64,000 bases of DNA. Source: an uncultured Pseudomonadota bacterium (GTDB lineage Bacteria; Pseudomonadota; Alphaproteobacteria; Rs-D84). The translations under genes and the position numbers were made by a program. Numbering within the stretch: the first letter of the stretch is position 1; the number at the start of each line of letters is the position of its first letter. This document shows positions 1 to 64,000 of this stretch, one piece after another. The notes beneath the pieces were generated by a model, which was given only the letters and a program-made list of their open reading frames with translations, was not told the origin of the DNA and searched no databases. The stretch lies in contig CACZUD010000002.1 of NCBI GenBank assembly GCA_902784345.1, positions 158,183 through 222,182 on the forward strand, read 5' to 3'.

Positions 1-1211
1 TTGGCGGCTTTTTCTGCAGTATCACAAACGAAGAACAAAGAAGAATTATCTCCTGCAATTTCACGCAGTTTTGCAATTCTGTCTGCATCTAATTTCTTTG
101 CAACAGGTCCTTTGGCTTCATCTGCAAAAACGATATAGCCCAATCCACCAAGTCCTAATTCTTTAACTGCGTATTCACCCAATTTATCGAACCAGGAACG
201 CGGCTTGTCTGCAGAATTTGGCGCAGGTATTGCACGAACCACAGATCCGTTTTCGACAGCATTTGCAAAAATTCCAAAATCAGATCCACGGAATATTTCA
301 CTTACATCAGATATTAAAATAGGATTACGCAAATCTGGTTTATCGCTTCCGTATTTTAACATTGCTTCATCGAATGGAATATGTGGAATTTCCGGTGCAA
401 CAACAGCATCTTTGACAAAAGTCTTGATAAGTTCTGGCATCAATTCATCGCCAACAGCCTGAATATCTTTTAAATCAACAAAAGACATCTCCAAATCTAA
501 TTGGTAAAATTCCAGCAATCTGTCCGCGCGCAAATCTTCATCACGAAAACAAGGTGCAATCTGGAAATATCTATCAAATCCAGAAATTTGAATTAATTGT
601 TTAAATTGTTGTGGTGCCTGTGGCAATGCATAAAACATGCCATGATGATTACGGCTTGGAACGATATAATCGCGGGCACCTTCTGGACTGGACACAGTCA
701 AAATAGGTGTTTGAAATTCTGAAAATCCCATATCCCACATTTTATCACGCAAGAATTTCATAACACGATTACGTGTCAAAATGTTATTATGCAAACTGTC
801 GCGACGCAAATCGATATAACGATATTTAAGGCGTAAATCTTCGGCCACAGTATCATCATCACCAAACACCTGGAAAGGCAGAACATCAGCATTTGTTAAA
901 ACTTCCCAGTTTTCAGATTTAATTTCAATATGTCCGGTTGGAATTTTGTCATTGATGGCTTCTTTATCACGCGCAACAACTGTACCAGTAATTTTTATAA
1001 CAGATTCAGGACGAACTTTTTCTAAATTTTCATCGCCCCCATCAAACACACACTGTGTTATTCCATAATTATCGCGCAAGTCCACGAACAAAAGCGAACC
1101 ATGATCGCGTTTACGATGAACCCAACCCGAAAGCGTAACTGTTTCGCCAACATTTTTTTCGTTTAATTCGCCACAGGTATGCGTTCTGTACTTTGATTTC
1201 AAAGAAAGCAT
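1..1211 (-). CDS. aspS: aspartate--tRNA ligase, N-terminal ~400 aa (gene continues beyond window start)
   Basis: Minus-strand translation from ATG at 1209-1211: [17 protein letters not shown]...[19 protein letters not shown]...FQLDLEMSF...QAPQQFKQL; class II AspRS anticodon-binding and catalytic motifs; no stop before coordinate 1. Confidence 0.9.
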
Positions 1212-1394
1212 TTTTTACACCCTTTTATTTTTGTTTCGGTGTCGCATTTAGATTTTAGATTACGGCACCAATTCAAATCTTAAACACAGGGGCGCTAAGA
1301 TTTTTTCGCGCGGTGCCACCCTGCTTTTTTTACTTTATTTTGTTTCATAAATACTCCGCGGTTGTCAGTCGCATCAACACATTTATAAAACAAA

Positions 1395-1419
1395 CAAACG
1401 CAAAATAGATAATGCATTT
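1395..1419. repeat. 25-bp direct repeat copy 1 (caaacgcaaaatagataatGcattt) followed by degenerate tRNA-3'-end-like sequence
   Basis: Near-identical to 1521-1545, which abuts the 3' end of tRNA-Thr(GGT). Confidence 0.6.
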
Positions 1420-1520
1420 GCTTTGTGCCCGTTAGGCATCAGAAATGTATTAGATATTGCGGATTGTGATGTTTTTGTGATGGGAGTGTATTAAACATAC
1501 ACGACCTGAACAAAAACGAG

Positions 1521-1545
1521 CAAACGCAAAATAGATAATACATTT
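1521..1545. repeat. 25-bp direct repeat copy 2 (caaacgcaaaatagataatAcattt)
   Basis: 24/25 identical to 1395-1419. Confidence 0.6.
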
Positions 1546-1546
1546 C

Positions 1547-1620
1547 TGGTGCCCTAAGCAAGAATCGGACTTGCGACTCGTCCTTACCAAGGACGTGTTT
1601 TACCACTAGACTATTAGGGC
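1547..1620 (-). tRNA. tRNA-Thr (anticodon GGT)
   Basis: Revcomp GCCCTAATAGTCTAGTGGTAAAACACGTCCTTGGTAAGGACGAGTCGCAAGTCCGATTCTTGCTTAGGGCACCA; 7-bp acceptor, perfect CGTCC/GGACG anticodon stem, loop TTGGTAA, T-stem GCAAG/CTTGC, encoded CCA; D-stem has one mismatch. Confidence 0.7.
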
Positions 1621-1671
1621 AACTGCAAAATATTATAACTGCAAAGGGACAAAAATCAACATAAAAACAAA

Positions 1672-2358
1672 TTATCTTAACGCACGCAAAATTTCCTTGT
1701 GTTCATTGGATACCCGAAAAGATTCGCATGCTTTTTGAATTGCACGCAGGCGGGTCCATTCGTCAAGTTTTCCGCGCTGAAAATACGGCAAAATCTCATC
1801 AAATTGCTTGGCAATGGCGGTCGCAAAATACCACGCCCGCATCATATTGATATAGTATTCTTTGCTTTTTATATTCGCCACCATATCAGTATATTTTATA
1901 TCAAATTCGCTATCCAACCAATATTGCATAAGTGTTTTTATGGCAAACCGCACAGTATAAACATCTTTTGACCTTATCCATTTACGAACATATTTTTCTA
2001 CAACACCAAGGTTTTTATTGAACACACGTGGGGACATTTGGTCGCAAGTCGCCCAATTATTAACAAAAGGCAAAAATCGTTCTATCTCCTTAAGCACCAT
2101 ATCAAAATCACGAATTTCAGAAAGAATAAACGCATGCAATTGGTTTTCTTCGAAATATTTATGTGGCAAATACGAAATAAAATCTTTATATTGTCCGGAC
2201 TTTACCATATCTTTCGCAATTTTACGCAGTTGCGGTGTCCGCACCCCTATAAAACAATCACGCGAAACATTTGGAATTAACTTCGCACTAAAATCGCCGT
2301 ATACGGTATCCTGCAAGGCATACAGAGATTTTACAATATCGTTTTTCATTTCTTCCAT
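1672..2358 (-). CDS. DNA alkylation repair protein (AlkD-like HEAT-repeat DNA glycosylase family)
   Basis: 228 aa; IGVRTPQLRKIAK and NNWATCDQ resemble AlkD LGIRTPVLRKL / DNWDLVD motifs; typical ~230 aa. Confidence 0.6.
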   Translation of the reverse strand: MEEMKNDIVKSLYALQDTVYGDFSAKLIPNVSRDCFIGVRTPQLRKIAKDMVKSGQYKDFISYLPHKYFEENQLHAFILSEIRDFDMVLKEIERFLPFVNNWATCDQMSPRVFNKNLGVVEKYVRKWIRSKDVYTVRFAIKTLMQYWLDSEFDIKYTDMVANIKSKEYYINMMRAWYFATAIAKQFDEILPYFQRGKLDEWTRLRAIQKACESFRVSNEHKEILRALR

Positions 2359-2597
2359 CTTTTCAATGCGGGATATACATTTTCACAAAATTGCCGCATT
2401 TGTTCAGGTGTCATACCGGCCTGATCCGAAAAAGGAATCATTTTTTCGATGTATTCTTGCATTGTGCATTTATCGACAAATTCACCATCTTTATAACAGT
2501 AAATACAATAATCAGGATTCTTGGAACCGTCTTTATTTGTTCCCCACAATTTTTCATCATCTATTGGCATTGCACAACTTTGACATATACGAGACAT
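2346..2597 (-). CDS. zinc-ribbon domain protein (Zn_ribbon_2-like, CxxC...CxxC)
   Basis: MSRICQSCAMPI...NKDGSKNPDYCIYCYKDGEF...ALKRWKK. Start moved to the internal ATG at 2595-2597, which is preceded by AAGGAG 7 nt upstream; the ORF track extends to 2630. Confidence 0.65.
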   Translation of the reverse strand: MSRICQSCAMPIDDEKLWGTNKDGSKNPDYCIYCYKDGEFVDKCTMQEYIEKMIPFSDQAGMTPEQMRQFCENVYPALKRWKK

Positions 2598-2642
2598 AGC
2601 AAACTCCTTTTTTCTGATTATAGTATACACAAGAAAGAAAAA

Positions 2643-2974
2643 ACAAGCACTATGGCGAAGGGATTGTTCCGCTACGCTTCACTCCCTTGCAAAATTTGCC
2701 TGACGGCAAACCGGCGTTATTCCGCCTTTTTGCTGCGGGTCGGACCCCATTGCCGGTGTCCAAATCCCCAATACCAAAAATTAAACCCCGAATAAATCGG
2801 GGTTGAATTTTTGGTAGCGGCGAAGGGATTCACTCGATACTTCGTATCTGCGTGGCAACCGTTACGATTTTGGCGCGTTAACACTTCCAAAATCTACTTG
2901 TTGTCGGACCAGGGGTCCTCATCTTTCGCGACTAAACCAAAATAAAAAACGACCACAAGGGTCGTTTGTTATTT
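2643..2974. repeat. two diverged tandem ~165-bp units, each ending in hairpin+T-run+ttggtagcggcgaagggattc (copy of tRNA-Met 3' end); third partial copy ggcgaagggattg at 2651-2663
   Basis: 21-bp exact repeats at 2810-2830 and 2974-2994; both intervals (~145 bp) share gtcggacc and aaaccaaaa-hairpin blocks. Confidence 0.6.
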
Positions 2975-3050
2975 TGGTAGCGGCGAAGGGATTCGGACCC
3001 CTGACCAAAGGATTATGATTCCTCTGCTCTACCACTGAGCTACGCCGCCA
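2975..3050 (-). tRNA. tRNA-Met (anticodon CAT; elongator or Ile2-type not distinguishable)
   Basis: Revcomp GGCGGCGTAGCTCAGTGGTAGAGCAGAGGAATCATAATCCTTTGGTCAGGGGTCCGAATCCCTTCGCCGCTACCA; cloverleaf with 3 G-U pairs; anticodon loop ATCATAA. Confidence 0.6.
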
Positions 3051-3141
3051 GCATTGCTGCATTATAACAGACTTTTTTAAGTTTGCAACAAGATTTCATC
3101 CTTATTTATTTCAGATTTATTTTCACACTAAAATATGACTT

Positions 3142-3717
3142 ATGAAAAAAATATTTATTCCTTTATTTATATTATTTTTGTCTTTGCCCGCGATAGCGAA
3201 CGAATACTTTTTACCAGAAAACAAGACTTTCATGGGAACATATCAAAACCAAGTTGGCTTTGGTATTGGTCAGGGTTTTGATACAGGCTGGATTTTGCCG
3301 CCACCGACAAGACCTGTGCCTTTTTATATTGGAACATTTACATATTCACAACCAACAACTTTTTTTAGGGTTTCTGCGCGTCGTTCTATAAACATATCTG
3401 AAACATTGGGACTTGATAAAAAATATGGATGGAAATGGCAAGATTATACAATCCCTATGATTTATTTAACCGAAGATATATTGTTGCTTGATTGCAACGA
3501 TTTTTATGTTGCGACAGGTGCAGGGCTTGGTTTACAAGCACAAGAAAATGAACGCCTTGGTGCAAAGTTGATATTTCAATTCAAGGTAACGTTTGGCTAT
3601 CATATTAACGAACGATGGTCGACAGAATTCTTTGTTCAACATTTTTCCAATGCCAACACCGCAGATGAAAATCATTCTTACGCTTTCTATGGTCTTGGCT
3701 TTACGTATAATTATTAA
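3142..3717 (+). CDS. PagL-like lipid A 3-O-deacylase / outer-membrane acyloxyacyl hydrolase
   Basis: 191 aa, signal peptide MKKIFIPLFILFLSLPAIA; C-terminal VQHFSNANTADENHSYAFYGLGFTYNY resembles the PagL H-x-S-N ... E-S-Y catalytic region. Confidence 0.55.
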   Translation: MKKIFIPLFILFLSLPAIANEYFLPENKTFMGTYQNQVGFGIGQGFDTGWILPPPTRPVPFYIGTFTYSQPTTFFRVSARRSINISETLGLDKKYGWKWQDYTIPMIYLTEDILLLDCNDFYVATGAGLGLQAQENERLGAKLIFQFKVTFGYHINERWSTEFFVQHFSNANTADENHSYAFYGLGFTYNY

Positions 3718-3718
3718 A

Positions 3719-4384
3719 TTACCAATCTATTGGCTTTTCGCCATTTTGAATCAGATATTCATTCGCACGCGAAAAATGATGATTTCCAAAAAATCCCCGA
3801 TATGCAGAAAGTGGCGACGGATGTGCACTTTTCAAAATCAAATTATTTTGATTATCAACAAATTCTGCTTTTTTCTGTGCAAACGAACCCCAAAGCATAT
3901 AAACAACATTTTTACGATTGTCATTTACCGCCCTTATTACTGCGTCTGTAAATGTTTCCCACCCCTTACCAGAATGTGATGCTGCGATATGTGCCTGAAC
4001 AGTTAATGTAGAATTTAACAACAAAACGCCCTGACGCGCCCAAGCAGACAAATCACCGTTTGTAATACTTTTATGCCCGATATCAGATTCAATTTCTTTA
4101 TAAATATTCACTAAAGATGGTGGAAAATCAACGCCACTTTCTACAGAAAAACAAAGACCATGTGCTTGCCCTGGTTCATGATAAGGGTCTTGTCCAATAA
4201 TAACAACCTTGACATCTGAAAGCGGACACAAATTAAACGCATTAAAGATATTCTTTGGTTCTGGATATATTGTTTTCCCAGATAAATATTCGCCACGCAC
4301 AAAATCAGTCAACTTTTTAAAATAGTCTTTTTCAAATTCTGATGCTAAAACATCTTTCCAAGATTGTTCAATTTTCACATCCAT
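3719..4384 (-). CDS. ung: uracil-DNA glycosylase
   Basis: GQDPYHEPGQAHGLCFSV, LLLNSTLTV, HPSPLSAYRGFFG motifs. Confidence 0.95.
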   Translation of the reverse strand: MDVKIEQSWKDVLASEFEKDYFKKLTDFVRGEYLSGKTIYPEPKNIFNAFNLCPLSDVKVVIIGQDPYHEPGQAHGLCFSVESGVDFPPSLVNIYKEIESDIGHKSITNGDLSAWARQGVLLLNSTLTVQAHIAASHSGKGWETFTDAVIRAVNDNRKNVVYMLWGSFAQKKAEFVDNQNNLILKSAHPSPLSAYRGFFGNHHFSRANEYLIQNGEKPIDW

Positions 4385-4386
4385 TT

Positions 4387-5034
4387 TCAGACCTCTATCA
4401 ATTTATTTTGCAAGGACTTCCAAAGAACAACATCGATATAACCAATCGGTAAATTTGTTTCTTTGTGTAAATGTTCAAACATTTCATCACAAGATTTTTT
4501 TATATTTTCATCCAATTTCCCATTATCTATTTTTTTGTATAACACGCTGTTTCCGCCGTACAGAACGCCAAGACGTTGTATCCAAATATCATATTTCACA
4601 ACATTTTCACCCAGGTTGCGCGCCAAATGATTGGCCGTAATCTTTCCGATATGTGGCAATTTTTGCAGATAGTTTAATTTATCTTCCAACGACGAACATG
4701 TGTAATAATTGTCGCAAAAATCTTGTCTGTTATTCCAAATTTTACAAATCGCATTTATCTTGTTTTTATTATTAAAAATTTTTAACAAATCTTCGGCATT
4801 TGCTGGCATTTTCGACATAATAATTTTATGAATTTTTTTTGCTGTTTTTTGTGAAAAACCACCTGCCAAAATCACATAAGACACAGTACTTGCAAATTCA
4901 TCAGGATTTAATCGTGGTGGATTTGAAAGGATTTCACGAATCTCATCAAAAGATTTATCATCACTGTCTAATCCTTTTTCACGCAATTGCGCATCCAGAT
5001 TTTCAAACCAAGATTTTGAAAACATTTTATTCAT
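4387..5034 (-). CDS. HhH-GPD-like protein, possible DNA glycosylase
   Basis: LPHIGKITANHLARNLGENVVKYDIWIQRLG parallels LPGVGRKTANVVL...VDTHIFRVSNRLG of Nth-type glycosylases (HhH plus Asp); family assignment tentative. Confidence 0.45.
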   Translation of the reverse strand: MNKMFSKSWFENLDAQLREKGLDSDDKSFDEIREILSNPPRLNPDEFASTVSYVILAGGFSQKTAKKIHKIIMSKMPANAEDLLKIFNNKNKINAICKIWNNRQDFCDNYYTCSSLEDKLNYLQKLPHIGKITANHLARNLGENVVKYDIWIQRLGVLYGGNSVLYKKIDNGKLDENIKKSCDEMFEHLHKETNLPIGYIDVVLWKSLQNKLIEV

Positions 5035-5230
5035 TTGTTTTTTTGAATTGTGTTATCGCAGTATACAATGCGTTTTTATCATTTGATACATCAGAACCAA
5101 TTAATTTTTGTCTGATTTTTTCTTTTGCTTTGTTAAAATCTTGTGCAATTTTTTGCGCGTTCCTATCACGGTCCGATGTCGGATATTTTATAGTTATACC
5201 AAGATGACTTTTTATAAAATCGTCCGGCAT
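5027..5230 (-). CDS. small hypothetical protein (67 aa), 8-nt overlap with downstream gene
   Basis: ORF between gyrB and the HhH-GPD gene on the same strand; Lys-rich, no recognisable motif. Confidence 0.3.
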   Translation of the reverse strand: MPDDFIKSHLGITIKYPTSDRDRNAQKIAQDFNKAKEKIRQKLIGSDVSNDKNALYTAITQFKKTNE

Positions 5231-5246
5231 CTAACCCCTTTTGTTT

Positions 5247-7646
<2,400 letters not shown>

Positions 7647-7740
7647 TTAAAAATCCTTTCTTTTTGCTATGTAAAACATAGCAATTTATGATATAATTAT
7701 CAAGAGAAAACTAAGATTTTTAACACAAAAGAGGCAACAA

Positions 7741-8310
7741 ATGAAATTCAAATTATTATACTATGGCGACATACTGACAAACCCGAAAAAGCGGGCTCAA
7801 CACATTGCAGATATTCGCATGCAATTCCACCCACAGTTGAAAAAATTAGTAACCCTTCAGCCATGGAACAATTTAACCAAATTTATGATGCCAGATGCCA
7901 AGAAAAGCCCTATTATAACCCGTCATGTTGGCGGCATAGATTGGAACCCAATCATAACACCAAACCTGAAAATGATAGCAGAATTAGACATATTGTTAAT
8001 GCATCCTGAAATTGTGGGTGTTCCGCATTCTGATATAGACAACCGTGTTAAAACGATTTTGGACGGATTACGTTGTCCACAAAACGAACACGAAATTGGA
8101 CAAAATACACCTAAAGATATCGGACCAATTTACACATTACTGGACGACGACCATTTGGTTACAAAGTTAACTGTTAACACCAGCCATTTATTATCACCAA
8201 ATATCTTTCCGTGCAAAAAAGAATGCTCGCCAGATGCGGTCTTTATGTTAATAGACGTAAATGTACGCGTTACCGAAGGGACACTGGAAAACTTGCCATT
8301 TATGGTGTAA
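7741..8310 (+). CDS. hypothetical protein (189 aa)
   Basis: Clean ORF followed by intrinsic terminator; no family recognised by eye. Confidence 0.4.
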   Translation: MKFKLLYYGDILTNPKKRAQHIADIRMQFHPQLKKLVTLQPWNNLTKFMMPDAKKSPIITRHVGGIDWNPIITPNLKMIAELDILLMHPEIVGVPHSDIDNRVKTILDGLRCPQNEHEIGQNTPKDIGPIYTLLDDDHLVTKLTVNTSHLLSPNIFPCKKECSPDAVFMLIDVNVRVTEGTLENLPFMV

Positions 8311-8318
8311 AAATAATA

Positions 8319-8340
8319 ACGGCGCAGATGCGCCGTTTTT
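8319..8340 (+). terminator. bidirectional intrinsic terminator (acggcgcagatgcgccgt + T5) between convergent genes
   Basis: 8-bp GC stem, T-run. Confidence 0.6.
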
Positions 8341-9409
8341 ACATAAAGACCGAAGTTATTTGTTCTTGCATCTGGAACGTTCCCAAAACAACCCACCCAA
8401 TGATAATAGAAACAAGAATAATTCCGACACTGTTAAGAACACTTGAAATGCTTTCCATTTTACGAACAGATTCTTCCATATAATCATTTGCAATCTGATT
8501 AAGGTTTTTATCAAAATCGTTCATATCTGAGTAAATCATTAAATCGCCAATAATTTCTTCGTTTGGAAAATCTTTACCTGTCATCGCCAACGCGCTTCCC
8601 AGATTTTCACCATTAGCAATATAATGCAGTGTTTCTTCCAAAGTATCTGATAAATATCTGTTTCCTGAATCTGCCAATAAACGCATCGCATCTGGCACAG
8701 AAACACCCGCCGACACCATCGCAGCCAAAGACATCAACCAACTGACCGAAACTTGCAATTTATATGTGTTATACGGTGGAAATCTGTCAAAAAAGGTTCT
8801 GATTCTGCCCGTCCATATTGGTAATGACACCCAAATAAACGCAAACAAACCAACAAAAGTAATTGCTATACCATACCAATATTTGTTTGCAAAATCAGAC
8901 ACCCAAACCAGTGACGCTGCTGTTCCGCGCCAAACAACATCACTGCCTGCGGCTTCTGCCAATGGTGGCACAAGATAAATTCCAACCATAACAATTATTG
9001 CAACTGTTAAAGCGAACAAAAACAACGGGTACGCAACCGCAGACCACATTGCACGCTTTATACGATTTATTCCATTAACAACGCGACCAATATTTTCCAG
9101 TGATATTAACAAACTGCTTACATTACCAGAAGTCAACAAAAGTGTTTCTTCACTTGGTACCCAACCAGATGTCGCCTGGGCAAATGTCATACCACGTTCA
9201 AGATTCTTTTGAATTTCACGCATGGCAATCGCAAATGGTTCATTTGGTTTACGTCCATTATGCGATTCTATCATTTCAATACGATGCAACGCATCCATCA
9301 AAGTAAAATTATTACGCAAAAGCGATGCGATTTTACGCGAAACCGCCATACGTTTTTCAGTATCGGTTTTAAAAACTATTTTTGCATAAAGTAATTCCAG
9401 TTTATTCAT
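8339..9409 (-). CDS. GspF/PilC-family inner-membrane platform protein (TcpE/BfpE/R64-PilR-like size)
   Basis: 356 aa; cytoplasmic N-domain, three hydrophobic TM segments, duplicated T2SSF-like halves; follows the ATPase. Confidence 0.75.
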   Translation of the reverse strand: MNKLELLYAKIVFKTDTEKRMAVSRKIASLLRNNFTLMDALHRIEMIESHNGRKPNEPFAIAMREIQKNLERGMTFAQATSGWVPSEETLLLTSGNVSSLLISLENIGRVVNGINRIKRAMWSAVAYPLFLFALTVAIIVMVGIYLVPPLAEAAGSDVVWRGTAASLVWVSDFANKYWYGIAITFVGLFAFIWVSLPIWTGRIRTFFDRFPPYNTYKLQVSVSWLMSLAAMVSAGVSVPDAMRLLADSGNRYLSDTLEETLHYIANGENLGSALAMTGKDFPNEEIIGDLMIYSDMNDFDKNLNQIANDYMEESVRKMESISSVLNSVGIILVSIIIGWVVLGTFQMQEQITSVFM

Positions 9410-9413
9410 TATC

Positions 9414-11033
9414 TTAATACACCCATGGTCTGTCTAATAAACCAACCCAGCGTTCCAATTCATCAACACCGATTATTCCGCGCAACATTAATTCCGTAGC
9501 CGCTTCTTTCAATGTGCGCCCGTTCATTTTTTCCAACCAATACTTTGTTGCGCCTTCGGTATCGCCAGAAAGAGCCAAACTTAAAAATTCACTGTTCGTC
9601 ATTATAATTTCGCCCGCCTTGATACGACCAATAGTTCCAGAACCTTTACAATGTTCACACCCTGGTCCACGAACAAAAACCTGATTCAACCCCAAATCAC
9701 CAAATGCATCTTTGACACGATTATACGCACCATGATCATGATGATTAATTAATGGTTCACGACAATATGGACAAAGCTTTTTAAACAAACGCATAGACAC
9801 AAGACCGCGCATCATTGTTTCGTCTTTTAATTTGAAAGATTCGACACCCATATCCAATAAACGCGTCAGTGCACCCATTGCAGAATTCGCATGCAGTGTT
9901 GTCCAAACATTATGACCAGACAATGCGCCCTTTACAGTTAATTGCGCCGCAGACAGCGTTCTTATTTCGCCAACCATCAATGTATCAGGGTCGCTTCGCA
10001 ACGCAGCTGCCAATGCTTCTGTAAACTTTTCTTCTCTTTGTTCTTCATTAACCGCATTAACCACCGGCATTTGATGCGCACCAAAAATCTTTTGTTCCGC
10101 AGGATCTTCCACAGTAATAAGATTTATTTCATATCTTCTTTCTTTTAACATCAACGCCATATTACGAACTAATGTGGTTGATTTACCAGATGACGTAGGC
10201 CCCGCAACAATAACCAATCCTGTTGGCGCGGAACGCAATCTTAACAATAATTTTTGTTCGTATTCATTAAATTCTTGTTCTGTTTTGATACCTTCGCTTG
10301 GGTTATCGTAAAGCAGACGCATAACAACATATTGCGAACCGAACGCAATCGGATTGAATTGCATTCTAATGCCCAAAACACCAGCCGGCAAATAAAGATC
10401 TTTTGTCCCACGTAATGGTGTCCGACCATCTTTTTGTGCAGTTTGATATTCGTTTTGTGCATAACTGGAATTTGAAATATCAGCCGATGCAAATGCGGCC
10501 CTTACAAAAGATTCCCCCCACTGTGAATTATATTCCAGAACAGGTTGCATACTGCCATCAATACGGAAATAAATTGTTGTTTGATCTGCAACTTCAATAT
10601 GAACATCTGAAACTTTCTGCGCCGCGGCACGTGCGATTATATCGACAAAATCTTTTTGCATCTGATTATCATAATCGGCACGTGAATGAACTGTTCCGCC
10701 CAATCTTTCATCATTTGTTTTATAGATATTCGATATCAAGCCCAAATCTGAATAAAAAGGTTCTTTGATTGGGCGTTTTTTTTGATGTAACAAATCAAGG
10801 AAAGCCAGCACGCGTCCATCATAACGATGTGTTCGCGATATTATAATCTCGCCACCAGAAAAATACGCAATCAAACTCTGCGTATCTTTAGGCAAAGCCA
10901 ATTCTGATGTATACGCAGTTAACAAACGATTATTATTTGCAAACAAGTAATCGATAATATCTTTACTGTTCGCGTTTTCCAAACCGCTTGGTATAGATTG
11001 TTGATTTGAAAAAATATTTTCAGTGTTTGACAT
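9414..11033 (-). CDS. GspE/PilB-family secretion/pilus assembly ATPase
   Basis: 539 aa; Walker A GPTSSGKST, Asp box ITVEDPAE, Walker B DTLMVGEIR, His box VWTTLHANSA, tetracysteine CPYC...CEHC. Confidence 0.9.
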   Translation of the reverse strand: MSNTENIFSNQQSIPSGLENANSKDIIDYLFANNNRLLTAYTSELALPKDTQSLIAYFSGGEIIISRTHRYDGRVLAFLDLLHQKKRPIKEPFYSDLGLISNIYKTNDERLGGTVHSRADYDNQMQKDFVDIIARAAAQKVSDVHIEVADQTTIYFRIDGSMQPVLEYNSQWGESFVRAAFASADISNSSYAQNEYQTAQKDGRTPLRGTKDLYLPAGVLGIRMQFNPIAFGSQYVVMRLLYDNPSEGIKTEQEFNEYEQKLLLRLRSAPTGLVIVAGPTSSGKSTTLVRNMALMLKERRYEINLITVEDPAEQKIFGAHQMPVVNAVNEEQREEKFTEALAAALRSDPDTLMVGEIRTLSAAQLTVKGALSGHNVWTTLHANSAMGALTRLLDMGVESFKLKDETMMRGLVSMRLFKKLCPYCREPLINHHDHGAYNRVKDAFGDLGLNQVFVRGPGCEHCKGSGTIGRIKAGEIIMTNSEFLSLALSGDTEGATKYWLEKMNGRTLKEAATELMLRGIIGVDELERWVGLLDRPWVY

Positions 11034-11036
11034 TAT

Positions 11037-11705
11037 TTATTTTCCAATACTTAAACTTTCTATTTCACCATCTTTTTCAAAAATAATACCATCATTCAAA
11101 GAAATTGATTTAACAATATAACCATCTAATTCTTTACCAACAGCAATACGTCTGTTTTGACCAGTTGCAACATCTTCGATAGTCGCTTGTAATTGATTAC
11201 CCATACCAATAACATTTATCAATTTATATTTTTTATTAACATCTGTTTCAACTTTCTTTTCTGGTGCTTTTGCAACAGGTGCAGGTTCTTCATCCAGCGC
11301 AGCCATTTGACGTTTTAAATTTTCTGTTTGGATATCCAACTGGGTTTTTGCGGCTTCTAATTCGTGTTGTTGTTGTTCTGCGCGTCCCGAAAGAGTATCT
11401 AATTCCATTTGCAATTTAATTTTTTCTGCATTTAATCTTTCCAAATCTAAATCTAGTTGCGCACGTTCTTTTTCTAATTGTACAACAACCTTTTCCTGTT
11501 CCAGCATTGTTATTTTTTCAAACAACGAACCATTTTCATTATAATTAAGCAGCGCGTCTGCAGACATTTTGTCCGCAGAATCAAAATCAGATACACTTTC
11601 TTCAACAATTTCTTCTTCGACATAATCATCATACGCAAAAACCGACTGGTTTACACCAATCACAAACAAAGAAACTATCATTATCAAATTCAATTTTTTC
11701 AACAT
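11037..11705 (-). CDS. secreted coiled-coil protein (position of BfpU/TcpS/PilP in type IVb pilus operons)
   Basis: Signal peptide MLKKLNLIMIVSLFVIGVNQSVFA; ~80-aa heptad-rich segment LEKERAQLDLDLERLNAEKIKLQMELD; C-terminal beta-rich domain. Confidence 0.5.
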   Translation of the reverse strand: MLKKLNLIMIVSLFVIGVNQSVFAYDDYVEEEIVEESVSDFDSADKMSADALLNYNENGSLFEKITMLEQEKVVVQLEKERAQLDLDLERLNAEKIKLQMELDTLSGRAEQQQHELEAAKTQLDIQTENLKRQMAALDEEPAPVAKAPEKKVETDVNKKYKLINVIGMGNQLQATIEDVATGQNRRIAVGKELDGYIVKSISLNDGIIFEKDGEIESLSIGK

Positions 11706-11716
11706 TTTTTGCCCTT

Positions 11717-12991
11717 TTATTTTGTATAAATAATTACTTCATAATTCCAAGTCCTTGTATTAGCACGCCAAGAAACAGATGTCATGTAAACACCCTGAAA
11801 ATCTTTAAAAGCATACATAAATTCAGATGGTATTAATTTTGAAGAAACCGCAACTTCTGTTACATGAACAGTTTCGCTTATGCCGTTATTCAAAATTGTA
11901 TCCGAAACATTGTTTATTTCTGCACGCGCCCCTATTTGTTGAAAAACACTGGCAATATCACGCGCAGCACTTATTGGATCGCGTTCATCTAACGAAGAAT
12001 ATGTCTTTAATGTTGGTAATTTAACACGAACGATAACTTCATCTTCTGATGTTTGTTGAACAACAGCCCCCGGCATTAATTCGCCACCAATTTCATAAAA
12101 ATCGTTCAGTGTTCCAAAATCCCGCATAAACGTCGCAGACACATATTCCCCATCACACTTTGCAAAAGTCTGATTCCAACCTGCGATTGGCTGCATAACA
12201 AAAGCGATTGCTTTATAGCATAAATTTGCACGTTCCATTACATTTGGCAAATTATCATATGGATATTGGAAAGACTGTACTGCTGCTTCTTGAGCTAATT
12301 TTTTATCTAAAATTTCTTGTTTTTTTAATTCTATTTGTTTTCTGTATTCGTTTGCCAACTCTGTATTTAAATTTACACCTTTATCAGATGGTGTTTTTAT
12401 TGGATTGCTTAAAATATAAAAACCGAACAAAACAAACAAAACGGCCATCAACAACGACGGCAACACCGCTTTCAAGAAACAAAATGGACGCAAACGCGCG
12501 ATATTACTATTTTTACCAATCAAATCAGATATATCTTTTTCTTGCGATTTGGGCATACCCCAACTTGCCGGCGCAATTAAAAGCCCCCAATCTGGCAAAG
12601 CAGAAAGTTCTGTATACGCTTTGCGTGCATCTTCTTGTTTTTCAAACAAAATATCACGAATAATAATTCCGTTTCTTACTGCGACAAGATAAAAACGATT
12701 ATTGACATTGAATACCGCCAAAAAAGAAATAAATTCTGATAAAGACTCTGCAATTTGTGCTGCCGCACTTTCGATACCTGTCTTTGCACCATCATAAGAA
12801 GATCCTACCCCAACCATAGATCGATATTCTGTAAAATAGCATCTTCTTTTACTTCCTGATTTAGCCAATTCTTTTGCGGCACTGCGTGCTGTATTACCAA
12901 CCCGCAGGGGCTGCCAAAAAAGCCCTGTTGCAAATTTTTTATGACGAACAGTTATGATTTGTTTTATCAATCTCTCTCTCTTTATGTGCAT
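11717..12991 (-). CDS. bitopic inner-membrane protein (BfpC/TcpD/PilO/GspL-like topology); start uncertain
   Basis: ~200-aa cytoplasmic domain, single TM FLKAVLPSLLMAVLFVLFGFYIL, ~220-aa periplasmic domain. The ORF track N-terminus (to 13075) runs through the upstream gene's terminator, so the start is placed at ATG 12989-12991. Confidence 0.5.
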   Translation of the reverse strand: MHIKRERLIKQIITVRHKKFATGLFWQPLRVGNTARSAAKELAKSGSKRRCYFTEYRSMVGVGSSYDGAKTGIESAAAQIAESLSEFISFLAVFNVNNRFYLVAVRNGIIIRDILFEKQEDARKAYTELSALPDWGLLIAPASWGMPKSQEKDISDLIGKNSNIARLRPFCFLKAVLPSLLMAVLFVLFGFYILSNPIKTPSDKGVNLNTELANEYRKQIELKKQEILDKKLAQEAAVQSFQYPYDNLPNVMERANLCYKAIAFVMQPIAGWNQTFAKCDGEYVSATFMRDFGTLNDFYEIGGELMPGAVVQQTSEDEVIVRVKLPTLKTYSSLDERDPISAARDIASVFQQIGARAEINNVSDTILNNGISETVHVTEVAVSSKLIPSEFMYAFKDFQGVYMTSVSWRANTRTWNYEVIIYTK

Positions 12992-13034
12992 TATAGCACA
13001 AATAGATAAAAAAAATAAAGACGAAATTTGTACT

Positions 13035-13060
13035 AAAAAAGTCGTATTTCTACGACTTTT
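13035..13060 (-). terminator. intrinsic terminator after lipoprotein gene (gtcgtatttctacgac + T-run on minus strand)
   Basis: Hairpin 7 nt downstream of the stop at 13063. Confidence 0.55.
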
Positions 13061-13062
13061 CA

Positions 13063-13377
13063 TTATTTTTGACAATTATATACCTTTACTTTGAATTTAA
13101 AGGTTTTATCTGGGCCAAAAAACGTATCTGGAATTTCTGTAATATCCTGTTTTACAATGTAATAAGAATCACCTATTTTTTCTTGTTCCAATATGCTTTT
13201 TTCCAGATATTCATATGCATCTGATAATTTATAATTTTTAACATTGGAATCCAGAGTATATAAAAATTCACAATTTTTTGGTTCATTATCTAATCTAACC
13301 AAACCAGAACCAGCATCTGTGGATGTTGCACACCCTGCCAATACAATCAAAGACGATAAAGTTAAAATTTTTTTCAT
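13063..13377 (-). CDS. small lipoprotein (104 aa)
   Basis: Lipobox LAGC at the signal peptide end; two further Cys. Confidence 0.5.
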   Translation of the reverse strand: MKKILTLSSLIVLAGCATSTDAGSGLVRLDNEPKNCEFLYTLDSNVKNYKLSDAYEYLEKSILEQEKIGDSYYIVKQDITEIPDTFFGPDKTFKFKVKVYNCQK

Positions 13378-13386
13378 TTTTTTCTC

Positions 13387-14322
13387 CTATTCTTCAACAA
13401 TTTCATAATTAGATTTATCACTAAATAATTTTCGCAAAACCAGATTATTCAACGCATGTGAACCTTTGTATGATTCCAGATGACCGTATATAAAACCACC
13501 ACTTGTGAACATATCACCAACTGCATCTATGATTTTATGACGAACAAATTCGTCTTTATAATATAACTTGTTAAGAACACCATCACCTGCATCATTTAAC
13601 GCAATAACATTGTTTTCATTTGCGCCACGACCCATACCGTGTGCTTTCAGATATTCCCATTCAGAATATTTCCCAAAAGTACGTGATTTTGAAATATCTT
13701 TGATAAATTTATCTTTTGATTTTTTAGTTTCGTCTAACAAACAAGAATAAGATTGTGTTCCGATAATTTTATCTTTGTAAACCAAAGTTGCATCTATTAA
13801 CAAGCCATTATCGTTTGGGGACAATTTAACATAACCATTACCATTGCGCCAAATTGTGTGATTTAAAATTATCATTTTTATCTTTTTCCAGAAAGGCATT
13901 GTTTTTACTAATTCATTACGATATGCAATTATTGGCTTTTTAACAATTATTTTTTTGATATTTGATTTTGAATCTGTTGCGTCTTTGAAAAGATTTATAA
14001 ATTCGTAAGCACTGCCATCTAAAATTGGTGTCTCTGGTCCATCTATTTCAATAATCGCAGAATCTATCCCGGTTATAAAAAGCGCGGCCATCAAGTGTTC
14101 TATGGTTTGAACATGTGCGCCGTTTTTATCGCCAATTGTAGTATTACGCATTAATGTTTCGCCTACATTATCATATTTTGCAGGAATTAAATCAGATTCT
14201 GGCAAATCGGTTCTTTTGAAAAATATTCCGGACTTCTTAGACGGTTTTATAACCATATTTACTGGTAATCCAGAATGAATTCCAACACCTGATATTTTAA
14301 TTTTTTTGTTCAACTGTTTCAT
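13387..14322 (-). CDS. lpxC: UDP-3-O-acyl-N-acetylglucosamine deacetylase
   Basis: TIEHLMAAL, HKIIDAVGDMF (HKxxDxxGD) motifs; 311 aa. Confidence 0.9.
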   Translation of the reverse strand: MKQLNKKIKISGVGIHSGLPVNMVIKPSKKSGIFFKRTDLPESDLIPAKYDNVGETLMRNTTIGDKNGAHVQTIEHLMAALFITGIDSAIIEIDGPETPILDGSAYEFINLFKDATDSKSNIKKIIVKKPIIAYRNELVKTMPFWKKIKMIILNHTIWRNGNGYVKLSPNDNGLLIDATLVYKDKIIGTQSYSCLLDETKKSKDKFIKDISKSRTFGKYSEWEYLKAHGMGRGANENNVIALNDAGDGVLNKLYYKDEFVRHKIIDAVGDMFTSGGFIYGHLESYKGSHALNNLVLRKLFSDKSNYEIVEE

Positions 14323-15229
14323 TAACCTTTCCTTTTAACCAATCATAAAATTTAGAATCTATATCTGTTTGCAATGCAGAAAACTTTATTTGTTCCTTTG
14401 CCCATTGTGGCAAGCGTACCCAATCTTTTTCCGTAGTCAACAATTTGGCATTTTTTTCTTTTGCCAAACTCGTCAACTTTTTTATATCTTCATCTGTATA
14501 TTGATAATGGTCAGGAAAAGAGATTTTTTCAATTATCTTGCAAGGAATATTATCAAAGAATTTCTCAGGGTACCCAATCCCAGCAAACGCAACCACATTT
14601 GTATTTTTATCATACGGACAAATTTCACTGTTTTTTGCTTGAAACACTGGAATATTTGTTGGTAAAGCAAAATCTGGACGCACATCTTTTCTTTTTATAA
14701 GAATTATCGCATCTGCACGTTTTATAGCAGATTTAGTTTCACGCAACGGACCCGCAGGCAATAAAAATCCATTTCCAAAACCAATAGATTCATCAAATAC
14801 CAACACAGAAATATCTTTTTTTATCGAAGAATTTTGAAAACCATCGTCCATTACTATTGGGGTATCTGATTTTTGCTTGTTTAACAAAATCAAATTACTT
14901 TTACGATTACCAACATGCACCAAAATATTATCAGAAGATAACATTTTTGCTTCGTCCCCAATACCCCCTGTTTGTTTAGATTTTTTATATCCGCGCATCA
15001 CAACAGGTGCATCAAAGAACTTTGCAACATTACGAACTATCGGTGTTTTACCGACACCACCAGATAAAATATTACCAAAACAAATAATCGGACGACGCGA
15101 TACATATTCGCGTTTTTTACGCATATTGAAAACAGTCTTGCTGCCCAATAAATAAAACAAAGAAAGCGGCAACAACATGACCGATGAAAAACTTCTTTTC
15201 AAAAACCACTTTGGTGTTTTCATGAGCAA
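14297..15229 (-). CDS. lpxK: tetraacyldisaccharide 4'-kinase
   Basis: P-loop GNILSGGVGKTP; 310 aa; 26-nt overlap with lpxC. Confidence 0.85.
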   Translation of the reverse strand: MLMKTPKWFLKRSFSSVMLLPLSLFYLLGSKTVFNMRKKREYVSRRPIICFGNILSGGVGKTPIVRNVAKFFDAPVVMRGYKKSKQTGGIGDEAKMLSSDNILVHVGNRKSNLILLNKQKSDTPIVMDDGFQNSSIKKDISVLVFDESIGFGNGFLLPAGPLRETKSAIKRADAIILIKRKDVRPDFALPTNIPVFQAKNSEICPYDKNTNVVAFAGIGYPEKFFDNIPCKIIEKISFPDHYQYTDEDIKKLTSLAKEKNAKLLTTEKDWVRLPQWAKEQIKFSALQTDIDSKFYDWLKGKVNETVEQKN

Positions 15230-15232
15230 GCC

Positions 15233-15976
15233 TTAGTGTTTAAAATTTTCAGGTGTTAAATCTTGTTCGACACGAAAATCGGTAAATCTTTTATCCAAAT
15301 CATAAGCCTGTTTAACCATAATATCTTCCAGATTCTTACGAATTTTTTCAAAATCTTCTGTCTTTGTTTTTCTGTCAATAAACACAGGTTTTCCAACACT
15401 GCCCGCCATTATAGAAAAAGGTTTCATTAATAAATATCTGTCCCAACGATTTAAAAACCAAGGACGCGAACAAGAATAACAGACTGGAATAATTGGTGCC
15501 CCAGTCATTTTGGCGAAATAAAGCGCCCCATCGTGAAAACGCATAGACGGACCACGCGGACCATCAGGCGACAAAGCCAAACAAAAACGCCCCTTGTTCA
15601 GCGCACTGATACCGCGTTTCAAAACATTAACGCCACCACCAGCAGAAGAACCATAAATAGTACGCAAACCGAACAATTTTTCCATTTTAGCAATCGCGCG
15701 ACCATCTTTCTTGCTGTCTGCAATGGCATAGCCACGAACGCGATTAAGCGCAATAACCGGTGATAACATCATTGTTCGCCCATGCCAAAACACAAAAATC
15801 GCAGGTTTTCTGGCATATTGACGCAGAATTTCTAAGCCTTTGATGTCTTTTTTTGCGGTAAAATATACAAACCAAATCAAGACATAATAAACAAGGGCCA
15901 AAATCCACTGAATTACGCCCCAACCATACAGAAATCTAAAAAAATGCTTTAAGTTCTTTTTAAGCACTTTTGTCAT
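15233..15976 (-). CDS. DUF374-type lysophospholipid acyltransferase family protein (commonly adjacent to lpxK/waaA)
   Basis: 247 aa, N-terminal TM; synteny with lpxK. Confidence 0.55.
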   Translation of the reverse strand: MTKVLKKNLKHFFRFLYGWGVIQWILALVYYVLIWFVYFTAKKDIKGLEILRQYARKPAIFVFWHGRTMMLSPVIALNRVRGYAIADSKKDGRAIAKMEKLFGLRTIYGSSAGGGVNVLKRGISALNKGRFCLALSPDGPRGPSMRFHDGALYFAKMTGAPIIPVCYSCSRPWFLNRWDRYLLMKPFSIMAGSVGKPVFIDRKTKTEDFEKIRKNLEDIMVKQAYDLDKRFTDFRVEQDLTPENFKH

Positions 15977-16069
15977 CTAAAAGACCTTTGAAAGCAATTC
16001 TAGCAATAAAAAACACACAATGCAATTTAAATAAAAAACACACCAGAACGGTGCGTTTTTTATTTAAAC

Positions 16070-16146
<77 letters not shown>

Positions 16147-16198
16147 ATAAGCAAGGTTATTATATATCTTTAATCCTAAGAGTCAAATAAAAAACGTA

Positions 16199-16813
16199 CT
16201 AATCAAAACATTTTTTCAGTGTTTCGCCACTGTCATTCAAATCAACATGTTTGTTGCGGATTTCTTCATCTGCCCGTATTTGTTGTTTAAGTAAAACAAT
16301 ATCAGGATGATTTTGTAATTCATTATTTAATTTATCAATAGCAAATTCTATATCTTTTTCATTTTTTACGAATATCGGAACGATTGAATTTGCGGCATTT
16401 TGTACAGATTTTTTAAATAAATCTTTGTTGTCTTCTATAACAGATAAATAGGCCCTTATATGTTCGTCTTCATGTTGCAGTATCGCATTATAAGAACAAG
16501 AATTTGGTCTGTGAGATATATCTATTTGAACCAGAAAATCCGAATACCCTATCGTCGTATCTATATTTTTCAAAGACACACAAAAACCGTCTTCTATGGA
16601 AGTTATATCTGCTGTTATTTCAAATTCATCGACCAGTGTTGCTACTACATTTCCATGTAAAACATCCATTTTTTGTAATGGTTGAACAACACTTTTCGTC
16701 CAAACAGGCACATTTATTGTAACTTCAGGGTTTAATTTATAATTTAAACAATCGTCCCCCGCAAATGCATCTGAAATAAAAAACGATAAAAATATATAAA
16801 TAAATTTTTTCAT
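16199..16813 (-). CDS. secreted HExxH protein (DUF922-like putative Zn-dependent peptidase), paralog B
   Basis: Signal peptide; HEDEH motif; ~30% identical to the upstream paralog (shared C..YK.NP, G.C.SL..ID, SC.Y, PIF.K.EK, KLN blocks). Confidence 0.55.
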   Translation of the reverse strand: MKKFIYIFLSFFISDAFAGDDCLNYKLNPEVTINVPVWTKSVVQPLQKMDVLHGNVVATLVDEFEITADITSIEDGFCVSLKNIDTTIGYSDFLVQIDISHRPNSCSYNAILQHEDEHIRAYLSVIEDNKDLFKKSVQNAANSIVPIFVKNEKDIEFAIDKLNNELQNHPDIVLLKQQIRADEEIRNKHVDLNDSGETLKKCFD

Positions 16814-16815
16814 TT

Positions 16816-17454
16816 CTAATCTATAACTATATCAGAATTTTTCATTTTTTTATAAAAATCATCACATTTCCAAATATGATAGCTGTCGCCACGTTCATCT
16901 ATTTTTTTATTTTCCAATGTTAATTCTTCTACTATATCTGATTTAATTTTTTCAACAAAATCACTTTTATTTAATTTTTCAGAAAAATCAGGCACTTCTT
17001 TTTCAGATTTTATGAATATTGGTTTAAAATCTTTTGCGCCATCTTTCACAGATTTTTTTATCTTATCAAGATTAGATTTTATCACATTTTTATAAACATT
17101 TACATGATCTTGTTCATGTCTATAAACTATATCATACGCACAAGATTTTTCTTTTAATCTTTTATCTATTATAACATCAAAATCTTCAATAATTTCAATA
17201 TCAATACCACGCAAAGATGCACAATATCCGCCGTGTACAGGAATTATTACCGTATGCGCCATGGCACTGTACGACATCTTTGGTTCTGTATAACCCAACT
17301 TTCCAACCATTTCTTTATCTGATTTTTGAGTTTTAACATCTTTAATGTTTAATTTTATATCAACATCTGGATTATATTTATACTTTGAACAATCATATGC
17401 AAAAGACATATATGGTGAAAACACAAATAACAAAAAGATTATTTTCTTAAACAT
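16816..17454 (-). CDS. secreted HExxH protein (DUF922-like), paralog A
   Basis: Signal peptide MFKKIIFLLFVFSPYMSFA; HEQDH motif. Confidence 0.55.
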   Translation of the reverse strand: MFKKIIFLLFVFSPYMSFAYDCSKYKYNPDVDIKLNIKDVKTQKSDKEMVGKLGYTEPKMSYSAMAHTVIIPVHGGYCASLRGIDIEIIEDFDVIIDKRLKEKSCAYDIVYRHEQDHVNVYKNVIKSNLDKIKKSVKDGAKDFKPIFIKSEKEVPDFSEKLNKSDFVEKIKSDIVEELTLENKKIDERGDSYHIWKCDDFYKKMKNSDIVID

Positions 17455-17494
17455 ATTGTTATATTGTCTGCTTTTTTAATATTCTGCAACAAAA

Positions 17495-18532
17495 TTATTT
17501 TTTATCTATTTCAGATAAATATTCTTCATACATAAAATCCCAAATGTTCACATATTTTTTACAAACCCGTTCATAATTATCCAAAACAGCCGGTAATCTG
17601 CGTTTATATTCTTCTGGGGTGCACATCTTTAAAACTTGTTCTATATCTGATTCTGTTGTTATTTTTATTATGCCATCTGGGTTAAAGAATTGATCTATTT
17701 CTGTCGCACCAAGATATATTGGAATACATTGGTTTGCCAGTGCTGTTGTAAATCTTTCTGAAAAATAGTATTTATTCACGTCATTTTCTAAACAAATACA
17801 AAACATATAATCGCGGTAAGTATCTGATAATTTTTCTACACGTGGACCACCATCAAAATTACCAAAAGTATCGCATAAATGTTCTTTTTTACACTTTATT
17901 GCTAAATTGTACCTGAATTCGTGCAGTGAACACATACGTTTATCAGAAGAAATAAAAGAACAAATTTTACTTTTGTGTTTATACATTTCTGGTTCACATG
18001 GTTCGTCCCAAATACCAGCAGCAAAAGGAACAAATCTTGCATTCGGGATTGTGTCTAAAATCTTTGAAGAATATGTAAAAATATAATCAAACTGTTTATA
18101 TAAATCGGGATATTTTTCAAATATTTTATAATCTTCTGGGACAATAGATTCAGATTCTACAAACATACCAAATTTATGTTTTGGTTTTCCCATTGTTTCC
18201 AACATGGCATCATTAGTGTAAAAATGCATATCTAACCCAATATTAAATTTATCCCATATAAAATATTTTGATGCTTCGGCAGAACAATAATCAAAATGTC
18301 TATCGCGCAGGAAAAAAGTCCGCATTTTTTTTCCATCTTTATTATAAATATCTGGTTCTTTATTACTTGGTAAAATCGCAAAATTATAGTAAGGAAAAAA
18401 TAACTTGCCATACAACGTTTTAACATAACGATGTTTTTCACTGGTGTTATTTTTATAGCTCGCGATTTTTATACCACATAAATATACGTGTACACGACCA
18501 TTTGTGCCTATTTCTTTTTTTAAAAATTTCAT
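17495..18532 (-). CDS. GT10-family alpha-1,3-fucosyltransferase-like glycosyltransferase
   Basis: DYMFCICLENDVNKYYFSERFTTALANQCIPIYLGATEIDQFFNPDGIIKI matches the alpha1,3-FucT motif of H. pylori FutA (KFNLCFENTQGYGYVTEKIIDAYFSHTIPIYWGSPSVAKDFNPKSFVNV). Confidence 0.65.
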   Translation of the reverse strand: MKFLKKEIGTNGRVHVYLCGIKIASYKNNTSEKHRYVKTLYGKLFFPYYNFAILPSNKEPDIYNKDGKKMRTFFLRDRHFDYCSAEASKYFIWDKFNIGLDMHFYTNDAMLETMGKPKHKFGMFVESESIVPEDYKIFEKYPDLYKQFDYIFTYSSKILDTIPNARFVPFAAGIWDEPCEPEMYKHKSKICSFISSDKRMCSLHEFRYNLAIKCKKEHLCDTFGNFDGGPRVEKLSDTYRDYMFCICLENDVNKYYFSERFTTALANQCIPIYLGATEIDQFFNPDGIIKITTESDIEQVLKMCTPEEYKRRLPAVLDNYERVCKKYVNIWDFMYEEYLSEIDKK

Positions 18533-18641
18533 TAAAAAACTCTTTTATTATTCCAACATAATTTAAGTATGGGAATAATTTTCTATAATATCAAGCAGAA
18601 AACCGCCAGTATAAAAAATTCACAGATGTCGGTAAGTTCTA

Positions 18642-21056
18642 TTACATTGTTTGCTTTTTTAAATATTCTGCAACAAAGTTATTTCCATATGTTTTATAAA
18701 GTTCTTCGGCCAATAATACAGATGAACGTCCGGATTCAAATAACTTTAACATATTTCCCAAACCACCCAATTCAGTATTTAAAATCACAGATTCCCCGTT
18801 AACAGGACGTGATAATAATACCGCACGTTTAAGATTTGGATATGCCTGACCTTTGATAAATGCCATTTCCAGTGGATTTAAATTCCATTTTTCATAATCA
18901 CTGGTATCTGCCGCAGGATTACGGAAGAATAATACAGTCTGTGCCTGACCACGAACAACATCACCTATCCCAAGTTTATCAAGAACATTTGCACGTTGGA
19001 AAGCAACCATATATGCCTGACGATTTTTACGACCTTCTTGAAGTCCGGCTATGAAATTATCGCGAAACATTTTATTTTCCAACATTGGTGCTGTTTCATC
19101 AATCATAATAAGTGAAGGATTTCCGCCGGATACAGTTACATTATTTATTCTGTGTAATATATAAGATATAACAGCCGGCGCCAATACTTCATCTTGCAAA
19201 ATTTCTGTAAAATCAAAAGTTGTTAAACGCGCACCTAAATCAAGAGTATCTGCTTCTTCATTAAATATGTCGCCATATTGTAATGGATCAACCCATTTCT
19301 TTAATTCGGCGCGCATCGGGCCACTGGATGAAAAACAGCTTTCATAAAGATTCTTTAATAACCTGTCTTTATCCTGCAGATAATCAAAGTTAACAGATAC
19401 AGCACGTGCAATTTCATCCATTGATTCTGCATCATTAATATTGGTTATCATTGAAAACCATCTGCGTAAAAATGCACGATTACTGCTACTATCTGGCATT
19501 TTCAGAGGATTCAAATGTGTTAAAAATGCGTCACTACTTGCATCTTTTTCTTTGCCATTCATTGTTATATATTTACCACCAACAGCCAGAGTAAATATTT
19601 CAGCCCCCTTGTTTCTGTCAAAGAAAAACGCTTTTAACTTTTGATAACGTAAAGATTGTGCAATAAGGAACGAGAACAAAGTCGTTTTACCACCACCAGT
19701 TGGACCTATGGTCAGGGTATGACCAACGGCTGCCGGTTTATCAGAAACATGAAATTGAAATTGATATGGTGTTCCTTGGGCTGTTGGGAAAACAACAATT
19801 GGACCCTGACCCCAATCACTGTCCTTAACACCAGTTGGCATAGATGACAACGGTATACTTGTTGCAGCCGTCTTTGATAACATTTTAAATATTCTTGGAA
19901 ATACATCAAATCCAGGTAATTGAGCAAAAAAGGACACTTTTGATGCAAAAGTTTCAACAACTGGTGATATACCAAATGAAGCAGATATTTTCTTAAATTC
20001 ATCAACATATTCATTTAATTCTTCTATACTTTTACCAAACAACATAAACAAAGGATAATAATCAACCAATGTTTGATTACCAGTTTGATTTTCATCCATT
20101 TGATTTTGTGCTTCACTTATTTGTTCAAGTGTAGATTCTTCTGTTTCATCGGTAATAGTTGAACGATGTTGACGCATCAGTGTTTCAATATCACTTGATT
20201 GTAAAATATGAAAAGCATTCATACATATCATTTCACATTGAATAGTTGAAACAGTATCAAAAAATTCTTCATCCATATAATCAGGCGATATTTTAAAAGA
20301 AAGTGCAGCAGCATAATATTTTTTATCACCACTGGTATATTCAATTACACCGTTTTTCATAAATTCAACATTATCAACACATACTAAATTTGATATATTT
20401 TCGTCACATTTTTTTATTATCGGCTTTGATACAGGTGACAAAATTCTACCAAAGAAAGTTGCCATATTATCGATATTATTATTTCTTAACAATATTGGTT
20501 TATATGCAGATAATATAGATTCAACATAATTACAACACTGATTTAATTTTTCACGATTATTTTGACCATGAACAGAAACAACAACATAATAATTATTAGA
20601 ATAAATCTTTAAACCTTGATTATTCCATTTATCATATATTTTCTGCAAAGTTGGCTGATCAAATTCATAATCTGTTTTTTGGTCTATGAAATCACGAATT
20701 GTAAAAAATCGCAGACAAACATCAGGATCTTGAATTTGATTAAATAATTGGGCACGCAAATCCAGCATTTTTTCACGATTTTTATCACTCATCATACTGG
20801 TTTGTACACCTTTTATTTTATAAACACGAACCAAAGATCCATCATCAATCGATAAACTGTCATCACTGTAAACGGCATTGAAAGGTAAATAATCGGAATA
20901 TTTTGTATAACCAAATTTTGGAAAAACTTTCTTTACAATTGTTGGTATATAAGCCAACAAAACCAAAAATACCAGAACAACAGACATTGCTATTATAACC
21001 AAAGTCAATGTCATAGAATCTGTATTTCCTGCAAAATAATTAAATAATCTTTCCAT
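18642..21056 (-). CDS. virB4: type IV secretion system ATPase VirB4/TrbE family
   Basis: 804 aa; N-terminal TM; Walker A TIGPTGGGKTT; CagE_TrbE_VirB-type C-terminal domain. Confidence 0.9.
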   Translation of the reverse strand: MERLFNYFAGNTDSMTLTLVIIAMSVVLVFLVLLAYIPTIVKKVFPKFGYTKYSDYLPFNAVYSDDSLSIDDGSLVRVYKIKGVQTSMMSDKNREKMLDLRAQLFNQIQDPDVCLRFFTIRDFIDQKTDYEFDQPTLQKIYDKWNNQGLKIYSNNYYVVVSVHGQNNREKLNQCCNYVESILSAYKPILLRNNNIDNMATFFGRILSPVSKPIIKKCDENISNLVCVDNVEFMKNGVIEYTSGDKKYYAAALSFKISPDYMDEEFFDTVSTIQCEMICMNAFHILQSSDIETLMRQHRSTITDETEESTLEQISEAQNQMDENQTGNQTLVDYYPLFMLFGKSIEELNEYVDEFKKISASFGISPVVETFASKVSFFAQLPGFDVFPRIFKMLSKTAATSIPLSSMPTGVKDSDWGQGPIVVFPTAQGTPYQFQFHVSDKPAAVGHTLTIGPTGGGKTTLFSFLIAQSLRYQKLKAFFFDRNKGAEIFTLAVGGKYITMNGKEKDASSDAFLTHLNPLKMPDSSSNRAFLRRWFSMITNINDAESMDEIARAVSVNFDYLQDKDRLLKNLYESCFSSSGPMRAELKKWVDPLQYGDIFNEEADTLDLGARLTTFDFTEILQDEVLAPAVISYILHRINNVTVSGGNPSLIMIDETAPMLENKMFRDNFIAGLQEGRKNRQAYMVAFQRANVLDKLGIGDVVRGQAQTVLFFRNPAADTSDYEKWNLNPLEMAFIKGQAYPNLKRAVLLSRPVNGESVILNTELGGLGNMLKLFESGRSSVLLAEELYKTYGNNFVAEYLKKQTM

Positions 21057-21059
21057 TTT

Positions 21060-21359
21060 TTACACTACTAATTTTCTTGGCACCCTATTTTTTATTATTC
21101 TTATACTTGAAAATATAGTTTGAGCGATTTGCGGATCTTGTTTTGAATAAAAAGCCAATATTGCATGACAAAGCGATAAAATACCCAAAAAAAACAAAGG
21201 TAACCACATCGGTATATTACGTGGCGGGATTATCAAAAAAAAGATTATTCCCGCTACAAAAACCAAGAACCAAATCAGGAAATTTAATATTGCAAGATTA
21301 TAAGGCACATAAAATATGCGCGGTGGGTTTGCCAAAGCTTTCAGAACTTTTTGCCTCAA
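21060..21359 (-). CDS. virB3: type IV secretion system protein VirB3
   Basis: 99 aa; LANPPRIFYVPYNLAILNF (VirB3 L..P....GVP......N motif) followed by two TM helices; 3 nt upstream of virB4. Confidence 0.75.
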   Translation of the reverse strand: MRQKVLKALANPPRIFYVPYNLAILNFLIWFLVFVAGIIFFLIIPPRNIPMWLPLFFLGILSLCHAILAFYSKQDPQIAQTIFSSIRIIKNRVPRKLVV

Positions 21360-21673
21360 AATCTCTCCTCTAATGGTTTTATTATAACAATTTCAACTTT
21401 TTTCAACAAGCACAAAAGTAAAAATATCATTTTTTGTTAAAAATATTAAAAAAGCCTGTTTTATTAACATGTTTATTATTTTGATTATTTTTCAACATTT
21501 TTAATAAAACCCATAAAAAACAAAGATTTTTTTGTTGAAAAAGTGTTAATAAAAAGTAAATAACAGTTTTTAATAAAATAAACAGCATTAATAAAAACAA
21601 TAACATAAATATAATAAATTATTTGATTTTTTATAAATCTGGTATATAATCGTCCAGTAAAAAGGATTAAGAC

Positions 21674-21808
21674 ATGAAATTTTTAAGTTCTTTAAAGGCT
21701 TGGAAAAAACGCGGTAACATCAAACAAATCCGTCGTGGAAAACAAGTTTTATTGATTGACCCTTCTAATCCTAAATTAAAGGCAAAACAGGGTTTCAAGA
21801 AAAAATAA
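21674..21808 (+). CDS. rpmJ: 50S ribosomal protein L36, non-zinc type B
   Basis: 44 aa MKFLSSLKAWKKRGNIKQIRRGKQVLLIDPSNPKLKAKQGFKKK; TATAAT at 21644-21649; below the ORF-track size cutoff. Confidence 0.75.
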   Translation: MKFLSSLKAWKKRGNIKQIRRGKQVLLIDPSNPKLKAKQGFKKK

Positions 21809-21832
21809 TACCTGGAATACCGGGTATTTTTT

Positions 21833-22525
21833 TTAGTTTAAAAAAGCTTCTTCCATGACTTGGTTTATTTCAATAGTGCCAAGTCCACTTTTACGCAGAT
21901 AATTTATCTGATTTTCAGTTGGTTTATAAAGTGCCACGCTGTGTGATGCTTTCTTTGGAACAGAATTTATATATTGTGTTGGTTTTAAAATAACCCGTGC
22001 ACTTTCATCAGCCATAACGTAAAAAGATACATCTGAATCGCATTCTGGTGCATTTTTTTCTATTTTTGCACTGCCAAAAAGGTCTGTTAATGTATTTTTA
22101 TATGCTGCAACACGTGTTTTTACAAAAATGCCGGTATTTTCAGCAAAATGTTGTGCTGTAACACTTATTTTTAAATTATCATGGTTTTTATCAATAATTT
22201 GTCCTTCAAAAACACTGTTTTTTCCACAATTTTTTATAAAAACATTTAAAAAAGCTGGTGATTTATTAGTTGTCTTGAAATCCATAATAATATTTGAATT
22301 TTCTGCTTTTATATCAATATTTAAATCTATATTGCCGGCAATTTCACCTATATATATAATATGTACTGGTAATTTAGGTGTTTTATTAATAGATATTGTA
22401 TTTTTATCACTATCAAAATTGGCACTCTCATAATCTGATAAATCTTCATAAAAAACACCGTCGCGGAAAACCAAAGTTTCTGCTGGAAAAGTTTTTATAT
22501 TGAATTCTTGCCAAAGGTATGACAT
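21833..22525 (-). CDS. short SufD-like (SufBD C-terminal domain) protein
   Basis: 230 aa; C-terminus PTENQINYLRKSGLGTIEINQVMEEAF resembles SufD ...EEALFYLRSRGI...; no sufB/sufC adjacent. Confidence 0.4.
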   Translation of the reverse strand: MSYLWQEFNIKTFPAETLVFRDGVFYEDLSDYESANFDSDKNTISINKTPKLPVHIIYIGEIAGNIDLNIDIKAENSNIIMDFKTTNKSPAFLNVFIKNCGKNSVFEGQIIDKNHDNLKISVTAQHFAENTGIFVKTRVAAYKNTLTDLFGSAKIEKNAPECDSDVSFYVMADESARVILKPTQYINSVPKKASHSVALYKPTENQINYLRKSGLGTIEINQVMEEAFLN

Positions 22526-22597
22526 ATTAATACCTGTACTTTTATATGTATAATAAAAAAATTATAAAAAAAAAACAACTTTAATTGGTGAAAAGAT

Positions 22598-23677
22598 ATG
22601 GGATTTAATTGTGGTATTGTTGGTTTACCAAACGTTGGAAAATCTACACTGTTTAATGCGTTGACGCAAAGTGCGGCTGCAGACGCGCAAAATTATCCGT
22701 TTTGTACTATTGAACCAAATACTGGACGCGTGGTTGTTCCGGATAAAACACTGCATGATTTGGCGAAAATGGCGGGGGCAGAACGCATTATACCAACGCA
22801 ACTGGAAATTGTTGATATCGCCGGTCTGGTAAAGGGTGCATCTGCTGGTGAAGGACTCGGAAATAAATTTCTTTCAAATATTCTTGAAACAGATGCGATA
22901 ATTCACGTGGTCAGATGTTTTGAAAATGATGATATTGTCCATGTTAACGGAAAAATAGACCCACTGCTTGACATTGAAACCATTGAAACAGAATTAATGT
23001 TGGCGGATATGGAAAGTCTTGATAATCAAATCAAAAAATTGGAAAAGAAAGTTCATGGTCTTGATAAAAATGCGGCTAAATTATTGGCAGACGCAACGGC
23101 TATAAAAACCAGTTTTGAAAAATCCATACCTGCGCGTGAAATAGATGTTGATTCTAAACCTTTTAATTTATTAACAAGCAAACCTGTAATCTATGTATGT
23201 AATGTTGAAGAAAGTGCCGCAAGCAACGGAAATAAATATTCAGATATGGTTCGTGAAAAGTTTTCTGGCAAAGCACCGGTGTTGATAATTTCTTCAAAAA
23301 TAGAAATGGAAATTGCACAAATTGTTGATGTTGAAGAAAGAAAAATGTTTCTTGATGAACTCGGTTTAAAAGAATCTGGATTAGACCAAGTAATTCATAC
23401 CGGATATGATACACTTGGACTGCAAACATTTTACACTGTTGGACCAAAAGAAGCACATGCATGGACAATAAATAAAGGTATGACTGCGCCTCAGGCGGCT
23501 GGTAAAATACACACAGATTTCGAACGCGGATTTATTCGTGCAGAAATTATATCACCATCAGATTATTTACAATATGGTGGCGAAGTTGCTGTGAAAGAAG
23601 CCGGCAAAATGCGTCTGGTCGGTAAAGAATATATTATGCAAGAAGGTGATATATGCCATTTCTTGTTTAATGTATAA
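22598..23677 (+). CDS. ychF: ribosome-binding ATPase YchF (Obg-like)
   Basis: GIVGLPNVGKSTLFNALT, C-terminal TGS domain. Confidence 0.95.
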   Translation: MGFNCGIVGLPNVGKSTLFNALTQSAAADAQNYPFCTIEPNTGRVVVPDKTLHDLAKMAGAERIIPTQLEIVDIAGLVKGASAGEGLGNKFLSNILETDAIIHVVRCFENDDIVHVNGKIDPLLDIETIETELMLADMESLDNQIKKLEKKVHGLDKNAAKLLADATAIKTSFEKSIPAREIDVDSKPFNLLTSKPVIYVCNVEESAASNGNKYSDMVREKFSGKAPVLIISSKIEMEIAQIVDVEERKMFLDELGLKESGLDQVIHTGYDTLGLQTFYTVGPKEAHAWTINKGMTAPQAAGKIHTDFERGFIRAEIISPSDYLQYGGEVAVKEAGKMRLVGKEYIMQEGDICHFLFNV

Positions 23678-23686
23678 AATTTTAAG

Positions 23687-23716
23687 AAAATACCGGCAAA
23701 AGCCGGTATTTTTTAT
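23687..23716 (+). terminator. intrinsic terminator (taccggcaaaagccggta + T-run)
   Basis: After the ychF stop; member of the recurring CCGGC-N-GCCGG hairpin family. Confidence 0.6.
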
Positions 23717-23732
23717 AAAAAACGTAAAAAAA

Positions 23733-23790
23733 TAAAATCCCGGCTTTTTTGATAAAAATGTTTAAAAAGGCCGGGAATTTTTTTATTTAT
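23733..23790 (-). terminator. long hairpin terminator after dnaG (tcccggctttttt...aaaaaggccggga)
   Basis: ~13-bp stem with 10-nt loop directly downstream of the dnaG stop. Confidence 0.55.
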
Positions 23791-25408
23791 TAATATCTAA
23801 AAGTAATTCTAATTTTTCGTTTGCTTTTACAATATTATCATCAATTTCTTTTAATTTATTTCGATATTCTTCCCCGGCATTTTCCGGTATATTTGATAAT
23901 AATTTTAATTTTTCATCTTTTAAAGATTTTATATATCTTTGTATTTTAAAAGAAGCAATGAATTTTTCGGCTTCTTTTATATCAAGTTCTGTTTTTGGCG
24001 CATCATCATCAAAAGATATATTTAGCGATACCAAGAAATCAGTATTTTTTTCCGCCAGTTCAGGATATGTTTGAACAATAGATTTCACCATATTTATATT
24101 CATAATATCAATATCAGGCACTTCAATATTTGGTGTATATTTTTGTTGTTTCCATTTATGCCACTGATTAAATTTTCGTTGGTTATATTCTTGTTCAATT
24201 TCATTTTGGAAAATTTTATCTTGAATTTTTGATGTACACTCTTTCAGATATTTTTCGGCTTGTGCACGACCACCGGGCGTATTTACCAGATAATTTTTAT
24301 TTACACTTTCCCACAGAAAATCTATTAACGGTGTTGCATTATCTATAATTTTACGCATTGCAGATTCACCGGCATTTTTTAAAATTTCATCTGGGTCTTT
24401 TCCACCCGTAACGAAAGCAAATTTAACGTCGCTTGTTTCACGCAAAAACGGTAAAACCAGCGTGCACGCACGTATAGCGGCTTTTTGTCCGGCATTATCA
24501 CCATCAAAACAAAATGTAATATTTCGATTAGATTTGCATAAAATTGCAATATGATCTTCGGTTAATGCGGTACCAAGTGGTGCTACTGTTTCTCCAAATC
24601 CATGACACTGCATTTGAATTGCATCAATTTGTCCTTCAACCACTATACTGCGGTTTGCGCGGTGTATAGAATCACGCGCAAAATTAAAACCGAATATAGT
24701 TTGTCTTTTGTGGAATAATTCTGTATCAGATGTGTTTATATATTTTGGCTCAGACCCATCCAGTGAACGACCAGAAAAAGCAACAATTTGGCCGTGTGCG
24801 TTAAATATCGGGAACATCAATTTATCACGGAAAAAATCATAAGGGCCATAATCCCCTATTCTGACCAAACCGGTTGCGGTTAATTTATCGCGTTTTATGT
24901 CATTAAATTTAGACGAAATAATATTATTTTTTGGTGCATAACCGATACGATATTTTTTTATCATTTCATCACTAAAGCCACGATTTCTAACGTATGCAAG
25001 GGCATGTTGACCAATATCACTGTATAATAAATCTTGATAAATCTTCGTTGCGTTTTCTGTTATTTTTATATAGTTTTCTTCCGCTTCAATTTGTGCGGCA
25101 GATTTTTGTTTTATCTCTGGCATTTTTAAACCTGCCATATCTGCCAGTTCTTTAATCGCTTCCTTGAAATCTATATTTTCAGATTTCATAGTAAAAGAAA
25201 TTATATCCCCATGTTCACCACAACCAAAACAGTGATAAAAACCTTTATCTTCATTTACAGAAAATGATGGTGTTTTTTCATTATGAAATGGGCAACATCC
25301 CCAATAATTTTGCCCTTTTTTGGTAAGTGGTACACGACGCGAAATAACATCAACCAATGATAATCTTTGTCTTAATTCGTCAGTAAAAGAATTATCAAAT
25401 TTTGCCAA
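23783..25408 (-). CDS. dnaG: DNA primase
   Basis: Zinc finger CPFHNEKTPSFSV...HCFGCGEHGD; TOPRIM EGQIDAI...FDGDNAG. Confidence 0.93.
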   Translation of the reverse strand: MAKFDNSFTDELRQRLSLVDVISRRVPLTKKGQNYWGCCPFHNEKTPSFSVNEDKGFYHCFGCGEHGDIISFTMKSENIDFKEAIKELADMAGLKMPEIKQKSAAQIEAEENYIKITENATKIYQDLLYSDIGQHALAYVRNRGFSDEMIKKYRIGYAPKNNIISSKFNDIKRDKLTATGLVRIGDYGPYDFFRDKLMFPIFNAHGQIVAFSGRSLDGSEPKYINTSDTELFHKRQTIFGFNFARDSIHRANRSIVVEGQIDAIQMQCHGFGETVAPLGTALTEDHIAILCKSNRNITFCFDGDNAGQKAAIRACTLVLPFLRETSDVKFAFVTGGKDPDEILKNAGESAMRKIIDNATPLIDFLWESVNKNYLVNTPGGRAQAEKYLKECTSKIQDKIFQNEIEQEYNQRKFNQWHKWKQQKYTPNIEVPDIDIMNINMVKSIVQTYPELAEKNTDFLVSLNISFDDDAPKTELDIKEAEKFIASFKIQRYIKSLKDEKLKLLSNIPENAGEEYRNKLKEIDDNIVKANEKLELLLDINK

Positions 25409-25411
25409 TTA

Positions 25412-27652
25412 TCATGCCTTTCTTTTAAAAGATTTTTTTTGTTGTTTATTATTTATTAAATCAATTGCTGTATCCAAACTTGGTTGTTCTTTGACCGAAA
25501 CATTCACACGATTACATGATATATATGGACCATACCGACCGTCATAATAATAATAAATCGGTTTATCGTTTGCCGGATTTGTACCAATTATCACCGGTTC
25601 AATTTTCTTTTTATCACCATTCAACAATTCACGCGCGATATCCAAAGTAATAGTTTCAAAAGTATATTTTTTTGCAGATACATTTTTTACACCATCACTA
25701 ACATATGGACCATATTTACCAATTTTGAAAACGATATTTTCACCAAGATCTTTTTCTGTTTGATTTTCGTTTGTTGTATTGTTGTTTTCGTTTGAATTAT
25801 CATCTGATAATTTCATTGTATAATTACATTTTGGATAATTACTGCATCCAACAAATGGTCCAAATTTAGATAATTTTATACCAAGTTTACCACCGCATTT
25901 CGGACAAACATCACTGTTTTTGCCGAACAGATGATTTTTCATAAATTCATTTATACTGTCAATAATATCAGTTGTTTTTATACCACGCACAGATTCTATG
26001 GTTTTATCAGTTGGTGTCCAGAAAGATTTTAACGAAGATAATTTATCTTTTGTTCCGTTTGAAACATCGTCCAATGTGTCTTCTGTTTTTGCGGTAAAAT
26101 TAACATCAACTAAATCTTTAAAGTATTCAGATAAATAAGATATTAAAACCCATCCAGATACGGTCGGATGAAAACGATGTTGTTTATCTTGTTCAACATA
26201 TTTCCTGTCCACTATCGTTGACATAATTGTTGCATAGGTTGATGGACGGCCAATTCCAAGTTCTTCCAGTTTTTTAACAAGTGATGCTTCTGTAAAACGT
26301 GCCGGTGGTTGTGTAAAGTGTTGTTCAGATTGAAGAGACTTTACATTTATTTCATCACCTATATTTAATACTGGCAATTTTACATCATCGCTTTCTTTTT
26401 CATCGTCAGTATCTTCGATATAAACCTTCATAAAACCGTCAAATATTCGCGAAGTTCCAACGCAGTGAAATACGGAGTTTTTAATATCTATATCTACAGA
26501 TACAGAATCAAATTCTGCATTACACATTTGACATGCAATGGTTCTTTTCCAAATCAAATTATACAATTTCAATTCATCACCAGATAAATCTATTTTTTGA
26601 TTCAAGAAATGTGTTGGACGAATTGCTTCGTGTGCTTCCTGTGCATTTTTAGATTTGGTCACATAAATATTTGCCGACCTTGGCAAGAATTTATCGCCAT
26701 ATTCATTTTTGATATATTCACGAATTTCAGCAACTGCTTCATTAGATAAATTTGTAGCATCAGTACGCATATACGTGATAAAACCTTGTTCATACAACTT
26801 TTGTGCAGTCGCCATAGTACGTTTTGATGAAAAGCGAAGTTTACGCGCTGCTTCTTGTTGCAATGTAGATGTTGTAAACGGCGCAGATGCGTGTCTTTGT
26901 ACTTTTTTCTTTTCAATATTTGATACAATTCCGATGTTTGGTGTTTTAATAGAATCAACAACTTTATCGACCATGGATTTGTTTTCCAGTGTCATTTTTT
27001 CTATTTTTTTACCGTCATATTTTACCAAGTTCGCATCAAAAGAAGTCTTATCAAAATTGCAATTTGCAGTAACACTCCAAAATTCTATTGGATTAAAACT
27101 TTCAATTTCTTTTTCACGATCAACAACAAGACGTACCGCCACAGATTGAACGCGTCCGGCAGATTTCCCAAGGTTGCGCTTCCAAAGCAAAGGTGAAATG
27201 CCAAACCCAATTAAATAATCAAGTATTCGACGTACAAGATATGCATCAACCAAGTTTTCGTCAATTTCGCGTGGATTTTTAAGTGCTTCCAATATCGCAT
27301 TTTTAGTAATTTCGTGGAAAGCAACACGATAAACATTTTTGCCTTTTAATACATTACGCGCGTTTAAAATATCGTTAATATGCCATGCAATTGCTTCACC
27401 TTCGCGGTCCGGATCGGATGCAAGATAAACATTGTCGGCTTTTTTTAATTCATCGATAATAAGTTTTAACTGTTTTTCTTTACCGGGCATAATTTGCCAT
27501 TTTGGTGCAAAATCGTGTTCTGTATCAACACTGCCGCTTTCTGGGACCAAATCGCGAACATGACCGACAGACGCGATAACGCGCCACCCATTACCAAGGT
27601 ATTTTTCAATAGTTTTTGCTTTTGATGGTGATTCTACGATTAATAAATTCAT
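25412..27652 (-). CDS. topA: DNA topoisomerase I
   Basis: MNLLIVESPSKAKTIEKYLG, active-site region ITYMRTDAT, C-terminal Cys4 zinc ribbons. Confidence 0.95.
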   Translation of the reverse strand: MNLLIVESPSKAKTIEKYLGNGWRVIASVGHVRDLVPESGSVDTEHDFAPKWQIMPGKEKQLKLIIDELKKADNVYLASDPDREGEAIAWHINDILNARNVLKGKNVYRVAFHEITKNAILEALKNPREIDENLVDAYLVRRILDYLIGFGISPLLWKRNLGKSAGRVQSVAVRLVVDREKEIESFNPIEFWSVTANCNFDKTSFDANLVKYDGKKIEKMTLENKSMVDKVVDSIKTPNIGIVSNIEKKKVQRHASAPFTTSTLQQEAARKLRFSSKRTMATAQKLYEQGFITYMRTDATNLSNEAVAEIREYIKNEYGDKFLPRSANIYVTKSKNAQEAHEAIRPTHFLNQKIDLSGDELKLYNLIWKRTIACQMCNAEFDSVSVDIDIKNSVFHCVGTSRIFDGFMKVYIEDTDDEKESDDVKLPVLNIGDEINVKSLQSEQHFTQPPARFTEASLVKKLEELGIGRPSTYATIMSTIVDRKYVEQDKQHRFHPTVSGWVLISYLSEYFKDLVDVNFTAKTEDTLDDVSNGTKDKLSSLKSFWTPTDKTIESVRGIKTTDIIDSINEFMKNHLFGKNSDVCPKCGGKLGIKLSKFGPFVGCSNYPKCNYTMKLSDDNSNENNNTTNENQTEKDLGENIVFKIGKYGPYVSDGVKNVSAKKYTFETITLDIARELLNGDKKKIEPVIIGTNPANDKPIYYYYDGRYGPYISCNRVNVSVKEQPSLDTAIDLINNKQQKKSFKRKA

Positions 27653-27655
27653 TTT

Positions 27656-28798
27656 TTAAAACCCCTTGGATGATAGTTGTTGGTCTTTGTGGATATGAGC
27701 ATTTTGACACAATCCAAACCCAAAAAGTAAAGATATCAAACTGCTGCCACCAAAAGACATAAGTGGTAATGGAACGCCGACTGTTGGCAGTATCCCAAGC
27801 ACCATAGAGATATTTATAAAATAATAAACGAAAAAGTTCAACATAAAACCAAAACAGACCAGTTGACCAAATCTATTCCGGCAAGTTTTCGCCGACCAAA
27901 ACAGCATTATAACAATAAAAGTATAAATAGATAACAACATAAACGCACCCAAGAAACCAAATTCTTCACCAAACATTGTGAATATAAAATCGGTCTGTTT
28001 TTCTGGCAAGAAAGACTGTTGTGATTGTGTACCATTCATATAGCCTTTGCCAATAATACCACCGCTGCCAAAGGCAATTTTTGCTTGGTTTATTTGATAA
28101 CCTATCCCGCGCGCATCCATTTCTGGATTTATAAATGTTATAATACGTGCGCGTTGATAATCATGCATACCACCATACCAAACAACAGGCAATGCAAGCA
28201 ATCCAAGAATTCCAGCAATCAAAAACCATTTTTTATTTGCACCAACAATATAAAACATACCAACAGTAATTAAGCCCAGTGATATACCTGTTCCCAAATC
28301 TGGTTGTGCGCAAATAAGTGCAAATGGTACCAATAACATAAATATAGGAATTAAATAATTTTTAAATTGTGATAATTCGACACTGTTTTGCCACGCAAAA
28401 TAACGCGCCAATGCCAAAACCAATGCTATTTTTATAAATTCAGAAGGCTGAATATTTACACCGCCAAGCGAAAGCCATCGTTGTGCGCCCATACCAACAT
28501 CGCCAATAAAAGTAACCAAAATCACCATTATCAAAGCAACTGCATATATAGAATATGCAGATTTTATCCATACTTTTATATTAGAAAAAGCCACAATAAA
28601 GAAAATACCCATACCTGCACATATTTTTAATAATTGTGATAAAGCAAACGGTTGCCATGAACCGTTTCCTGCGCTGAATAAAACAACAACACTGAACAAC
28701 AAAACAACACACATAGGAATAAACAAAGCCCACGAAAAACGCGAAAGTTTTTCGCCAAATGTCATCATGTTTGCATTAGATACTCGTGTTATAGCCAT
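27656..28798 (-). CDS. mrdB: peptidoglycan glycosyltransferase RodA (SEDS family)
   Basis: Polytopic FtsW/RodA/SpoVE pattern. Start placed at MAITRV, where TAATG overlaps the mrdA stop; the ORF track extends to 28879. Confidence 0.85.
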   Translation of the reverse strand: MAITRVSNANMMTFGEKLSRFSWALFIPMCVVLLFSVVVLFSAGNGSWQPFALSQLLKICAGMGIFFIVAFSNIKVWIKSAYSIYAVALIMVILVTFIGDVGMGAQRWLSLGGVNIQPSEFIKIALVLALARYFAWQNSVELSQFKNYLIPIFMLLVPFALICAQPDLGTGISLGLITVGMFYIVGANKKWFLIAGILGLLALPVVWYGGMHDYQRARIITFINPEMDARGIGYQINQAKIAFGSGGIIGKGYMNGTQSQQSFLPEKQTDFIFTMFGEEFGFLGAFMLLSIYTFIVIMLFWSAKTCRNRFGQLVCFGFMLNFFVYYFINISMVLGILPTVGVPLPLMSFGGSSLISLLFGFGLCQNAHIHKDQQLSSKGF

Positions 28799-30564
28799 TA
28801 TTTTAATAATTCCTTCATAATTTTTGCCGTTGCGCGTGCCGCAGGTCCAGAACCACCCGCGTGTTCCATAATCACGCATACGGCGTATTTTGGGTTGTCT
28901 GTTGGTGCATACCCAACAAAAAGACCATGGTTACGCAAATTCCATTTTAATTGTTCATTTGTTAAAACCCCGCTTTGTCTTTCTGCTTTTGATATATTTC
29001 TGACCTGGGAAGTACCTGTTTTTCCACCCATTTTTTTACCGTTTACATTGATAGCACTGCCCGATGCGGTTCCGCCTGTCTTTGTTACTTCTTCAAGACC
29101 AGTTAAAACATGTTTTATATTCTTTTCTTGTAAACCAAGGTTTTTGAATACTGGTGTTTCATCAGAATATATAAGACGTGGTTTTACTTCTTTGTTAGAA
29201 ACAACGCGTGCCATCATAACCGCTAATTGCAGGCAGTTTGTTAAAATAAAACCTTGCCCAATCCCAGAAATAATAGTGTCCCCGTGAACCCATGACGCAC
29301 CAACATTTTTTTCTTTCCAGCGTCTATCTGGTATAATTCCAGGCATTTCATGTGATAATACATCATCCATATATTTTTGGTTTAATCCCAACTTCAAAGC
29401 CATATGTTTTATCGCATCAATCCCGATTTTTAATGCCAGTTGATAAAAATAAATATCACAAGAATGTTTTAATGCACCATACAAATCAACGTATCCATGT
29501 CCGTGTTTTTCCCAACAATGATATTTATGGTCGCCGTATTCCCAAAAACCTGGACAAAATACTTTTTCGTGTGGTGATATTGCGCCACTTTCAAGTGCCG
29601 CCAATGCCACTACTATTTTGAAAGTTGAACCAGGCGGATACAAACCTTCAATAGTTTTATTCATAAATGGTTTTGCTGTATCACTTAAAAGAGATGATAT
29701 GTATTCTTCGCCATCATCTGTTTTAAAATTGTTTGGATCAAAACTGGGTGTAGAGGCCATCGCCAGAATATTACCGTTTTCAATATCCAAAACAACACCG
29801 CAACCTGCCCTGTTCATAGCAAGTGCATCATAAAGAACCTTTTGAACATTGTCACGCACTGTTGTTTTTATATCTTTACCAGGAATTGGCGCAACAAACT
29901 GCGTTTTATCTTCGCCTGTTATACGACCAACGGCATTTGATATTAATACTGTTTGACCGGGTATGCCAGCCATGTCGTCATTGAATCTTTTTTCAAGTCC
30001 ATTGATTCCATATGTAAAAAATGGGTTGTTTGGCACAGATTTTTTTGGTGCGCCAACATAACCGAAAACTTGCGCCCCCGCAGGTCCCATTTCATACACG
30101 CGCGAAAAACCATTTCCAATATGAATTCCTGGAATATTTTTAGCAGATAATCCAGCCAGAACATTCCAATTAGTATTTTCTGTTATCAAAACAGGCTGAA
30201 ATTTTTGTTGTTTTTTTATGTTTCGCCAAATTCTGTCTACGGTTTTTTTACGTAAATTTAATTCTTTGGTAACAGTTTCAACAACAGAGTTTATATCATC
30301 TGTTTCTTCTGGTATAAGATATATACGATATATTGGTGTGTCCCTTGAAATCACAGTACCAGATTCTGATAAAATATTGCCACGTTTTGGCATGTTGACT
30401 TGAATACGAAAAGAATTATTTTCACTTTTACGTGAATATTCTTTGTATTCAAAAATCTGCATTTGAAGCATACGCATAACTAATACAGAAGTCAAAATAG
30501 CCCCGCCCGTTAAAAACAGTGCGCTGCGTCTGTCAAAAGTGCGTGACACTTCGGTATCTATCAT
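28798..30564 (-). CDS. mrdA: penicillin-binding protein 2 (elongasome transpeptidase)
   Basis: SxxK STFKIVVALAALESG, SxN, KTGT (GGKTGTSQV). Confidence 0.9.
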   Translation of the reverse strand: MIDTEVSRTFDRRSALFLTGGAILTSVLVMRMLQMQIFEYKEYSRKSENNSFRIQVNMPKRGNILSESGTVISRDTPIYRIYLIPEETDDINSVVETVTKELNLRKKTVDRIWRNIKKQQKFQPVLITENTNWNVLAGLSAKNIPGIHIGNGFSRVYEMGPAGAQVFGYVGAPKKSVPNNPFFTYGINGLEKRFNDDMAGIPGQTVLISNAVGRITGEDKTQFVAPIPGKDIKTTVRDNVQKVLYDALAMNRAGCGVVLDIENGNILAMASTPSFDPNNFKTDDGEEYISSLLSDTAKPFMNKTIEGLYPPGSTFKIVVALAALESGAISPHEKVFCPGFWEYGDHKYHCWEKHGHGYVDLYGALKHSCDIYFYQLALKIGIDAIKHMALKLGLNQKYMDDVLSHEMPGIIPDRRWKEKNVGASWVHGDTIISGIGQGFILTNCLQLAVMMARVVSNKEVKPRLIYSDETPVFKNLGLQEKNIKHVLTGLEEVTKTGGTASGSAINVNGKKMGGKTGTSQVRNISKAERQSGVLTNEQLKWNLRNHGLFVGYAPTDNPKYAVCVIMEHAGGSGPAARATAKIMKELLK

Positions 30565-31010
30565 GATTTAACCCAATTATCTAATACAGTTACAGGTGTG
30601 TATAAAACGCTTAACCACAGAAATAACCATAAATTATTAACAAGATTTGTCCACGAAAAACCGTAAATTGTTAAAAGAAAAAAACCTGTACCTATGAAAG
30701 TCATAAATATAAATATTGCATTGTTATTCGTGTGTTGAAAATCAATATGATTTTGAAATCCGTTTATTGCATAACATAAACAGTATAAACATGTCCAAAA
30801 AAGTGCCAAATCACTACGATAATCGATTAAAAAACAAAAAAACAAGCCAAAAATAGCAAAATTTTTTATAGGACGCACAAAAGTATAATAAAATACAGGT
30901 ATTAAACACAATATGCCAGCAGGGTTCCAAAAATATATTGCCAAACGCCACAAAAACAACGTTATTAAAAACGGCATAATTTGTTTCAAAATCGATACAA
31001 TTTTGTACAT
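30561..31010 (-). CDS. mreD: rod shape-determining protein MreD
   Basis: 149-aa polytopic protein between mreC and mrdA. Confidence 0.6.
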   Translation of the reverse strand: MYKIVSILKQIMPFLITLFLWRLAIYFWNPAGILCLIPVFYYTFVRPIKNFAIFGLFFCFLIDYRSDLALFWTCLYCLCYAINGFQNHIDFQHTNNNAIFIFMTFIGTGFFLLTIYGFSWTNLVNNLWLFLWLSVLYTPVTVLDNWVKS

Positions 31011-31867
31011 TATTTATAAGAACCTATATCATTATATTGTAAAACCATAACGCGAGAAATGTTGTTTGGGCGCAAGATATCTACGTTCTTTTCGTCCAGC
31101 ATGTCCCCAACATAAATTCCAGAAGGCAAAACACCGCTGATATTGCTGGTCATGACTTTCAGTCCTTTGCGTCCAATAAATTGAGTGTCGTTAAAAAATC
31201 CGATAGAGGCTTTCGATTTACCGTTCCCTTGTAAAAATCCAGAAACATCAGACCCAGATATACGAATTGCAATATTTGTATCTCTGTCAGCCAATGAACG
31301 AACACGACAAAATTGTGAACCACAATCAGATACTGTTCCGACCATACGATTATCAAAAGATACAACAATCATGCCTTTGCTGATACCGTCTTTCTTGCCG
31401 CGATTTATCAAGAAGTTATTATGGTGAAATACAGAATCATCAAATTGAATATCCGCTATTACAGTTTTGTAAGGCGATGCTTTTTTTATATTTATTTCGT
31501 GTTCAAGTTTCTGATTTTCAAGCACCGCGATATCACAGGTATATTTATCCGCCAAGGCCGCATCCAATTTCGCGCGTAATTCCCTGTTTTCACTGCGTAA
31601 TTGTGCTGTTTCTTTAATCCAATCTGCGCTTTGACCAACGGCGCGAATTGGCCATGTTATAACAGATCCCACACCATGTGCAACAGGTAAAACAATATGG
31701 GCCAAACCATTCATGATAGTATAATCTGGTTTTGCGACCATAATATATATTATAAACACAGGAACAGCAATCGCCGCCAATGACGATTTTATAATTCGTA
31801 CCAACTTATAAGATAATTTATCCTTGGTCATGTAAGCAACTTTAAACGCAAAAAATCTAATATTCAA
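31010..31867 (-). CDS. mreC: rod shape-determining protein MreC
   Basis: 285 aa, N-terminal TM, coiled coil LRSENRELRAKLDAALADKY, beta-domain. Confidence 0.8.
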   Translation of the reverse strand: MNIRFFAFKVAYMTKDKLSYKLVRIIKSSLAAIAVPVFIIYIMVAKPDYTIMNGLAHIVLPVAHGVGSVITWPIRAVGQSADWIKETAQLRSENRELRAKLDAALADKYTCDIAVLENQKLEHEINIKKASPYKTVIADIQFDDSVFHHNNFLINRGKKDGISKGMIVVSFDNRMVGTVSDCGSQFCRVRSLADRDTNIAIRISGSDVSGFLQGNGKSKASIGFFNDTQFIGRKGLKVMTSNISGVLPSGIYVGDMLDEKNVDILRPNNISRVMVLQYNDIGSYK

Positions 31868-31960
31868 TAAAAACTTGATTTTTCTTTTTTATATGTCAAA
31901 ATAGAGCCAACCGACATGGCAAGGCATTGCCACGAGGAATACAAAATAAAAGGATTAAAA

Positions 31961-32164
31961 ATGCCAAAAATGAAAACTAAATCGTACTTGAAAAAACGTG
32001 CGTCTATGACGGCTAGCGGAAAGATTCGCGTTGCCAGAAACTCTCATCACAAATGTCTGTTGCATAAGTCCAAACGTGCTAACAAAGCCGGGGCTAAACC
32101 ACAGTATTTGAACGAAAACATGGTGGGTCAGGCTAAAATCTTGGCTCCATATGGCTTGAAATAA
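31961..32164 (+). CDS. rpmI: 50S ribosomal protein L35
   Basis: [31 protein letters not shown]...; start at the internal ATG with SD AAGGA. Confidence 0.85.
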
Positions 32165-32175
32165 GGGGGTGTATC

Positions 32176-32544
32176 ATGGCAAGAGTAAAACGCGGAACAA
32201 CCGTTAAACAAAAACATAACAAGATACTTGATCGTGCCAAAGGTTATTTGGGACGTCATCATTCAACTTATCGTGCTGCACGTGAAAAAACCGAAAAAGC
32301 TGGACAATATGCATATCGCGATCGTCGTCAAAAGAAACGTGATTTTCGTTCACTTTGGATTGTTCGTATCAATGCTGCGGTTCGTGGCAACGGTTTGACA
32401 TACAGCCAATTCATGAATGGTTTAAAGAAAGCTGGTATTACATTGGACCGCAAAGTTTTGGCCCAAATGGCATACGATGCTGATAAAAACTTTGATACAT
32501 TGGTTGATACAGCAAAACGATTTATTGCCGAATCTGCGAAATAA
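32176..32544 (+). CDS. rplT: 50S ribosomal protein L20
   Basis: [24 protein letters not shown]... Confidence 0.95.
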
Positions 32545-32624
32545 CGCTTTACGGCAATGGTTTTGTTTTGTTAGAATTAGGGCCGTAGAGATACGGTCTT
32601 ATTCTTTTTATAAACGGGGTAAAA

Positions 32625-33566
32625 ATGAAAGATAAAATTAAAAACGCATCATCAATCGAAGAATTGCAAGTTTTGTACAGTGATACTTTTGGTAAAAACG
32701 GTACGATGACAGCAAAATTAAAAACAATGGCAACGCTTTCCAACGAAGAACGCGCAAAAGTCAATGCTGAAAATGCGGAATTGCGCGGACTGTTCAAAGA
32801 AAAACAAACAGAATTGGAAAATGCGGCGATAAACGCTAAATTAGCGACAGAGTATGTTGATGTAACATTAGATGGTGAACAAATTGCACATGGAACGTTG
32901 CATCCGTTAACACAAAGTTTAAAAGAATTGTCTGCGATTTTGGAATCTATGGGATTTGGTCTTTGGACAGGACCAGAAATAGAAGATGATTGGCATAACT
33001 TCACGGCTTTAAATACCCCGGAATATCACCCTGCCCGCGATATGCAAGATTCTTTCTTTATGGAAAACGGAAATGTTATGCGTACACAGACCAGTTCTGT
33101 TCAAATTCGCGCAATGGAACAAGTTGGGGTTCCAATTAAAATGTTTGCAATTGGGTCTACTTATCGTAAAGAAATGGATGCGACACATTCCCCGATGTTC
33201 CACCAAATCGAAGGTTTATATATTGATAAAAATGTAACAATGTCTGATTTGATTGCAACATTGCGTACTTTATTATCAAAGTTTTTTGAACGCGATATTG
33301 AAATTCGTATTCGTCCGTCTTATTTCCCTTTCACAGAACCATCGGTTGAATTTGATATGAAATGGGGTGATAAATGGTTGGAAATGGGTGGCGCAGGTAT
33401 GGTTCATCCAAATGTTTTGAAAAGCTGCAAAATAAATCCTGACGAATACCAGGGCTTTGCGTTTGGTTTTGGTTGGGACAGAATGGCGATGTTGAAATAT
33501 GGTTTAAACGATATTCGTAAATTCTATGATGGCGATATTCGTTGGTTGAAAAACAGTGGTTTTTAA
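32625..33566 (+). CDS. pheS: phenylalanine--tRNA ligase alpha subunit
   Basis: FTALNTPEYHPARDMQDSFF, class II motifs 2/3. Confidence 0.9.
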   Translation: MKDKIKNASSIEELQVLYSDTFGKNGTMTAKLKTMATLSNEERAKVNAENAELRGLFKEKQTELENAAINAKLATEYVDVTLDGEQIAHGTLHPLTQSLKELSAILESMGFGLWTGPEIEDDWHNFTALNTPEYHPARDMQDSFFMENGNVMRTQTSSVQIRAMEQVGVPIKMFAIGSTYRKEMDATHSPMFHQIEGLYIDKNVTMSDLIATLRTLLSKFFERDIEIRIRPSYFPFTEPSVEFDMKWGDKWLEMGGAGMVHPNVLKSCKINPDEYQGFAFGFGWDRMAMLKYGLNDIRKFYDGDIRWLKNSGF

Positions 33567-33581
33567 TAAAGGGGTAATAAA

Positions 33582-35900
33582 ATGAAATGGTCATATGAAT
33601 GGTTAAAACAATATCTTGATACAAAATTATCCCCGGAAGAAATTGCCGATAAATTAAATGGGCTTGGACTGGAAGTTGAAGATTTAGAAACACCTGTTTT
33701 ACCAATTGCGGCAAAAATAGTCGAATGCAAAGAACACGAAAATTCTGACCACTTGCACGTATTAAAAGTGGATGACGGTTCTGGCACTTTGCGTCAGGTT
33801 GTTTGTGGCGCACCAAATGTGCGTGTTGGCTTGCTTTCTGCACTGGCTGTTCCTGGTTGCAAGATCGGTGATTTTGTAATTGAATCTGGAAAAATACGCG
33901 GTGTTTTGTCAGACGGTATGATGTGCAGTGCAAAAGAATTGGGTATCGGTGATGATCACAGCGGAATTATCGAATTAGATGAAAAAAAAGAAAAAATTGG
34001 ACAACCAATTTCCGCGCTGGCAGGGGCTGCTTCTGCGATTTTTGAAACTTCTATTACACCAAATCGCCCAGATTATTTATCTTTGCGTGGGATTGCGCTG
34101 GATTTAAGTGCGGCGGATGCTGGTAAATATATCGAAAACAAAATCGATTTATTAAAACCAGTCAAAGGCGACAGAAAAATAAATCTGTTGGCAAAAGATG
34201 CTTGTCCAACTTATCGTTTTTGCGAAATTCATGGCATTAAAAACGCACCGTCAAATAAGCAAATACAAAATTGTTTGCGCAGCGGGGGTATAAATCCAAA
34301 GAATGCACCGATCGATGCTACGAATTATATTTGTTATGATTTGGCGCAACCAATGCATTGTTTTGATGCAGATGAAATTGTTGGTGATATAACAGTGCGC
34401 ATGGCTAAAAATGGTGAAAAGTTCACAGACCTGTTTGGAAACGAACACGAATTGTGCGATAAAGATTTGGTTATTACTGATGATGCAGGTATTTTGGCGT
34501 TGGCCGGTGTTGTCGGTGGTGCAAGGGGTATGACTACAGACAAAACTAAAAACATCATTTTAGAATCTGCGTATTTTAATCCGGTGTCTGTTCGTAAATC
34601 GTCCAAAAGAATCGGATTATCAACAGATTCTTCGTATCGCTATGAACGTGGTATAAATCCAGACGGAACGTTAAACGCTTTGTCATTGGCGGCAAAAATA
34701 ATAATGGATGCTTGCGGTGGCAAAATTGTAAATGTTGATTGCGCTGGTCGTGCGTCCTATACGCCAGAATCTGTGGTGTACAGCCCGTTATTATTTGAAA
34801 AAAAGACAGGTTTAAAATTGGATGAAAAAACACAAAAAGATATTTTGAAAAAATTGCACTTTGATGTAACTGTCAAAGGCAAAGATTGGATTATCACACC
34901 AAACCCACAAAGAACAGATGTTGTTATACCTGAAAATATAGTTTCTGAATTGGTTCGTATTTATGGATATGAAAAAATTGGATTACAAGATTTATCAGAA
35001 AACACAATGAAAGCTGTTCATAATGATATGAATTTGTCGTTGAAAGAAAAACTGGTAAATCGTGGATTAAATGAAAGTATCAGTTTTGGTTTTGGTAATT
35101 CCAAAGTTGAAAAAATTTTAACAGATAAACCAATTGTTAAAATATCAAATCCTATCGTTGTTGATTTGGATACGGCACGAAATAATTTGCTGGAAAATTT
35201 ATTGTTGGCGGTGTCTAATAATGAAAAACGCGGTTTTTCTGATTTAAATATGTTTGAAATTGGTACAGTGTTTGACGGAAGTAATCCTGGCGAACAGCAT
35301 ACTTCATTATGCATAGTGCGCAGTGGCGAAACATCACCAAAGCATTGGCAAAAACGCAATCGCAGTGTTGATGTGTTTGATGTTAAATCTGATTTAATAT
35401 CTTTGCTTGGCGCGCAAAAATATACAATAGATACAACAAACGCACCAAAATGGGTGCATCCGTATGTATACGGCAAAATTGTTCAAGGTAAAAAAGTTTT
35501 GGGCGAATTTGGTCAACTGCATCCAAGTATTGCAAAACAATTACATATAAAAACAAAAGTATTTGTTGCGTGGATAGAAAACATTGAAGATTTACCAAAA
35601 AATCCGAAAAGTAAAAAAACGCCAATCACTGAATTTATGCCAATTACACGTGATTTTGCTTTTGTGGTAGATTCTAAATTTGAATCGCAAAAAATCGTTG
35701 CGACAGCACAGTCGGCAGATTCAAGTATTGATAATGTTGTTGTGTTTGATGCTTTTGATATGGGGAACGGTCAAAAATCAATAGCATTCACAATTACAAT
35801 TTATCCAGACCACAATATGTCCGATAAAGAGTTGGCAGAAATACAAGACAAAGTGATTAAGAATATAGAGAAAAAATGCAGTGCGAAATTGCGCGCATAA
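33582..35900 (+). CDS. pheT: phenylalanine--tRNA ligase beta subunit
   Basis: 772 aa; tRNA-binding N-domain VVCGAPNV, B3/B4, FDAD anticodon-binding C-domain. Confidence 0.9.
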   Translation: MKWSYEWLKQYLDTKLSPEEIADKLNGLGLEVEDLETPVLPIAAKIVECKEHENSDHLHVLKVDDGSGTLRQVVCGAPNVRVGLLSALAVPGCKIGDFVIESGKIRGVLSDGMMCSAKELGIGDDHSGIIELDEKKEKIGQPISALAGAASAIFETSITPNRPDYLSLRGIALDLSAADAGKYIENKIDLLKPVKGDRKINLLAKDACPTYRFCEIHGIKNAPSNKQIQNCLRSGGINPKNAPIDATNYICYDLAQPMHCFDADEIVGDITVRMAKNGEKFTDLFGNEHELCDKDLVITDDAGILALAGVVGGARGMTTDKTKNIILESAYFNPVSVRKSSKRIGLSTDSSYRYERGINPDGTLNALSLAAKIIMDACGGKIVNVDCAGRASYTPESVVYSPLLFEKKTGLKLDEKTQKDILKKLHFDVTVKGKDWIITPNPQRTDVVIPENIVSELVRIYGYEKIGLQDLSENTMKAVHNDMNLSLKEKLVNRGLNESISFGFGNSKVEKILTDKPIVKISNPIVVDLDTARNNLLENLLLAVSNNEKRGFSDLNMFEIGTVFDGSNPGEQHTSLCIVRSGETSPKHWQKRNRSVDVFDVKSDLISLLGAQKYTIDTTNAPKWVHPYVYGKIVQGKKVLGEFGQLHPSIAKQLHIKTKVFVAWIENIEDLPKNPKSKKTPITEFMPITRDFAFVVDSKFESQKIVATAQSADSSIDNVVVFDAFDMGNGQKSIAFTITIYPDHNMSDKELAEIQDKVIKNIEKKCSAKLRA

Positions 35901-35903
35901 TTA

Positions 35904-35937
35904 GAAAAAAACACCGGCATTTGCCGGTGTTTTTTTA
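35904..35937. terminator. bidirectional intrinsic terminator A7-caccggcatttgccggtg-T7
   Basis: Perfect 7-bp GC stem flanked by A- and T-runs between convergent genes. Confidence 0.7.
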
Positions 35938-36306
35938 TCTTTGTTTTCCAAATGTATATGATGGTGAATTAGAAGTATATTCATACGCGTCAATTATATC
36001 TTGGGCATCTTTACCATAAAAAACAGTGCTTCCAAATTTATGTGTTGATACCAAAACACCGCTGCCTTTGACCAATTTATTATGGTGTTCGCATCCTGGT
36101 AATCCCATTTTTTTTGCGTCTTCGAATGCTTCTACAAACCATTTGTTGTAAAGTATTTCTAAACCGTTTGCTTGATATTCGTATGACTTAACAACGGAAA
36201 CACCAACTGGTGCATATTTTTTGTTTTCAGTAATTAAACAAGACACACCAGGTGTTGCGGCAAAATAAACAGCCAGTTCTTTAATTTTATCGCGTTTGTT
36301 AAACAT
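35935..36306 (-). CDS. hypothetical protein (123 aa)
   Basis: Clean ORF, normal composition; no family recognised. Confidence 0.4.
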   Translation of the reverse strand: MFNKRDKIKELAVYFAATPGVSCLITENKKYAPVGVSVVKSYEYQANGLEILYNKWFVEAFEDAKKMGLPGCEHHNKLVKGSGVLVSTHKFGSTVFYGKDAQDIIDAYEYTSNSPSYTFGKQR

Positions 36307-36486
36307 CTATAAAACTCTTTTGTTTTATGTATTATTTAACAATAAAAAAATTTGTCAACAAAAATAAAAGAGTTTTATAAAAATTATACATTACTTGATT
36401 TTTTATCATATTCATTGTATAAATAAGGACATGAAAACAAACACAATAATTATTATTAAATAAAAGGCACTGCGCTTTGGCGGTGG

Positions 36487-36511
36487 CCGGGGCGCATAGG
36501 CGCCCTTTTTT
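36487..36511 (+). terminator. GC-rich hairpin (gggcgc-atag-gcgccc) + T6 immediately upstream of ileS start: possible leader attenuator
   Basis: Only GC-rich stretch in a ~220-bp AT-rich leader; ends 18 nt before the ileS ATG. Confidence 0.4.
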
Positions 36512-36529
36512 AATGCAAAAGGCAACAAG

Positions 36530-39500
36530 ATGACATACAAAAAGACCGAACCAAAAGCGAACTTTTCTGAAATTGAACATGATGTTCTTGGTTTTTGGCA
36601 TGAAGACGATACTTTTCATAAATCTTTGAATAAAACCAAAATGGGCGAACCTTTTAATTTTTATGATGGACCACCTTTTGGAAATGGACTGCCACATTGG
36701 GGACATTTGGGGGTGTCTGCAATTAAAGACATGGTTTCGCGTTATCAAACAATGCGTGGAAAATATGTTGTTCGCGAATTGGGTTGGGATTGTCATGGAC
36801 TTCCTGCGGAAAACAGCGTTGAAAAAGCACAGGGAAAATCTGCAAAAGATATTGTTGCAGATAGTGGTATGGCGGCATTTTGTGATATGTGTCGTGCCGA
36901 TGTAACGCGCTATACAAATGAATGGTTGCGTTTTATTGCCAGAATTGGTCGTTGGGTTGATGGTGGCGATAATTTTGGTTATCGCACTATGGATAAAAAC
37001 TATATGGAATCTGTGATTTGGGCGATGAAAGAATTGTACAAGAAAGGCCTGCTTTACAAAGATTTCAAGGTTAATCCTTTTGATTGGAAACTGGGTACGG
37101 TTTTATCAAACAGTGAAGCATCAAGTGAATACCAAGATGTTGTCGATGATACTGTGACAGTATGGTTTGAATTGGAAAACGGTGATCGTGCTATTGCATG
37201 GACAACAACACCATGGACATTACCGGCAAATTCCGCATTGGCTGTAAACCCGAATATGGAATATGTTCGTATGCGTCATAACGATGGGCATGTATATGTT
37301 TTGGCTGCGTCGCGCCTTAAAGCATATGAAAAAATCTTTTCAGAATCTGAAAATTTGGGAACTGTAAATGGTAAAGATTTGGTTGGTCTGCATTATAAAC
37401 CAATATTTGATTACTATGAAAACAGCGACCCGTTATTGCACCAAATAATCGCGGCAGATTATGTAAGTGATGGCGATGGTACAGGTATTGTTCATATTGC
37501 ACCTGCGTATGGCGAAGACGATTATCTTGCCGCAAAAGCAGTTGATGCAAAATTCCCGGTAATTTTAAACGTTGATGATTATGGTAATTTTGATTCAACT
37601 GTTAAAGATTGGGCGGGTATGAATATATTTGATGCCAACCCAAAGATTATCGATTGGTTAAAAACAAATGGAATCTTGGTTAAAAAAGACCAACATAAAC
37701 ACAGTTATCCATATGGTCCACGCAGTAAAGAAAAATTAATCTATCGTGCAACAGATGCGTGGTATATCGATGTCCCAAAAATTCGTGAACGCTTGGTTGA
37801 AATAACTAAAAACGAAACAACCTGGACAAGTGCCGGTAATCGCTTTATGGCATGGATTGAAAATGCGCGCCCATGGGGTATTTCCAGAAACAGATTCTGG
37901 GGCGTTCCATTACCAATTTGGGAAAAAGACGGCGAATATAAAATATTTGGTTCAATTAAAGAATTGGAAGATTTCTTTGGTGTAAAAATCGATGATTTGC
38001 ATCGACCAACATTGGATGCGCTGACCAAAGACGGCTGGCATCGTATAAGTGATGTTTTGGATTGCTGGTTTGAATCTGGTTCTATGCCATTTGCACAATT
38101 GCATTACCCATTTGAAAACAAAGATAAATTCGAAAAGAATTTTCCGGCTGATTATATTATCGAAGGTCAAGACCAGACACGCGGTTGGTTTTATTCTTTA
38201 ATGATAATGGCGGTTGCATTGTTTGATAAACCTGCGTTTAAAACAGTGTCTGCGAACGGTATGATTTTAGATGAACAAAAACGTAAGTTTTCAAAATCTT
38301 TGCATAACTATGTTGACCCAAGTGAACAACTGGAAACATACGGTGCAGACGCAATTCGTTTGTTTATCCAAGGCAGCAATTTTATGAAAGCCGAAGGCGT
38401 TGGTGTTGATAAAGAAGGTGTTGTATTTAACGATTCTATCAAAACAATTTTGACACCGCTTTGGAATGCGTATCACTTCTTTACACTTTATGCGAACGCC
38501 GGAAATATCACTGTTGAAAACAAACCAAGTTCCGATAATTTGTTGGATAAATATATCCTTGCTGAATTAAACGAATTGGTTAAAACAACAACAAGTGCAC
38601 TGGACGAATATAAACCAGATATCGCAGTTAAAGAATTTGTAAGATTCCTTGATATTCTGAATAACTGGTATATCCGTCGTAATCGCGACAGATTCTGGGA
38701 CGAAGATGTAAGTGCATTTGAAACATTGCATTATGTATTGGTAACATTTGCAAAGTGCCTTGCCCCATTCGCACCATTTATCAGTGAATATATATTCAAG
38801 AATTTAACAGGCGCAGAATCTGTACATTTACAAGATTGGCCTGTTGCCGGCGATACAGATGAAAAAATCTTGGCAGATATGCGTCGCGTTCAAATGATTG
38901 TATCGACCGGAAAACAGTTGCGCGAACAATATAAATTGCGTAATCGTTTGCCACTGAGCGATGCCACAATCGCAGGCATTGAAATGTACGATTATGCAGA
39001 TATTATTGCAGATGAATTAAATGTTAAATCTGTTAAATTCGTTGATGATATAAATGCTGTTGCAGACAGTTTTGTTTATCTGATTACACCTAAAATTGGT
39101 GCACGTCTTGGCGGTGCATTGAAAGACATTATCCCAGCGGTCAAACGTGGCGATTACACTGTTGATGGTGATAAATTGGTTGTTGACGAATATACATTAC
39201 AGCCGGATGAATTTGAAAACCGTTTAACCGTAAAAGACGGTGTATCTGGCGCGGCTTTGCCAGATAATACTGCGGTTGTTGTACTGAATACAGAAATGAA
39301 CAGTGAATTAATAGCCGAAGGTTTGGTGAACGATGCTTTGCGCTTTATACAAGATTCACGCAAAGCGGCGAATTTGGACGTTTCAGACAGAATCAAATTA
39401 ACCTATACGGCAGATGTCGCGCTTTCTAACGCAATAGAGGCGCATAAAAAACGTATTATGCACGATGCTTTGATTGTAGAAATGGAAATGGGCGACGCCA

Positions 39501-39559
39501 ACCAATTCGAAAAACAAATCGAAGATTACAATCTTGCAATCGATATCGAAAAGGCATAA
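36530..39559 (+). CDS. ileS: isoleucine--tRNA ligase, type 2 (eukaryote-like)
   Basis: 1009 aa; PPFGNGLPHWGHL (type-2 HYGH variant), KFSKS. Confidence 0.93.
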   Translation: MTYKKTEPKANFSEIEHDVLGFWHEDDTFHKSLNKTKMGEPFNFYDGPPFGNGLPHWGHLGVSAIKDMVSRYQTMRGKYVVRELGWDCHGLPAENSVEKAQGKSAKDIVADSGMAAFCDMCRADVTRYTNEWLRFIARIGRWVDGGDNFGYRTMDKNYMESVIWAMKELYKKGLLYKDFKVNPFDWKLGTVLSNSEASSEYQDVVDDTVTVWFELENGDRAIAWTTTPWTLPANSALAVNPNMEYVRMRHNDGHVYVLAASRLKAYEKIFSESENLGTVNGKDLVGLHYKPIFDYYENSDPLLHQIIAADYVSDGDGTGIVHIAPAYGEDDYLAAKAVDAKFPVILNVDDYGNFDSTVKDWAGMNIFDANPKIIDWLKTNGILVKKDQHKHSYPYGPRSKEKLIYRATDAWYIDVPKIRERLVEITKNETTWTSAGNRFMAWIENARPWGISRNRFWGVPLPIWEKDGEYKIFGSIKELEDFFGVKIDDLHRPTLDALTKDGWHRISDVLDCWFESGSMPFAQLHYPFENKDKFEKNFPADYIIEGQDQTRGWFYSLMIMAVALFDKPAFKTVSANGMILDEQKRKFSKSLHNYVDPSEQLETYGADAIRLFIQGSNFMKAEGVGVDKEGVVFNDSIKTILTPLWNAYHFFTLYANAGNITVENKPSSDNLLDKYILAELNELVKTTTSALDEYKPDIAVKEFVRFLDILNNWYIRRNRDRFWDEDVSAFETLHYVLVTFAKCLAPFAPFISEYIFKNLTGAESVHLQDWPVAGDTDEKILADMRRVQMIVSTGKQLREQYKLRNRLPLSDATIAGIEMYDYADIIADELNVKSVKFVDDINAVADSFVYLITPKIGARLGGALKDIIPAVKRGDYTVDGDKLVVDEYTLQPDEFENRLTVKDGVSGAALPDNTAVVVLNTEMNSELIAEGLVNDALRFIQDSRKAANLDVSDRIKLTYTADVALSNAIEAHKKRIMHDALIVEMEMGDANQFEKQIEDYNLAIDIEKA

Positions 39560-40237
39560 ATGGCAAAGTCGAAAATAACTCTTACACCGGATATTTATTT
39601 TGCAAATGTGTGTCCCACATTAAATATGAATATCCGGTCTGAATTGTATTCGACTAATGAATTTACTTTTGCAGTGGCGGTGATTTTATCGGCGCAGGCC
39701 ACTGATAAAAAAGTTAACGAAGTAACCCCAGAACTTTTCAAGATTGCCCCAACACCAGATAAAATGTTGAAACTGGGCTTGGACGGATTAAAAAAACATA
39801 TACGTGTTATATCTTTCTTTAATAACAAAGCAGATAACATAATAAAATTATCAACACAATTAAAAGATAAAAACAGTGACGATATAAATTATAAATTTCC
39901 AAAGAAATACCATAATCGCGTTGAGTTAATGAAACTGGCAGGTGTCGGTCAAAAAACAGCGAACGTGATAATGAATGTACTTTGGAACGCCCCAAATATC
40001 GGGGTTGATACACATGTTTTTCGTAATGCACATCGGTATGGTTGGGTTGGCATGGCAGAAAACACACCTGAAAAAGTCGAAGAAAAACTGTTAAAAATAA
40101 TCCCACAAAAATATCATGCGATTGTAAATCATGTAATGGTTTTGCATGGACGATATACTTGCAAGGCGCTTCGTCCAGACTGTGAACATTGTCCGGTCGC
40201 AAAATGGTGTAATGCATCAGAGAAAAACATACTATAA
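39560..40237 (+). CDS. nth: endonuclease III
   Basis: LSAQATDKKVNEVTPELF, HhH LAGVGQKTANVIM, VDTHVFRNAHRYG, 4Fe-4S C-x6-C-x2-C-x5-C. Confidence 0.9.
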   Translation: MAKSKITLTPDIYFANVCPTLNMNIRSELYSTNEFTFAVAVILSAQATDKKVNEVTPELFKIAPTPDKMLKLGLDGLKKHIRVISFFNNKADNIIKLSTQLKDKNSDDINYKFPKKYHNRVELMKLAGVGQKTANVIMNVLWNAPNIGVDTHVFRNAHRYGWVGMAENTPEKVEEKLLKIIPQKYHAIVNHVMVLHGRYTCKALRPDCEHCPVAKWCNASEKNIL

Positions 40238-40268
40238 ATTATCGGCTTTTTATGATAAAATATATGGC

Positions 40269-41159
40269 ATGAAAATGATAAAAATATTATTTTTTTTGCC
40301 GTTATTTTTTACATCAATATCGTACGCTGCTGACACGTGTGAGTATGAATATGTTGTTAGTGATTTACGACAAAATTGCACAGGGATAAATGCAGAATTA
40401 CAGGAAATAAAAACTTACGGGACAGTTAACACAATTGTAACAGGCGCTGGTACTGTTGCGGCGGGTGGTGCGTTATACGCCGGTATAAAAAAGAAAGATT
40501 TGGATAAAAAAGCCGAAGAATTGGCTAAAAAAATGGAAGACATAGAAAATATGTCTGATTCTGAATTTGTATCTTTCCTTAAAGAAATGGCGCAGTATCA
40601 AGAATTAAAAGAACAATATGACGATTATGAAGCGCAATCAAAAAAACTAGGAAATGTTCGCACTGGTTTAATGGTTGGAAACACTGCAACTGCGGTTGCC
40701 GGAACGATAATTTCTGCCAAAAACAAAAAAGATTCAGATTCAATTAAAGATATGATACAAAAATGTTTGAACACAATAAAAAACAACGAACAAAAAATTG
40801 GTCAATCAATGATTGATTGCAGTCGTGAAAAATATGAAAAATTAAAAAAAGCGGCATCAGAATGTAGAAGCCTTAGCACAGAAAATATGGAAAAAGTATC
40901 AAAACACAATAAAGTATCTACAATAGTTTCTGGGGTTAATATCGGAACGGGGACCGCAGGGGTGATAACATCTGCACTTGCAAACAAAAATCAATATGAT
41001 CAAAAAACAAAAAATCTGAATACTGCGGCAAATGTGTTATCTGGTACATCTATGGTTGCTTCTGGTGTTTCGACAGTATTTAATGCAACGACATTAAAAT
41101 CTATTAACAATAATTTACGCGCATCAGAGGCATGCGAAAAGGCATTAAGTGAATTATGA
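40269..41159 (+). CDS. secreted Cys-containing protein with four Gly/Ala/Thr-rich glycine-zipper-like segments
   Basis: Signal peptide MKMIKILFFLPLFFTSISYA; segments TGAGTVAAGGALYAGI, GLMVGNTATAVAGTII, VSGVNIGTGTAGVITSALA, SGTSMVASGVSTVF separated by K/E-rich helices; 6 Cys. Start moved to the internal ATG; the ORF track start overlaps nth. Confidence 0.55.
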   Translation: MKMIKILFFLPLFFTSISYAADTCEYEYVVSDLRQNCTGINAELQEIKTYGTVNTIVTGAGTVAAGGALYAGIKKKDLDKKAEELAKKMEDIENMSDSEFVSFLKEMAQYQELKEQYDDYEAQSKKLGNVRTGLMVGNTATAVAGTIISAKNKKDSDSIKDMIQKCLNTIKNNEQKIGQSMIDCSREKYEKLKKAASECRSLSTENMEKVSKHNKVSTIVSGVNIGTGTAGVITSALANKNQYDQKTKNLNTAANVLSGTSMVASGVSTVFNATTLKSINNNLRASEACEKALSEL

Positions 41160-42088
41160 CAAAGACATTGTTTGTATTTTTATTATCTTTATTTTCATTG
41201 AACGCTTTTGCGGGATACGGTGGTTATATTGGTACACACGATAATCGCAGATATGGATCTTTGTCAGAGCCCGAATATAATGGTATGGTAAAATTAATAT
41301 CGAGAAATGTCGTAAAAGGTACTGGTGTTTTCATATCTAAAAATGTGGTTTTGACAAATAACCATTGTGTGGCTGCATGCAGAAACGGATGCGAAGCAGA
41401 ATTTTGGAATGGTTCTGAATACGAAAGATCAAATTTAACAGTACTTGAATATAATGACAAAGCAAAATTGTCTGACGGCACAGATTGGGGGTTGTTGCTA
41501 TCTGATAAAGATAGTAATTTTTATAAACAAATTGCCCCAGTATCTACGACAGGTCAGGTTCAACGTGGCGGATACGGAATTTTGCGTGTAATAGAAGACG
41601 AAGAAATACCTTTTCTAAGGGGGCTGTACACAAAAATAATAAAAGAAAATAAAGAAGAATGTGGTAAAACTTCTAATGCAGTAGAATGTTTTAATAAACT
41701 GGTTGATAAAAAATTAAAAGAATTAGGAAAGCAACAATTGTTTAAAGACGGGGATAATTTTAAAGTTCAAACTTGTAACATTGTTGGCGATTCACAAAGA
41801 AGTAATAAAATGCTTAAAACAGATTGTGATAGTTCTGGCGGAGATTCTGGTGCACCATTGTTGCGTAACAATGTAATTATTGGATTAAATAATGGCGGTA
41901 TGCAGTCGGTTTTCGGCGAAAGTATAGCCAATGCAGAGGCAATAAAAACAGAAAATTTTTATATGCCTGCCCAAATATTTATAAATAAAAATAAATATGA
42001 GAGTGCAGTAAATTTTGATCAAAAATATATTACTAATGAAAATAAAGAAGATGTTCTTGGACCCGTTAAACCAGATTCTTTGCGATAA
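41156..42088 (+). CDS. secreted trypsin-like (S1 fold) serine protease
   Basis: Signal peptide; His LTNNHCV, Asp DWGLL, Ser GDSGAPL in chymotrypsin order; ATGA overlap with upstream gene. Confidence 0.8.
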   Translation: MTKTLFVFLLSLFSLNAFAGYGGYIGTHDNRRYGSLSEPEYNGMVKLISRNVVKGTGVFISKNVVLTNNHCVAACRNGCEAEFWNGSEYERSNLTVLEYNDKAKLSDGTDWGLLLSDKDSNFYKQIAPVSTTGQVQRGGYGILRVIEDEEIPFLRGLYTKIIKENKEECGKTSNAVECFNKLVDKKLKELGKQQLFKDGDNFKVQTCNIVGDSQRSNKMLKTDCDSSGGDSGAPLLRNNVIIGLNNGGMQSVFGESIANAEAIKTENFYMPAQIFINKNKYESAVNFDQKYITNENKEDVLGPVKPDSLR

Positions 42089-42097
42089 TATAAGTTA

Positions 42098-42128
42098 TAA
42101 AAACACCGGCAAATGCCGGTGTTTTTTT
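42098..42128. terminator. bidirectional intrinsic terminator A5-caccggcaaatgccggtg-T7
   Basis: Same hairpin family as 35904-35937. Confidence 0.7.
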
Positions 42129-42139
42129 ATAATCTTTTG

Positions 42140-42215
42140 TGGTGCCGGAAACAGGACTTGAACCTGCGACCCCCTCATTACGAATGAGATGCTCTACCAA
42201 CTGAGCTATTCCGGC
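42140..42215 (-). tRNA. tRNA-Thr (anticodon CGT)
   Basis: Revcomp GCCGGAATAGCTCAGTTGGTAGAGCATCTCATTCGTAATGAGGGGGTCGCAGGTTCAAGTCCTGTTTCCGGCACCA. Confidence 0.8.
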
Positions 42216-42243
42216 AAGTGTGTGGTTATATTAATATATATTT

Positions 42244-43896
42244 CTATTTATTTCCACATTTTATTTTACGTAAAACAACCATTATTCCCGCCGGTGTCAT
42301 GCCTGGTATTCTGGATAATGCCGCAATGTTTTCAGGACGCGTTTTTGTCAGTTTTTCAACCAATTCATTTGTCAGTCCTGGTAAAACTTTATAATCAAAA
42401 TTAGCAGGTATTTTTAATTCGCTATCTTTTTTATAGTTCGCAATTTCGCGTTCGTTCCTTTCAATATAGCCCGCATAGAATTTGTCATTTTCGCGCGCTG
42501 TATTTTCGCGTATTTTTAAAATTTTTTGATGTAATTCGTGTGTTATCAACCACAAAGATTCGGACATTGTGCCCAATCGCAGTATTGCGTTATCTGCGCG
42601 CAAATTAAGACGATATTCTGCACGTGAAGTGAACATACGATATGGTTCATCAACGCCCAATGTTGTTATGTCGTCAATTAAAACCCCAATCATAGAATTT
42701 GTTCTGTCGACTGTCAATGGTTCTGTATTCAGCGCCCGCGCAGCGGCATTTGCGCCCGCAATTAAACCTTGGGCGGCGGCTTCTTCATATCCACTGGTTC
42801 CGTTGATTTGTCCGGCAAAAAACAGACCCATGATATCTTTGGATTCAAGGGTATTTTTTAATGCCCTTGCATCAATCGCATCATATTCTATGGCATAGCC
42901 ATAACGGGCTATACGGGCATTTTCAAGGCCTGGGATAGTGCGTATCCATTTGTCTTGAATGTCTGCACCAAAAGAAGTTGATATGCCATTTGGATAAATT
43001 AAATCGCTGTTATAACCTTCTGGTTCCAAAAATACATGGTGTGTTTTGTGTTCTGGAAAGCGCATAACTTTATCTTCCAGCGATGGACAATAACGCGGGC
43101 CCAATCCCCGAATATCACCATTATACATTGGTGCGTTTTTGATATTGTTGCGAATTATTTCATGTGTTTTTTCGTTTGTGTGCGTGATAAAACATTTGTC
43201 ATTTATAATATTTTTTTCATCACCCAAACCAAACCAATCATGTGGTGTATCGCCCGGCTGTTCTTCACAAACACTAAAATCAATACTGTCGCGATAAATA
43301 CGCGCAGGTGTCCCTGTTTTAAGACGCAATAATTCAAATCCTGCTTTTTTCAGAACGCCAGATATATGCGAATCATTTTCTTGATATTCGCCATTGTCCA
43401 TTAAACGACCAGACGGTATTTTTTCAGCACCGCGTGTTACCAATCCACCAAGAAATGTTCCGGTTGTTAAAACTATGCATGCGGCGGAATATTTGCCGTT
43501 TACGGTTTTGTTTTCCAAATCTAAATCATAAACACTTTCGAAAACAACAGACAAATTCGGTGTGTTTTCTAAAATCTTCATAACTGCATTGTGATAAAAA
43601 TTTCTATCTATCTGTGCACGCAGTGCCTGTGTAGCCGCGCCATGTGTCGCATTTAATGTGCGCCAATGAATGCCCGCGCTGTCTGCGGCGCGTGGCATGA
43701 CACCACCAAATGCCATCATTTCTGCAACCATTTGTGATTTGCCTGGTCCCCCAATCGAAGGATTGCAAGACATTGCACCAATATCACTTTCACGCATGGT
43801 TAAAAGCAAAGTCTTTGCGCCACGACGGGCAGATGCCGCGGCTGCTTCTGCGCCGGCGTGTCCACCACCAATAACAATTACATCAAATTTTTGCAT
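42244..43896 (-). CDS. mnmG: tRNA uridine-5-carboxymethylaminomethyl modification enzyme MnmG (GidA)
   Basis: [36 protein letters not shown]-terminal GidA-associated domain; 550 aa (shorter than typical ~620). Confidence 0.85.
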
Positions 43897-43900
43897 TTGA

Positions 43901-44626
43901 CTAAAAGCGTCCCATTCCGCCGTTTACATGAATTGTTTGACCGTTGATATAAGATGCTTCATCACTTGCCAAGAATACACATGCATTTGCAATATCAATT
44001 GGTTCGCCAAAACGACCTGCTGGTATTTGTGCCAAATATGTTTTCTTTAATTCTTCTGGCAAAACATCTGTCATTGGGGTTTTGATAAAGCCCGGTGCAA
44101 TAGCGTTTGCAGTGATTCCACGTGCACCAACTTCGGCGGCAATAGATTTTGTCATCGCAATAATTCCGCCCTTTGATGCCGCATAATTTGTTTGTCCCGC
44201 ACCACCAACAACGCCAACAATGGACGCCATATTTATAATACGACCAAAACGTTGTTTCATCATTGGCATAATTGCTGCACGACACATTTTAAAACTTGCA
44301 CGCAGATTGGTGTTTATTACATTGTCAAATTGTTCATCAGACATGCGCATCATCAACGTATCTGCAGTAATTCCGGCATTGTTAATCAAAACATCAATGC
44401 GTCCCGCCTTTTCGATTGTGTCGGCAATCAATTTTTCTGCTGCGCCATCAAGGGATATATCAGATTGAATTTTTATAAAAGAATCATCAAATGCAGATAA
44501 TTTTTCCAAACTGCGTCCTGTTATCACAACAGTTGCGCCAGCGGCCTTCATTTGTGTTGCAATTGCACCACCGATACCACCTGTTGCGCCAGTAATTAAA
44601 ACAACTTTATCTTTCAATTCAAACAT
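43901..44626 (-). CDS. fabG: 3-oxoacyl-ACP reductase
   Basis: SDR: [19 protein letters not shown], YxxxK region. Confidence 0.9.
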
Positions 44627-44635
44627 GTTTTTCCC

Positions 44636-45520
44636 CTATTTATGTGCGTTAATTTTATCTGTTGTGCGTTTTACCATACCTATCAATGCTTCACCTGGTC
44701 CGATTTCGGTCAAATCGTCTATGCCTAAATCCACCATGGACAAAACACTTTCGCGCCAACGAACACCGTGTGTTATTTGATACAACAAAGCTTCCTTGAT
44801 TTCGTTTATATCAGTCATCGGCAGACAAGTTTTATTCGAAATTATTGGAACGATTGGTGTTTTGATTTCAATTTCGTCCAGTGCCTTTTTCATAACATCA
44901 ACCACAGGTTCCATTAAACGCGAATGTGGTGGTACGGATAAAGCCAACTTCATTGCGCGTTTTGCGCCTGCTTCCTTTGCCAGTTCCATGGCACGTTCAA
45001 TGGCAGAATTTGCACCGGATATAACAATTTGACCCGGACAGTTATCGTTTGCAATATCACATACGGCACCTGTGTCAGATTCTGCCTTTTCACAAACTTT
45101 CTTTAAATCTTCAAATTCTAGACCCAGTATAACAGCCATTGCACCCTGACCCATCGGAACAGCGTTTTGCATAGATTCTCCGCGCAATCTTACCAATTTT
45201 ATTGCGTCACGCAAAGACAATGCCCCCGCTGCACACAGTGCGGTATATTCACCAAGAGAGTGTCCGGCAACATAATCTGGTTTTGGGTAATTTCCTGTAC
45301 GAAACATTGCGATAGACGTTGCAAGTATCGCCGGTTGCACATTGGCAGTCAAAGTCAAGGTTTCAATAGGTCCATTGAAAATTATATCCGATAATTTTTC
45401 ACCAAGCACAGCGTCTGTTTCATCAAACACAGCACGTGCATCTGCGTTTGTTTGATATAATTCCAATCCCATACCAACACTTTGTGCACCTTGGCCTGGA
45501 AAAACATAGATAGATGACAT
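44636..45520 (-). CDS. fabD: malonyl CoA-ACP transacylase
   Basis: VFPGQGAQ, GHSLGEYTAL. Confidence 0.92.
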   Translation of the reverse strand: MSSIYVFPGQGAQSVGMGLELYQTNADARAVFDETDAVLGEKLSDIIFNGPIETLTLTANVQPAILATSIAMFRTGNYPKPDYVAGHSLGEYTALCAAGALSLRDAIKLVRLRGESMQNAVPMGQGAMAVILGLEFEDLKKVCEKAESDTGAVCDIANDNCPGQIVISGANSAIERAMELAKEAGAKRAMKLALSVPPHSRLMEPVVDVMKKALDEIEIKTPIVPIISNKTCLPMTDINEIKEALLYQITHGVRWRESVLSMVDLGIDDLTEIGPGEALIGMVKRTTDKINAHK

Positions 45521-45584
45521 ATCTGCACCTTTTGTTATATTCTTTTAAAATTATAGGAAAATAAAAGCAAAAATCAACTTATTA

Positions 45585-46121
45585 TCATTTGCGCATGGAA
45601 AATTCGCAACCGCAATAATTCTGGCGATAAAAGTCAGATTCGCGATTGATTTGTTGACGCAATTCTTCATTCCATTTAATTGGTAAATATTTTATATCGT
45701 TGCAAGATGCATTTCCGGCATTATCAACCTGATTTTGATCTTTGTGGCGCGAAACACCAAACACAGATGCAATTGCGTTAAAACCATGTTTTTTTGCATA
45801 TTCGCGTGCATAGCAAAAGCGATATGCAAAACATTTGCCACAACGCGCACCACGTTCTGGTTCGTTTTCAAGACCCTTTACAGATCTGCGCCAATCGTCA
45901 TGATTGTAATCGCCAACAACATATTTTACACCCAGTTTTTCACAGTATTTAATTTGTTCGTTTAATCGCTTTTGATATTCACTTGAAGGAAAAATATTAG
46001 GGTTAAAAAACATAACAATAAAATCGTCTATGTCAGGAATTTCACCGTTTGCAAGCTGCTTAATCGCACCTGCACTGCATGGTGCACAACAGGACATCAA
46101 AATCAATCTGTTATCTGGCAT
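45585..46121 (-). CDS. queH: epoxyqueuosine reductase QueH (DUF208)
   Basis: SCCAPCS ... CGKC ... YCGCEFS Cys pattern. Confidence 0.8.
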   Translation of the reverse strand: MPDNRLILMSCCAPCSAGAIKQLANGEIPDIDDFIVMFFNPNIFPSSEYQKRLNEQIKYCEKLGVKYVVGDYNHDDWRRSVKGLENEPERGARCGKCFAYRFCYAREYAKKHGFNAIASVFGVSRHKDQNQVDNAGNASCNDIKYLPIKWNEELRQQINRESDFYRQNYCGCEFSMRK

Positions 46122-46410
46122 GTTGATGTGTTCTGTATTTATTTAAAAGATGTGTAACAGTGGAAAATTTAAAACGGCTGTTCACATAAAAATCAGTGTG
46201 TGTGAAAGCAGAAACATTTGCACGAATAACATTGCGCAAAGCCTTTTCTGTTTTAATAGCCAAAGCACAGTTGTTATTTTTATCGTATATAGACGCACAA
46301 TGTTCTTTTAATTTGCAATTAGAACAAGAGACAGAAAACACTCTGTGAAAATCACTCATGCGATAAACAGCAACCCAATACACATAAGTTTGTGTTTTTT
46401 CTGATTCCAT
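46111..46410 (-). CDS. hypothetical Cys-rich small protein (99 aa)
   Basis: Tight fit between metG and queH (1-nt and 11-nt overlaps); CSNC...HC...C. Confidence 0.35.
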   Translation of the reverse strand: MESEKTQTYVYWVAVYRMSDFHRVFSVSCSNCKLKEHCASIYDKNNNCALAIKTEKALRNVIRANVSAFTHTDFYVNSRFKFSTVTHLLNKYRTHQHAR

Positions 46411-48380
46411 TAGAATTCTTCTCCATATTTAGATTCGTCTGTTATTTCGTATAAACATGTATCATCATTTGATATGTTTAATTCTGCACCACTGCACAAC
46501 ATTCCATGTGATTCAATGCCTGCGACATTACGCGGTTTGATTGGTTTCCCGGTCTTTGGTATTATTGCGCCAATTGGTGCAAATACAGCCAACATACCAA
46601 CGCGTACATTTGGTGCGCCACAAACGACACTGTAATCTTGTTTGCCGTCATTGACAGTTAAAACATGCAGGTTTTTGCGTGATGGATGATTTTCAACCTT
46701 TGTGATTTTTACGACGACCAATTTAGGTTCTTTCTTGGAAGAATATTTTTCAGTCAAATATTTAACCTTGTCATCATCGATTCTTTCAAAAAGATTTTCA
46801 GGAATTGTAAATTCAGTACCGTCTTTCACGCGCGCTTCAAATTCAGTTGGCCAAGACAAATCGTTTTTAGATGCAAAAATATTCTGCATTTTTTCAGCCG
46901 CATCCGGTATAAATGGTGCAGATACGCGTGCATACAAATCAATTAATTGAAAACAGTTGTTTAAAACGTGTTCAGCGGTATCTGTGTCGCCGTTTTTAAC
47001 CAATGTCCATGGTTCTTTTTCGGTCATATATTCATTACCAATTGCCCAAAGCGAACGCAGGGCAAACACACTTGCGCGAAATTCGCATTTTTCAAGTGCG
47101 TCATTCAATTCGTTTAATTTTTCATCGATTTTAGATTTTAATTCTTTATCAATACCGGCAGATTTTGGAACTTTATTTCCAAAGTTTTTCGCAGACAATT
47201 TGCAAACACGTGAAACAAAATTACCCAACATACCGTTCAAATCTTTGTTAACAATATCTGCAAAACGTGCAACGGTAAAATCTGTATCGTCTGTTTCTGG
47301 GGCAGAAGCCATCAGGCTATAGCGCCAATAATCACTTGGTGCGTCTTCTATCGCATCACACAAGAATATACCGTTTCCTGTTGATTTAGATATTTTGGCG
47401 CCCTCAAAATTCATGAAGTTAAATGCTTTTAAAACATCGACGGTTTTCCAGTTGTCTTGCATAGCTAATTCTTGCGCAGGGAAAAATACCGCATGAAAAG
47501 AAACGTTATCTTTGCCCATAAATTGTGCATAATGGCAATCCGGATTTTTCCACCAGCTTTCCCAATCTTTATTTGCCGCCTGTGAAATAGAAACATAACC
47601 CCAAGGTGCATCAAACCAAACATAGAAAACTTTGTTTTCAAACCCTGGTTTATTCACAGGTATCCCCCATTTCAAATCGCGTGTAATAGGTGTATCATGT
47701 AAACCTTCGTCCAACCATTTGTTAGCAATTGCCGTTGCTGTTTTTGGCCAACCTTGACGCGAATCAATCCATTTTTTAAGAGTGTCGGTTACGGCGCTTA
47801 CCTTGAAATACAAATGTTTTGTGTCGCGCATTTCAACCGGCGAAGTTGGATTTTCGGCACTGTGCGGATTTATTAATTCAGAGGGTTCTAACGAGGCACC
47901 ACATTTTTCGCATTCATTTCCGTATGCACGGTCATAACCACATTTTGGACAGGTTCCAATAACATAACGGTCTGCTAAAAACCTTTTTTCATTTATTGAA
48001 TACGGTTGTTTTGAAGTTTTTTCTTCTATCAATCCTTGTTCGTCAAGGCGGTTAAACAAATCGTGAATAAGTTTTTCGTGCAATTTTGTATGTGTACGAC
48101 CAAAAGTATCGAAAGACAAATTAAAATCTTTTACAGATTGTGCGTGTTTCGCACGATATTTATCAACATATTCTTCAATTGGTAAATTTTCTTTGCGGGC
48201 GCCGATTTCACTGGTTGTGCCATGTTCATCAGAACCACAAACAAACAACACGTCCCTGCCCTTTGCACGGCAGAATCTGGCGTATACATCGCTTGGCAAT
48301 AAACAACCAATCAAATGTCCAATATGTAAATTGTTGTTAACATAAGGCAATGCCGAAGTAATCAGATATTTTTGTGTCAT
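46410..48380 (-). CDS. metG: methionine--tRNA ligase with C-terminal tRNA-binding domain
   Basis: ALPYVNNNLHIGHL, KISKS, zinc knuckle CPKCGY...CEKCG, C-terminal VVCGAPNVRVGM. Confidence 0.93.
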   Translation of the reverse strand: MTQKYLITSALPYVNNNLHIGHLIGCLLPSDVYARFCRAKGRDVLFVCGSDEHGTTSEIGARKENLPIEEYVDKYRAKHAQSVKDFNLSFDTFGRTHTKLHEKLIHDLFNRLDEQGLIEEKTSKQPYSINEKRFLADRYVIGTCPKCGYDRAYGNECEKCGASLEPSELINPHSAENPTSPVEMRDTKHLYFKVSAVTDTLKKWIDSRQGWPKTATAIANKWLDEGLHDTPITRDLKWGIPVNKPGFENKVFYVWFDAPWGYVSISQAANKDWESWWKNPDCHYAQFMGKDNVSFHAVFFPAQELAMQDNWKTVDVLKAFNFMNFEGAKISKSTGNGIFLCDAIEDAPSDYWRYSLMASAPETDDTDFTVARFADIVNKDLNGMLGNFVSRVCKLSAKNFGNKVPKSAGIDKELKSKIDEKLNELNDALEKCEFRASVFALRSLWAIGNEYMTEKEPWTLVKNGDTDTAEHVLNNCFQLIDLYARVSAPFIPDAAEKMQNIFASKNDLSWPTEFEARVKDGTEFTIPENLFERIDDDKVKYLTEKYSSKKEPKLVVVKITKVENHPSRKNLHVLTVNDGKQDYSVVCGAPNVRVGMLAVFAPIGAIIPKTGKPIKPRNVAGIESHGMLCSGAELNISNDDTCLYEITDESKYGEEF

Positions 48381-48485
48381 TTGTTTATCCTGTGTTTTTT
48401 ATACGGGCATTATAGAATAAAAAAGCCATAAATCAAGAATTTGGTGTTGCAAATTAGATTTTTGCTGTTATAATCACTGTGCTTT

Positions 48486-48562
48486 GGGTGGTTAGCTCAG
48501 TTGGCTAGAGCGTCACGTTGACATCGTGGAGGTCGTTGGTTCGAGCCCAATACCACCCACCA
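48486..48562 (+). tRNA. tRNA-Val (anticodon GAC)
   Basis: GGGTGGTTAGCTCAGTTGGCTAGAGCGTCACGTTGACATCGTGGAGGTCGTTGGTTCGAGCCCAATACCACCCACCA. Confidence 0.9.
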
Positions 48563-48610
48563 AATTTAATCTGGTTTCGACCAGTTTTTTTATTGGGCGA
48601 AAAATAATCA

Positions 48611-48638
48611 AAAAAAACCGGCATGCACCGGTCTTTTT
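48611..48638. terminator. bidirectional terminator A7-ccggcatgcaccgg-T5
   Basis: Between tRNA-Val (+) and the mreB stop (-). Confidence 0.55.
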
Positions 48639-48668
48639 GTAATCGCGGCTTTGCAAAGCAAAGACGGA

Positions 48669-49721
<1,053 letters not shown>

Positions 49722-49838
49722 TCAATCCCTTGGCTGCTTTTTTTTCGCATTATAAAGCAGGCGCGGAAAAAATCAAGTGTGCACAGCAAATTTTGCTTTT
49801 TTATTTGCTTTTCCCGATATTCTGGTATAATTGGCGGC

Positions 49839-50165
49839 ATGAAAAGAAAAACTATACGAAATCATAAAGATTTTTTAACAACACCAGACGATATGACGGT
49901 AAGTGGTTTTTATTTTATAGTAAAAGCCAAACCCGCGGTTAAAAAAGATTCCAGATATGGTTTAGTTGCTTCCAAACGCACTTTTAAATTGGCGGTGGCG
50001 CGTAATCGTGCAAAACGTCTTTTGCGTGATTGGATTGCGTATAATGAACATTTAATGAATCCGGATATGGACTATATTTTTATAGCGCGTCCTGCAATTT
50101 TGATTTGTTCACGTGAAGCGGGTCGCAAGAAAATGGCGTATGCATTAAAGAAAATTTCAAAATGA
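49839..50165 (+). CDS. rnpA: ribonuclease P protein component
   Basis: [15 protein letters not shown] (RNR motif); start at the internal [11 protein letters not shown]. Confidence 0.8.
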
Positions 50166-50392
50166 AAAATGATTTTTTATCTGCATTTGGGTGCAGATTG
50201 GTCAGATTTTATCAAATTTGTATATCGCCGTTTATTGGCGGACGCGCTGCGTGCAGATTTGTTCCAACTTGCAGTGAATATACAAAACAAGCAATTGAAA
50301 AATATGGATTACTTCGTGGAACTTTTATGGGAGTAAAACGGATTTCGCGTTGCAGACCTGGCGGTGGTTGTGGATACGATCCTGTTCCTTGA
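50162..50392 (+). CDS. yidD: membrane protein insertion efficiency factor YidD
   Basis: [20 protein letters not shown]...GYDPVP; ATGA overlap with rnpA. Confidence 0.9.
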
Positions 50393-50456
50393 CATAAAAA
50401 TACAATGTGGTAGAATCTTAAGTAATATACGTAAACAATAAAAAGGATTTGTAATT

Positions 50457-50888
50457 ATGGCATCTTTCAGATCAACAGTTGAAAATATGTCTAAATTGAT
50501 GGATGAAATGGGCATAACCGAACTGGATTTAGAACGTCAACTGTTATTGGGTTTATATCGTAAACATATTCATTTATCTAAACAGCAGGCTGTTGCTGCG
50601 GCACCAGTTGGCTTTGTTCCATCAAACAAGACAAATGCAGATACAAAAATATCTGGTCATGTATTGAAATCACCAATGGTTGGTGTGGCTTATCTTGCCC
50701 CAGAACCAGGTGCAAAACCTTTTGTAAAAGTGGGCAGTGCGGTCAAGGCTGGTGATACAGTTGCTTTAGTCGAAGCAATGAAGACTTTCAATCCAATCAA
50801 ATCTGATATTGATGGTGTTGTCAAAGAAATTTTGGTTACAGATGGTATGGCTGTAGAATTTGATACACCTATTATTGTTATAGAATAA
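50457..50888 (+). CDS. accB: acetyl-CoA carboxylase biotin carboxyl carrier protein
   Basis: Biotinylation motif EAMKTFN, lipoyl-like C-domain. Confidence 0.9.
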   Translation: MASFRSTVENMSKLMDEMGITELDLERQLLLGLYRKHIHLSKQQAVAAAPVGFVPSNKTNADTKISGHVLKSPMVGVAYLAPEPGAKPFVKVGSAVKAGDTVALVEAMKTFNPIKSDIDGVVKEILVTDGMAVEFDTPIIVIE

Positions 50889-50896
50889 GGTTTCTT

Positions 50897-52285
50897 ATGC
50901 CACAGATAAAAAAAGTTTTAATCGCTAATCGTGGTGAAATTGCACTGCGTGTTATTCGTGCATGTCGCGATATGGGAATAAGGACGGTCGCTGTATATTC
51001 AACGGCGGACAAAGATGCAATGCATGTTAAATTGGCTGATGAATCTGTATGTATTGGGCCGGCGCAGAGCTCTGAATCTTACCTTAATGAATCAGCAATA
51101 TTGACGGCGGCACTTTTAACAAATGCGGACGCTATTCATCCGGGCTATGGATTTTTATCTGAACGCGCTGACTTTGTAGATAAGGTTGAACAGCATGGGC
51201 TTATCTGGATTGGACCAAACAGCGATATGATTCGCAAAATGGGCGATAAAGTTAATGCAAAACAAACTGCAATAAAATGTGGTTTGCCTGTCGTTCCAGG
51301 AAGCGAAGGTGCATTGCGTGATATCGAAGATGCACTTGTTTGGGCGGATAAAATCGGATATCCGGTTATGATAAAGGCGGCATCTGGTGGTGGTGGTCGT
51401 GGTATGCGTGCAATAAATAACGCAAATGAATTAAGGGAAGCGTTCCCAATTGTAAAGGCGGAATCAAAATCTGCATTTGGTGATGATACGCTTTATATGG
51501 AAAAGTTATTGTTGCACCCACGTCATATTGAATTTCAGGTTTTGGGCGATAAACATGGTAATGTTGTAATCTTTGGTGAACGCGATTGTTCGCTGCAACG
51601 CAAAAACCAAAAGGTTATGGAAGAATGTCCTGCGGCCGTGTTAACACAAAAACAACGCGACGATATGATTGAAATTTGCAAGACAGCTGCCAAGAAAATG
51701 AAATATACAAATGCCGGAACTTTTGAATTTATGTTCGAAGATGGCAAATTTTATTTCCTGGAAATGAATACGCGTTTGCAGGTGGAACATCCGGTAACAG
51801 AAATGGTTTATGGTATTGATTTGGTTCGTGAACAAATACGTATCGCAGCGGGTGAAAAGTTGGGCTATACACAATCAAATTTGGTTGCACATGGTCATGC
51901 GATTGAATTTCGTATAAATGCCGAAGACCCAGAAACATTTATTCCAAACCCTGGGAAAATAACATTGTATGCACCGTCTGGCGGACTTGGTGTGCGTGTG
52001 GACAGTGCGGTTTATACTGGATATACAATTCCATCAACATATGATTCGATGATTGCGAAATTGGTTGTGCACGCGCAATCAAGAACTGCGTGTATTATGC
52101 GCGCGGAACGTGCGCTGGACGAATTTGTTATCGAAGGAATCAAGACTACAATTCCATTACAAAAAATGTTGCTGGAAAATTCCGACATTCGTCAATTAAA
52201 GACAGACAATCATTGGTTGGAAAATTTCTTGGCAAATAAAAAGCCAGAAGAAACAACGGAAGAAAATTCAGAAGATAAAGAATAA
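50897..52285 (+). CDS. accC: acetyl-CoA carboxylase biotin carboxylase subunit
   Basis: ATP-grasp; KVLIANRGEIALRVIRAC, EMNTRLQVEHPVTE. Confidence 0.95.
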   Translation: MPQIKKVLIANRGEIALRVIRACRDMGIRTVAVYSTADKDAMHVKLADESVCIGPAQSSESYLNESAILTAALLTNADAIHPGYGFLSERADFVDKVEQHGLIWIGPNSDMIRKMGDKVNAKQTAIKCGLPVVPGSEGALRDIEDALVWADKIGYPVMIKAASGGGGRGMRAINNANELREAFPIVKAESKSAFGDDTLYMEKLLLHPRHIEFQVLGDKHGNVVIFGERDCSLQRKNQKVMEECPAAVLTQKQRDDMIEICKTAAKKMKYTNAGTFEFMFEDGKFYFLEMNTRLQVEHPVTEMVYGIDLVREQIRIAAGEKLGYTQSNLVAHGHAIEFRINAEDPETFIPNPGKITLYAPSGGLGVRVDSAVYTGYTIPSTYDSMIAKLVVHAQSRTACIMRAERALDEFVIEGIKTTIPLQKMLLENSDIRQLKTDNHWLENFLANKKPEETTEENSEDKE

Positions 52286-52320
52286 AAAAAAACACCGGCA
52301 AACACCGGTGTTTTTTTTTT
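52284..52320. terminator. bidirectional intrinsic terminator A9-caccggcaaacaccggtg-T10
   Basis: Hairpin family member between accC (+) and the OMP gene (-). Confidence 0.65.
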
Positions 52321-52969
52321 AGAATATATATCTTAAACCTGCATTTAAATTAAACAGTGCATCTGCATTTCTGTCGTCTTTTGTTGGTGCAAACAAACGG
52401 CCATTGGTGTAAAAATCTATGTTGTCTGTTAATCCAAAATTAAATCCTGCTTTTAAAACAACAAATACTCCATCGTCTGTTCCTTTTTTGTCGACAAAAC
52501 CCAAAAGATGCGCATCGGAAGTATAGCGTATATCGTATCTTTCTGTAACATTAGCCAACCCTATGCCCAAAACAATGTCGGAACGTCTTTCAGAATTTCC
52601 AGAAAAACGGATATAATTGTCAAAAGTCGCACTTATTGCAGAAAAACCAGTTTCTAAAGAAGAGATAACATTTTTTGCTGGATATTTAATATCTGCAGAC
52701 GAATTTAAAGCATAATCATAAGCAATGGTTATTCCTGGGTTATAAATATTGTCAGTTTTTAATCTTGCCCCTGCTTCTGCGCCAAGACCAAAGAAGTTGT
52801 TTGGTAAATTTAAATTTTGATCTTTGAAGTCTTTATCGATTTTATTTGCCCAAGAAACGCCATTAAGTGCGACATTGCCGCCGACAAATAATTTTATTTC
52901 CGATGCATTAACGTTTTCACAAAACAATGGCAAAAGTACAACAAAGCCAACAGATAAATATTTTTTCAT
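52319..52969 (-). CDS. outer-membrane beta-barrel protein (OmpW/OmpA-like barrel family)
   Basis: Signal peptide MKKYLSVGFVVLLPLFCENVNA, alternating amphipathic strands, C-terminal ...GLRYIF. Start moved to the internal ATG; the ORF track extends to 53020. Confidence 0.55.
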   Translation of the reverse strand: MKKYLSVGFVVLLPLFCENVNASEIKLFVGGNVALNGVSWANKIDKDFKDQNLNLPNNFFGLGAEAGARLKTDNIYNPGITIAYDYALNSSADIKYPAKNVISSLETGFSAISATFDNYIRFSGNSERRSDIVLGIGLANVTERYDIRYTSDAHLLGFVDKKGTDDGVFVVLKAGFNFGLTDNIDFYTNGRLFAPTKDDRNADALFNLNAGLRYIF

Positions 52970-53048
52970 TTTTTTGTCCTTTTTATTAAAATAACAATCT
53001 ACTTTGAAATTATAGGACAAAACACCTTTGTTTTACAAGATTAAAAAA

Positions 53049-54266
53049 TTATTCGTATCTTAAACTGTCTATTGGATTTAATTTTGCAGCTTTGATTGCG
53101 GGCATAACACCTGATGCCAAACCAACAACAACCGCAACAGATACAGATAATATCACCGGCCAAATTGAAAATGGCACATCATAGTGTAATATAAATCGCC
53201 CTATTCCTTGGGATAAACCAACGCCCAAAACTAATCCAATCATGGAACCAATAAAAGATATCATTACAGATTCAGATAAAAATTGAATTATTATCATGCG
53301 TTCTTTTGCGCCTATTGCTTTGCGAACACCGATTTCGCGTGTGCGTTCTGCAACAGAAGTTAACATCATATTCATAATACCGATAGACCCAACCAAAAGC
53401 GATACTGCTGCGATTGCTATCAACAATAATTTCAGATAACCTGTTACAGTATTCATAGTTTCCATAATTTGTTTCATGTCCGTAATTATAAAATCGTCTT
53501 CGTCGGTGTCTTTAAGGCGGTGCCGCTGACGCAAAAGAGAAGTAATTTGCTCGATAACCACATTGTTATCAGAATCGTTGTATATTTTCAGGGCAATCAT
53601 TGTAACAGCATCTGGAAATTTAGAACCTTGTAATCTCTTTTTTAATGTTGTAATTGGAATTATAATCATATCGTCTTGTGAACCGAATGCAGAATCGCCG
53701 CGTGCCTTCATAACACCAACAATCACAAAAGGCATATTTTGAATACGAATTATTTCACCGACTGGGTTTTCTGGCAGCCCTAATTCAACCGCAGTATCTG
53801 GGCCAATCACTGCATAGGTTGCTGCATTTTTTACTGCGTTTTCATCAAAAAAAGTTCCGTATTCAACATCTATGTCTTGTATCGCGGCATAATCAGGCGA
53901 TACGCCTAAAATCATAGTCGACCAATTTTTGTTTCCATATATAACTTGGGAATTTCCCATTTGCGCTGGGGACACATAAGTAACGTCGCTTAATCTTTTG
54001 ATTTGTTCGCTGTCTGTTATGGTAAGTGTTTGTTTGTTGCCAGTGCGAACACCCCCAGTGCGTGCGGCACTGGCACGCACGACGATAGTATTTGTTCCAA
54101 GCGAAGAAAACTGGTCTGTGATAGATTTTTGAACGGTTTCTCCAACGGCAACCATTATAACAACAGCCATAACACCGATAATAATACCAAGAACCGTCAG
54201 GAACGATCTTAACTTGTTCCCACTTATCGATATCCAAGATTCTTTTAATATGTCGCCCAGTGTCAT
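53049..54266 (-). CDS. MacB/FtsX-type ABC transporter permease
   Basis: 405 aa; N-terminal TM, large periplasmic domain, 3 C-terminal TMs. Confidence 0.85.
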   Translation of the reverse strand: MTLGDILKESWISISGNKLRSFLTVLGIIIGVMAVVIMVAVGETVQKSITDQFSSLGTNTIVVRASAARTGGVRTGNKQTLTITDSEQIKRLSDVTYVSPAQMGNSQVIYGNKNWSTMILGVSPDYAAIQDIDVEYGTFFDENAVKNAATYAVIGPDTAVELGLPENPVGEIIRIQNMPFVIVGVMKARGDSAFGSQDDMIIIPITTLKKRLQGSKFPDAVTMIALKIYNDSDNNVVIEQITSLLRQRHRLKDTDEDDFIITDMKQIMETMNTVTGYLKLLLIAIAAVSLLVGSIGIMNMMLTSVAERTREIGVRKAIGAKERMIIIQFLSESVMISFIGSMIGLVLGVGLSQGIGRFILHYDVPFSIWPVILSVSVAVVVGLASGVMPAIKAAKLNPIDSLRYE

Positions 54267-55009
54267 TTTTTATGCCGTTTTTCTGAATTTAACAATGTTG
54301 TTTCGCTTTTAGGCACAGGCCCATCGTATGTAACGCGCCCATCAAAAATATGTATAATGCGTCGTGAATATTGGGCGATTTCAAATTCATGGGTAATCAT
54401 AATTATTGTAATGCCCATTTCTTTGTTTAATTTTTCAAAGAATTTTAAAATTTCATTACCCATTTTGGAATCAAGTGAACCAGTGGGTTCGTCCGCCAAT
54501 ATCAATTTAGGATTGCCGGCTAATGCGCGCGCTATCGCAACTCTTTGTTTCATACCGCCTGATAATTGTGGTGGAAAATAAGTTTCAAATTGTTCCAATC
54601 CAACAAGGCGCAACATTTCGCGTGCACGTGTTATTCTGTCGTTCATAACCCAACCACGATACATTAACGGCATCATCACATTGTCCAATATTGTGCGTTT
54701 TGTAAGCAGATTAAAATTTTGAAAAACAAAGCCGATATATTCATTACGAACGGTTGCTAAATCGTCCGCGGTCATTGTGCTTATGTCTTTGTCGTATAAT
54801 TCGTAAGTCCCAGATGTTGCGCCATCCAATGCACCGATTATATTCATACATGTTGATTTGCCAGAACCGCTGGGGCCCATAATTGAAACGAATTCACCGC
54901 TTTTAATTGTAAAATTTATATCAAACAAAACTTGTTGTGTTCCACCGATACTAAGTGGGAAACTTTTATTAATGTTGTTCAAAACAATAATGTTAGTTTG
55001 ATTTTTCAT
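54263..55009 (-). CDS. ABC transporter ATP-binding protein (MacB/LolD-like)
   Basis: Walker A GPSGSGKST, signature LSGGMKQRVAIARAL, Walker B ILADEPTGSLD. Confidence 0.9.
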   Translation of the reverse strand: MKNQTNIIVLNNINKSFPLSIGGTQQVLFDINFTIKSGEFVSIMGPSGSGKSTCMNIIGALDGATSGTYELYDKDISTMTADDLATVRNEYIGFVFQNFNLLTKRTILDNVMMPLMYRGWVMNDRITRAREMLRLVGLEQFETYFPPQLSGGMKQRVAIARALAGNPKLILADEPTGSLDSKMGNEILKFFEKLNKEMGITIIMITHEFEIAQYSRRIIHIFDGRVTYDGPVPKSETTLLNSEKRHKK

Positions 55010-55011
55010 TT

Positions 55012-56208
55012 TTACATTCTGGGGCGTATCTTGTCGCCTTTGTTGGTTGTTTTTTGACCGGTAAAGCCGACAATGATTTTGTCGTTTTCTTTAATTTCAT
55101 CAGATATAATTTGTGTTTCGGTTGGTGTTGCGATTCCGCGTTTGTATGGAATAAAAACAATGTCTTTATCGCGCTTTATAGCCAGATGTGTTTTTGGTGT
55201 AATATCATCACTGACATTATCTATAATATTTTTATACGAACGAATTAACAGACCTGAATTTTTTGTTTTCCATGTGTCTTTGGCGTTTGCTACGACCACT
55301 GTTACAAATGCGGTCATGCCGGGCATAAGTTTTAAATCAGAATTATCTACATCAATCACAACAGTATACACAACAACATTTGAAACAGTTGTTGGGGATA
55401 ATCTTATTTGTTGAATGTTTCCCTTAAAAACCATATTCGGATAAGCGTCCACAGTAAAAGTAACTGGCATACCATCTTTTATCATACCAATATCTGCCTC
55501 ACTTACAGCGGTTTCAATTTGCATTTTTGATAAATCTTCGGCAATTTCAAAAAGGTCTGGCGTTTGAAAAGATGCCGCGACAGTTTGGCCTTTATCAACT
55601 TTTCTTGAAATAACTGTTCCATCAACAGGCGATGTGATTGTTGCATAACCCAAATTTGTCATCGCGCGTTCGTACGCATATTGTGCTTTGTTAACGGCCT
55701 GTTGTGCTTGTTCGTATACTGTTTGCGATTTTTCCATTTCTGCACGTGAAATAAATCCATCATGGTATAAAGATTGGTTTCTGTTATATTCGCTTCGTGC
55801 ATATTTTAATTCAGATTTCATTGAATCCAGAGAAGCCTTTGCTTCATCAACAGTTGATTGTAAAACAGAAGGTTCTATGGTTAATAAAACATCGCCTTTT
55901 TTAACGCGCGAATTATAATCAACAAAAATATCTTCGATAGTGCCAGAAACTTGTGATCCCACACTGATGGTGTTTACAGGTTGTATTTCGCCAGTTGCTG
56001 TAACACTTTGTGTTATATCACCACGCGTTATGTCCATTGTAATATATTCTTTTTTCTTGGAAGAACCAAATGGACACAGCCACCAACAAAGCAATCCTGC
56101 AACAATGATAATTATCGCAAACCACCATTTATTACGCCAAATATAATTCCAGACCCTTTTTATAAAGGATGGTTTTGGTTGTGGTGTAATATCTTGCTTT
56201 TCTTCCAT
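55012..56208 (-). CDS. HlyD/MacA-family periplasmic adaptor (membrane fusion protein)
   Basis: N-terminal TM, coiled-coil hairpin, beta-barrel/lipoyl domains. Confidence 0.8.
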   Translation of the reverse strand: MEEKQDITPQPKPSFIKRVWNYIWRNKWWFAIIIIVAGLLCWWLCPFGSSKKKEYITMDITRGDITQSVTATGEIQPVNTISVGSQVSGTIEDIFVDYNSRVKKGDVLLTIEPSVLQSTVDEAKASLDSMKSELKYARSEYNRNQSLYHDGFISRAEMEKSQTVYEQAQQAVNKAQYAYERAMTNLGYATITSPVDGTVISRKVDKGQTVAASFQTPDLFEIAEDLSKMQIETAVSEADIGMIKDGMPVTFTVDAYPNMVFKGNIQQIRLSPTTVSNVVVYTVVIDVDNSDLKLMPGMTAFVTVVVANAKDTWKTKNSGLLIRSYKNIIDNVSDDITPKTHLAIKRDKDIVFIPYKRGIATPTETQIISDEIKENDKIIVGFTGQKTTNKGDKIRPRM

Positions 56209-57521
56209 TATTTATTGTCCTTAAGACCGTTTTTTATATCCCCGATGGCAAGCGCAACCGCTGCGCGTTTTATAAACAAATCATACTTTGCGCTGTTGTT
56301 TTGATTGCGTGCATCAACCAGTTCAGATTGGGCCGTTTGCCAATCCAACATGGTCGCGCGCCCTACTTTGTACATGCCAGATGTTACACGTTCATTTTCT
56401 GTTGCTGATTTAAGAAGAACCTGTGTTTGTGTTAATACTTTTTGTGCTGTTTTATAATTTTGGTAAGCTGTAAAAATATCCAGCATAGCATTGTCGTAAA
56501 TGTTTTGTTCGCTATATTTCATATTTTCATAATCTGCATTCGCGGAACGCGCATTATAAAAATTCAAAAAGCCAGTGAATATTGGCATAGATGCAGAAAA
56601 TCCGATGCTGCCATGTGTTTTTAGTGTCATATGTTCAAACATGCCACCCATAGTTTGGTCTGTTGTTTCAACCGACCCGTTGACTGAGATTGACGGCAAA
56701 CTTTTTAAAAAAGCGCTGTTGCGACGATGCCATGCTGCATTGGTTTGCGATTTTGCCCTTAATAAATCTGGTCTTTGTTTTTGTGCGATAGAAATCAATT
56801 CGTCTATGTTTTTGCTTTCCGCACTGCCCCCAAATGTTGCCGGCATATCTTTGATTTTTATGGTTTCGCCGGCAGAAAAAGAAAGTATATTTAAAAGGTT
56901 GCCTTTGGCAATTTCGCGATTGTTTTTTGCGCGTTCAAGTGCCAATTGTGATGACGCCAATGTGGTGTCTGCTTTATAAACATCTGCACGTGCCACCGCT
57001 CCAGATTTATATTTTTTATCTGCTGTTTCTTTCGCCGTCTGTGCGACGGTTAATGCAGATTGTGCTGATGTTACACCTGCGTCCATATTTAATAATTCAT
57101 AATATGCCCCGACAACAGAATAAATAAAATTTTGTACTGTGTTGTCGTAATCAAAACCTGCTGCACGGTATGTAGCAAGGGTTTGTGCAAAATCAGATTC
57201 GCGCTTTCCAAAATCAAATATTAAATATGAAGCAGACAAAGAAGCCGTATAATCCCAATCATCATGTTCTGTATGCGAACGATTTGCCCCAACGCCACCC
57301 GAAACGGTCGGTAAATAATAAGAATGCGCGGCATTTTTTTGATATCGCTGAGATTGCAAAGCAGCGTATGCCGCGGCGGTATTTGGATTACGACAAAGTG
57401 CCAAATCAACGATTTCAACCAGACTCATTTCTTGATTTGGAACATGTCGCATAGTTGCACAATTGTCTTTTCCAAAGGCACAAAAAGGCAGGCAAATAAA
57501 AAAAGCAATCGAACGTTTCAT
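56208..57521 (-). CDS. TolC-like outer membrane efflux protein
   Basis: Two OEP repeats. Start placed at MKRSIAFFICLPFCAFG because the ORF track N-terminal extension to 57761 overlaps tRNA-Cys. Confidence 0.8.
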   Translation of the reverse strand: MKRSIAFFICLPFCAFGKDNCATMRHVPNQEMSLVEIVDLALCRNPNTAAAYAALQSQRYQKNAAHSYYLPTVSGGVGANRSHTEHDDWDYTASLSASYLIFDFGKRESDFAQTLATYRAAGFDYDNTVQNFIYSVVGAYYELLNMDAGVTSAQSALTVAQTAKETADKKYKSGAVARADVYKADTTLASSQLALERAKNNREIAKGNLLNILSFSAGETIKIKDMPATFGGSAESKNIDELISIAQKQRPDLLRAKSQTNAAWHRRNSAFLKSLPSISVNGSVETTDQTMGGMFEHMTLKTHGSIGFSASMPIFTGFLNFYNARSANADYENMKYSEQNIYDNAMLDIFTAYQNYKTAQKVLTQTQVLLKSATENERVTSGMYKVGRATMLDWQTAQSELVDARNQNNSAKYDLFIKRAAVALAIGDIKNGLKDNK

Positions 57522-57640
57522 AACATATATAAAATACCTGATTTTTCGGCCAAAAAATATCGGAACGAATTCATTTGCAAAAAGCTGAATTTTTATGTTG
57601 AAATGTGTTTCTTTTTTGCCTAAGATGAACTTACGCGAAA

Positions 57641-57714
57641 GGCCAGGTGGCAGAGTGGTTATGCAGAGGACTGCAAATCCTTGGATGCCGGTTCGATTCC
57701 GACCCTGGCCTCCA
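57641..57714 (+). tRNA. tRNA-Cys (anticodon GCA)
   Basis: GGCCAGGTGGCAGAGTGGTTATGCAGAGGACTGCAAATCCTTGGATGCCGGTTCGATTCCGACCCTGGCCTCCA. Confidence 0.8.
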
Positions 57715-57722
57715 CATTTAAA

Positions 57723-58811
57723 ATGATAAATCAAATTACTCTTACCAATTTCAGAAATCACACTTGTTCGCGAATCACAATTGATAACGCAAAAAATATT
57801 ATTATCACAGGATTAAACGGTGCCGGAAAAACAGCGATTTTGGAAGCAGTATCCTTGCTCTGTGGTGAACGCGGATTGCGTGGCGCAGATATTCAAACAT
57901 TGGCTCGTTTTAATGGTGATGGTGGTTTTTCTGTTTTTGCAACCACAGACGACGACAGTGATGTATGTGTGTTTCTGAATTCTGGGGATTCAAACCGCCA
58001 TGCAAAGATAGATAATGAAAATGTGGCGTTGTCAGAACTTGCCAAGAAATTGCGTATTGTTTGGTTAACCCCCAAGGAAGATAGAATTTTTATGGAAGCG
58101 GCAAGCGACAGGCGTGCGTTTTTTGATAGATTGGCGGCTTCGTTTGAGCCGTCGCATATGGGGCGTATCGCGCGCCTTAATAAATTAATGTCTGAACGCG
58201 CTGGTGCGATAAAAAGTGGCGCAGATAACAACTGGTTGGACGCAATAGATAAACAAATTTCCGCGACATCTGTATCAATTGCCGCCATGCGTATAAGGTA
58301 TGCCAGTGAAATAAATTATTTTTTTGAAAACGGTGCAGTTTCTGTAACTGGCAGTGTTGAAAAATTGGTGCTGGAAAATACGGCAGCTGTTGCAGAACAA
58401 AAATATTTTGAATACTTGCAAAATAATCGCGAATTGGTTGGTGATAAAATGGTTATAGATGGTGTGCATAAATCTGATTTTGGGGTATTTAATAAAAAAT
58501 TAAATTTACCGGCACAGATAACATCTACGGGTCAGCAAAAATCTATTTTAATAGATTTGATTTTGGCGCATGCAAAATTGATTCATATAAAAACAGGTGC
58601 AAAGCCGCTTATTCTGCTGGACGAAGCGGTTGCACATCTGGATTCTGATGCGCGTGGAAAATTGTTCTGGGATTTAAATGAATCAGATGCACAAGTTTGG
58701 GCAACGGGCCTTGACGTCAATATGTTCGCAGGTGTTCCAAATGCTTTATTTGTTACTTGCGTTGACGGCACAATAAGTAATATAGTTATGGCGGAGAACA
58801 AAGATGCATAA
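57723..58811 (+). CDS. recF: DNA replication and repair protein RecF
   Basis: MINQITLTNFRNH..., Walker A GLNGAGKTAILEA, signature and D-loop regions. Start at the internal ATG; the ORF track TTG start overlaps the tRNA. Confidence 0.85.
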   Translation: MINQITLTNFRNHTCSRITIDNAKNIIITGLNGAGKTAILEAVSLLCGERGLRGADIQTLARFNGDGGFSVFATTDDDSDVCVFLNSGDSNRHAKIDNENVALSELAKKLRIVWLTPKEDRIFMEAASDRRAFFDRLAASFEPSHMGRIARLNKLMSERAGAIKSGADNNWLDAIDKQISATSVSIAAMRIRYASEINYFFENGAVSVTGSVEKLVLENTAAVAEQKYFEYLQNNRELVGDKMVIDGVHKSDFGVFNKKLNLPAQITSTGQQKSILIDLILAHAKLIHIKTGAKPLILLDEAVAHLDSDARGKLFWDLNESDAQVWATGLDVNMFAGVPNALFVTCVDGTISNIVMAENKDA

Positions 58812-59274
58812 GATAAACTATCAACAATTACTGGATAACGCATTAAAGTCCGTAGTCAAAGAAGCCCTTATTTATGCACAGTATAACGGACTGGGCGATG
58901 ATGCGGGATTTTTTATAACTTTTAAAACGCGTGCGCCGGGTGTGGTATTGCCAGATTTTTTAAGAATGCGGTATCCAGATACCATGACAATAGTTTTGCA
59001 GTATTCGTATAATAATCTTAATGTTTCAGACACTGAATTTGGCGTTCAGTTAACTTTTGATGGACGTCCGTTTTTTATACGCGTTCCGTTTTCTGCGTTG
59101 GTTGAATTCAAAGATCCAACAACTGAATTTATGTTGTCTTTTCAATCGCGCGCGCAAGCACCAGAACAGAAAACAAATAATATCGAATTGCCATTGGAAG
59201 AAAAACCAGATACTGTCCCAGACGATAAACGAATTGTTTCGCTGGATGAATTCAGAAAGAAAAGAAATTTGTAA
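58804..59274 (+). CDS. SspB-like ClpXP adaptor (alpha-proteobacterial type), tentative
   Basis: 156 aa; C-terminal ...IVSLDEFRKKRNL resembles the alphaproteobacterial SspB ClpX-binding tail; 8-nt overlap with recF. Confidence 0.45.
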   Translation: MHKINYQQLLDNALKSVVKEALIYAQYNGLGDDAGFFITFKTRAPGVVLPDFLRMRYPDTMTIVLQYSYNNLNVSDTEFGVQLTFDGRPFFIRVPFSALVEFKDPTTEFMLSFQSRAQAPEQKTNNIELPLEEKPDTVPDDKRIVSLDEFRKKRNL

Positions 59275-59307
59275 AAAAAAACACCGGCATTTGCCGGTAT
59301 TTTTTTA
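59273..59307. terminator. bidirectional intrinsic terminator A9-caccggcatttgccggta-T7
   Basis: Hairpin family member between convergent genes. Confidence 0.7.
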
Positions 59308-59322
59308 TAATTTTTTAAAAAA

Positions 59323-59595
59323 TTATTTACGCAAACCCAATTTCTTAATCAAGTCTTCGTATTCTGCAACATTATGATTTTTGATGTAAGCCAACAATTT
59401 TTTGCGGCGGTTAACCATCAACAACAAACCACGTTTTGAATGTTCGTCTTTGTGATTTGCTTTCATATGTGCTGTTAAATTGCGAATGCGTTCTGTCAAA
59501 ATTGCAACCTGAGCTGCAGCAGAGCCGCCGTTATCGTGTTCGCTGTTTTTATAGGCAGCGACCAATTCGCTTTTCTTTTCTTTTGTTACGGACAT
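59323..59595 (-). CDS. rpsO: 30S ribosomal protein S15
   Basis: [58 protein letters not shown]. Confidence 0.95.
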
Positions 59596-59611
59596 TGTAT
59601 ATTCCTTTTTT

Positions 59612-60484
59612 CTAGATTGTTCGTTTTGGCTTCAACGTCCCGTTTTCTATACGCCCTATTCCAACAAAGGTTTTGTTTGAATAAACGCGATATAAACCGT
59701 CGCTTTCGCCCCGTTTGATAAAGCCACCGTTTTTATAAAGTTCGGTATCTTTATCGTTCAGATTGATTACCGGAATGTCCCCCAGTGCACAATCGGATTG
59801 CATCAGATATTCATCAATGCGTCCACCATTATTAACCAGATTTTCTAAAAAATCAAGTTTTACCGCATTTTTTATTTCAAAGCTATCGGTAGCTATACGG
59901 CGGATATAGGTCGTTGTAGCAATTGCACCACATAATTTTGCGATATCACGAACGAGTGAGCGCACATATGTCCCGCGCGAACAAACAACCCTGAAATTAT
60001 ACTCATTTTGCCGGCTTTTGCCGGTATATTCTAATTTATAAATAGTTATCGGGCGTGGTTTCATTTCCGCCTTTTCGCCACGTCTTGCCAATTCATAGGC
60101 GCGTTTCCCATTTACATGAACAGCTGAAAAAATTGGCGGAATTTGTTCACTGCTTTGTTCTAATTTTTCACACGCAGATACAATATCTTTATCGTTTGGA
60201 ATAATATCATTTGTTTCTTTTATGTTTCCAGTTATATCCAACGAATCTGTATCAATCCCGAAACGCATTCCGAATAAATATTCTTTTTGATTTGAACAAA
60301 TTTCTTCAATAAAAGGAATCATTTTCGTAGCGTTTCCAAGCGCGATTGGTAAAACACCACTGGCCATTGGATCAAGTGTTCCGATGTGTCCAAATTTCTT
60401 TTCGCCAAACATTTTTGCAATGCGATAACCCGCGGTTCTGCTGAACACGCCGTTTTCTTTATCCAAGATTAAAATTCCGTCCAT
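59612..60484 (-). CDS. truB: tRNA pseudouridine(55) synthase
   Basis: [19 protein letters not shown]. Confidence 0.93.
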
Positions 60485-60487
60485 GTT

Positions 60488-63007
60488 CTAACCGAAAAGA
60501 GATAATTGTGGTTTTTGTGCATCTTCTGCAACAATTGGTTTTACCGAAGGTTTTTTGCGTGGCGCAATTGTATTTGGTGTATCTGATTCAAGGTTTTCCA
60601 AAACATCTTCTGCGCGTTTGACGATTTTTTCTGGCATCCCCGCCATCTTTGCAACCGCGATTCCGTAAGAGCGATTTGCAACACCGTCTATAATTTTATG
60701 CAAGAATATAATATCGTTATTATGTTCGCGAACATCGATAGTTAAACATTTGACTTTGTTCAAATTTTCATCAACTACCAATTTAGTTAATTCGTGATAG
60801 TGTGTCGCAAACAGTGTGCGCGCATTTAATTCGTTAAGGTATTCCAATACCGCTTGTGCAATCGCCATACCGTCAAAAGTTGATGTTCCGCGTCCTATTT
60901 CATCAAATATAATAAAAGATTTTTCTGTTGCGCGGTTTAATATATTTGATGTTTCAACCATTTCAACCATAAATGTAGATTGACCCGCCGCCAAATTATC
61001 AGATGCGCCAACACGACTGAATAATTGGTCACATACACCGATTTTTGCAGAACTTGCCGGCACAAAAGAACCAAGATGTGCCAACACTACCAATATTGCA
61101 TTTTGACGCAAGTATGTTGATTTTCCCGCCATGTTTGGACCGGTTAAAAGTGCAATAGGTTTGCCATTTAAATCACAATCGTTTTTAACAAAATTATCAC
61201 CCTTTTTGCGCAAAACATATTCGATAACAGGATGACGTCCACCAACAATTTCGAATTCGTTGTTTGTTGTTATTATTGGTCGAACCCAAGAATAAATATC
61301 TGCAATATTGGCAAGTGATAACCATACATCGATATCAGCCACTAAATCCGCCGTATTCATCAAATCGTTTGAAATGCTTCGAATTTTTTCAATAAATTCA
61401 TTTATAATATCAGATTCAATTGCTGCTGATTTTTCAGATGCACTGCGAATATCATTATCTAAATCAATTAACGCAGGTGTTGTAAAACGCATATTTCCCG
61501 CCATCGTTTGACGATGAATAAAACCAGATTCTGGGGCCATTAACGCATCTGCGCGGGCGGACGGTACTTCTATAAAATACCCAAGTATATTGTTATATTT
61601 TATCTTTAATGTATTGATATTTGTTTCGTTTATATATTGCGCTTGCAATCCAGCGATTGTTTCCATTGCACCGCTTGAAAGATTTCGCATTTTATCAAGG
61701 GATGGATTAAACCCAGTTTTTATAACATTGCCGTCCCTGAAGAATGTCGGCAATTCATCGTTAAGCGCCAAAATCAATTCGTTTGATAAATCATCGTGTG
61801 TTTCAATTTTTGCACATTTTTCAGATAAAAATGTATCAAGTTTTTTACCGATGTTTTTCACAGTGTCTAAAATTGATAAAAATTCAGAAACATTTTTTAA
61901 ATCGCGTGGTGTTCCCCTGCCCGATAACAGGCGCGATAAAGCACGATTTACATCTGGTACGCGTGTTAACACCGATGAAATTTCCGCCATTAACGAATGG
62001 TTGGTTAATAAATGTCCAATGTGTTCTTGTCTTTGCAAGATTGTATCTTTGTCCCCCGGCAGTGTACGTAAATAAGAACGCAATTTTCGTGCGCCTGATG
62101 CTGTTTTCGTTTGATCAAGAACATCCAGCAAACATGCCCCACCATCATTTATTGGCGCATCTATTTCCAAACTTTTCCAAGTTGAAGAATCAATCAATAA
62201 TTGTCGCCCTGATTTAAAAGAATATGGCGCACGAAAAGATATATTTGCACCACGTTGTGTGTTAAATAAATATCCCGCCAGCAACCGCAAAGCAGAAACA
62301 TTTTCTTCTGTTTCAGATTTTATATTTCCGCCAAACACATGTGATACAATTAAATTTATATCAGAACGCAAATATAATTTTTCATATACTGGTGTTGTTT
62401 TATATATTTCGCGCAGATTCTTTATTACTTGTTTTTCTGCGTCAGCCTCTGGATAAATTATTTCCGCAGGATTAATACGAATCATATCGTCAATAATGCA
62501 ATCTGTTTCGCCGATAAAAAATTCACCAGTTGATATATCACAGCCCGCCAAATCAAATTTCGCATCGGATATTGGTACAATAGAAATTAAAAAATTAGAT
62601 TTTTTGGGTGTTAATAAATTTTCATCTGTTAATGTGCCTGGGGTCAAAACGCGTATTACTTTGCGTTCAATATATTTGTGTCCACGTTGTTTGGCCTGTT
62701 GTGGTGTTTCCATTTGTTCAACAAGTGCGACCTTGTACCCCGCTTTCACAAGGCGTCCAAAATAATTATCGGACGCGTGCCATGGAATACCACACATTGG
62801 GACATCGACACCAAATCCATCTGTGCCACGATGTGTTAAAACCAAACTTAATGTTTCACTGACTGTTTTTGCATCTTCAAAAAATGCTTCATAAAAATCG
62901 CCCAGCCGAAACATCAACAGCGCATCCGGATTTTCGGACTTCATATCAACATACTGTTGCATAACTGGGGAAAGTTTGTTTTTTTCGGCCATATTATTCA
63001 CCAGCAC
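60488..63007 (-). CDS. mutS: DNA mismatch repair protein MutS
   Basis: 839 aa; TPVMQQY, GPNMAGKSTYLRQ, DEIGRGTSTFDG. Confidence 0.95.
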   Translation of the reverse strand: MLVNNMAEKNKLSPVMQQYVDMKSENPDALLMFRLGDFYEAFFEDAKTVSETLSLVLTHRGTDGFGVDVPMCGIPWHASDNYFGRLVKAGYKVALVEQMETPQQAKQRGHKYIERKVIRVLTPGTLTDENLLTPKKSNFLISIVPISDAKFDLAGCDISTGEFFIGETDCIIDDMIRINPAEIIYPEADAEKQVIKNLREIYKTTPVYEKLYLRSDINLIVSHVFGGNIKSETEENVSALRLLAGYLFNTQRGANISFRAPYSFKSGRQLLIDSSTWKSLEIDAPINDGGACLLDVLDQTKTASGARKLRSYLRTLPGDKDTILQRQEHIGHLLTNHSLMAEISSVLTRVPDVNRALSRLLSGRGTPRDLKNVSEFLSILDTVKNIGKKLDTFLSEKCAKIETHDDLSNELILALNDELPTFFRDGNVIKTGFNPSLDKMRNLSSGAMETIAGLQAQYINETNINTLKIKYNNILGYFIEVPSARADALMAPESGFIHRQTMAGNMRFTTPALIDLDNDIRSASEKSAAIESDIINEFIEKIRSISNDLMNTADLVADIDVWLSLANIADIYSWVRPIITTNNEFEIVGGRHPVIEYVLRKKGDNFVKNDCDLNGKPIALLTGPNMAGKSTYLRQNAILVVLAHLGSFVPASSAKIGVCDQLFSRVGASDNLAAGQSTFMVEMVETSNILNRATEKSFIIFDEIGRGTSTFDGMAIAQAVLEYLNELNARTLFATHYHELTKLVVDENLNKVKCLTIDVREHNNDIIFLHKIIDGVANRSYGIAVAKMAGMPEKIVKRAEDVLENLESDTPNTIAPRKKPSVKPIVAEDAQKPQLSLFG

Positions 63008-63212
63008 TGGTTACTTTCAATGTTTCGATTTTTAATTCTGCTTCTTTTAATAATTGTTCGCAATATGCTTTTAATTTGATTCCTTGTTCGTACGCCGCGA
63101 CAGAATCCGCCAAAGACATTTGTGCGCTTTCCATTTTTTGAACAAGTTCGGTTAATTGTTTATATGCTTCTTCAAAAGAAAGTTTTTCTGTATCCATAAT
63201 GTATCCTTTCAT
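62994..63212 (-). CDS. xseB: exodeoxyribonuclease VII small subunit
   Basis: 72 aa; SFEEAYKQLTELVQKMESAQMSLADSVAAYEQGIKL; overlaps the mutS 5' end by 14 nt. Confidence 0.8.
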   Translation of the reverse strand: MKGYIMDTEKLSFEEAYKQLTELVQKMESAQMSLADSVAAYEQGIKLKAYCEQLLKEAELKIETLKVTSAGE

Positions 63213-63261
63213 TTTTCAATAAGATAGCCCATAAAAGTAAGATTTGCAACAAATAAAGGTA

Positions 63262-63288
63262 TAAAAAAACCGCCCAAACGGGCGGAAT
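63262..63288 (-). terminator. intrinsic terminator after infC (ccgcccgtttgggcgg + T7 on minus strand)
   Basis: Hairpin 3 nt after the stop. Confidence 0.65.
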
Positions 63289-63825
63289 TTATTTTGCTGG
63301 CGCGATTATAATTGATTTTGTTCGATCATCGGGTTTTGATTTTGATTCAAGTGTTCCTTTGTCGCCAATTAATTCAACTATGTGTTCGAATAGCTGTTGT
63401 ACAGAATCACGACCACGTGCCAAAACTTTTTTGTTTCCTTTGGTCATTACGGCAATTTTCACTTTGTTGCCTTCGCCCAAGAATTCGAAAACTTTTTTCA
63501 ATTTAATATTTAAATCGTTTTCTTCAATAAAAGGTTTTACCCAAACTTCTTTTAATTCGACAGTTTTTTGCTTTTTGCGTGCTTCATTAGCATGTTTCTT
63601 TTGTTCGTATTTGAATTTGCCATAATCCATAATTTTTACCAATACAGGCGTTGAATTTGCATTGATTTCAACCAAATCCAAACCCATATCATACGCCATA
63701 TTCAAAGCGTTTGACGTTTCCATAATTCCCAGATTTTGACCGTCCGTGCTGATAACTTGAACTGATTTTGCAAATATTTTTTCATTAATGCGCGGCCCCA
63801 TATCGCGAGCCTTGCCGTTGTTCAT
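63289..63825 (-). CDS. infC: translation initiation factor IF-3
   Basis: 178 aa; INEKIFAKSVQVISTDGQNLGIM...VKIMDYGKFKYEQKK; start codon may be atypical. Confidence 0.9.
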   Translation of the reverse strand: MNNGKARDMGPRINEKIFAKSVQVISTDGQNLGIMETSNALNMAYDMGLDLVEINANSTPVLVKIMDYGKFKYEQKKHANEARKKQKTVELKEVWVKPFIEENDLNIKLKKVFEFLGEGNKVKIAVMTKGNKKVLARGRDSVQQLFEHIVELIGDKGTLESKSKPDDRTKSIIIAPAK

Positions 63826-63881
63826 ATTAGGTTTAATAGTTATGCTCCTTTATTAACACATAGATGGATTATTAAATATTT

Positions 63882-64000
63882 TTAAGGGTTTTTCAACAAT
63901 TTTTGCACATTTTGCAGTGCATCCCAAACGTCTTTTTTTGCACTTGGTTTCAAAATCAGATAATTAGGATGATAAATTGGAATAATTATGCAACCAGAAT
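63882..64000 (-). CDS. 3' end of an unidentified gene running off the window (C-terminus ...KPSAKKDVWDALQNVQKLLKNP)
   Basis: Open frame from the window edge to a stop at 63882-63884; too short to identify. Confidence 0.3.
   Translation of the reverse strand, partial: SGCIIIPIYHPNYLILKPSAKKDVWDALQNVQKLLKNP

Follow-up and report, generated by a model that had tools for sequence, protein, structure and literature searches.

A conserved type IVb pilus-like inner-membrane core and a divergent secretin at a second locus in Candidatus Enterousia

In the 64-kb stretch of DNA analysed here (the window), genes resembling the inner-membrane part of a type IVb pilus stand between lpxC/lpxK and gyrB, and the question they raise is whether they are stray acquisitions or part of a working machine. 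The host lineage, Candidatus Enterousia of the order Rs-D84 (genomes of <1 Mb in the records of relatives), is widespread and uncultured in animal and human guts. Enterousia has been described as a gut/rumen alphaproteobacterium with a reduced genome and partner-dependent metabolism, and the Rs-D84/Enterousia group as being without most biosynthesis and standard transporters and as thought to live off other cells; type IV pili were reported in the same work only for another lineage (PMC12306168).

Five co-directional minus-strand open reading frames occupy positions 8339-13377 of the window, as first noted (Table 1). Gaps of 3-11 nt separate the pilO, pilP, ATPase and platform genes, which form a tight operon closed by a hairpin that is shared with the convergent gene x189. 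(That x189 encodes a RusA-like protein found no support in Pfam, NCBIfam or the PDB.) The original prediction gave the module terminators on both sides; the strong bidirectional hairpin at 8318-8337 fits this description, but at the place of the supposed upstream terminator there is no more than a weak hairpin rich in A+T (13037-13060). The latter sits between the lipoprotein stop and the PilO2 start if translation begins at ATG 12991, and would be internal to the reading frame should ATG 13063 be the true start. The longest reading frame of the 424-aa gene reaches 13075 and gene callers elsewhere have chosen ATG 13063; ATG 12991 is supported by the conservation of the protein among orthologues, which begins at ERELIKQ.

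Table 1. Positions (window coordinates) of the module genes and adjoining hairpins.
Feature	Position	Strand	Details
Lipoprotein	13063..13377	-	104 aa, lipobox LAGC, 2 more conserved Cys
PilO2/BfpC-family bitopic inner-membrane protein	11717..12991	-	424 aa; PF06864
PilP-family periplasmic protein	11037..11705	-	222 aa; TIGR03021
Type IVb-class extension ATPase (BfpD / R64 PilQ type)	9414..11033	-	539 aa; T2SSE
GspF/PilC-family inner-membrane platform protein	8339..9409	-	356 aa; PF00482, two T2SSF repeats
Bidirectional G+C-rich terminator hairpin	8318..8337	.	8 pairs, 6 G-C, then T tract
Weak A+T-rich hairpin	13037..13060	.	10 pairs, only 3 G-C

The ATPase matches the Pfam T2SSE family with an E value of 1.7e-65, and its translation contains all of the motifs that had been predicted, namely Walker A (GPTSSGKST), the Asp box (ITVEDPAEQ), Walker B (DPDTLMVGEIR), the His box (GHNVWTTLHANSA) and a CPYC...CEHC cysteine tetrad. 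Among solved structures its best relative is BfpD (8dze), to which it aligns over its full length (residues 32-523; 259 bits, 9.4e-76), with GspE scoring 155 bits and PilB 135, an order that agrees with the predicted type IVb-like character of the enzyme. The best tblastn matches among plasmid homologues are 31-36% identical and lie beside pilO2, pilP and pilN. Scores against the GspE equivalog model TIGR02533 (218 bits, cut-off 630) and the TadA-family model TIGR03819 (41 bits, cut-off 373) both fall well short. In public records the gene set carries the labels 'TadA' or 'hypothetical', with some orthologues named 'TadA'. Given a TadA-model score far below the cut-off, a platform made up of just one GspF-type protein, and the presence of PilO2 and PilP, which are not Tad proteins, we regard the 'TadA' label as a misannotation.

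The remaining proteins of the operon are consistent with this assignment. The 424-aa protein, which has an N-terminal cytoplasmic domain, a single transmembrane segment and a C-terminal periplasmic domain, passes the threshold of PAP_PilO PF06864 (7.1e-10; 38.7 bits, cut-off 26.7) and matches plasmid genes annotated pilO2 (tblastn, 22-25% identity). Its top PDB match, aligned from residue 5 (E 0.028), is PilO2Bp (4byz), the N-domain of which has an actin-like fold; the PilO2 fold is also found in BfpC (PMC3984277). The 222-aa protein consists of a Sec signal peptide, a coiled coil and a C-terminal beta domain. The window copy scores below the cut-off of pilP_fam TIGR03021 (1.8e-6; 29 bits, cut-off 34.65), and the same model matches all 26 of 26 orthologues at E values of up to 0.01 (best 7.2e-12). 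Conservation across the orthologue alignment is highest in the C-terminal part of the protein. The platform protein matches T2SSF PF00482 in two stretches (1.3e-24) and PilC 3jc8 at 2.8e-16. The profile searches therefore returned T2SSE, T2SSF and PF06864 for the proteins expected to carry them, with TIGR03021 below its cut-off for the window copy, and the family assignments uphold the proposal of a four-gene core of the pilO-pilP-pilQ-pilR / bfpC-U-D-E type. The inner-membrane core of a type IVb pilus-like machine that these four genes encode is well conserved. The gene for the 104-aa lipoprotein is invariably located between lpxC and pilO, and it is uncertain whether its product is part of the machine.

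The location of the module had suggested an insertion. Comparison with 80 related Candidatus Enterousia species loci (order Rs-D84) does not bear this out: the order DUF374-lpxK-lpxC-lipoprotein-pilO-pilP-ATPase-platform-x189-gyrB is retained in every one of the 80, with no compositional break. The position of the module is fixed and it is vertically inherited. We consider it highly improbable that the module was recently acquired or is the remnant of a conjugative plasmid or ICE thin pilus lodged between lpxC and gyrB, even though the closest complete systems are plasmid-borne and lie beside conjugation genes and a tRNA-Met gene is found 2.7 kb upstream of the module. Our reasoning for this is that: (i) the position is the same in all 80 species loci, which span 80-94% ATPase identity; (ii) the G+C content of the module (0.33-0.41) equals that of its surroundings; (iii) no integrase, relaxase or repeat was found at the module borders among the window ORFs; and (iv) the plasmid homologues are merely 31-36% identical. 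The locus also departs from a mobile-element thin pilus in that its chromosomal position is fixed and its neighbours are lpxC, lpxK and gyrB, and the virB3 and virB4 genes that lie 5 kb from the module belong to the conserved chromosome.

The same comparison bears on the possibility that the module is a functionless, decaying relic of a lost pilus system, for which the absence of partner genes from the 64-kb window might be taken as a sign. The module reading frames are intact in 76-80 species, the ATPase is 80-94% identical across the 80 species and the platform protein 64-93% identical across 78 loci. Values of dN/dS for the five module genes range from 0.05 to 0.22 (PilP, 0.14-0.18), as compared with 0.03-0.045 for gyrB and 0.06-0.10 for lpxC, and the ATPase, at approximately 0.05, is close to gyrB and is constrained like a housekeeping gene. 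All five genes are under purifying selection. The relic scenario is already contradicted by these selection data, and we give it hardly any weight.

No secretin was detected by Pfam among the 55 largest ORFs of the window. The lineage does, however, encode a conserved lipoprotein of 440-453 aa that has a lipobox, has no Pfam match and belongs to a family of 1204 homologues. A profile search from this family reaches proteins of 460-845 aa, and all 10 of the 10 tested contain PF00263 Secretin (2 with a TcpQ domain and 3 with STN). Profile-profile alignment (hhalign) of the lipoprotein with true secretins gave an independent match (probability 99.95%, E 5e-38) spanning 331 columns, the secretin domain among them, and among solved structures the broadened profile comes nearest to BfpB, a type IVb secretin. 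The link becomes visible only after exhaustive profile searching, because it is this that supplies the intermediates: an alignment restricted to Enterousia is shallow, and when set against single PilN sequences with hhalign it matched the lipobox only, while the corresponding profile retrieved no match from the PDB. The profile alignment places deletions inside the secretin domain, and an AlphaFold2 model built from 31 close homologues reached a pLDDT of 34. By these comparisons the 440-453 aa lipoprotein is a shortened, divergent type IVb-like secretin.

The secretin gene is part of a second conserved locus, x108-secretin-lolE-lolD. On one contig of a relative (JAEXCU010000001.1) the ATPase gene (83141-84733) and the secretin gene (107812-109173) are 23 kb apart, and in one species (L059) a rearrangement has placed the secretin cluster directly after pilR. 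No pil genes were seen near the intermediate secretin relatives (L084-L086), whose contexts are short contigs. At its left end the window reaches aspS, a gene found in relatives some 9.7 kb upstream of the secretin gene; by this synteny, and with the secretin sequences themselves taken from relatives, the gene would lie about 9.7 kb beyond the left edge of the window, the x108-secretin-lolE-lolD locus being expected to follow aspS-x123-asmA-uvrB-tsaE-ftsA-ftsQ. The original prediction of an orphan system without secretin is therefore not supported, a divergent lipoprotein secretin being encoded at a second locus that, in one relative, is on the same contig. Because a gene for a probable outer-membrane channel lies, by synteny, about 10 kb outside the window, we do not regard the module as an orphan insertion. 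A full pilin-secretin-peptidase set just outside the window had been named as a finding that would refute the original prediction; the second locus comes near to this, with respect to the secretin alone.

The searches for pilins and a prepilin peptidase gave a different result. A six-frame search of the 64 kb gave no class III signal motif, Pfam scans of the 55 largest ORFs of the window returned neither a secretin nor an A24 peptidase, and no pilin-like N-terminus was recognized by eye in its remaining short and intergenic ORFs, in agreement with the prediction that pilin, secretin and prepilin peptidase are all absent from the window. Nor was a prepilin (class III signal with Glu5) or an A24 peptidase found when the search was extended from the window to 80 flanks, each of about 21 kb, and, in several genomes, to the roughly 20 kb that surround the secretin gene; an A24 peptidase was likewise not among the precomputed Pfam matches of the genes around the secretin gene, and no retraction ATPase was seen in the sequences examined. 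One candidate, the x180-x246 protein encoded after lolD, has a basic leader followed by a Gly and then a hydrophobic N-terminus. It was rejected as a pilin as it is without Glu5 and aligns with other families over its transmembrane segment only.

One explanation for these results is that pilins and prepilin peptidase have truly been lost, and that the ATPase, platform, PilO2 and PilP together with a truncated secretin form a motor or channel that spans the envelope and works independently of pilins, exchanging macromolecules with a partner cell, for instance. If real, such a machine would give the type IV filament superfamily its first member without pilins. The truncated secretin domain and the extreme genome reduction are in keeping with this idea, as is the failure to find a pilin or peptidase in the flanks from 80 other species or in the roughly 85 kb of sequence, contiguous or syntenic, that surrounds the two loci. 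However, the sequence searched amounts to about 10% of the genome, and the genes of this one machine are already dispersed, the secretin gene being some 20 kb off. Furthermore, the platform and the full-length N-domains of the ATPase are strongly conserved, as would be expected if pilins were still handled, and type IV filament machines are not known to function without pilins. For these reasons we think it doubtful that pilins have been dispensed with, and rank this possibility slightly below the one that follows.

The machine might instead be mainly a secretion system with a short periplasmic pseudopilus and no long pilus, comparable to the T2SS or to TCP exporting TcpF. This would call for the same components as a pilus and could accommodate the shortened secretin, the nearby secreted proteins without assigned function (e.g. 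x204 and x212) and a genome without standard transporters in a presumably partner-dependent organism (PMC12306168). Against it, the ATPase is nearer to BfpD (259 bits) than to GspE (155), PilO2 and PilP stand in place of GspC, L and M, no pseudopilin genes were seen in the window or the flanks, and the operon has no linked substrate candidate. We therefore judge a predominantly secretory machine to be unlikely.

We favor, as reasonably probable, an interpretation in which the module forms the inner-membrane assembly subcomplex of a pilus-like machine of type IVb (R64 thin-pilus / BFP class) that is encoded on the chromosome and inherited vertically; taken as a whole, the data are best read as a type IVb pilus or secretion machine with scattered genes in a gut symbiont that depends on a partner. 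In this working model the ATPase hexamer would dock onto the platform protein and the cytoplasmic actin-like domain of PilO2, and PilP, through its C-terminal beta domain, would connect the inner-membrane complex with the secretin at the N-terminal domains of the latter. Hydrolysis of ATP would then power the assembly of pilins, whose genes are assumed to lie elsewhere in the scattered genome, into a fibre threaded through the secretin; with this fibre the bacterium may adhere to host mucus or to a partner cell. The machine may also transport proteins or DNA, acting beside the VirB-type type IV secretion system to which virB3 and virB4 point. The role in adhesion or uptake is proposed by analogy. 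The type IVb pilus-like machine is among the most conserved non-housekeeping gene sets of the lineage; it is a concrete candidate for the attachment or exchange apparatus of Enterousia and, being conserved and at the surface, could be targeted in, for instance, enrichment, FISH-cryoET or co-culture.

It is instructive to compare the Enterousia system with known machines. It has little in common with the Tad/Flp pilus, the secretion ATPase superfamily being the sole shared trait: in place of the TadB/TadC pair of Tad systems we find one GspF protein with two repeats, neither PilO2 nor PilP belongs to the Tad machinery, and the ATPase falls below the cut-off of the TadA-family model. With the T2SS (GspC-M, GspO) it shares a GspE-superfamily ATPase, a GspF-family platform, a secretin and the overall architecture of an inner-membrane complex joined to a secretin. 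The module is nevertheless not a T2SS, in that its score against the GspE equivalog is low, GspC, L and M families are replaced by PilO2 and PilP, no pseudopilins were found and the secretin, a lipoprotein, most resembles those of type IVb systems.

The EPEC BFP system (bfpB-C-U-D-E) has the same C-U-D-E gene order as the module, and the closest solved relatives of the ATPase and of the broadened secretin profile are its BfpD (8dze) and BfpB (9u5s), respectively. BFP is encoded by a 14-gene plasmid operon. Bundlin, minor pilins, the peptidase BfpP and the retraction ATPase BfpF also belong to it, and no counterpart of any of them was seen here. Among plasmid systems, R64-like pilN-O2-P-Q-R-S-V operons come closest (tblastn identities of 33-36% for the ATPase and 22-25% for PilO2). 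The R64 / PAPI-1 thin pilus (pilL-M-N-O-P-Q-R-S-T-U-V; also Methylovorus pMsip01 and Bosea pBSY19_1) shares the pilO2-pilP-ATPase-platform order with the module, and has PF06864 and TIGR03021 matches and a lipoprotein secretin in common with it. Several differences set the two apart. No pilS/pilV pilins, shufflon, pilT-like, pilM or peptidase genes are found near the Enterousia module; the Enterousia PilP has an added coiled coil; the secretin is encoded about 20 kb away at a second locus, is about 100 aa shorter and scores below the Pfam threshold; and R64-class systems are carried by conjugative elements whereas that of Enterousia is inherited vertically on the chromosome, in a genome of <1 Mb.

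Five of the features by which membership of this class is recognized are represented in the lineage: a type IVb-clade extension ATPase (BfpD / TcpT / R64 PilQ) with its full N-terminal region, a polytopic GspF/PilC-family platform protein, a bitopic PilO2/BfpC protein (PF06864), a PilP-family periplasmic protein, recognized through its orthologues (TIGR03021), and an outer-membrane lipoprotein secretin (PilN / BfpB / TcpC). Two further features, type IVb prepilins with a class III signal peptide and Glu5 and a prepilin peptidase (A24), were not found in the roughly one tenth of the genome that was searched. Within the type IVb class the Enterousia system stands out as chromosomal and split, with a secretin too divergent for Pfam.

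Four type IVb inner-membrane components are encoded in one operon, and a lipoprotein secretin of the cognate type is encoded at another place in the genome; all are under strong purifying selection. Five co-directional ORFs follow downstream of lpxK and lpxC, with gaps of 3-11 nt among the last four (table). Profile searches identified the ATPase (T2SSE, 1.7e-65), the platform (T2SSF, 1.3e-24) and the bitopic protein (PAP_PilO PF06864, 7.1e-10, above the cut-off); the 222-aa protein matched TIGR03021, the R64-type pilP_fam, below the cut-off in the window (1.8e-6), and the same model was matched by 26 of 26 tested orthologues (best 7.2e-12). ORFs, profile matches, six-frame and Pfam scans thus agree with the original prediction on both the module genes and what the window lacks, and the ATPase motifs that it named (Walker A/B, Asp and His boxes, zinc tetrad) are all visible in the translation. 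The convergent terminator that it placed beside the module is a bidirectional G+C-rich hairpin. An upstream hairpin is also present where the module was said to have its own terminator, but it is weak and A+T-rich, and falls in the stretch that separates the lipoprotein stop codon from the ATG at 12991. In near-identical contigs gene callers begin the PilO-like gene at an ATG overlapping the lipoprotein stop, giving 448 aa. We prefer the 424-aa form, as orthologue conservation starts only from ERELIKQ and the alignment with the PilO2Bp crystal structure opens at its residue 5.

Features of the module, its surroundings and the secretin loci. Positions are those of the window unless a relative's locus (L0NN) or contig is named; identity is the mean to the window protein; dN/dS compares window genes with the six closest species.
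Feature	Position	Strand	Remark	Identity	dN/dS
aspS, 5' part	1-1210	-	runs off left edge		
PagL lipid A deacylase-like gene	3142-3717	+			
gyrB	5247-7646		beyond x189	90%	0.03-0.045
x189 (189 aa, no family)	7741-8310	+	convergent with platform gene	82%	about 0.03
Platform-x189 spacer	8311-8338		28 nt		
G+C-rich bidirectional hairpin	8318-8337		operon end, common to module and x189		
Platform (pilR), 356-aa polytopic membrane protein	8339-9409	-	T2SSF	73%	0.05-0.13
ATPase, 539 aa	9414-11033	-	T2SSE	84%	about 0.05
PilP, 222 aa, Sec signal peptide	11037-11705	-	pilP_fam TIGR03021	54%	0.14-0.18
PilO, bitopic membrane protein, 424-aa form	11717-12991	-	PAP_PilO PF06864	52%	0.10-0.19
A+T-rich hairpin	13037-13060		weak		
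Lipoprotein, 104 aa	13063-13377	-		44%	0.14-0.22
lpxC	13387-14322	-	upstream of module	69%	0.06-0.10
lpxK	14297-15229	-	upstream of module		
Secreted protein, 204 aa	16199-16813	-	HEDEH		
Secreted protein, 212 aa	16816-17454	-	HEQDH		
GT10 fucosyltransferase-like gene	17495-18532	-			
virB3-virB4	18642-21359	-	P-type type IV secretion system		
Secretin family copies	L059:10820-12175; L083:10001-11329; L087:10001-11350; L093:3001-4362		beyond window		
Post-lolD protein, 180-246 aa	L083:13354-13896; L087:13386-14063; L059:14186-14926; L093:6377-6964				
ATPase in JAEXCU010000001.1	83141-84733				
Secretin in JAEXCU010000001.1	107812-109173				

The 104-aa lipoprotein, noticed near the module in the original prediction, keeps its position between lpxC and pilO across loci and is under purifying selection; besides its lipobox, it has two more cysteines that are invariant. 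It has no family in Pfam or NCBIfam and no significant sequence match in the PDB; its AF2 model (pLDDT 78.5) has a beta-beta-alpha-beta-beta fold. It is a possible part of the pilus machine, but may instead go with the upstream lpx genes. At the other end of the operon, x189 is more conserved than lpxC and is matched by nothing in Pfam, NCBIfam or the PDB; we take its motifs DIDNRVKTILDGL and LLDDD to be reminiscent of RusA-type resolvases, as a candidate likeness only.

With regard to the kind of machine, the best solved relative of the ATPase is BfpD, a type IVb extension ATPase (259 bits, residues 32-523). GspE (155 bits) and PilB (about 135 bits) score lower, and profile-model scores likewise speak against a canonical type II secretion system. 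A Tad identity is what some public records would suggest, since orthologues in them (e.g. MBR5355111.1, MBR3511033.1) are labelled 'Flp pilus assembly complex ATPase component TadA'. Profile-model scores argue against this too: the TadA-family score is far below cut-off. With BfpD as the nearest relative of solved structure, the public label is a misleading misannotation.

The host lineage bears on whether the module was acquired. Gut and rumen metagenomes contain thousands of close ATPase relatives, and a scan with one genome per species gave 226, the best 80 of which, examined as loci, come from MAGs of rumen, horse, chicken, termite and human samples whose titles read Candidatus Enterousia, Alphaproteobacteria or 'Rickettsiales'. 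Enterousia, which falls in order Rs-D84, has a genome of about 0.7-1.0 Mb that encodes no respiration, little biosynthesis and none of the standard transporters, and it is considered an obligate symbiont or parasite; in the same study, type IV pili are mentioned for a different lineage only (PMC12306168). The order DUF374-lpxK-lpxC-lipoprotein-pilO-pilP-ATPase-platform-(x189)-gyrB is kept in 80 of 80 loci as far as contigs reach, dN/dS is low (table) and G+C runs without a break across the module and its surroundings. Therefore, what had looked like an insertion is an old, vertically inherited part of the chromosome, maintained by selection, and is not a relic.

The spacer between pilR and x189 is a hotspot, enlarged or rearranged in L017, L018, L022, L043, L059, L061, L062, L065, L068, L069, L071 and L077. 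Inserts encode porin-like proteins, large Cys-rich surface proteins, a restriction-modification system (L068) and a sigma factor. The L059 insert holds ftsA, ftsQ, a small lipoprotein, a 107-aa ORF, a 451-aa lipoprotein, lolE and lolD. In Pfam the 451-aa lipoprotein had only a weak STN match and no Secretin match; its C-terminal motif looked secretin-like, and the protein is not encoded in the 64-kb window. Its family numbers at least 1204 proteins (440-453 aa, about 75% identical, no Pfam domain), named, where named at all, 'hypothetical protein [Candidatus Enterousia sp.]'. Several observations lead us to regard this family as a shortened, divergent secretin below Pfam detection: (i) searching 1.84 billion representatives with a 31-member profile led first to intermediates of 380-510 aa and from there to proteins of 460-845 aa; (ii) PF00263 Secretin was found in 10 of 10 distant proteins tested, with TcpQ in two and STN in three; (iii) Enterousia proteins plus intermediates aligned, profile to profile, with a separate 27 distant relatives, ten PF00263-confirmed (probability 99.95%, E 5e-38, 331 columns), across the secretin domain as far as the terminal ELVVFMSPR strand, the Enterousia side showing several deletions; and (iv) with some true secretins added to the profile, its best PDB match was BfpB, a type IVb secretin lipoprotein (9.6e-8), ahead of PilQ and GspD.

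As regards the secretin, then, the module is not the orphan it was thought to be. In JAEXCU010000001.1 the ATPase and secretin lie 23 kb apart on the same contig, placing two loci in one genome. Secretin-locus synteny across genomes reads aspS-x123-asmA-uvrB-x86-tsaE-ftsA-ftsQ-lipo126-x108-secretin-lolE-lolD-x225-x213 (xNNN, protein of about NNN aa), the x108-secretin-lolE-lolD order being constant, so that the secretin adjoins Lol lipoprotein-sorting genes. Window positions 3-272 correspond to residues 1-90 of the partial aspS of L087 (88% identity), which sets the left edge at about position 270 of that locus; if gene order is as in these relatives, the secretin is expected about 9.7 kb past the edge. 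The protein after lolD has a basic leader, Gly and a hydrophobic helix (e.g. RKVWG|VLALAGLFTCGVFIG), a superficial likeness to a class III signal. Glu5 is absent, and the protein probably has a bitopic membrane topology.

The reported lack of a class III pilin, secretin or prepilin peptidase within 64 kb was borne out. A six-frame scan (Gly/Ala/Ser, four intervening residues and Glu, leading into a hydrophobic helix) found no class III signal peptide, Pfam scans of the 55 largest ORFs found no secretin or A24 peptidase, and translations of unassigned and intergenic ORFs, read by eye, contained neither of these nor a pilin-like N-terminus. Relaxed class III scans of 80 module flanks, four Enterousia secretin-locus loci, three intermediate-relative contigs and one near-identical contig gave nothing convincing, and no A24 or N_methyl Pfam match is recorded among genes lying up to 10 kb from the secretin. 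The window and flanks searched amount to about 85 kb of syntenic sequence, roughly one tenth of a genome; in a reshuffled genome where 20 kb already separates the secretin from its partners, absence nearby is weak evidence of absence overall.

Elsewhere the window carries housekeeping genes (dnaG, topA, rodA, PBP2, mreBCD, pheST, ileS, metG, mutS and others) and a MacAB-TolC-type pump. The virB3-virB4 pair, 5 kb from the pil operon, is conserved in relatives' flanks, and the absence of other virB genes from the window suggests scattered machine genes, as in Rickettsiales. Tandem paralogous secreted proteins with HExxH motifs and no family match are conserved genus-wide. The GT10-like and PagL-like genes flanking the lpx region give a hint that this symbiont's surface glycans and lipid A are host-like or modified.

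If known type IVb, type IVa and type II architectures are a guide, a hexamer of the ATPase would bind both the platform and the actin-like domain that PilO2 has in the cytoplasm, while the periplasmic domain of PilO2 would form an alignment complex with PilP. The conserved C-terminal beta domain of PilP would touch the N-terminal domains of the secretin, and inner-membrane pilins would be pulled out and polymerised through it. We speculate that the fibre ties Enterousia to a partner cell or mucus; it may also act alongside the VirB-type system or import DNA to supply nucleotides.

The system is a split type IVb machine, chromosomal and core, whose truncated secretin goes undetected by Pfam. 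It belongs to an uncultured, genome-reduced gut lineage for which no report of it exists among searchable papers. The type IVb placement is backed by the BfpD score and by plasmids, where the best ATPase matches (31-36% identity) lie in operons annotated TcpQ-like, PilN secretin, PilO2, PilP, ATPase, GspF-like, pilin, PilT-like, PilM and PilV. These are of the R64 thin-pilus class. The bitopic protein matches annotated pilO2 genes; the PilO2Bp N-domain has an actin-like fold in common with BfpC (PMC3984277). The core order recognised in the original prediction, pilO-pilP-ATPase-platform, is likewise that of the R64-class plasmid operons (PilO2, PilP, ATPase, GspF-like).

Follow-up and report, generated by a model that had tools for sequence, protein, structure and literature searches.

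The window analysed here is a 64,000-nt stretch of DNA from an uncultured alphaproteobacterium of the lineage Rs-D84 (contig CACZUD010000002.1, forward-strand positions 158,183 to 222,182), and part of its minus strand is occupied by genes of a type IV secretion system. The window is chromosomal and comes from a Ca. Enterousia-like bacterium; the neighbours of the pair are housekeeping genes, and the closest counterparts of the window are loci of Enterousia and Rs-D84 MAGs. The Ca. Enterousia lineage comprises animal-gut bacteria with genomes under about 1 Mb (PMC12306168). The first gene of the unit is virB3 (21060..21359, 99 aa), recognised by the Pfam VirB3 model (E=1.2e-5, 26.0 bits against a cut-off of 23.9) and by its conserved position. 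It is followed on the same strand by virB4, the gene for the type IV secretion ATPase (18642..21056, 804 aa), identified by Pfam CagE_TrbE_VirB (E=6e-17) and by synteny. Further downstream are two small paralogous genes, an upstream one that we call U (16816..17454) and a downstream one that we call D (16199..16813), both on the minus strand. A tRNA-Met gene (16070..16146, minus strand), served by a strong promoter-like site of its own at 16159-16186 (TTGACT-16-TATAAT, 11/12), lies directly downstream of D and forms the 3′ boundary of the unit. GC content falls to 0.28-0.29 at 16001-18000 and 20001-22000, against about 0.36 window-wide.

In the window, U is separated from virB4 by 1.2 kb, and this interval is filled by a cassette of ~1.14 kb (1,139 nt; 17501..18641, minus strand) with a fucosyltransferase-like GT10 gene (ORF 17495-18532; Glyco_transf_10, E=1.7e-8). 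The cassette sits exactly at the virB4-U junction. Between the cassette and U lies a second copy of the last ~45 nt of virB4 with its stop region (17459..17500, minus strand; original at 18642-18684). The two copies are direct repeats of 90-93% identity, both give overlapping blastn matches to positions 9314-9358 of the related locus L010, and the duplicated virB4 3′ end now stands immediately upstream of U. This duplicate is the footprint of the cassette insertion. By blastn, the cassette is absent from the virB4 junction in loci L009 and L010, and it is found at 87% identity after D in L011 and L014, which shows that it moves within the locus. Since the cassette was inserted at the virB4-U junction, the ancestral order was virB3-virB4-U-D with tight coupling, and U and D are the distal part of a virB3-virB4 operon. 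The initial annotation of this stretch had placed the pair next to secretion genes, and virB3 and virB4 do lie upstream on the same strand; that the pair belongs to their operon is the main point that it missed.

U and D are genuine genes and real tandem paralogues. They encode 212 and 204 aa, are separated by 2 nt between the stop codon of U and the start of D, and share 31% identity over 205 columns (BLASTP, E=1e-24), as had been proposed (~205 aa, about 30% identity). Other features read earlier from the pair also stand. Both N-termini resemble Sec signal peptides when the sequences are read by eye, with a Lys-rich start followed by a hydrophobic core; the apparent leaders end at SFA|YDC in U and AFA|GDDC in D, and neither N-terminus shows a lipobox. 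The conserved cysteines are four in number (residues 22/78/105/197 in U and 22/78/106/202 in D), aligned between the paralogues and throughout the family, and U has a C-terminal extension beyond the last of them. The HExxH motif reads HEQDH in U (residues 113-117, nt 17104-17118) and HEDEH in D (residues 114-118, nt 16460-16474). A near-invariant Asp further downstream, D191 of D (nt 16241-16243) and D186 of U (nt 16897-16899), is a candidate third metal ligand.

Some further features of the neighbourhood deserve mention. Nearly all related loci conserve, directly before virB3, a gene for a 230-aa protein with a weak SufBD-core match (21833-22525, minus strand, in the window); the annotated parts of the window contain no other suf genes. 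The strand of the virB genes also carries, shortly after lpxC/lpxK, a group of genes resembling an R64-type type IVb pilus (8339-13377, minus strand): a T2SSF platform protein (8339-9409), a T2SSE ATPase (9414-11033), a 222-aa ORF without family, a PilO-like protein (PAP_PilO, 11717-13075) and a 104-aa lipoprotein (13063-13377). A gene for a PagL-like lipid A 3-O-deacylase is located at 3142-3717 on the plus strand, and together with lpxC, lpxK and DUF374 it shows that lipid A synthesis and remodelling persist in this reduced genome. In several related loci (L001, L009, L015, L018 and L063-L065) a variable glycosyltransferase island (Glf, GT2, GT1, GT10, GT92) lies between the D gene and DUF374-lpxK; it differs between close genomes and may be a hot-spot of surface-glycan variation.

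Searches of a protein collection clustered at 90% gave 49 homologues for U and 667 for D, none of them named or carrying a Pfam domain. A profile built from both paralogues extended the family to 1186 clusters (50% identity) at E<=1e-3 and to 233 at E<=1e-10. At thresholds as loose as E<=1, U and D themselves matched neither Pfam nor NCBIfam; when their relatives were included and PHROGs was scanned as well, still no significant family emerged; and searches of PDB sequences with single proteins and with profiles returned only coiled-coil noise such as apolipoproteins. The family is thus far without a name or a Pfam model; it is mainly alphaproteobacterial, its members are Sec-exported and have ~200-250 aa. 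A tblastn search of 72,556 plasmids found it in only one Microvirga plasmid and one Methylorubrum AM1 megaplasmid, in neither case visibly beside secretion genes (the Methylorubrum stretch has no annotation). Within the sensitivity of tblastn, the family therefore seems not to belong to plasmid conjugation systems.

To describe the link with virB4 beyond the window, 49 related loci containing the virB4 3′ end were collected from 43 genome scans and contig look-ups. In 48 of them the start of the first family gene falls within -8 to +9 nt of the virB4 stop codon, on the same strand. These lineages span VirB4 identities of 42-94% and GC contents of 30 to 59%: the family gene is still joined to virB4 in L050 (VirB4 58% identical, GC 51%), in L007 and L058 (44-47%, GC 30-33%) and in L063 and L064 (42%, GC 58-59%). 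The linkage also outlasts rearrangements of the flanks, since dnaG, or sufBD-like and ychF genes, may be found downstream where other loci have DUF374-lpxK. Coupling of the family gene to virB4 is therefore conserved, and it was previously undescribed. The only virB genes in the window and in the 10-kb flanks of the related loci are virB3 and virB4. Three loci need separate comment. In L058, virB4 is split into ORFs of 584 and 223 aa (37-2475; a frameshift or an assembly error), with the family gene directly after. L037 (OZ246409.1, a 716-kb 'chromosome') is titled 'Muribaculaceae' and carries the full virB3-virB4-D-DUF374-lpxK arrangement, and L042 (DFEL01000144.1), titled 'Cyanobacteria UBA3803', begins at a D gene resembling Rs-D84 loci; both titles are probably taxonomic mislabels or belong to mis-binned contigs.

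Members outside this virB4-linked group behave differently. All four distant members with usable context stand alone, with no adjoining secretion genes: in L052, L055 and L061 the family gene is alone among housekeeping genes, and in L053 it is divergent from a DUF374-waaA-lpxK-lpxC operon. Together with the plasmid members, these stand-alone genes indicate a general core activity, not one confined to type IV secretion, with one branch of the family having become tied to virB4.

This distribution bears on whether the proteins might be general periplasmic metallohydrolases for envelope maintenance, with no role in type IV secretion, their place beside virB4 being an inherited gene order that is possibly tied to nearby LPS or glycosyltransferase genes. 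The distant members just described agree with such a role, as does the position of the Rs-D84 gene, flanked by virB4 on one side and DUF374-lpxK-lpxC on the other and followed by variable islands of glycosyltransferases, and so do the glycosyltransferases that follow the family gene in L063 and L064. However, the start of the gene abuts or overlaps the virB4 stop codon in 48 of 49 loci, the coupling is retained in the seven loci where DUF374/lpxK has moved or is absent (L004, L012, L017, L020, L032, L033 and L051), and it is retained with VirB4 proteins down to 42% identity. We consider this alternative unlikely, and it survives better than the other two discussed below.

HExxH was found in 169 of 169 close homologues and in every full-length member among 148 more distant cluster representatives, the six exceptions being fragments of 72-135 aa. 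The initial annotation would have been refuted by loss of the motif in homologues; its conservation, near and distant, indicates instead that the motif in U and D is not a chance occurrence. Among 130 diverse sequences, four residues never vary (C78, H114, E115 and H118, in the numbering of D), and at least 90% conserve C22, G54, C106, D191 and C202; D191 is invariant in a subset of 50 sequences. Many distant members end with CxxW at the C-terminus. Because the Glu is invariant along with both His, the pattern is that expected of a catalytic site and goes beyond the need of a purely structural metal site.

AF2 models were obtained for U (30 sequences, pLDDT 85.4) and D (50 sequences, pLDDT 93.0, pTM 0.83). 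In the D model, short strands at 30-34 and 39-43 precede an unusually long hairpin with arms at 54-73 and 76-97, which is followed by a 38-residue helix (106-143). Next come another short strand (147-149) and the helices 152-167, 170-193 and 197-203. HExxH (114-118) is near the start of helix 106-143 and D191 near the end of helix 170-193. In this model, D191 and C202 could return to the level of H114/H118 and C106 if the later helices fold back, an arrangement compatible with a His/His/Asp site that a C106-C202 disulfide would hold together. The predicted fold is confident and has no match among PDB folds: Foldseek against the PDB found no related solved structure and no peptidase (best E 1.1 for U and 0.15 for D, TM<=0.25), so a zincin fold, which the initial annotation expected structure prediction to reveal, was not recognised. 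The top Foldseek match in BFVD was a 'zincin protease' of phage AR9, a weak similarity (E=6e-3, probability 0.30, TM 0.19).

These data can also be read as describing a structural analogue of VirB5, that is, a stalk, pilus-tip or adhesin-type subunit in which HExxH forms a non-catalytic metal site for structure or ligand binding. The gene slot after virB4, the signal peptide and the size of ~200-220 aa are those of VirB5; the D model, mostly long helices with a beta appendage, recalls the three-helix bundle with globular appendage of VirB5/TraC, and Rickettsiales-type (rvh) systems have no recognisable VirB5 (PMC2653234). Against this, no VirB5 chain appeared in the PDB profile search or in Foldseek, so that neither sequence nor fold similarity to TraC/VirB5 was seen in PDB searches. 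U and D had no VirB5 Pfam match, and no VirB5 family occurs among the Pfam families matched by at least two of 130 members (among the matches listed, the best 25 of 86 families). Moreover, the HExxH Glu is invariant in full-length members, including those without adjoining secretion genes, as expected for catalysis, and some member loci have no secretion context at all. Such a structural role seems to us quite improbable.

The history of the duplication was examined with a neighbour-joining tree of 77 family genes from the related loci. Three groups were found, all of which keep HExxH: a D clade with a member in all Rs-D84 genomes; a U clade from eight genomes, the window included, whose genes always precede D; and a D2 clade, whose genes always follow D, from eight other genomes that belong to another Rs-D84 subgroup (L038-L041, L044, L045 and L049 at about 10560-11290, and L042 at 621-1290). 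Since D2 forms its own clade, tandem duplication occurred at least twice, or one copy was relocated. Genomes without U are nested among genomes with U, and hence U was lost repeatedly. D is the conserved core copy and U an accessory duplicate.

A dN/dS comparison between the two paralogues, as proposed in the initial annotation, is not meaningful, because synonymous sites are saturated at 31% identity. It was computed for orthologue pairs by the Nei-Gojobori method, with synonymous sites near saturation in the more distant pairs, and gave 0.09-0.17 for D, 0.18-0.46 for U and 0.06-0.12 for VirB4. Both D and U are under purifying selection, U being less constrained and evolving about twice as fast, and these ratios show no sign of gene-wide positive or diversifying selection in either gene, so that the idea of diversifying effectors is not supported. 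That the two proteins form a secreted effector or toxin pair, for example proteases against host mucus or neighbouring microbes that might leave the periplasm through the type IV system in the manner of pertussis toxin, is the least probable explanation: Sec leaders on both proteins, repeated tandem duplication into separate U and D2 clades, the faster evolution and patchy distribution of U and the reduced genome of a bacterium that probably depends on other cells (PMC12306168) would agree with it, but the strong purifying selection on D and its presence in all genomes examined point to a housekeeping protein or a part of the machine more than to an effector, gene-wide positive selection was not seen, translational coupling to an ATPase subunit would be unusual for an effector, and no immunity-type gene is adjacent.

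Our preferred reading, to which we give a probability of roughly 0.45, is that U and D are periplasmic metal-dependent hydrolases that are made together with VirB3 and VirB4 and have an accessory role in a scattered type IV secretion system resembling rvh. As periplasmic metallohydrolases they would be remotely zincin- or DUF922-like. The metal, most likely zinc, would be bound through the two His of HExxH and probably through the near-invariant Asp ~73 residues downstream, the invariant Glu of the motif would act as general base, and the four conserved Cys may form two stabilising disulfides. The family gene is translationally coupled to virB4 in Ca. Enterousia (order Rs-D84) and in several other lineages, where it takes the place that virB5 has in the archetypal operon, and it is to these organisms that the accessory role is assigned. 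D and U would probably process a periplasmic component or the cell wall during assembly of the secretion system. Candidate targets are a pilin or another Vir protein, peptidoglycan, or something unrelated to secretion.

A broader proposal, which we regard as doubtful, is that the family represents an unrecognised conserved component of the rvh-like scattered type IV systems of reduced-genome Alphaproteobacteria. It would then be a Sec-exported metallohydrolase with a non-PDB fold, coupled to VirB4 and placed in the VirB5 slot, possibly with a VirB1-type role in cell-wall or pilin processing, and the tandem duplicates, U upstream and D2 downstream, would tune its specificity. If the secretion role is true, minimal type IV secretion systems without recognisable VirB5 gain an enzymatic accessory, and the result bears on the poorly understood assembly of such systems in uncultured gut bacteria that probably depend on hosts or partners. 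A large family that Pfam does not yet model (~1,200 clusters at 50% identity) would be defined as well; its clear catalytic-type signature and its confident predicted fold, which has no solved relative, make it a good target for structure and activity work. If the secretion link is positional only, the family is one more uncharacterised periplasmic HExxH family.

Two resemblances to other proteins were considered and rejected. The residue order of a Gly, then a Cys, then a QHExDH-like motif recalls the three motifs of peptide deformylase, suggesting a deformylase-like site. However, no deformylase fold was found despite the many deformylase entries in the PDB, U and D are exported, and the secondary-structure layout would place C78 at the end of the hairpin, far from HExxH. 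The Brucella protein BAB1_0270 ('ZnMP') was also rejected as a relative; with an HTH-Xre regulator it makes up a putative type II toxin-antitoxin system, and so it is another kind of protein.

Among described families, DUF922, to which the initial annotation related the pair, is the nearest. It was the most frequent sub-threshold Pfam match, found in 13 of 130 diverse relatives at E<=0.1 with a best E of 0.0023, ahead of eCIS_core (7), Peptidase_M56 (3) and M48 (2), and the recurrent sub-threshold families are all zincin-type among the matches listed (the best 25 of 86 families). When 10 distant relatives were scanned singly, four matched DUF922 with 10.6-17.9 bits, against a gathering cut-off of 27 bits. 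On the 153 positions of the profile these matches span 87-151 (P0266), 87-149 (P0315), 88-104 (P0238) and 59-115 (P0300), and thus three of the four begin at position 87 or 88, a few residues ahead of HExxH. All these matches are below threshold and U and D themselves have none at E<=1; by the Pfam criterion the two are not members of DUF922, and their family would be at most a remote, if plausible, sister; what remains of the earlier suggestion is this weak and recurrent similarity among relatives. Both groups are small bacterial proteins with HExxH, whereas the N-terminal half is not aligned. DUF922 proteins are also exported and largely alphaproteobacterial, and to our knowledge DUF922 has no link to type IV secretion. 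DUF922 (Pfam PF06037, COG5661 'predicted secreted Zn-dependent protease') is uncharacterised and is a predicted zincin, an assignment based on a weak fold-recognition score (PMC3650047).

Zincins that have a distant third ligand (gluzincins and aspzincins, for example M48/M56) were compared as well. In these enzymes HExxH is on a helix that follows a beta strand, as in the D model; the near-invariant acidic residue ~73 residues past HExxH lies on a later helix, and weak M48 or M56 matches occur in 5 of 130 relatives. The candidate ligand of the family, however, would be the Asp of an NxxID motif, whereas gluzincins use Glu, and the family differs from zincins in its elongated predicted shape, its 20-residue hairpin, its 38-residue helix and its four conserved Cys.

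Among type IV secretion proteins, VirB5/TraC/TrwJ is similar in gene position right after virB4, signal peptide, length and a helix-rich, elongated prediction, and differs in having no sequence, profile or fold similarity to U and D; we know of no VirB5 with HExxH. VirB1 is a lytic transglycosylase with an SLT domain; U and D have no SLT match, and their chemistry would differ. As periplasmic hydrolases encoded within a virB operon, however, U and D may have an accessory role comparable to that of VirB1-type hydrolases.

Follow-up and report, generated by a model that had tools for sequence, protein, structure and literature searches.

Separated by 109 bp from virB4 upstream and by 40 bp from sp212 downstream, with all three in the same orientation, a glycosyltransferase gene raises the question whether it is a servant of the T4SS, a tool of host mimicry or a gene for decorating the cell surface. 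We addressed this question in the window, by which we mean the whole 64 kb stretch of DNA analysed, and in related loci from other genomes, to which L numbers refer below.

The window and its GT10-family protein

The genes TopA, DnaG, YchF and VirB4 of the window are 85, 88, 94 and 92% identical, respectively, to those of a Candidatus Enterousia MAG. Considering these identities of the flanking housekeeping genes (85–94%), the window comes from that genus of rumen and gut alphaproteobacteria (order Rs-D84). A 100% identical protein (P0001) occurs in public MAGs, and 92% identical orthologues were retrieved from three GTDB genomes: Candidatus Enterousia sp. ruminal_MAG_27, Alphaproteobacteria bacterium UBA2947 and RUG14344. 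Enterousia genomes from farm-animal guts are mostly smaller than 1 Mb (about 0.9 Mb for the genus), Enterousia/Rs-D84 lack the TCA cycle, respiration, glucokinase, PGI and FBP aldolase, and the cells are rods with peptidoglycan (PMC12306168). The first-pass annotation spoke of a putative intracellular lineage, which goes further than the published account of Enterousia, where a partner-dependent lifestyle is proposed and intracellularity is not demonstrated (PMC12306168). The window contains compact housekeeping genes, mreBC/rodA/PBP2, lpxC/lpxK, pilus genes and virB3/virB4, a content that agrees with the published picture of the genus.

Table 1. Features of the GT10 locus, with positions counted from the first nucleotide of the window
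Feature	Position	Strand	Basis or remark
GT10-family, GT-B-fold glycosyltransferase CDS, 345 aa, predicted soluble/peripheral	17495..18532	minus	ATG-to-stop ORF
C-terminal nucleotide-sugar-binding domain, residues 186-297	17642..17977	minus	Pfam GT10 match region
alpha1,3-FucT motif YMFCICLENDVNKYYFSER, residues 242-260	17753..17809	minus	ungapped alignment to 2nzw
N-terminal (acceptor) Rossmann-like domain, residues ~36-180	17993..18427	minus	contains invariant E126
E126, candidate catalytic base	18155-18157	minus	invariant in 33 sequences
N-terminal beta-meander module, residues 1-28, MKFLKKEIGTNGRVHVYLCGIKIASYKN	18449..18532	minus	3 predicted strands, pLDDT ~74-85
Promoter-like site TTGATA-17 nt-CATACT	18566..18594	minus	consensus scan; inside ~60-bp upstream segment
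virB3	21060-21359	minus	Pfam PF03135 and PF05101 for the virB4-virB3 pair
virB4	18642-21056	minus	Pfam PF03135 and PF05101 for the virB4-virB3 pair
sp212, secreted HExxH/4-Cys protein	16816-17454	minus	sp204 paralogue
sp204, secreted HExxH/4-Cys protein	16199-16813	minus	core gene, normally directly after virB4
tRNA-Met	16070-16146	minus	lone occupant of sp204-DUF374 slot here
DUF374	15233-15976	minus	conserved backbone, far side
lpxK	14297-15229	minus	conserved backbone, far side
lpxC	13387-14322	minus	conserved backbone, far side

The protein belongs to family GT10. It was retrieved with the Pfam profile Glyco_transf_10 (PF00852) at 34.8 bits, above the gathering cutoff of 23.9 bits (E 1.7e-8), and the match covers about 110 residues (186–297), corresponding to positions 3–115 of the 182 in the profile. 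Most homologues among the matches listed carry a precomputed PF00852 hit. The N-terminal half gave no family match in a Pfam scan at E ≤ 1, and NCBIfam and PHROGs returned zero matches for the whole protein. GT47 (Exostosin), the only other hit of the Pfam scan, was considered as a family and rejected, the match being weak (E 0.038) and falling short of the cutoff. A phmmer search of all PDB sequences retrieved GT10 fucosyltransferases exclusively (9s6a, 1.1e-5; 7yro, 1.1e-3; 2nzw, 1.3e-3); with a profile built from 33 family sequences, the E-values improved to 1.8e-11 (9S6A) and 2.7e-10 and human FUT9 was added. The GT10-type C-terminal domain with an alpha1,3-FucT motif, as first annotated, is thus borne out by the Pfam score and by PDB matches that are all GT10.

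An AlphaFold2 model computed on the family alignment (pLDDT 90.5, pTM 0.82) has the two-domain GT-B fold. The nearest solved structures are GT10 enzymes: the best Foldseek matches in the PDB were H. pylori FucT (2nzx/2nzw/2nzy; E 2e-8, about 350 aligned columns, TM-score about 0.48), mango FT13, Arabidopsis FUT11 and human FUT9, followed by GT-B enzymes from other families. Sequence identity to solved GT10 enzymes is 14–19%. With such identities, a Pfam match of some 110 residues and a bacterial subfamily of its own, the protein cannot be said to match 'closely' or to be of 'Eukaryote/Helicobacter-type', as had been proposed.

The alpha1,3-FucT consensus Y-x-F-x-[LV]-x-F-E-N-x(5)-Y-x-[TS]-E-K is matched by YMFCICLENDVNKYYFSER, with R in place of the final K. 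Both strings quoted in the first-pass annotation occur in the protein: residues 247–261 read CLENDVNKYYFSERF and residues 270–288 read IPIYLGATEIDQFFNPDGI, a IPIPYLGATEIDQFFNPDGI-type sequence. H. pylori FucT (2nzw) aligns here without gaps at an offset of 10, so that N240, Y246, E249 and K250 of that enzyme correspond to N250, Y256, E259 and R260. In the 33-sequence alignment, the invariant residues of the C-terminal domain are K187, S192, S196, K198, R207, E249, N250, P271, Y273 and G275; E259 is almost always kept, and either R or K stands at position 260. The column of R195, the phosphate-binding arginine of H. pylori FucT, was located through the Arabidopsis FUT11 alignment and is occupied by a near-invariant histidine, His204; the invariant Arg207 lies three residues further on, one helical turn away. 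In the N-terminal domain, E126 follows a beta-strand (residues 119–123) in the AlphaFold2 model and, judging from this placement and its invariance, is a plausible equivalent of E95, the catalytic glutamate of H. pylori FucT.

No signal peptide and no hydrophobic or transmembrane segment were found in the protein (maximum 19-residue Kyte-Doolittle mean, 0.84). Repeats are absent from the C-terminus of the protein, and the gene is free of poly-C and poly-G tracts, with no C or G run reaching four nucleotides. The N-terminal beta-meander, as a 27-residue module, also heads the acetyltransferase adjoining the GT10 gene in L010 and L011, and similar N-termini are found on acetyltransferases in L025, L027, L030 and L037.

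A bacterial subfamily and a variable glycan island

GT10 had been described as rare in bacteria, a view that the number of relatives contradicts. Homologues of the window protein form at least 630 clusters at 90% identity (E ≤ 1e-3), and the best 120 of these at least 630, as listed, are 45–81% identical over nearly their full length. Few are named, being annotated as 'hypothetical' or 'glycosyltransferase family 10 domain-containing protein'. An exhaustive HMMER search of 1.84 billion cluster representatives (50% identity) retrieved 93 clusters at E ≤ 1e-30, 1122 at ≤ 1e-10 and 3137 at ≤ 1e-3. A GTDB scan with one genome per species detected a relative in at least 135 species genomes, mostly from rumen or gut.

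These relatives are spread over Gastranaerophilales/Melainabacteria, Lachnospiraceae, other Clostridia, Synergistaceae, Treponema, Lentisphaerae, Helicobacteraceae, Desulfovibrionaceae, Riflebacteria, Synechococcus/Cyanobium and several alphaproteobacterial MAGs. Close relatives are all bacterial, both among the matches listed and in the GTDB scan. A neighbour-joining tree, which has no support values and is used for patchy taxonomy only, places Alphaproteobacteria in at least four separate positions, and the Enterousia clade branches within a group of Helicobacteraceae, Desulfovibrionaceae, Gastranaerophilales and Lentisphaerae. Such patchiness agrees with horizontal exchange between gut bacteria. 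An origin from phages or plasmids was rejected; cyanophages and one uncultured 735-kb phage record supplied only distant homologues (30–33% identity), and the single plasmid match, to a 1.8-Mb Neorhizobium plasmid record, was weak.

The subfamily is embedded in polysaccharide genes. In a census of the 134 genes immediately beside the GT10 gene in 80 species genomes, the neighbours included GT2 (30), SDR sugar epimerases/dehydratases (10), formyltransferases (10), hexapeptide acyltransferases (8), GT8 (5), Wzx-type flippases (4), GT11 (3) and DegT aminotransferases (3). Relatives with 66–81% identity to the window protein lie in clusters rich in GT2 that also contain GT11, acetyltransferase and phosphonate genes; their loci share Mtd_N proteins with L014 and therefore probably belong to related lineages.

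In the Enterousia-lineage loci compared, a species-variable glycan island is found between virB3-virB4-sp204 and DUF374-lpxK-lpxC. The backbone comprises topA-dnaG-ychF-sufD-like-virB3-virB4-[sp212]-sp204 before the island and DUF374-lpxK-lpxC after it, and virB3-virB4 is also present in L013, L014, L093 and L095. What lies between differs from locus to locus: in L095, glf, two GT2 genes and GT4, followed by DUF374-lpxK-lpxC; in L093, GT2, RgpF, two further GT2 genes, a pyruvyltransferase, a radical-SAM gene and GT11; in L013, GT10, a GT32-like gene, DUF115, neuB and neuA; and in L014, GT10, a gene for an Mtd_N protein, CDP-ribitol/glycerophosphotransferase genes (teichoic-acid-like), an acetyltransferase, LmbE, GT8 and GT4. 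The GT10 gene of L012 differs again in its surroundings, with a GT8 gene and giant repeat proteins as neighbours and no virB genes nearby. The gene order is virB4-sp204-GT10 in L013 and L014. In the window, the GT10 gene stands between virB4 and sp212, and a tRNA-Met gene alone fills the slot between sp204 and DUF374. The island has shrunk to one transferase in this genome, and that transferase is placed on the other side of sp204.

The GT10 gene is preceded by a stretch of about 60 bp, containing TTGATA-17 nt-(C/T)ATACT, that is kept in all four Enterousia contexts (the window, L012, L013 and L014), and the upstream neighbour gene differs among them. Conserved despite its changing neighbours, this segment indicates that GT10 is an accessory cassette that brings its own promoter to each of the four settings. 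A coupling to sp212/sp204 was considered and rejected, each being found in the absence of the other: L093 has sp212 but no GT10 gene, and L013 and L014 have the GT10 gene but no sp212. Neither sp204 nor sp212 gave a match in NCBIfam or PHROGs; for sp204, Pfam gave no family either and Foldseek no match in the PDB. A conserved secreted HExxH protein following virB4, with no family or PDB fold match in the libraries searched, is a modestly useful finding in itself.

Function, donor sugar and competing explanations

The window gene is an ordinary cell-surface decoration gene and not a rare eukaryote-like import. We assign its product with high confidence to the GT10-family transferases acting on a surface glycan. 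Among the roles offered by the first-pass annotation, the one most in keeping with the gene context is decoration of an O-antigen or LOS-type glycan; host mimicry and modification of a T4SS substrate are poorly supported, as is the view of the gene as a pseudogene. The reading that we favour, and consider probable, is that the enzyme attaches fucose, in alpha linkage, to LOS/LPS or to a different surface glycan as the product of an accessory, self-promoted cassette of the variable island.

The enzyme would be a cytoplasmic or peripheral GT-B transferase, most likely inverting; the nucleotide-diphosphate sugar bound by its C-terminal domain would most probably be GDP-beta-L-fucose. A glutamate of the N-terminal domain (candidate E126) would act as the catalytic base and deprotonate the acceptor hydroxyl. 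The sugar would then be joined in alpha linkage to the growing surface glycan at the inner face of the inner membrane, and the acceptor may be the outer core of LOS/LPS, an O-unit or another lipid-linked polysaccharide. Donor and linkage are what we infer, given that identity to solved enzymes is 14–19%, that the donor domain alone is detectable from sequence, that a histidine occupies the Arg column and that E126 is a putative base. That the enzyme is specifically a fucosyltransferase is a conclusion we hold with moderate confidence. To our knowledge, the characterised GT10 enzymes of CAZy all use GDP-fucose.

Gene context provides mixed evidence on the donor. No gmd, fcl or man genes were found in the 64 kb window, where tblastn with E. 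coli K-12 Gmd, Fcl, ManB, ManC and RmlA-D also detected none, and neither the window nor the 16–21 kb around the three orthologues yielded genes for GDP-fucose supply, be it synthesis by gmd/fcl or salvage by fkp. Given that Rs-D84 genomes reportedly have no glucokinase, PGI or FBP aldolase (PMC12306168), de novo synthesis of GDP-fucose is not assured. Across the 80 species loci, gmd and fcl occur together within 10 kb of the GT10 gene in two (L043 and L061, one from Treponema and one from Riflebacteria). Pointing away from fucose, dTDP-rhamnose (rml) genes are near it in seven, and an SDR about 30% identical to RmlB is encoded directly upstream in around a dozen loci, mostly of Lachnospiraceae/Clostridia. 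In L058, this upstream SDR is TviC-like, a TviB-like gene precedes it and a formyltransferase gene follows; the TviC-like/TviB-like pair points to UDP-GalNAcA synthesis. In favour of fucose, the Helicobacter homologue P0023 has a GT11 gene, gmd and manC beside it, and GT11 genes are present in Enterousia-lineage islands.

The main live rival is a subfamily of the same fold and family that uses a donor other than GDP-fucose, either another GDP-6-deoxyhexose or a UDP-sugar such as UDP-GalNAcA. We consider it unlikely, yet deserving of serious attention. It would account for the rarity of gmd/fcl co-location, for the upstream SDR genes with the pair in L058, for the absence of GDP-fucose genes from the window and for the substitutions at two columns (His for Arg195; Arg, in most members, for Lys250), and we identified no characterised member of the subfamily. 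However, the GDP-fucose contacts of H. pylori FucT (N240, E249 and K250) are kept as N250, E259 and R/K260, several loci have GT11 neighbours, and gmd and manC accompany the Helicobacter homologue. Moreover, the genes of a polysaccharide cluster mirror the whole repeat unit and not the donor of one transferase, and GDP-fucose genes often lie at another place in a genome. A further proposal, which we regard as improbable, is that the gut clade is a distinct GT10 branch, with a non-fucose donor or an unusual acceptor, and that Enterousia, with less than 1 Mb of genome, no upper glycolysis and no GDP-fucose genes in the window, might retain its lone copy under strong selection in order to decorate its surface with a nucleotide sugar scavenged from a partner cell. 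If this were true, the GT10 gene would be a marker of a partner-dependent lifestyle.

Mimicry in the style of H. pylori, with fucosylation of O-antigen LacNAc producing Lewis x/y-like epitopes directed at the ruminant host, is very improbable. The protein is a GT10 member with H. pylori FucT as its top structural match, and the organism inhabits an animal gut. Nevertheless, identity to H. pylori FucT is only 14%, the window encodes no galactosyl-, GlcNAc- or other glycosyltransferase that could make LacNAc, and neither the C-terminal heptad repeats of H. pylori FucT nor the poly-C phase-variation tract of its gene is present. Sibling species pair GT10 with genes for nonulosonic acid or for ribitol/glycerol-phosphate polymers, and immune mimicry has no obvious place in the rumen lumen.

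It is barely credible that the glycosylation target is a component or effector of the T4SS, or the secreted neighbours sp212 and sp204, a proposal that draws on the close spacing of the genes and on the protein-modifying GT10 enzymes FUT10/FUT11 of animals (PMC11949838). Adjacency to virB4 is limited to Enterousia and variable there: it was found in the window (and in L001, of identical sequence), L013 and L014, and is absent at the other 78 GTDB loci and in L002–L011. Gene order varies, virB genes are missing from the surroundings of L012, sp212 stands without GT10 in L093, and the GT10 gene has its own promoter segment. The 25 most frequent flanking families (80 loci) include no T4SS family. 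In addition, sp204 and sp212 are exported with signal peptides, and the enzyme has neither a signal peptide nor a transmembrane segment. Considering how few loci show the adjacency and that no T4SS family is a frequent flank, the T4SS link is positional, a matter of local synteny, and not functional.

That the gene is a decaying, non-functional leftover of a lost glycan island is scarcely tenable, even though it is the sole glycosyltransferase left at the locus, in a strongly reduced genome (PMC12306168) whose sp204-DUF374 slot is empty of glycan genes, because dN/dS against the three orthologues, each 92% identical, is 0.05–0.07 at dS 0.6–0.8, a sign of strong purifying selection and hence of a functional gene, and because the ORF is full length, every invariant family residue is kept and the promoter segment is conserved.

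With surface-glycan decoration as the preferred role, a GT10 transferase in the surface-glycan locus of a gut bacterium is expected biology. The hypervariable island is kept even in Enterousia genomes below 1 Mb, which implies strong diversifying pressure on the surface from phages, partners or the host. As a large group with many members in rumen and gut bacteria, the subfamily could serve as a source of fucosyltransferases, for instance to synthesise fucosylated oligosaccharides.

Comparison with known systems

The H. pylori enzymes FutA/FutB (2NZW/2NZX/2NZY, 5ZOI; CAZy GT10) share the GT-B fold with the window protein and are its best Foldseek match. The C-terminal motif aligns gap-free, with N240, Y246 and E249 kept, and both enzymes are bacterial and expected to act on LPS or a surface glycan. 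They differ in sequence (14% identity, TM-score about 0.48), the window protein having R260 in place of K250 and His204 in the R195 column. H. pylori FucT possesses C-terminal heptad repeats and an amphipathic tail, and its gene a poly-C tract, all of which the window protein and gene lack; the window protein, in turn, has an additional N-terminal beta-meander module.

Among solved structures, the best sequence match is Arabidopsis FUT11/FucTA, the plant core alpha1,3-fucosyltransferase (9S6A), over residues 178–303. This enzyme, mango FT13 (7YRO) and human FUT9 (8D0O) share the fold of the window protein at 15–19% identity; unlike it, they are type II membrane proteins of the eukaryotic Golgi, and their substrates are N-glycans or LacNAc. 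The similarity to eukaryotic fucosyltransferases stems from a conserved donor-binding domain and does not speak for a eukaryotic origin.

The island itself also has counterparts. The LOS/CPS loci of Campylobacter and the LPS genes of Helicobacter are variable glycosyltransferase islands of host-associated Gram-negatives. Like them, the Enterousia islands have conserved flanks and species-specific content, and they adjoin lipid A genes. They mix GT2, GT4, GT8, GT10 and GT11 with acetyltransferases and nonulosonic-acid genes, as do known LOS and capsule islands. The Enterousia island differs in its position, between virB3-virB4-sp204 and DUF374-lpxK-lpxC, in its occurrence in genomes of less than 1 Mb and, in the window, in its reduction to a single glycosyltransferase.

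Secreted proteins beside virB4

In the Enterousia-lineage loci seen, virB4, a type IV secretion system (T4SS) gene, is normally followed directly by sp204; in the window, the GT10 (fucosyltransferase-like) gene and sp212 lie between them. sp204 and sp212 share about 30% identity; each has a signal peptide, and an HExxH motif and four cysteines are invariant in both. We retrieved 667 homologues of sp204 (E<=1e-3), the best 120 of which are 73-92% identical; no Pfam, NCBIfam or PHROG matches were found among these best 120. The AlphaFold2 model of sp204 is confident (pLDDT 87.6) and combines a long beta-hairpin sheet with a helical bundle, for which Foldseek detected no match in the PDB at E<=0.001. 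sp204 may be a lineage-specific metalloprotein tied to the T4SS.

Features of the window and of related loci from other genomes (L handles, own coordinates)
Feature	Locus	Positions	Strand	Remarks
sp204	window	16199-16813	-	secreted protein, paralogue of sp212
sp212	window	16816-17454	-	secreted protein, paralogue of sp204
N-terminal module of GT10 protein	window	18449-18532	-	first ~27 residues, MK..K....NG.R..Y..GIKI.SYK
Hexapeptide acetyltransferase	L010/L011	11059-11706		adjoins GT10 gene
DUF115 protein	L013	11883-12680
Mtd_N-domain protein	L002	20331-20828		glycan-island edge
Mtd_N-domain protein	L008	11073-11528		glycan-island edge
Mtd_N-domain protein	L010	13358-13813		glycan-island edge
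Mtd_N-domain protein	L014	11131-11598		glycan-island edge
Pilus/secretion set	window	8339-13075	-	T2SSF, T2SSE ATPase, 222-aa ORF, PilO-like accessory protein
222-aa ORF of this set	window	11037-11705	-	no Pfam match
ORF	window	30561-31010	-	no Pfam match
ORF	window	40146-41159	+	no Pfam match; just upstream of protease gene
Trypsin-like protease gene	window	41156-42088		just downstream of preceding ORF
ORF	window	52319-53020	-	no Pfam match

N-terminal modules and Mtd_N proteins of glycan islands

The start of the GT10 protein is predicted to fold as a three-strand beta-meander. Its sequence recurs nearly verbatim at the N-terminus of the acetyltransferase of L010/L011, and looser versions head acetyltransferases in L025, L027, L030 and L037. 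A looser module was also recognized by eye in the DUF115 protein, which the regex scan had missed. This looks like a common N-terminal module on unrelated glycan-island enzymes.

The Mtd_N domain forms the N-terminal part of the major tropism determinant of phages. Small proteins with this domain (151-165 aa) are encoded at the glycan-island edge in Rs-D84-like loci, and L013 holds a related protein of 307 aa; the window has no homologue.

Pilus or secretion genes and unmatched ORFs

A pilus or secretion gene set adjoins lpxC in the window. The only type IV pili mentioned in the published survey of Enterousia belong to another lineage (PMC12306168). Four sizeable window ORFs, one of them within this set, had no Pfam match at E<=0.001.

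GT10-like genes in Lachnospiraceae/Clostridia

In Lachnospiraceae/Clostridia loci (L035, L039, L049, L051, L055, L058, L067, L068, L071, L072 and L076), the gene immediately upstream of the GT10-like one encodes an SDR with about 30% identity to RmlB. Gene-by-gene examination covered one of these loci, L058, whose module comprises a TviB-like dehydrogenase, a membrane protein, a TviC-like epimerase, the GT10-like transferase, a formyltransferase and a deacetylase. This suggests that a pathway producing an N-acyl amino-uronic acid polymer is conserved and that its GT10-like enzyme may transfer something other than fucose.

What the first reader, a model, noticed from the sequence alone, without database searches (positions are those of the whole stretch)
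40269..42088. Translationally coupled operon: secreted glycine-zipper protein plus secreted trypsin-fold protease
The upstream gene encodes a signal-peptide-bearing 297-aa protein with four ~18-aa Gly/Ala/Thr-rich segments with GxxxG/AxxxG spacing, separated by highly charged helical regions, and six Cys. That is a composition reminiscent of pore- or membrane-inserting glycine-zipper proteins. Its stop overlaps (ATGA) the start of a secreted S1-family serine protease with an intact H/D/S triad and many Cys. The pair could be a protoxin with an activating protease, a protease with an inhibitor or substrate, or a surface-remodelling system. It lies between nth and a tRNA-Thr, near a terminator.
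Basis: partly seen in the sequence, partly recalled or inferred. Interest (0 to 1): 0.68.

Follow-up and report, generated by a model that had tools for sequence, protein, structure and literature searches.

The report
Glycine-zipper carrier paired with secreted enzymes
The two overlapping genes are real, and they are one copy of an undescribed two-gene cassette found in genome-reduced gut Alphaproteobacteria: a conserved secreted four-helix "glycine-zipper" protein is always made together with a variable secreted lytic enzyme, which here is a trypsin-like protease.

Summary
Gene A (40269-41159, 296 aa) has a signal peptide, four charge-free Gly/Ala/Ser/Thr helices and six Cys. It overlaps gene B (41156-42088, 310 aa) by ATGA. 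B is a secreted S1 protease with H70/D110/S231 and a trypsin-like Asp225. A has no Pfam, NCBIfam or PDB relative. It defines a family of about 477 clusters at 50% identity, seen only in uncultured gut, rumen and termite Alphaproteobacteria (Rs-D84/Enterousia type, genomes under 1 Mb).

In 83 full-length family members from other genomes, 75 are followed by an overlapping or abutting same-strand gene that has its own signal peptide. The downstream gene varies. It can be a protease, a glucosaminidase, a phage-endolysin-like protein, a Tlde1-like protein, a ~1000-aa Cys-rich protein, or one of several other types. There is no conserved third gene.

In the window's clade, a Cys in A's loop 74-126 is present exactly when the protease carries a C-terminal "FDCD" tail. 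Both were lost together three independent times, once in the window's lineage. This points to an A-B complex outside the cytoplasm.

Best reading: A is a membrane-active carrier or anchor for a polymorphic set of lytic enzymes. The main rival is that A is a cognate inhibitor or immunity protein. The mechanism is inferred, not shown.

The parts
40269..41159 (+). Gene A: the glycine-zipper carrier protein, 296 aa, and the founding member seen here of an unannotated family.
   Evidence: ORF and translation. 203 homologs. The family profile finds 477 clusters at 50% identity. No Pfam, NCBIfam or PDB match.
40269..40328 (+). Predicted Sec signal peptide of A (aa 1-20), with cleavage after SYA.
   Evidence: Sequence pattern, plus conserved n/h/c regions in 62 homologs. 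Inferred; no predictor was available.
40419..40487 (+). Gly-zipper helix G1 (aa 51-73). G61, A68 and G72 are invariant.
40488..40646 (+). Charged helical hairpin "loop12" (aa 74-126). In orthologs it carries the single Cys that co-varies with the protease tail. In the window that 7-aa Cys segment is deleted.
40647..40718 (+). Gly-zipper helix G2 (aa 127-150), motif LGNxRTGLMxGNTAT. G128, R131 and G133 are invariant.
40719..40916 (+). Central part of the Cys-bearing helical head (aa 151-216; C166, C184, C199). This is the most confident part of the AF2 model.
40917..40982 (+). Gly-zipper helix G3 (aa 217-238). S221, G231 and S235 are invariant.
41028..41096 (+). Gly-zipper helix G4 (aa 254-276). 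N255 and N272 are invariant.
41156..41159 (+). ATGA overlap between the stop of A and the start of B (translational coupling).
   Evidence: The same kind of overlap is seen in 75 of 78 partner-bearing cassettes elsewhere.
41156..42088 (+). Gene B: secreted trypsin-fold S1 serine protease, 310 aa.
   Evidence: Pfam Trypsin and Trypsin_2. AF2 model pLDDT 87.3. Best structural matches are trypsins, TM about 0.72 normalised to the target.
41156..41212 (+). Predicted signal peptide of B (aa 1-19).
   Evidence: Sequence pattern and alignment. Inferred.
41363..41365 (+). Catalytic His70.
   Evidence: Invariant in 43 homologs.
41483..41485 (+). Catalytic Asp110.
   Evidence: Invariant.
41597..41722 (+). 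Helical insertion (aa 148-189) in the protease fold, containing C169 and C178.
   Evidence: AF2 secondary structure and alignment.
41828..41830 (+). Asp225, which occupies the position of trypsin Asp189 at the floor of the S1 pocket. Suggests cleavage after Lys/Arg.
   Evidence: Invariant. The motif D-S-S-G-G-D-S-G-A-P parallels trypsin D189-S-C-Q-G-D-S195-G-G-P. This is inference from the motif register and was not tested.
41846..41848 (+). Catalytic Ser231 in the GDSGAP motif.
42096..42129 (.). Intrinsic terminator hairpin flanked by an A-run and a T-run. Probably bidirectional, serving B on the plus strand and tRNA-Thr on the minus strand.
   Evidence: RNA fold dG -19.9, z -7.05. Inverted repeat I6.

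Best explanation
The pair is one cassette of a lineage-specific, polymorphic two-gene system.

Gene A encodes a Sec-exported, disulfide-stabilised, all-helical protein. Its most conserved feature is four charge-free Gly/Ala/Ser/Thr helices about 22 residues long. They would form a membrane-type belt between a Cys-bearing head and a charged helical hairpin (loop12).

A is translated together with the secreted protein encoded by the overlapping downstream gene, and is inferred to form a specific complex with it. Here that protein is a trypsin-like protease. In paralogous cassettes it is a peptidoglycan glucosaminidase, a phage-endolysin-like domain, a Tlde1-like domain, a ~1000-aa Cys-rich protein, or one of several others.

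I propose that A is a carrier or anchor. It escorts its enzyme through the periplasm. It then inserts its glycine-zipper belt into a membrane that is non-cytoplasmic on both sides, either the cell's own outer membrane or a partner cell's membrane. The lytic enzyme is thereby displayed or released outside the cell, where these obligately partner-dependent bacteria could use it on neighbouring cells.

In most orthologs the protease is tethered by a flexible linker and a C-terminal Cys to a Cys in loop12. The window's lineage has lost both, so here the protease is probably bound non-covalently or released.

Shown: the genes, the coupling, the family, the variable partners, the Cys co-variation, and the protease fold. 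Inferred: complex formation, the location of A, membrane insertion, and the biological role.
For: (1) Obligate pairing. 78 of 83 full-length A-family ORFs in other genomes have a same-strand partner, and 75 of them overlap or abut A (-32 to +1 nt, mostly ATGA). The five without a partner lie near contig ends.

(2) The partner is polymorphic, falling into at least 11 families. Recognisable classes include:
- Proteases: 25 of the cassettes.
- ~1000-aa Cys-rich proteins: 20.
- Glucosaminidase: Pfam 1.8e-8, above the cutoff.
- Tlde1-like: 1.1e-5, below the cutoff.
- Phage Gp29/endolysin-like: 2.2e-6.
All partners inspected begin with signal-peptide-like N-termini.

(3) Three non-protease classes share a homologous N-terminal module after the signal peptide (first-iteration HMM E 7e-8 to 7e-5). 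This is the usual logic of polymorphic exported effectors.

(4) A clades track partner class, and there is no conserved third gene. The flanks are housekeeping genes.

(5) The Cys co-variation.
- In 7 of 7 verified adjacent ortholog pairs, a loop12 Cys in A goes with a C-terminal (D/E)CD tail on the protease.
- Both features are absent in three lineages that lost them by different mutations.
- These are a deletion in the window/L003 lineage, C-to-A in P0010, and C-to-N in P0021, each with a different truncation point in the protease.
- Two of the three were verified as adjacent pairs.
- There are no discordant pairs.

(6) Loop12 of another clade carries a conserved CxxGGC motif. An extra Cys pair (C24 with C184) appears together in the window clade. 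Both sides of the belt therefore look oxidising, that is, non-cytoplasmic.

(7) The four segments have simple Hessa-scale sums of +3.6 to +6 kcal/mol. That is too weak for Sec stop-transfer, yet they contain about 1% charged residues and carry most of the invariant positions.

(8) The organism is a diderm with LPS and peptidoglycan: LpxC, LpxK, PagL, PBP2 and RodA are in the window. Rs-D84/Enterousia genomes are under 1 Mb and are proposed to be obligate symbionts or parasites of other cells (PMC12306168).
Against: - There is no direct evidence for where A ends up or that it enters any membrane.
- The AF2 model is weak in the glycine-zipper helices (pLDDT 50-60; overall 66.7).
- Fold searches found nothing significant.
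- Alpha-helical outer-membrane proteins are rare in bacteria, and no route for the partner across the outer membrane is shown.
- A type IV pilus/T2SS-like cluster in the window could export the enzymes without A.
- The fact that A clades track partner class fits a cognate inhibitor equally well.
- The Cys co-variation rests on three loss events within one clade, and it could reflect a shared third partner.
- The window's own pair lacks the Cys link.
Confidence: 0.4

Rival explanations
1. A is a cognate periplasmic inhibitor or immunity protein. It is made first and binds the enzyme in the producer's own periplasm. This keeps a propeptide-less protease or a peptidoglycan hydrolase inactive until it is exported. 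The variable head would give specificity.
For: - The partners are potentially harmful to the producer: glucosaminidase, Tlde1-like and endolysin-like domains, and a protease with no propeptide.
- No other candidate immunity gene is adjacent.
- A clades track partner class.
- A sits upstream with translational coupling.
- The Cys co-variation shows an intimate association.
Against: - Immunity proteins for unrelated enzyme folds are normally unrelated to each other. Here one family serves at least 11 partner families.
- The most conserved part of A is the charge-free glycine-zipper belt rather than a binding surface.
- Twenty partners are ~1000-aa Cys-rich proteins with no recognisable enzyme domain.
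- In the protease clade the link goes to the end of a long flexible tail, not to the catalytic domain.
Confidence: 0.25
2. A is a conventional four-pass inner-membrane protein with its N-terminus outside. It would scaffold the cell's own wall-remodelling enzymes on the periplasmic face.
For: There are four ~22-residue uncharged helices with flanking Lys/Arg/Asn. All four invariant Cys would then lie on one side. Weak recurrent matches to the 2-TM DUF4231/SLATT family occur in 14 of 62 members (best 3.6e-4).
Against: - In that topology loop12 would be cytoplasmic. Yet its Cys co-varies with the C-terminal Cys of a Sec-exported protease, and another clade has a CxxGGC motif there.
- All four segments have positive insertion sums of +3.6 to +6 kcal/mol.
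- A cleavable signal peptide ahead of a multi-pass protein is unusual (general knowledge).
- Several cassettes, some with ~1000-aa partners, in a genome under 1 Mb is a lot for housekeeping.
Confidence: 0.12
3. This is a binary toxin. A is a secreted alpha-pore-forming or translocating component that inserts into a target cell membrane. The partner is either the enzymatic cargo or, for the window pair, the protease that activates A.
For: - A is a secreted helical bundle with marginally hydrophobic glycine-zipper hairpins.
- The non-significant fold hits are enriched in alpha-pore-forming toxins such as Hbl, AhlB, MakE and NheA.
- Glycine zippers are known to mediate effector translocation (PMC10240207, seen; abstract only).
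- A is Lys-rich, with 33 Lys, and B probably cleaves after Lys/Arg.
Against: The fold matches have TM below 0.3 and E above 0.05. Most partners are not proteases, so activation by the partner cannot be general. A covalent tether to the cargo is not typical of binary toxins.
Confidence: 0.15
4. The two genes are unrelated neighbours that happen to overlap.
For: Short gene overlaps are common in compact genomes (general knowledge).
Against: The pairing recurs in 78 of 83 family members in dozens of genomes. The cassette moves as a unit, being inverted in L083. The Cys features co-vary.
Confidence: 0.01

Closest known systems
Polymorphic toxin/effector cassettes, including two-partner secretion loci such as cdiB-cdiA-cdiI
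   Same: A conserved gene sits upstream of a polymorphic exported protein. Several partner classes share an N-terminal module and differ in their C-terminal enzyme domains. There are multiple paralogous cassettes per genome.
   Different: A is all-helical, not an Omp85/TpsB beta-barrel. No TPS, POTRA, PAAR, Rhs or LXG domains were found. There is no downstream immunity gene. Both proteins use ordinary Sec signals.
Phage holin-endolysin lysis cassettes and holin-dependent (type 10-like) secretion
   Same: A gene for a membrane-active helical protein lies immediately upstream of, and overlaps, a gene for a wall-degrading enzyme. One partner class carries the same NNPGN(I/L)R domain as a phage endolysin found on L086.
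   Different: A is 296 aa with a cleavable signal peptide, a disulfide-bonded head and weakly hydrophobic helices. Holins are small, lack signal peptides and have strongly hydrophobic TM segments (general knowledge). There is no match in phage genomes. The partners themselves carry Sec signals.
Periplasmic effector-immunity pairs of T6SS/T4SS (for example Tlde1-Tldi1, and X-Tfe/X-Tfi, PMC10933484)
   Same: Wall-targeting enzymes are encoded next to a small exported protein, and one partner class has a Tlde1-like domain.
   Different: Here a single homologous family accompanies many unrelated enzymes. The enzymes have Sec signals rather than T6SS/T4SS targeting features. No T6SS genes were seen in the window.
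Glycine-zipper membrane proteins and toxins (Pfam Gly-zipper_Omp/OmpA/YMGG, the Rickettsia 17-kDa antigen, VacA, Caulobacter CdzC/D)
   Same: Small-residue GxxxG/AxxxG-type helices are the conserved core.
   Different: There is no sequence match to any of these families. A is much larger, with four helices plus a Cys head. CdzC/D are small and exported by a type I system (recalled from memory, not tested).
Trypsin (S1A) and bacterial trypsins such as the Saccharopolyspora erythraea enzyme
   Same: B has the chymotrypsin fold (TM 0.72-0.74 normalised to the target), the His/Asp/Ser triad, and an Asp at the position equivalent to 189.
   Different: B has only about 12-15% identity to them. It carries a 42-aa helical insertion (148-189) and a C-terminal helix, has no zymogen propeptide, and is genetically coupled to A.

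Membership tests
Peptidase family S1 (PA clan, chymotrypsin fold), gene B | Sequence match to the Trypsin profile above the curated threshold | tested here: met
   PF00089 scores 40.7 bits against a cutoff of 20.6. PF13365 scores 35.5 against 27.6.
Peptidase family S1 (PA clan, chymotrypsin fold), gene B | Catalytic triad His-Asp-Ser in that order, with a GDSG-type motif | tested here: met
   H70 and D110 are invariant. S231 lies in GGDSGAP and is conserved in at least 90% of 43 homologs.
Peptidase family S1 (PA clan, chymotrypsin fold), gene B | Double beta-barrel fold | tested here: met
   AF2 pLDDT 87.3. Foldseek top hits are trypsins, E 9e-12, TM 0.72 normalised to the target.
Trypsin-like specificity (cleavage after Lys/Arg), gene B | An acidic residue at the floor of the S1 pocket (Asp189 equivalent) | tested here: inconclusive
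   Invariant D225 sits six residues before the catalytic Ser, as in trypsin. The pocket geometry and the activity were not tested.
S1B glutamyl endopeptidase (V8/Spl/exfoliative toxin type), gene B | Closest sequence and structure relatives are V8-type enzymes | tested here: not met
   Only marginal local PDB sequence hits (E 0.004-0.2). The structural neighbours are trypsins.
Known glycine-zipper families (PF13488, PF13436, PF13441, PF05433), gene A | Profile match | tested here: not met
   None is listed for the window protein at E up to 1. None appears among the 25 most recurrent families in 62 homologs.
ClyA/Hbl/Nhe/AhlB-type alpha-pore-forming toxins, gene A | Significant fold similarity: a long helical bundle with a hydrophobic head or tongue | tested here: inconclusive
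   Hits at E 0.1-0.5 with TM below 0.3, using a model of mean pLDDT 66.7.
Holins, gene A | A small protein without a signal peptide and with strongly hydrophobic TM helices, encoded in phage lysis modules | tested here: not met
   A is 296 aa with a signal-peptide-like N-terminus. The segment insertion sums are +3.6 to +6 kcal/mol. No phage homolog was found. Two IMG/VR hits lie in host-like context next to prophage genes.
Two-partner secretion (TpsB/TpsA) | An Omp85-type beta-barrel transporter with POTRA domains, and a TPS domain in the cargo | tested here: not met
   A is predicted all-helical. No such Pfam domains are found in A or in the partners tested.
Polymorphic toxin systems | A shared N-terminal trafficking region with variable C-terminal domains | tested here: met
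   The N-terminal module is shared by the ~1000-aa, endolysin-like and glucosaminidase partner classes. The proteases lack it.
Polymorphic toxin systems | A cognate immunity gene immediately downstream of the toxin | tested here: not met
   Among 78 cassettes no downstream-gene family recurs in more than 4. The flanks are housekeeping genes. In the window, a terminator and a tRNA follow B.
T6SS effector Tlde1 (applies to a partner class in other genomes, not to the window) | Tlde1 domain above the Pfam threshold, in a T6SS context | tested here: inconclusive
   PF10908 gives E 1.1e-5 and 26.3 bits, below the cutoff of 30.1. T6SS context was not examined.

The most novel reading that the evidence does not exclude
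The A family could be a new kind of alpha-helical outer-membrane (or target-membrane) anchor and translocator. It would be a minimal, Sec-dependent, two-gene display or secretion device: the carrier captures the C-terminus or N-terminal module of its cargo in the periplasm and takes it to the cell surface. Obligately partner-dependent gut Alphaproteobacteria would use it to deploy lytic enzymes on neighbouring cells. The helices would be weakly hydrophobic so that they pass through SecYEG without being trapped in the inner membrane.
Probability: 0.2. Interest if true: 0.85.

Novelty: new variant of a known kind. Interest (0 to 1): 0.62.

Why it matters
Rs-D84/Enterousia bacteria are widespread in animal and human guts. 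They have genomes under 1 Mb, lack respiration and standard nutrient transporters, and are thought to live off other cells (PMC12306168). How they do so is unknown.

A genome that small keeping several copies of one two-gene cassette, each pairing the same unannotated carrier with a different lytic enzyme or large surface protein, marks these cassettes as prime candidates for the machinery of that interaction.

The A family has no annotation anywhere. Recognising it as the constant partner of a polymorphic enzyme set gives an immediate handle for finding new effectors: whatever overlaps the 3' end of an A gene.

If A proves to be a helical outer-membrane anchor or translocator, it would add a new principle of protein display in diderm bacteria. 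If it proves to be a universal inhibitor scaffold, it would be an unusual immunity family able to neutralise unrelated enzymes.

Tried and rejected
- **Family and structure searches on A.** Pfam, NCBIfam and PDB sequence searches found nothing. A PDB search with the family profile gave only E of 0.09 or worse, to the APP transmembrane region and to F-BAR proteins.
- **Per-member Pfam scan of A homologs.** It gave only weak recurrent DUF4231/SLATT, P5CR_dimer and OspE hits, all below threshold, which I treated as compositional.
- **First partner-assignment heuristic.** My first rule picked small spurious ORFs (an "orf82" class and several singletons). Inspection showed real overlapping partners in those loci, so I redid the table.
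- **First N-terminal module search.** It was contaminated by signal peptides, so proteases matched over residues 1-50 only. I repeated it on mature sequences.
- **Terminator scan.** It reported none. Direct folding showed a strong hairpin.
- **Looking for an A-like domain inside partners.** None was found at E up to 10.
- **Phage origin.** There was no tblastn match in 50,697 phage genomes.
- **Inverted repeats flanking the cassette.** I looked for these to explain the inversion seen in L083. Only the terminator palindrome turned up.
- **V8-type glutamyl endopeptidase identity for B.** Considered and rejected.
- **Lipoprotein status for A.** Considered and rejected: there is no lipobox.
Full report
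**1. The observation**

Gene A runs 40269-41159 and encodes 296 aa. Gene B runs 41156-42088 and encodes 310 aa. They share the tetranucleotide ATGA at 41156-41159.

A begins with a typical cleavable signal sequence, MKMIKILFFLPLFFTSISYA|AD, and has no lipobox. It has Cys at 24, 37, 166, 184, 199 and 289, and four Gly/Ala/Ser/Thr-rich segments at aa 51-73, 127-150, 217-238 and 254-276.

B has its own signal sequence and matches Pfam Trypsin above threshold. His70 and Asp110 are invariant and Ser231 is conserved in at least 90% of 43 homologs.

Upstream are ileS and nth. Downstream are a strong hairpin terminator at 42096-42129 (dG -19.9, z -7), tRNA-Thr(cgt) on the minus strand, and a GIDA-family (mnmG-type) gene. 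The consensus terminator scan missed the hairpin.

**2. The organism**

The window is 36% G+C. It encodes LpxC, LpxK, PagL, PBP2, RodA and MreC, so the organism is a diderm with LPS and peptidoglycan.

Every relative of A comes from uncultured Alphaproteobacteria MAGs from rumen, faeces or termite gut. Many of these are named Candidatus Enterousia, and the closest is UBA2947 at 82%.

The order Rs-D84, which contains Enterousia, has genomes mostly under 1 Mb. These genomes lack a TCA cycle, respiration and standard sugar, amino-acid and peptide transporters. Its describers consider it an obligate symbiont or parasite of other cells (PMC12306168).

That the window itself belongs to this order is an inference from these similarities.

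**3. Gene B**

The AF2 model is confident (pLDDT 87.3, pTM 0.82). Its best structural neighbours are trypsins, including a bacterial one, at E about 1e-11 and TM about 0.72 normalised to the target. They are not the V8-type enzymes that give marginal sequence hits.

The motif D225-S-S-G-G-D-S231-G-A-P has the same register as trypsin D189-S-C-Q-G-D-S195-G-G-P, and D225 is invariant. I therefore infer a preference for Lys/Arg, which was not tested.

There is no propeptide: the conserved mature domain starts right after the signal peptide. The fold carries a 42-residue helical insertion (148-189) and a C-terminal helix.

**4. Gene A**

A has no match in Pfam, NCBIfam or the PDB, either as a single sequence or as a 62-member profile. 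It nevertheless defines a large family:
- 203 clusters at 90% identity were found by word-seeded search.
- The profile finds 477 clusters at 50% identity at E up to 1e-3, and 237 at E up to 1e-30.
- tblastn finds 300 places in GTDB species representatives.

Conservation is concentrated in the four glycine-zipper segments and in four invariant Cys: C37, C166, C199 and C289.

The segments are almost devoid of charged residues (52 of 5387 alignment cells). Small residues recur at a/d-like spacing. Their simple Hessa-scale sums are +3.6 to +6 kcal/mol, which is too weak for a normal Sec stop-transfer helix.

AF2 predicts an all-helical protein. The Cys-bearing head (aa 26-45, 160-205, 280-296) is confident, with pLDDT above 90. 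The four long helices run through the glycine-rich belt with pLDDT 50-60. Helices 1 and 2 extend further as a charged hairpin, loop12 (aa 74-126).

Fold searches gave nothing significant, only generic helical bundles and some alpha-pore-forming toxins with TM below 0.3.

**5. The key comparative result**

I tabulated what follows each A-family gene in 80 GTDB loci plus one long metagenome contig. Of 83 full-length A ORFs, 78 have a same-strand downstream gene, and 75 of those overlap or abut A (-32 to +1 nt). The common -22 class has an in-frame Met that gives the same ATGA overlap as in the window. The five ORFs without a partner lie close to contig ends.

The downstream proteins inspected begin with signal-peptide-like N-termini. 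They fall into at least 11 unrelated families:
- Trypsin-fold proteases: 25, in several subfamilies.
- Cys-rich proteins of 857-1095 aa: 20.
- A 294-332-aa class: 6. Its NPGN(L/I)R domain matches the N-terminus of phage protein Gp29 (9vvp_L, E 2e-6) and, weakly, an endolysin (7q47_A, E 0.046).
- A Tlde1-like class: 5 (Pfam 1.1e-5, below threshold).
- A glucosaminidase class: 5 (Pfam 1.8e-8, above threshold).
- A 397-475-aa class: 4.
- Five two-member classes, plus singletons.

After the signal peptides are removed, the ~1000-aa, endolysin-like and glucosaminidase classes share a homologous N-terminal module (first-iteration HMM E 7e-8 to 7e-5). The proteases lack it.

Other findings from this survey:
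- A-family clades track partner class.
- There is no conserved third gene. The flanks are diverse housekeeping genes.
- Several genomes carry three or more cassettes, sometimes in tandem.
- In one relative (L083) the A-B cassette sits at the same locus between tRNA-Thr and nth but is inverted as a unit.

**6. Evidence for a physical A-B link and for A's compartment**

In the window's clade, most proteases end in a low-complexity linker followed by ...Q(D/E)F(D/E)CD-COOH. Their A proteins carry a single Cys in loop12 (...SMCQMKH...). Seven of seven verified adjacent ortholog pairs show both features.

Both features are absent together in three lineages, and each lost them in a different way:

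| Lineage | Change in A | Change in B |
|---|---|---|
| Window, L003, P0001-3 | 7-aa segment deleted | Ends ...KPDS(L/I)(R/P) |
| P0010 / P0136 | Cys changed to Ala | Truncated at 293 aa |
| P0021 / P0145 | Cys changed to Asn | Truncated at 295 aa |

The second and third pairs were verified as adjacent, overlapping genes. No discordant pair was seen.

The simplest reading is an intermolecular disulfide, or at least a shared complex, between loop12 of A and the C-terminal tail of the Sec-exported protease.

That places loop12 outside the cytoplasm. The head, which follows the signal peptide and holds the invariant Cys plus a co-occurring extra pair (C24 with C184), must also be outside. Another clade has a conserved CxxGGC motif in loop12.

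So both ends of the glycine-zipper belt appear to be extracytoplasmic. This argues against a conventional four-pass inner-membrane topology.

**7. Mechanism**

The model I favour (confidence about 0.4) treats A as a carrier or anchor. A is exported by Sec. Its weak hydrophobicity lets it escape the inner membrane. It binds its co-translated partner, covalently in most protease orthologs. It then uses the charge-free belt to sit in a membrane whose two faces are both non-cytoplasmic, either the cell's own outer membrane or a partner cell's membrane, and so displays or releases the enzyme.

Because the producer's own peptidoglycan lies behind its outer membrane, surface-exposed wall hydrolases would need no immunity gene. 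This would explain the absence of a third gene.

Everything in this model beyond the pairing, the co-variation and the sequence properties is inference.

The rivals are:
- **Cognate inhibitor or immunity protein (0.25).** A would guard the periplasm. This explains the lack of another immunity gene and the match between A clades and partner classes. It does not explain why one family serves many unrelated partners, or why the belt is the conserved part.
- **Binary pore-former or translocator (0.15).**
- **Inner-membrane scaffold (0.12).** This is disfavoured by the Cys data and the insertion energies.

The window's own pair has lost the Cys tether, so here B is probably bound non-covalently or is free.

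**8. Comparison with what is known**

B is a new, divergent member of peptidase family S1, and all three defining features tested were met.

A belongs to no described family. The cassette resembles polymorphic effector loci: a conserved upstream component, and a shared N-terminal module on variable enzymes. It also resembles holin-endolysin modules, in which a membrane-active helical protein overlaps a wall hydrolase.

It fails defining features of each. It has no beta-barrel transporter, no downstream immunity gene, no holin-like size or hydrophobicity, and no phage homologs.

Searches of the held literature for Enterousia, for Rs-D84, and for glycine zippers together with hydrolase effectors found no description of this family.

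**9. Verdict**

The finding is real and more interesting than a single operon. It is a window onto an unannotated, polymorphic carrier-plus-enzyme cassette family in a poorly understood parasitic gut lineage.

Novelty is "new variant of a known kind" for the system. The A protein itself has no known relatives. Interest is 0.62.

The most novel reading not excluded is an alpha-helical outer-membrane anchor or translocator acting as a minimal two-gene display system. I give it a probability of about 0.2.

Noticed in passing
window 8339-13075 (-): A type IV pilus/T2SS-like cluster: T2SSF (8339-9409), T2SSE ATPase (9414-11033), a 222-aa unannotated protein with a hydrophobic, signal-like N-terminus (11037-11705), and a PilO-like accessory protein (11717-13075). 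It could be an export route for periplasmic enzymes such as B.
   Followed up: partly
window 16199-21056 (-): A VirB4/TrbE-family type IV secretion ATPase (18642-21056). It is followed by a GT10 fucosyltransferase-like gene (17495-18532) and two adjacent small Cys-containing proteins with signal-like N-termini and no Pfam match (16816-17454 and 16199-16813).
   Followed up: partly
L083 3836-5787, compared with window 40269-42215: In a relative whose A is 76% identical, the A-B cassette sits at the same locus between tRNA-Thr and nth but is inverted as a unit relative to the flanks. No flanking inverted repeats were found in the window.
   Followed up: partly
window 42096-42129: A strong hairpin with an A-run on one side and a T-run on the other (dG -19.9, z -7). 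It lies between convergent gene B and tRNA-Thr and is probably a bidirectional terminator. The consensus terminator scan missed it.
   Followed up: yes
L001 5676-9937; L030 4245-8003; L005 2106-7955: Two A-plus-partner cassettes of different classes sit close together in the same genome. In L013, L043 and L047, a second protease gene follows the first partner protease.
   Followed up: partly
L086 1021-1428 and 4004-6306 (an IMG/VR contig): A 135-aa phage-type protein with the RNNNPGNIR motif lies about 2.6 kb from an A-family gene with a class-5 partner. The motif is the same domain as in one partner class. The contig looks like a prophage plus host flank.
   Followed up: partly
L062 1176-2510; L068 6939-8132; L086 4954-6306: The 397-475-aa partner class ends in or near ...EFxFDD(I/V)C(D/N). 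This resembles the protease C-terminal ...FDCD tail. However, the cognate A proteins have no loop12 Cys.
   Followed up: no
P0271, P0274, P0275, P0290: These are double-length A-family members (about 580-640 aa), each with two or three matched stretches. They suggest tandem-duplicated carriers.
   Followed up: no
window 53049-56208 (-): A MacB-type ABC permease (53049-54266) and an HlyD-family membrane-fusion protein (55012-56208) flank an ORF at 54263-55009 that I did not scan. Together they suggest a tripartite efflux or export system.
   Followed up: partly
~1000-aa partner class, e.g. L025 6948-10115: The long partners have a Cys-rich N-terminal half and their own Gly/Ala-rich hydrophobic segments (for example ...GLGAAAIGAGVAGLGVGAALLIGGAG...). 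They have no Pfam or NCBIfam match and their function is unknown.
   Followed up: partly
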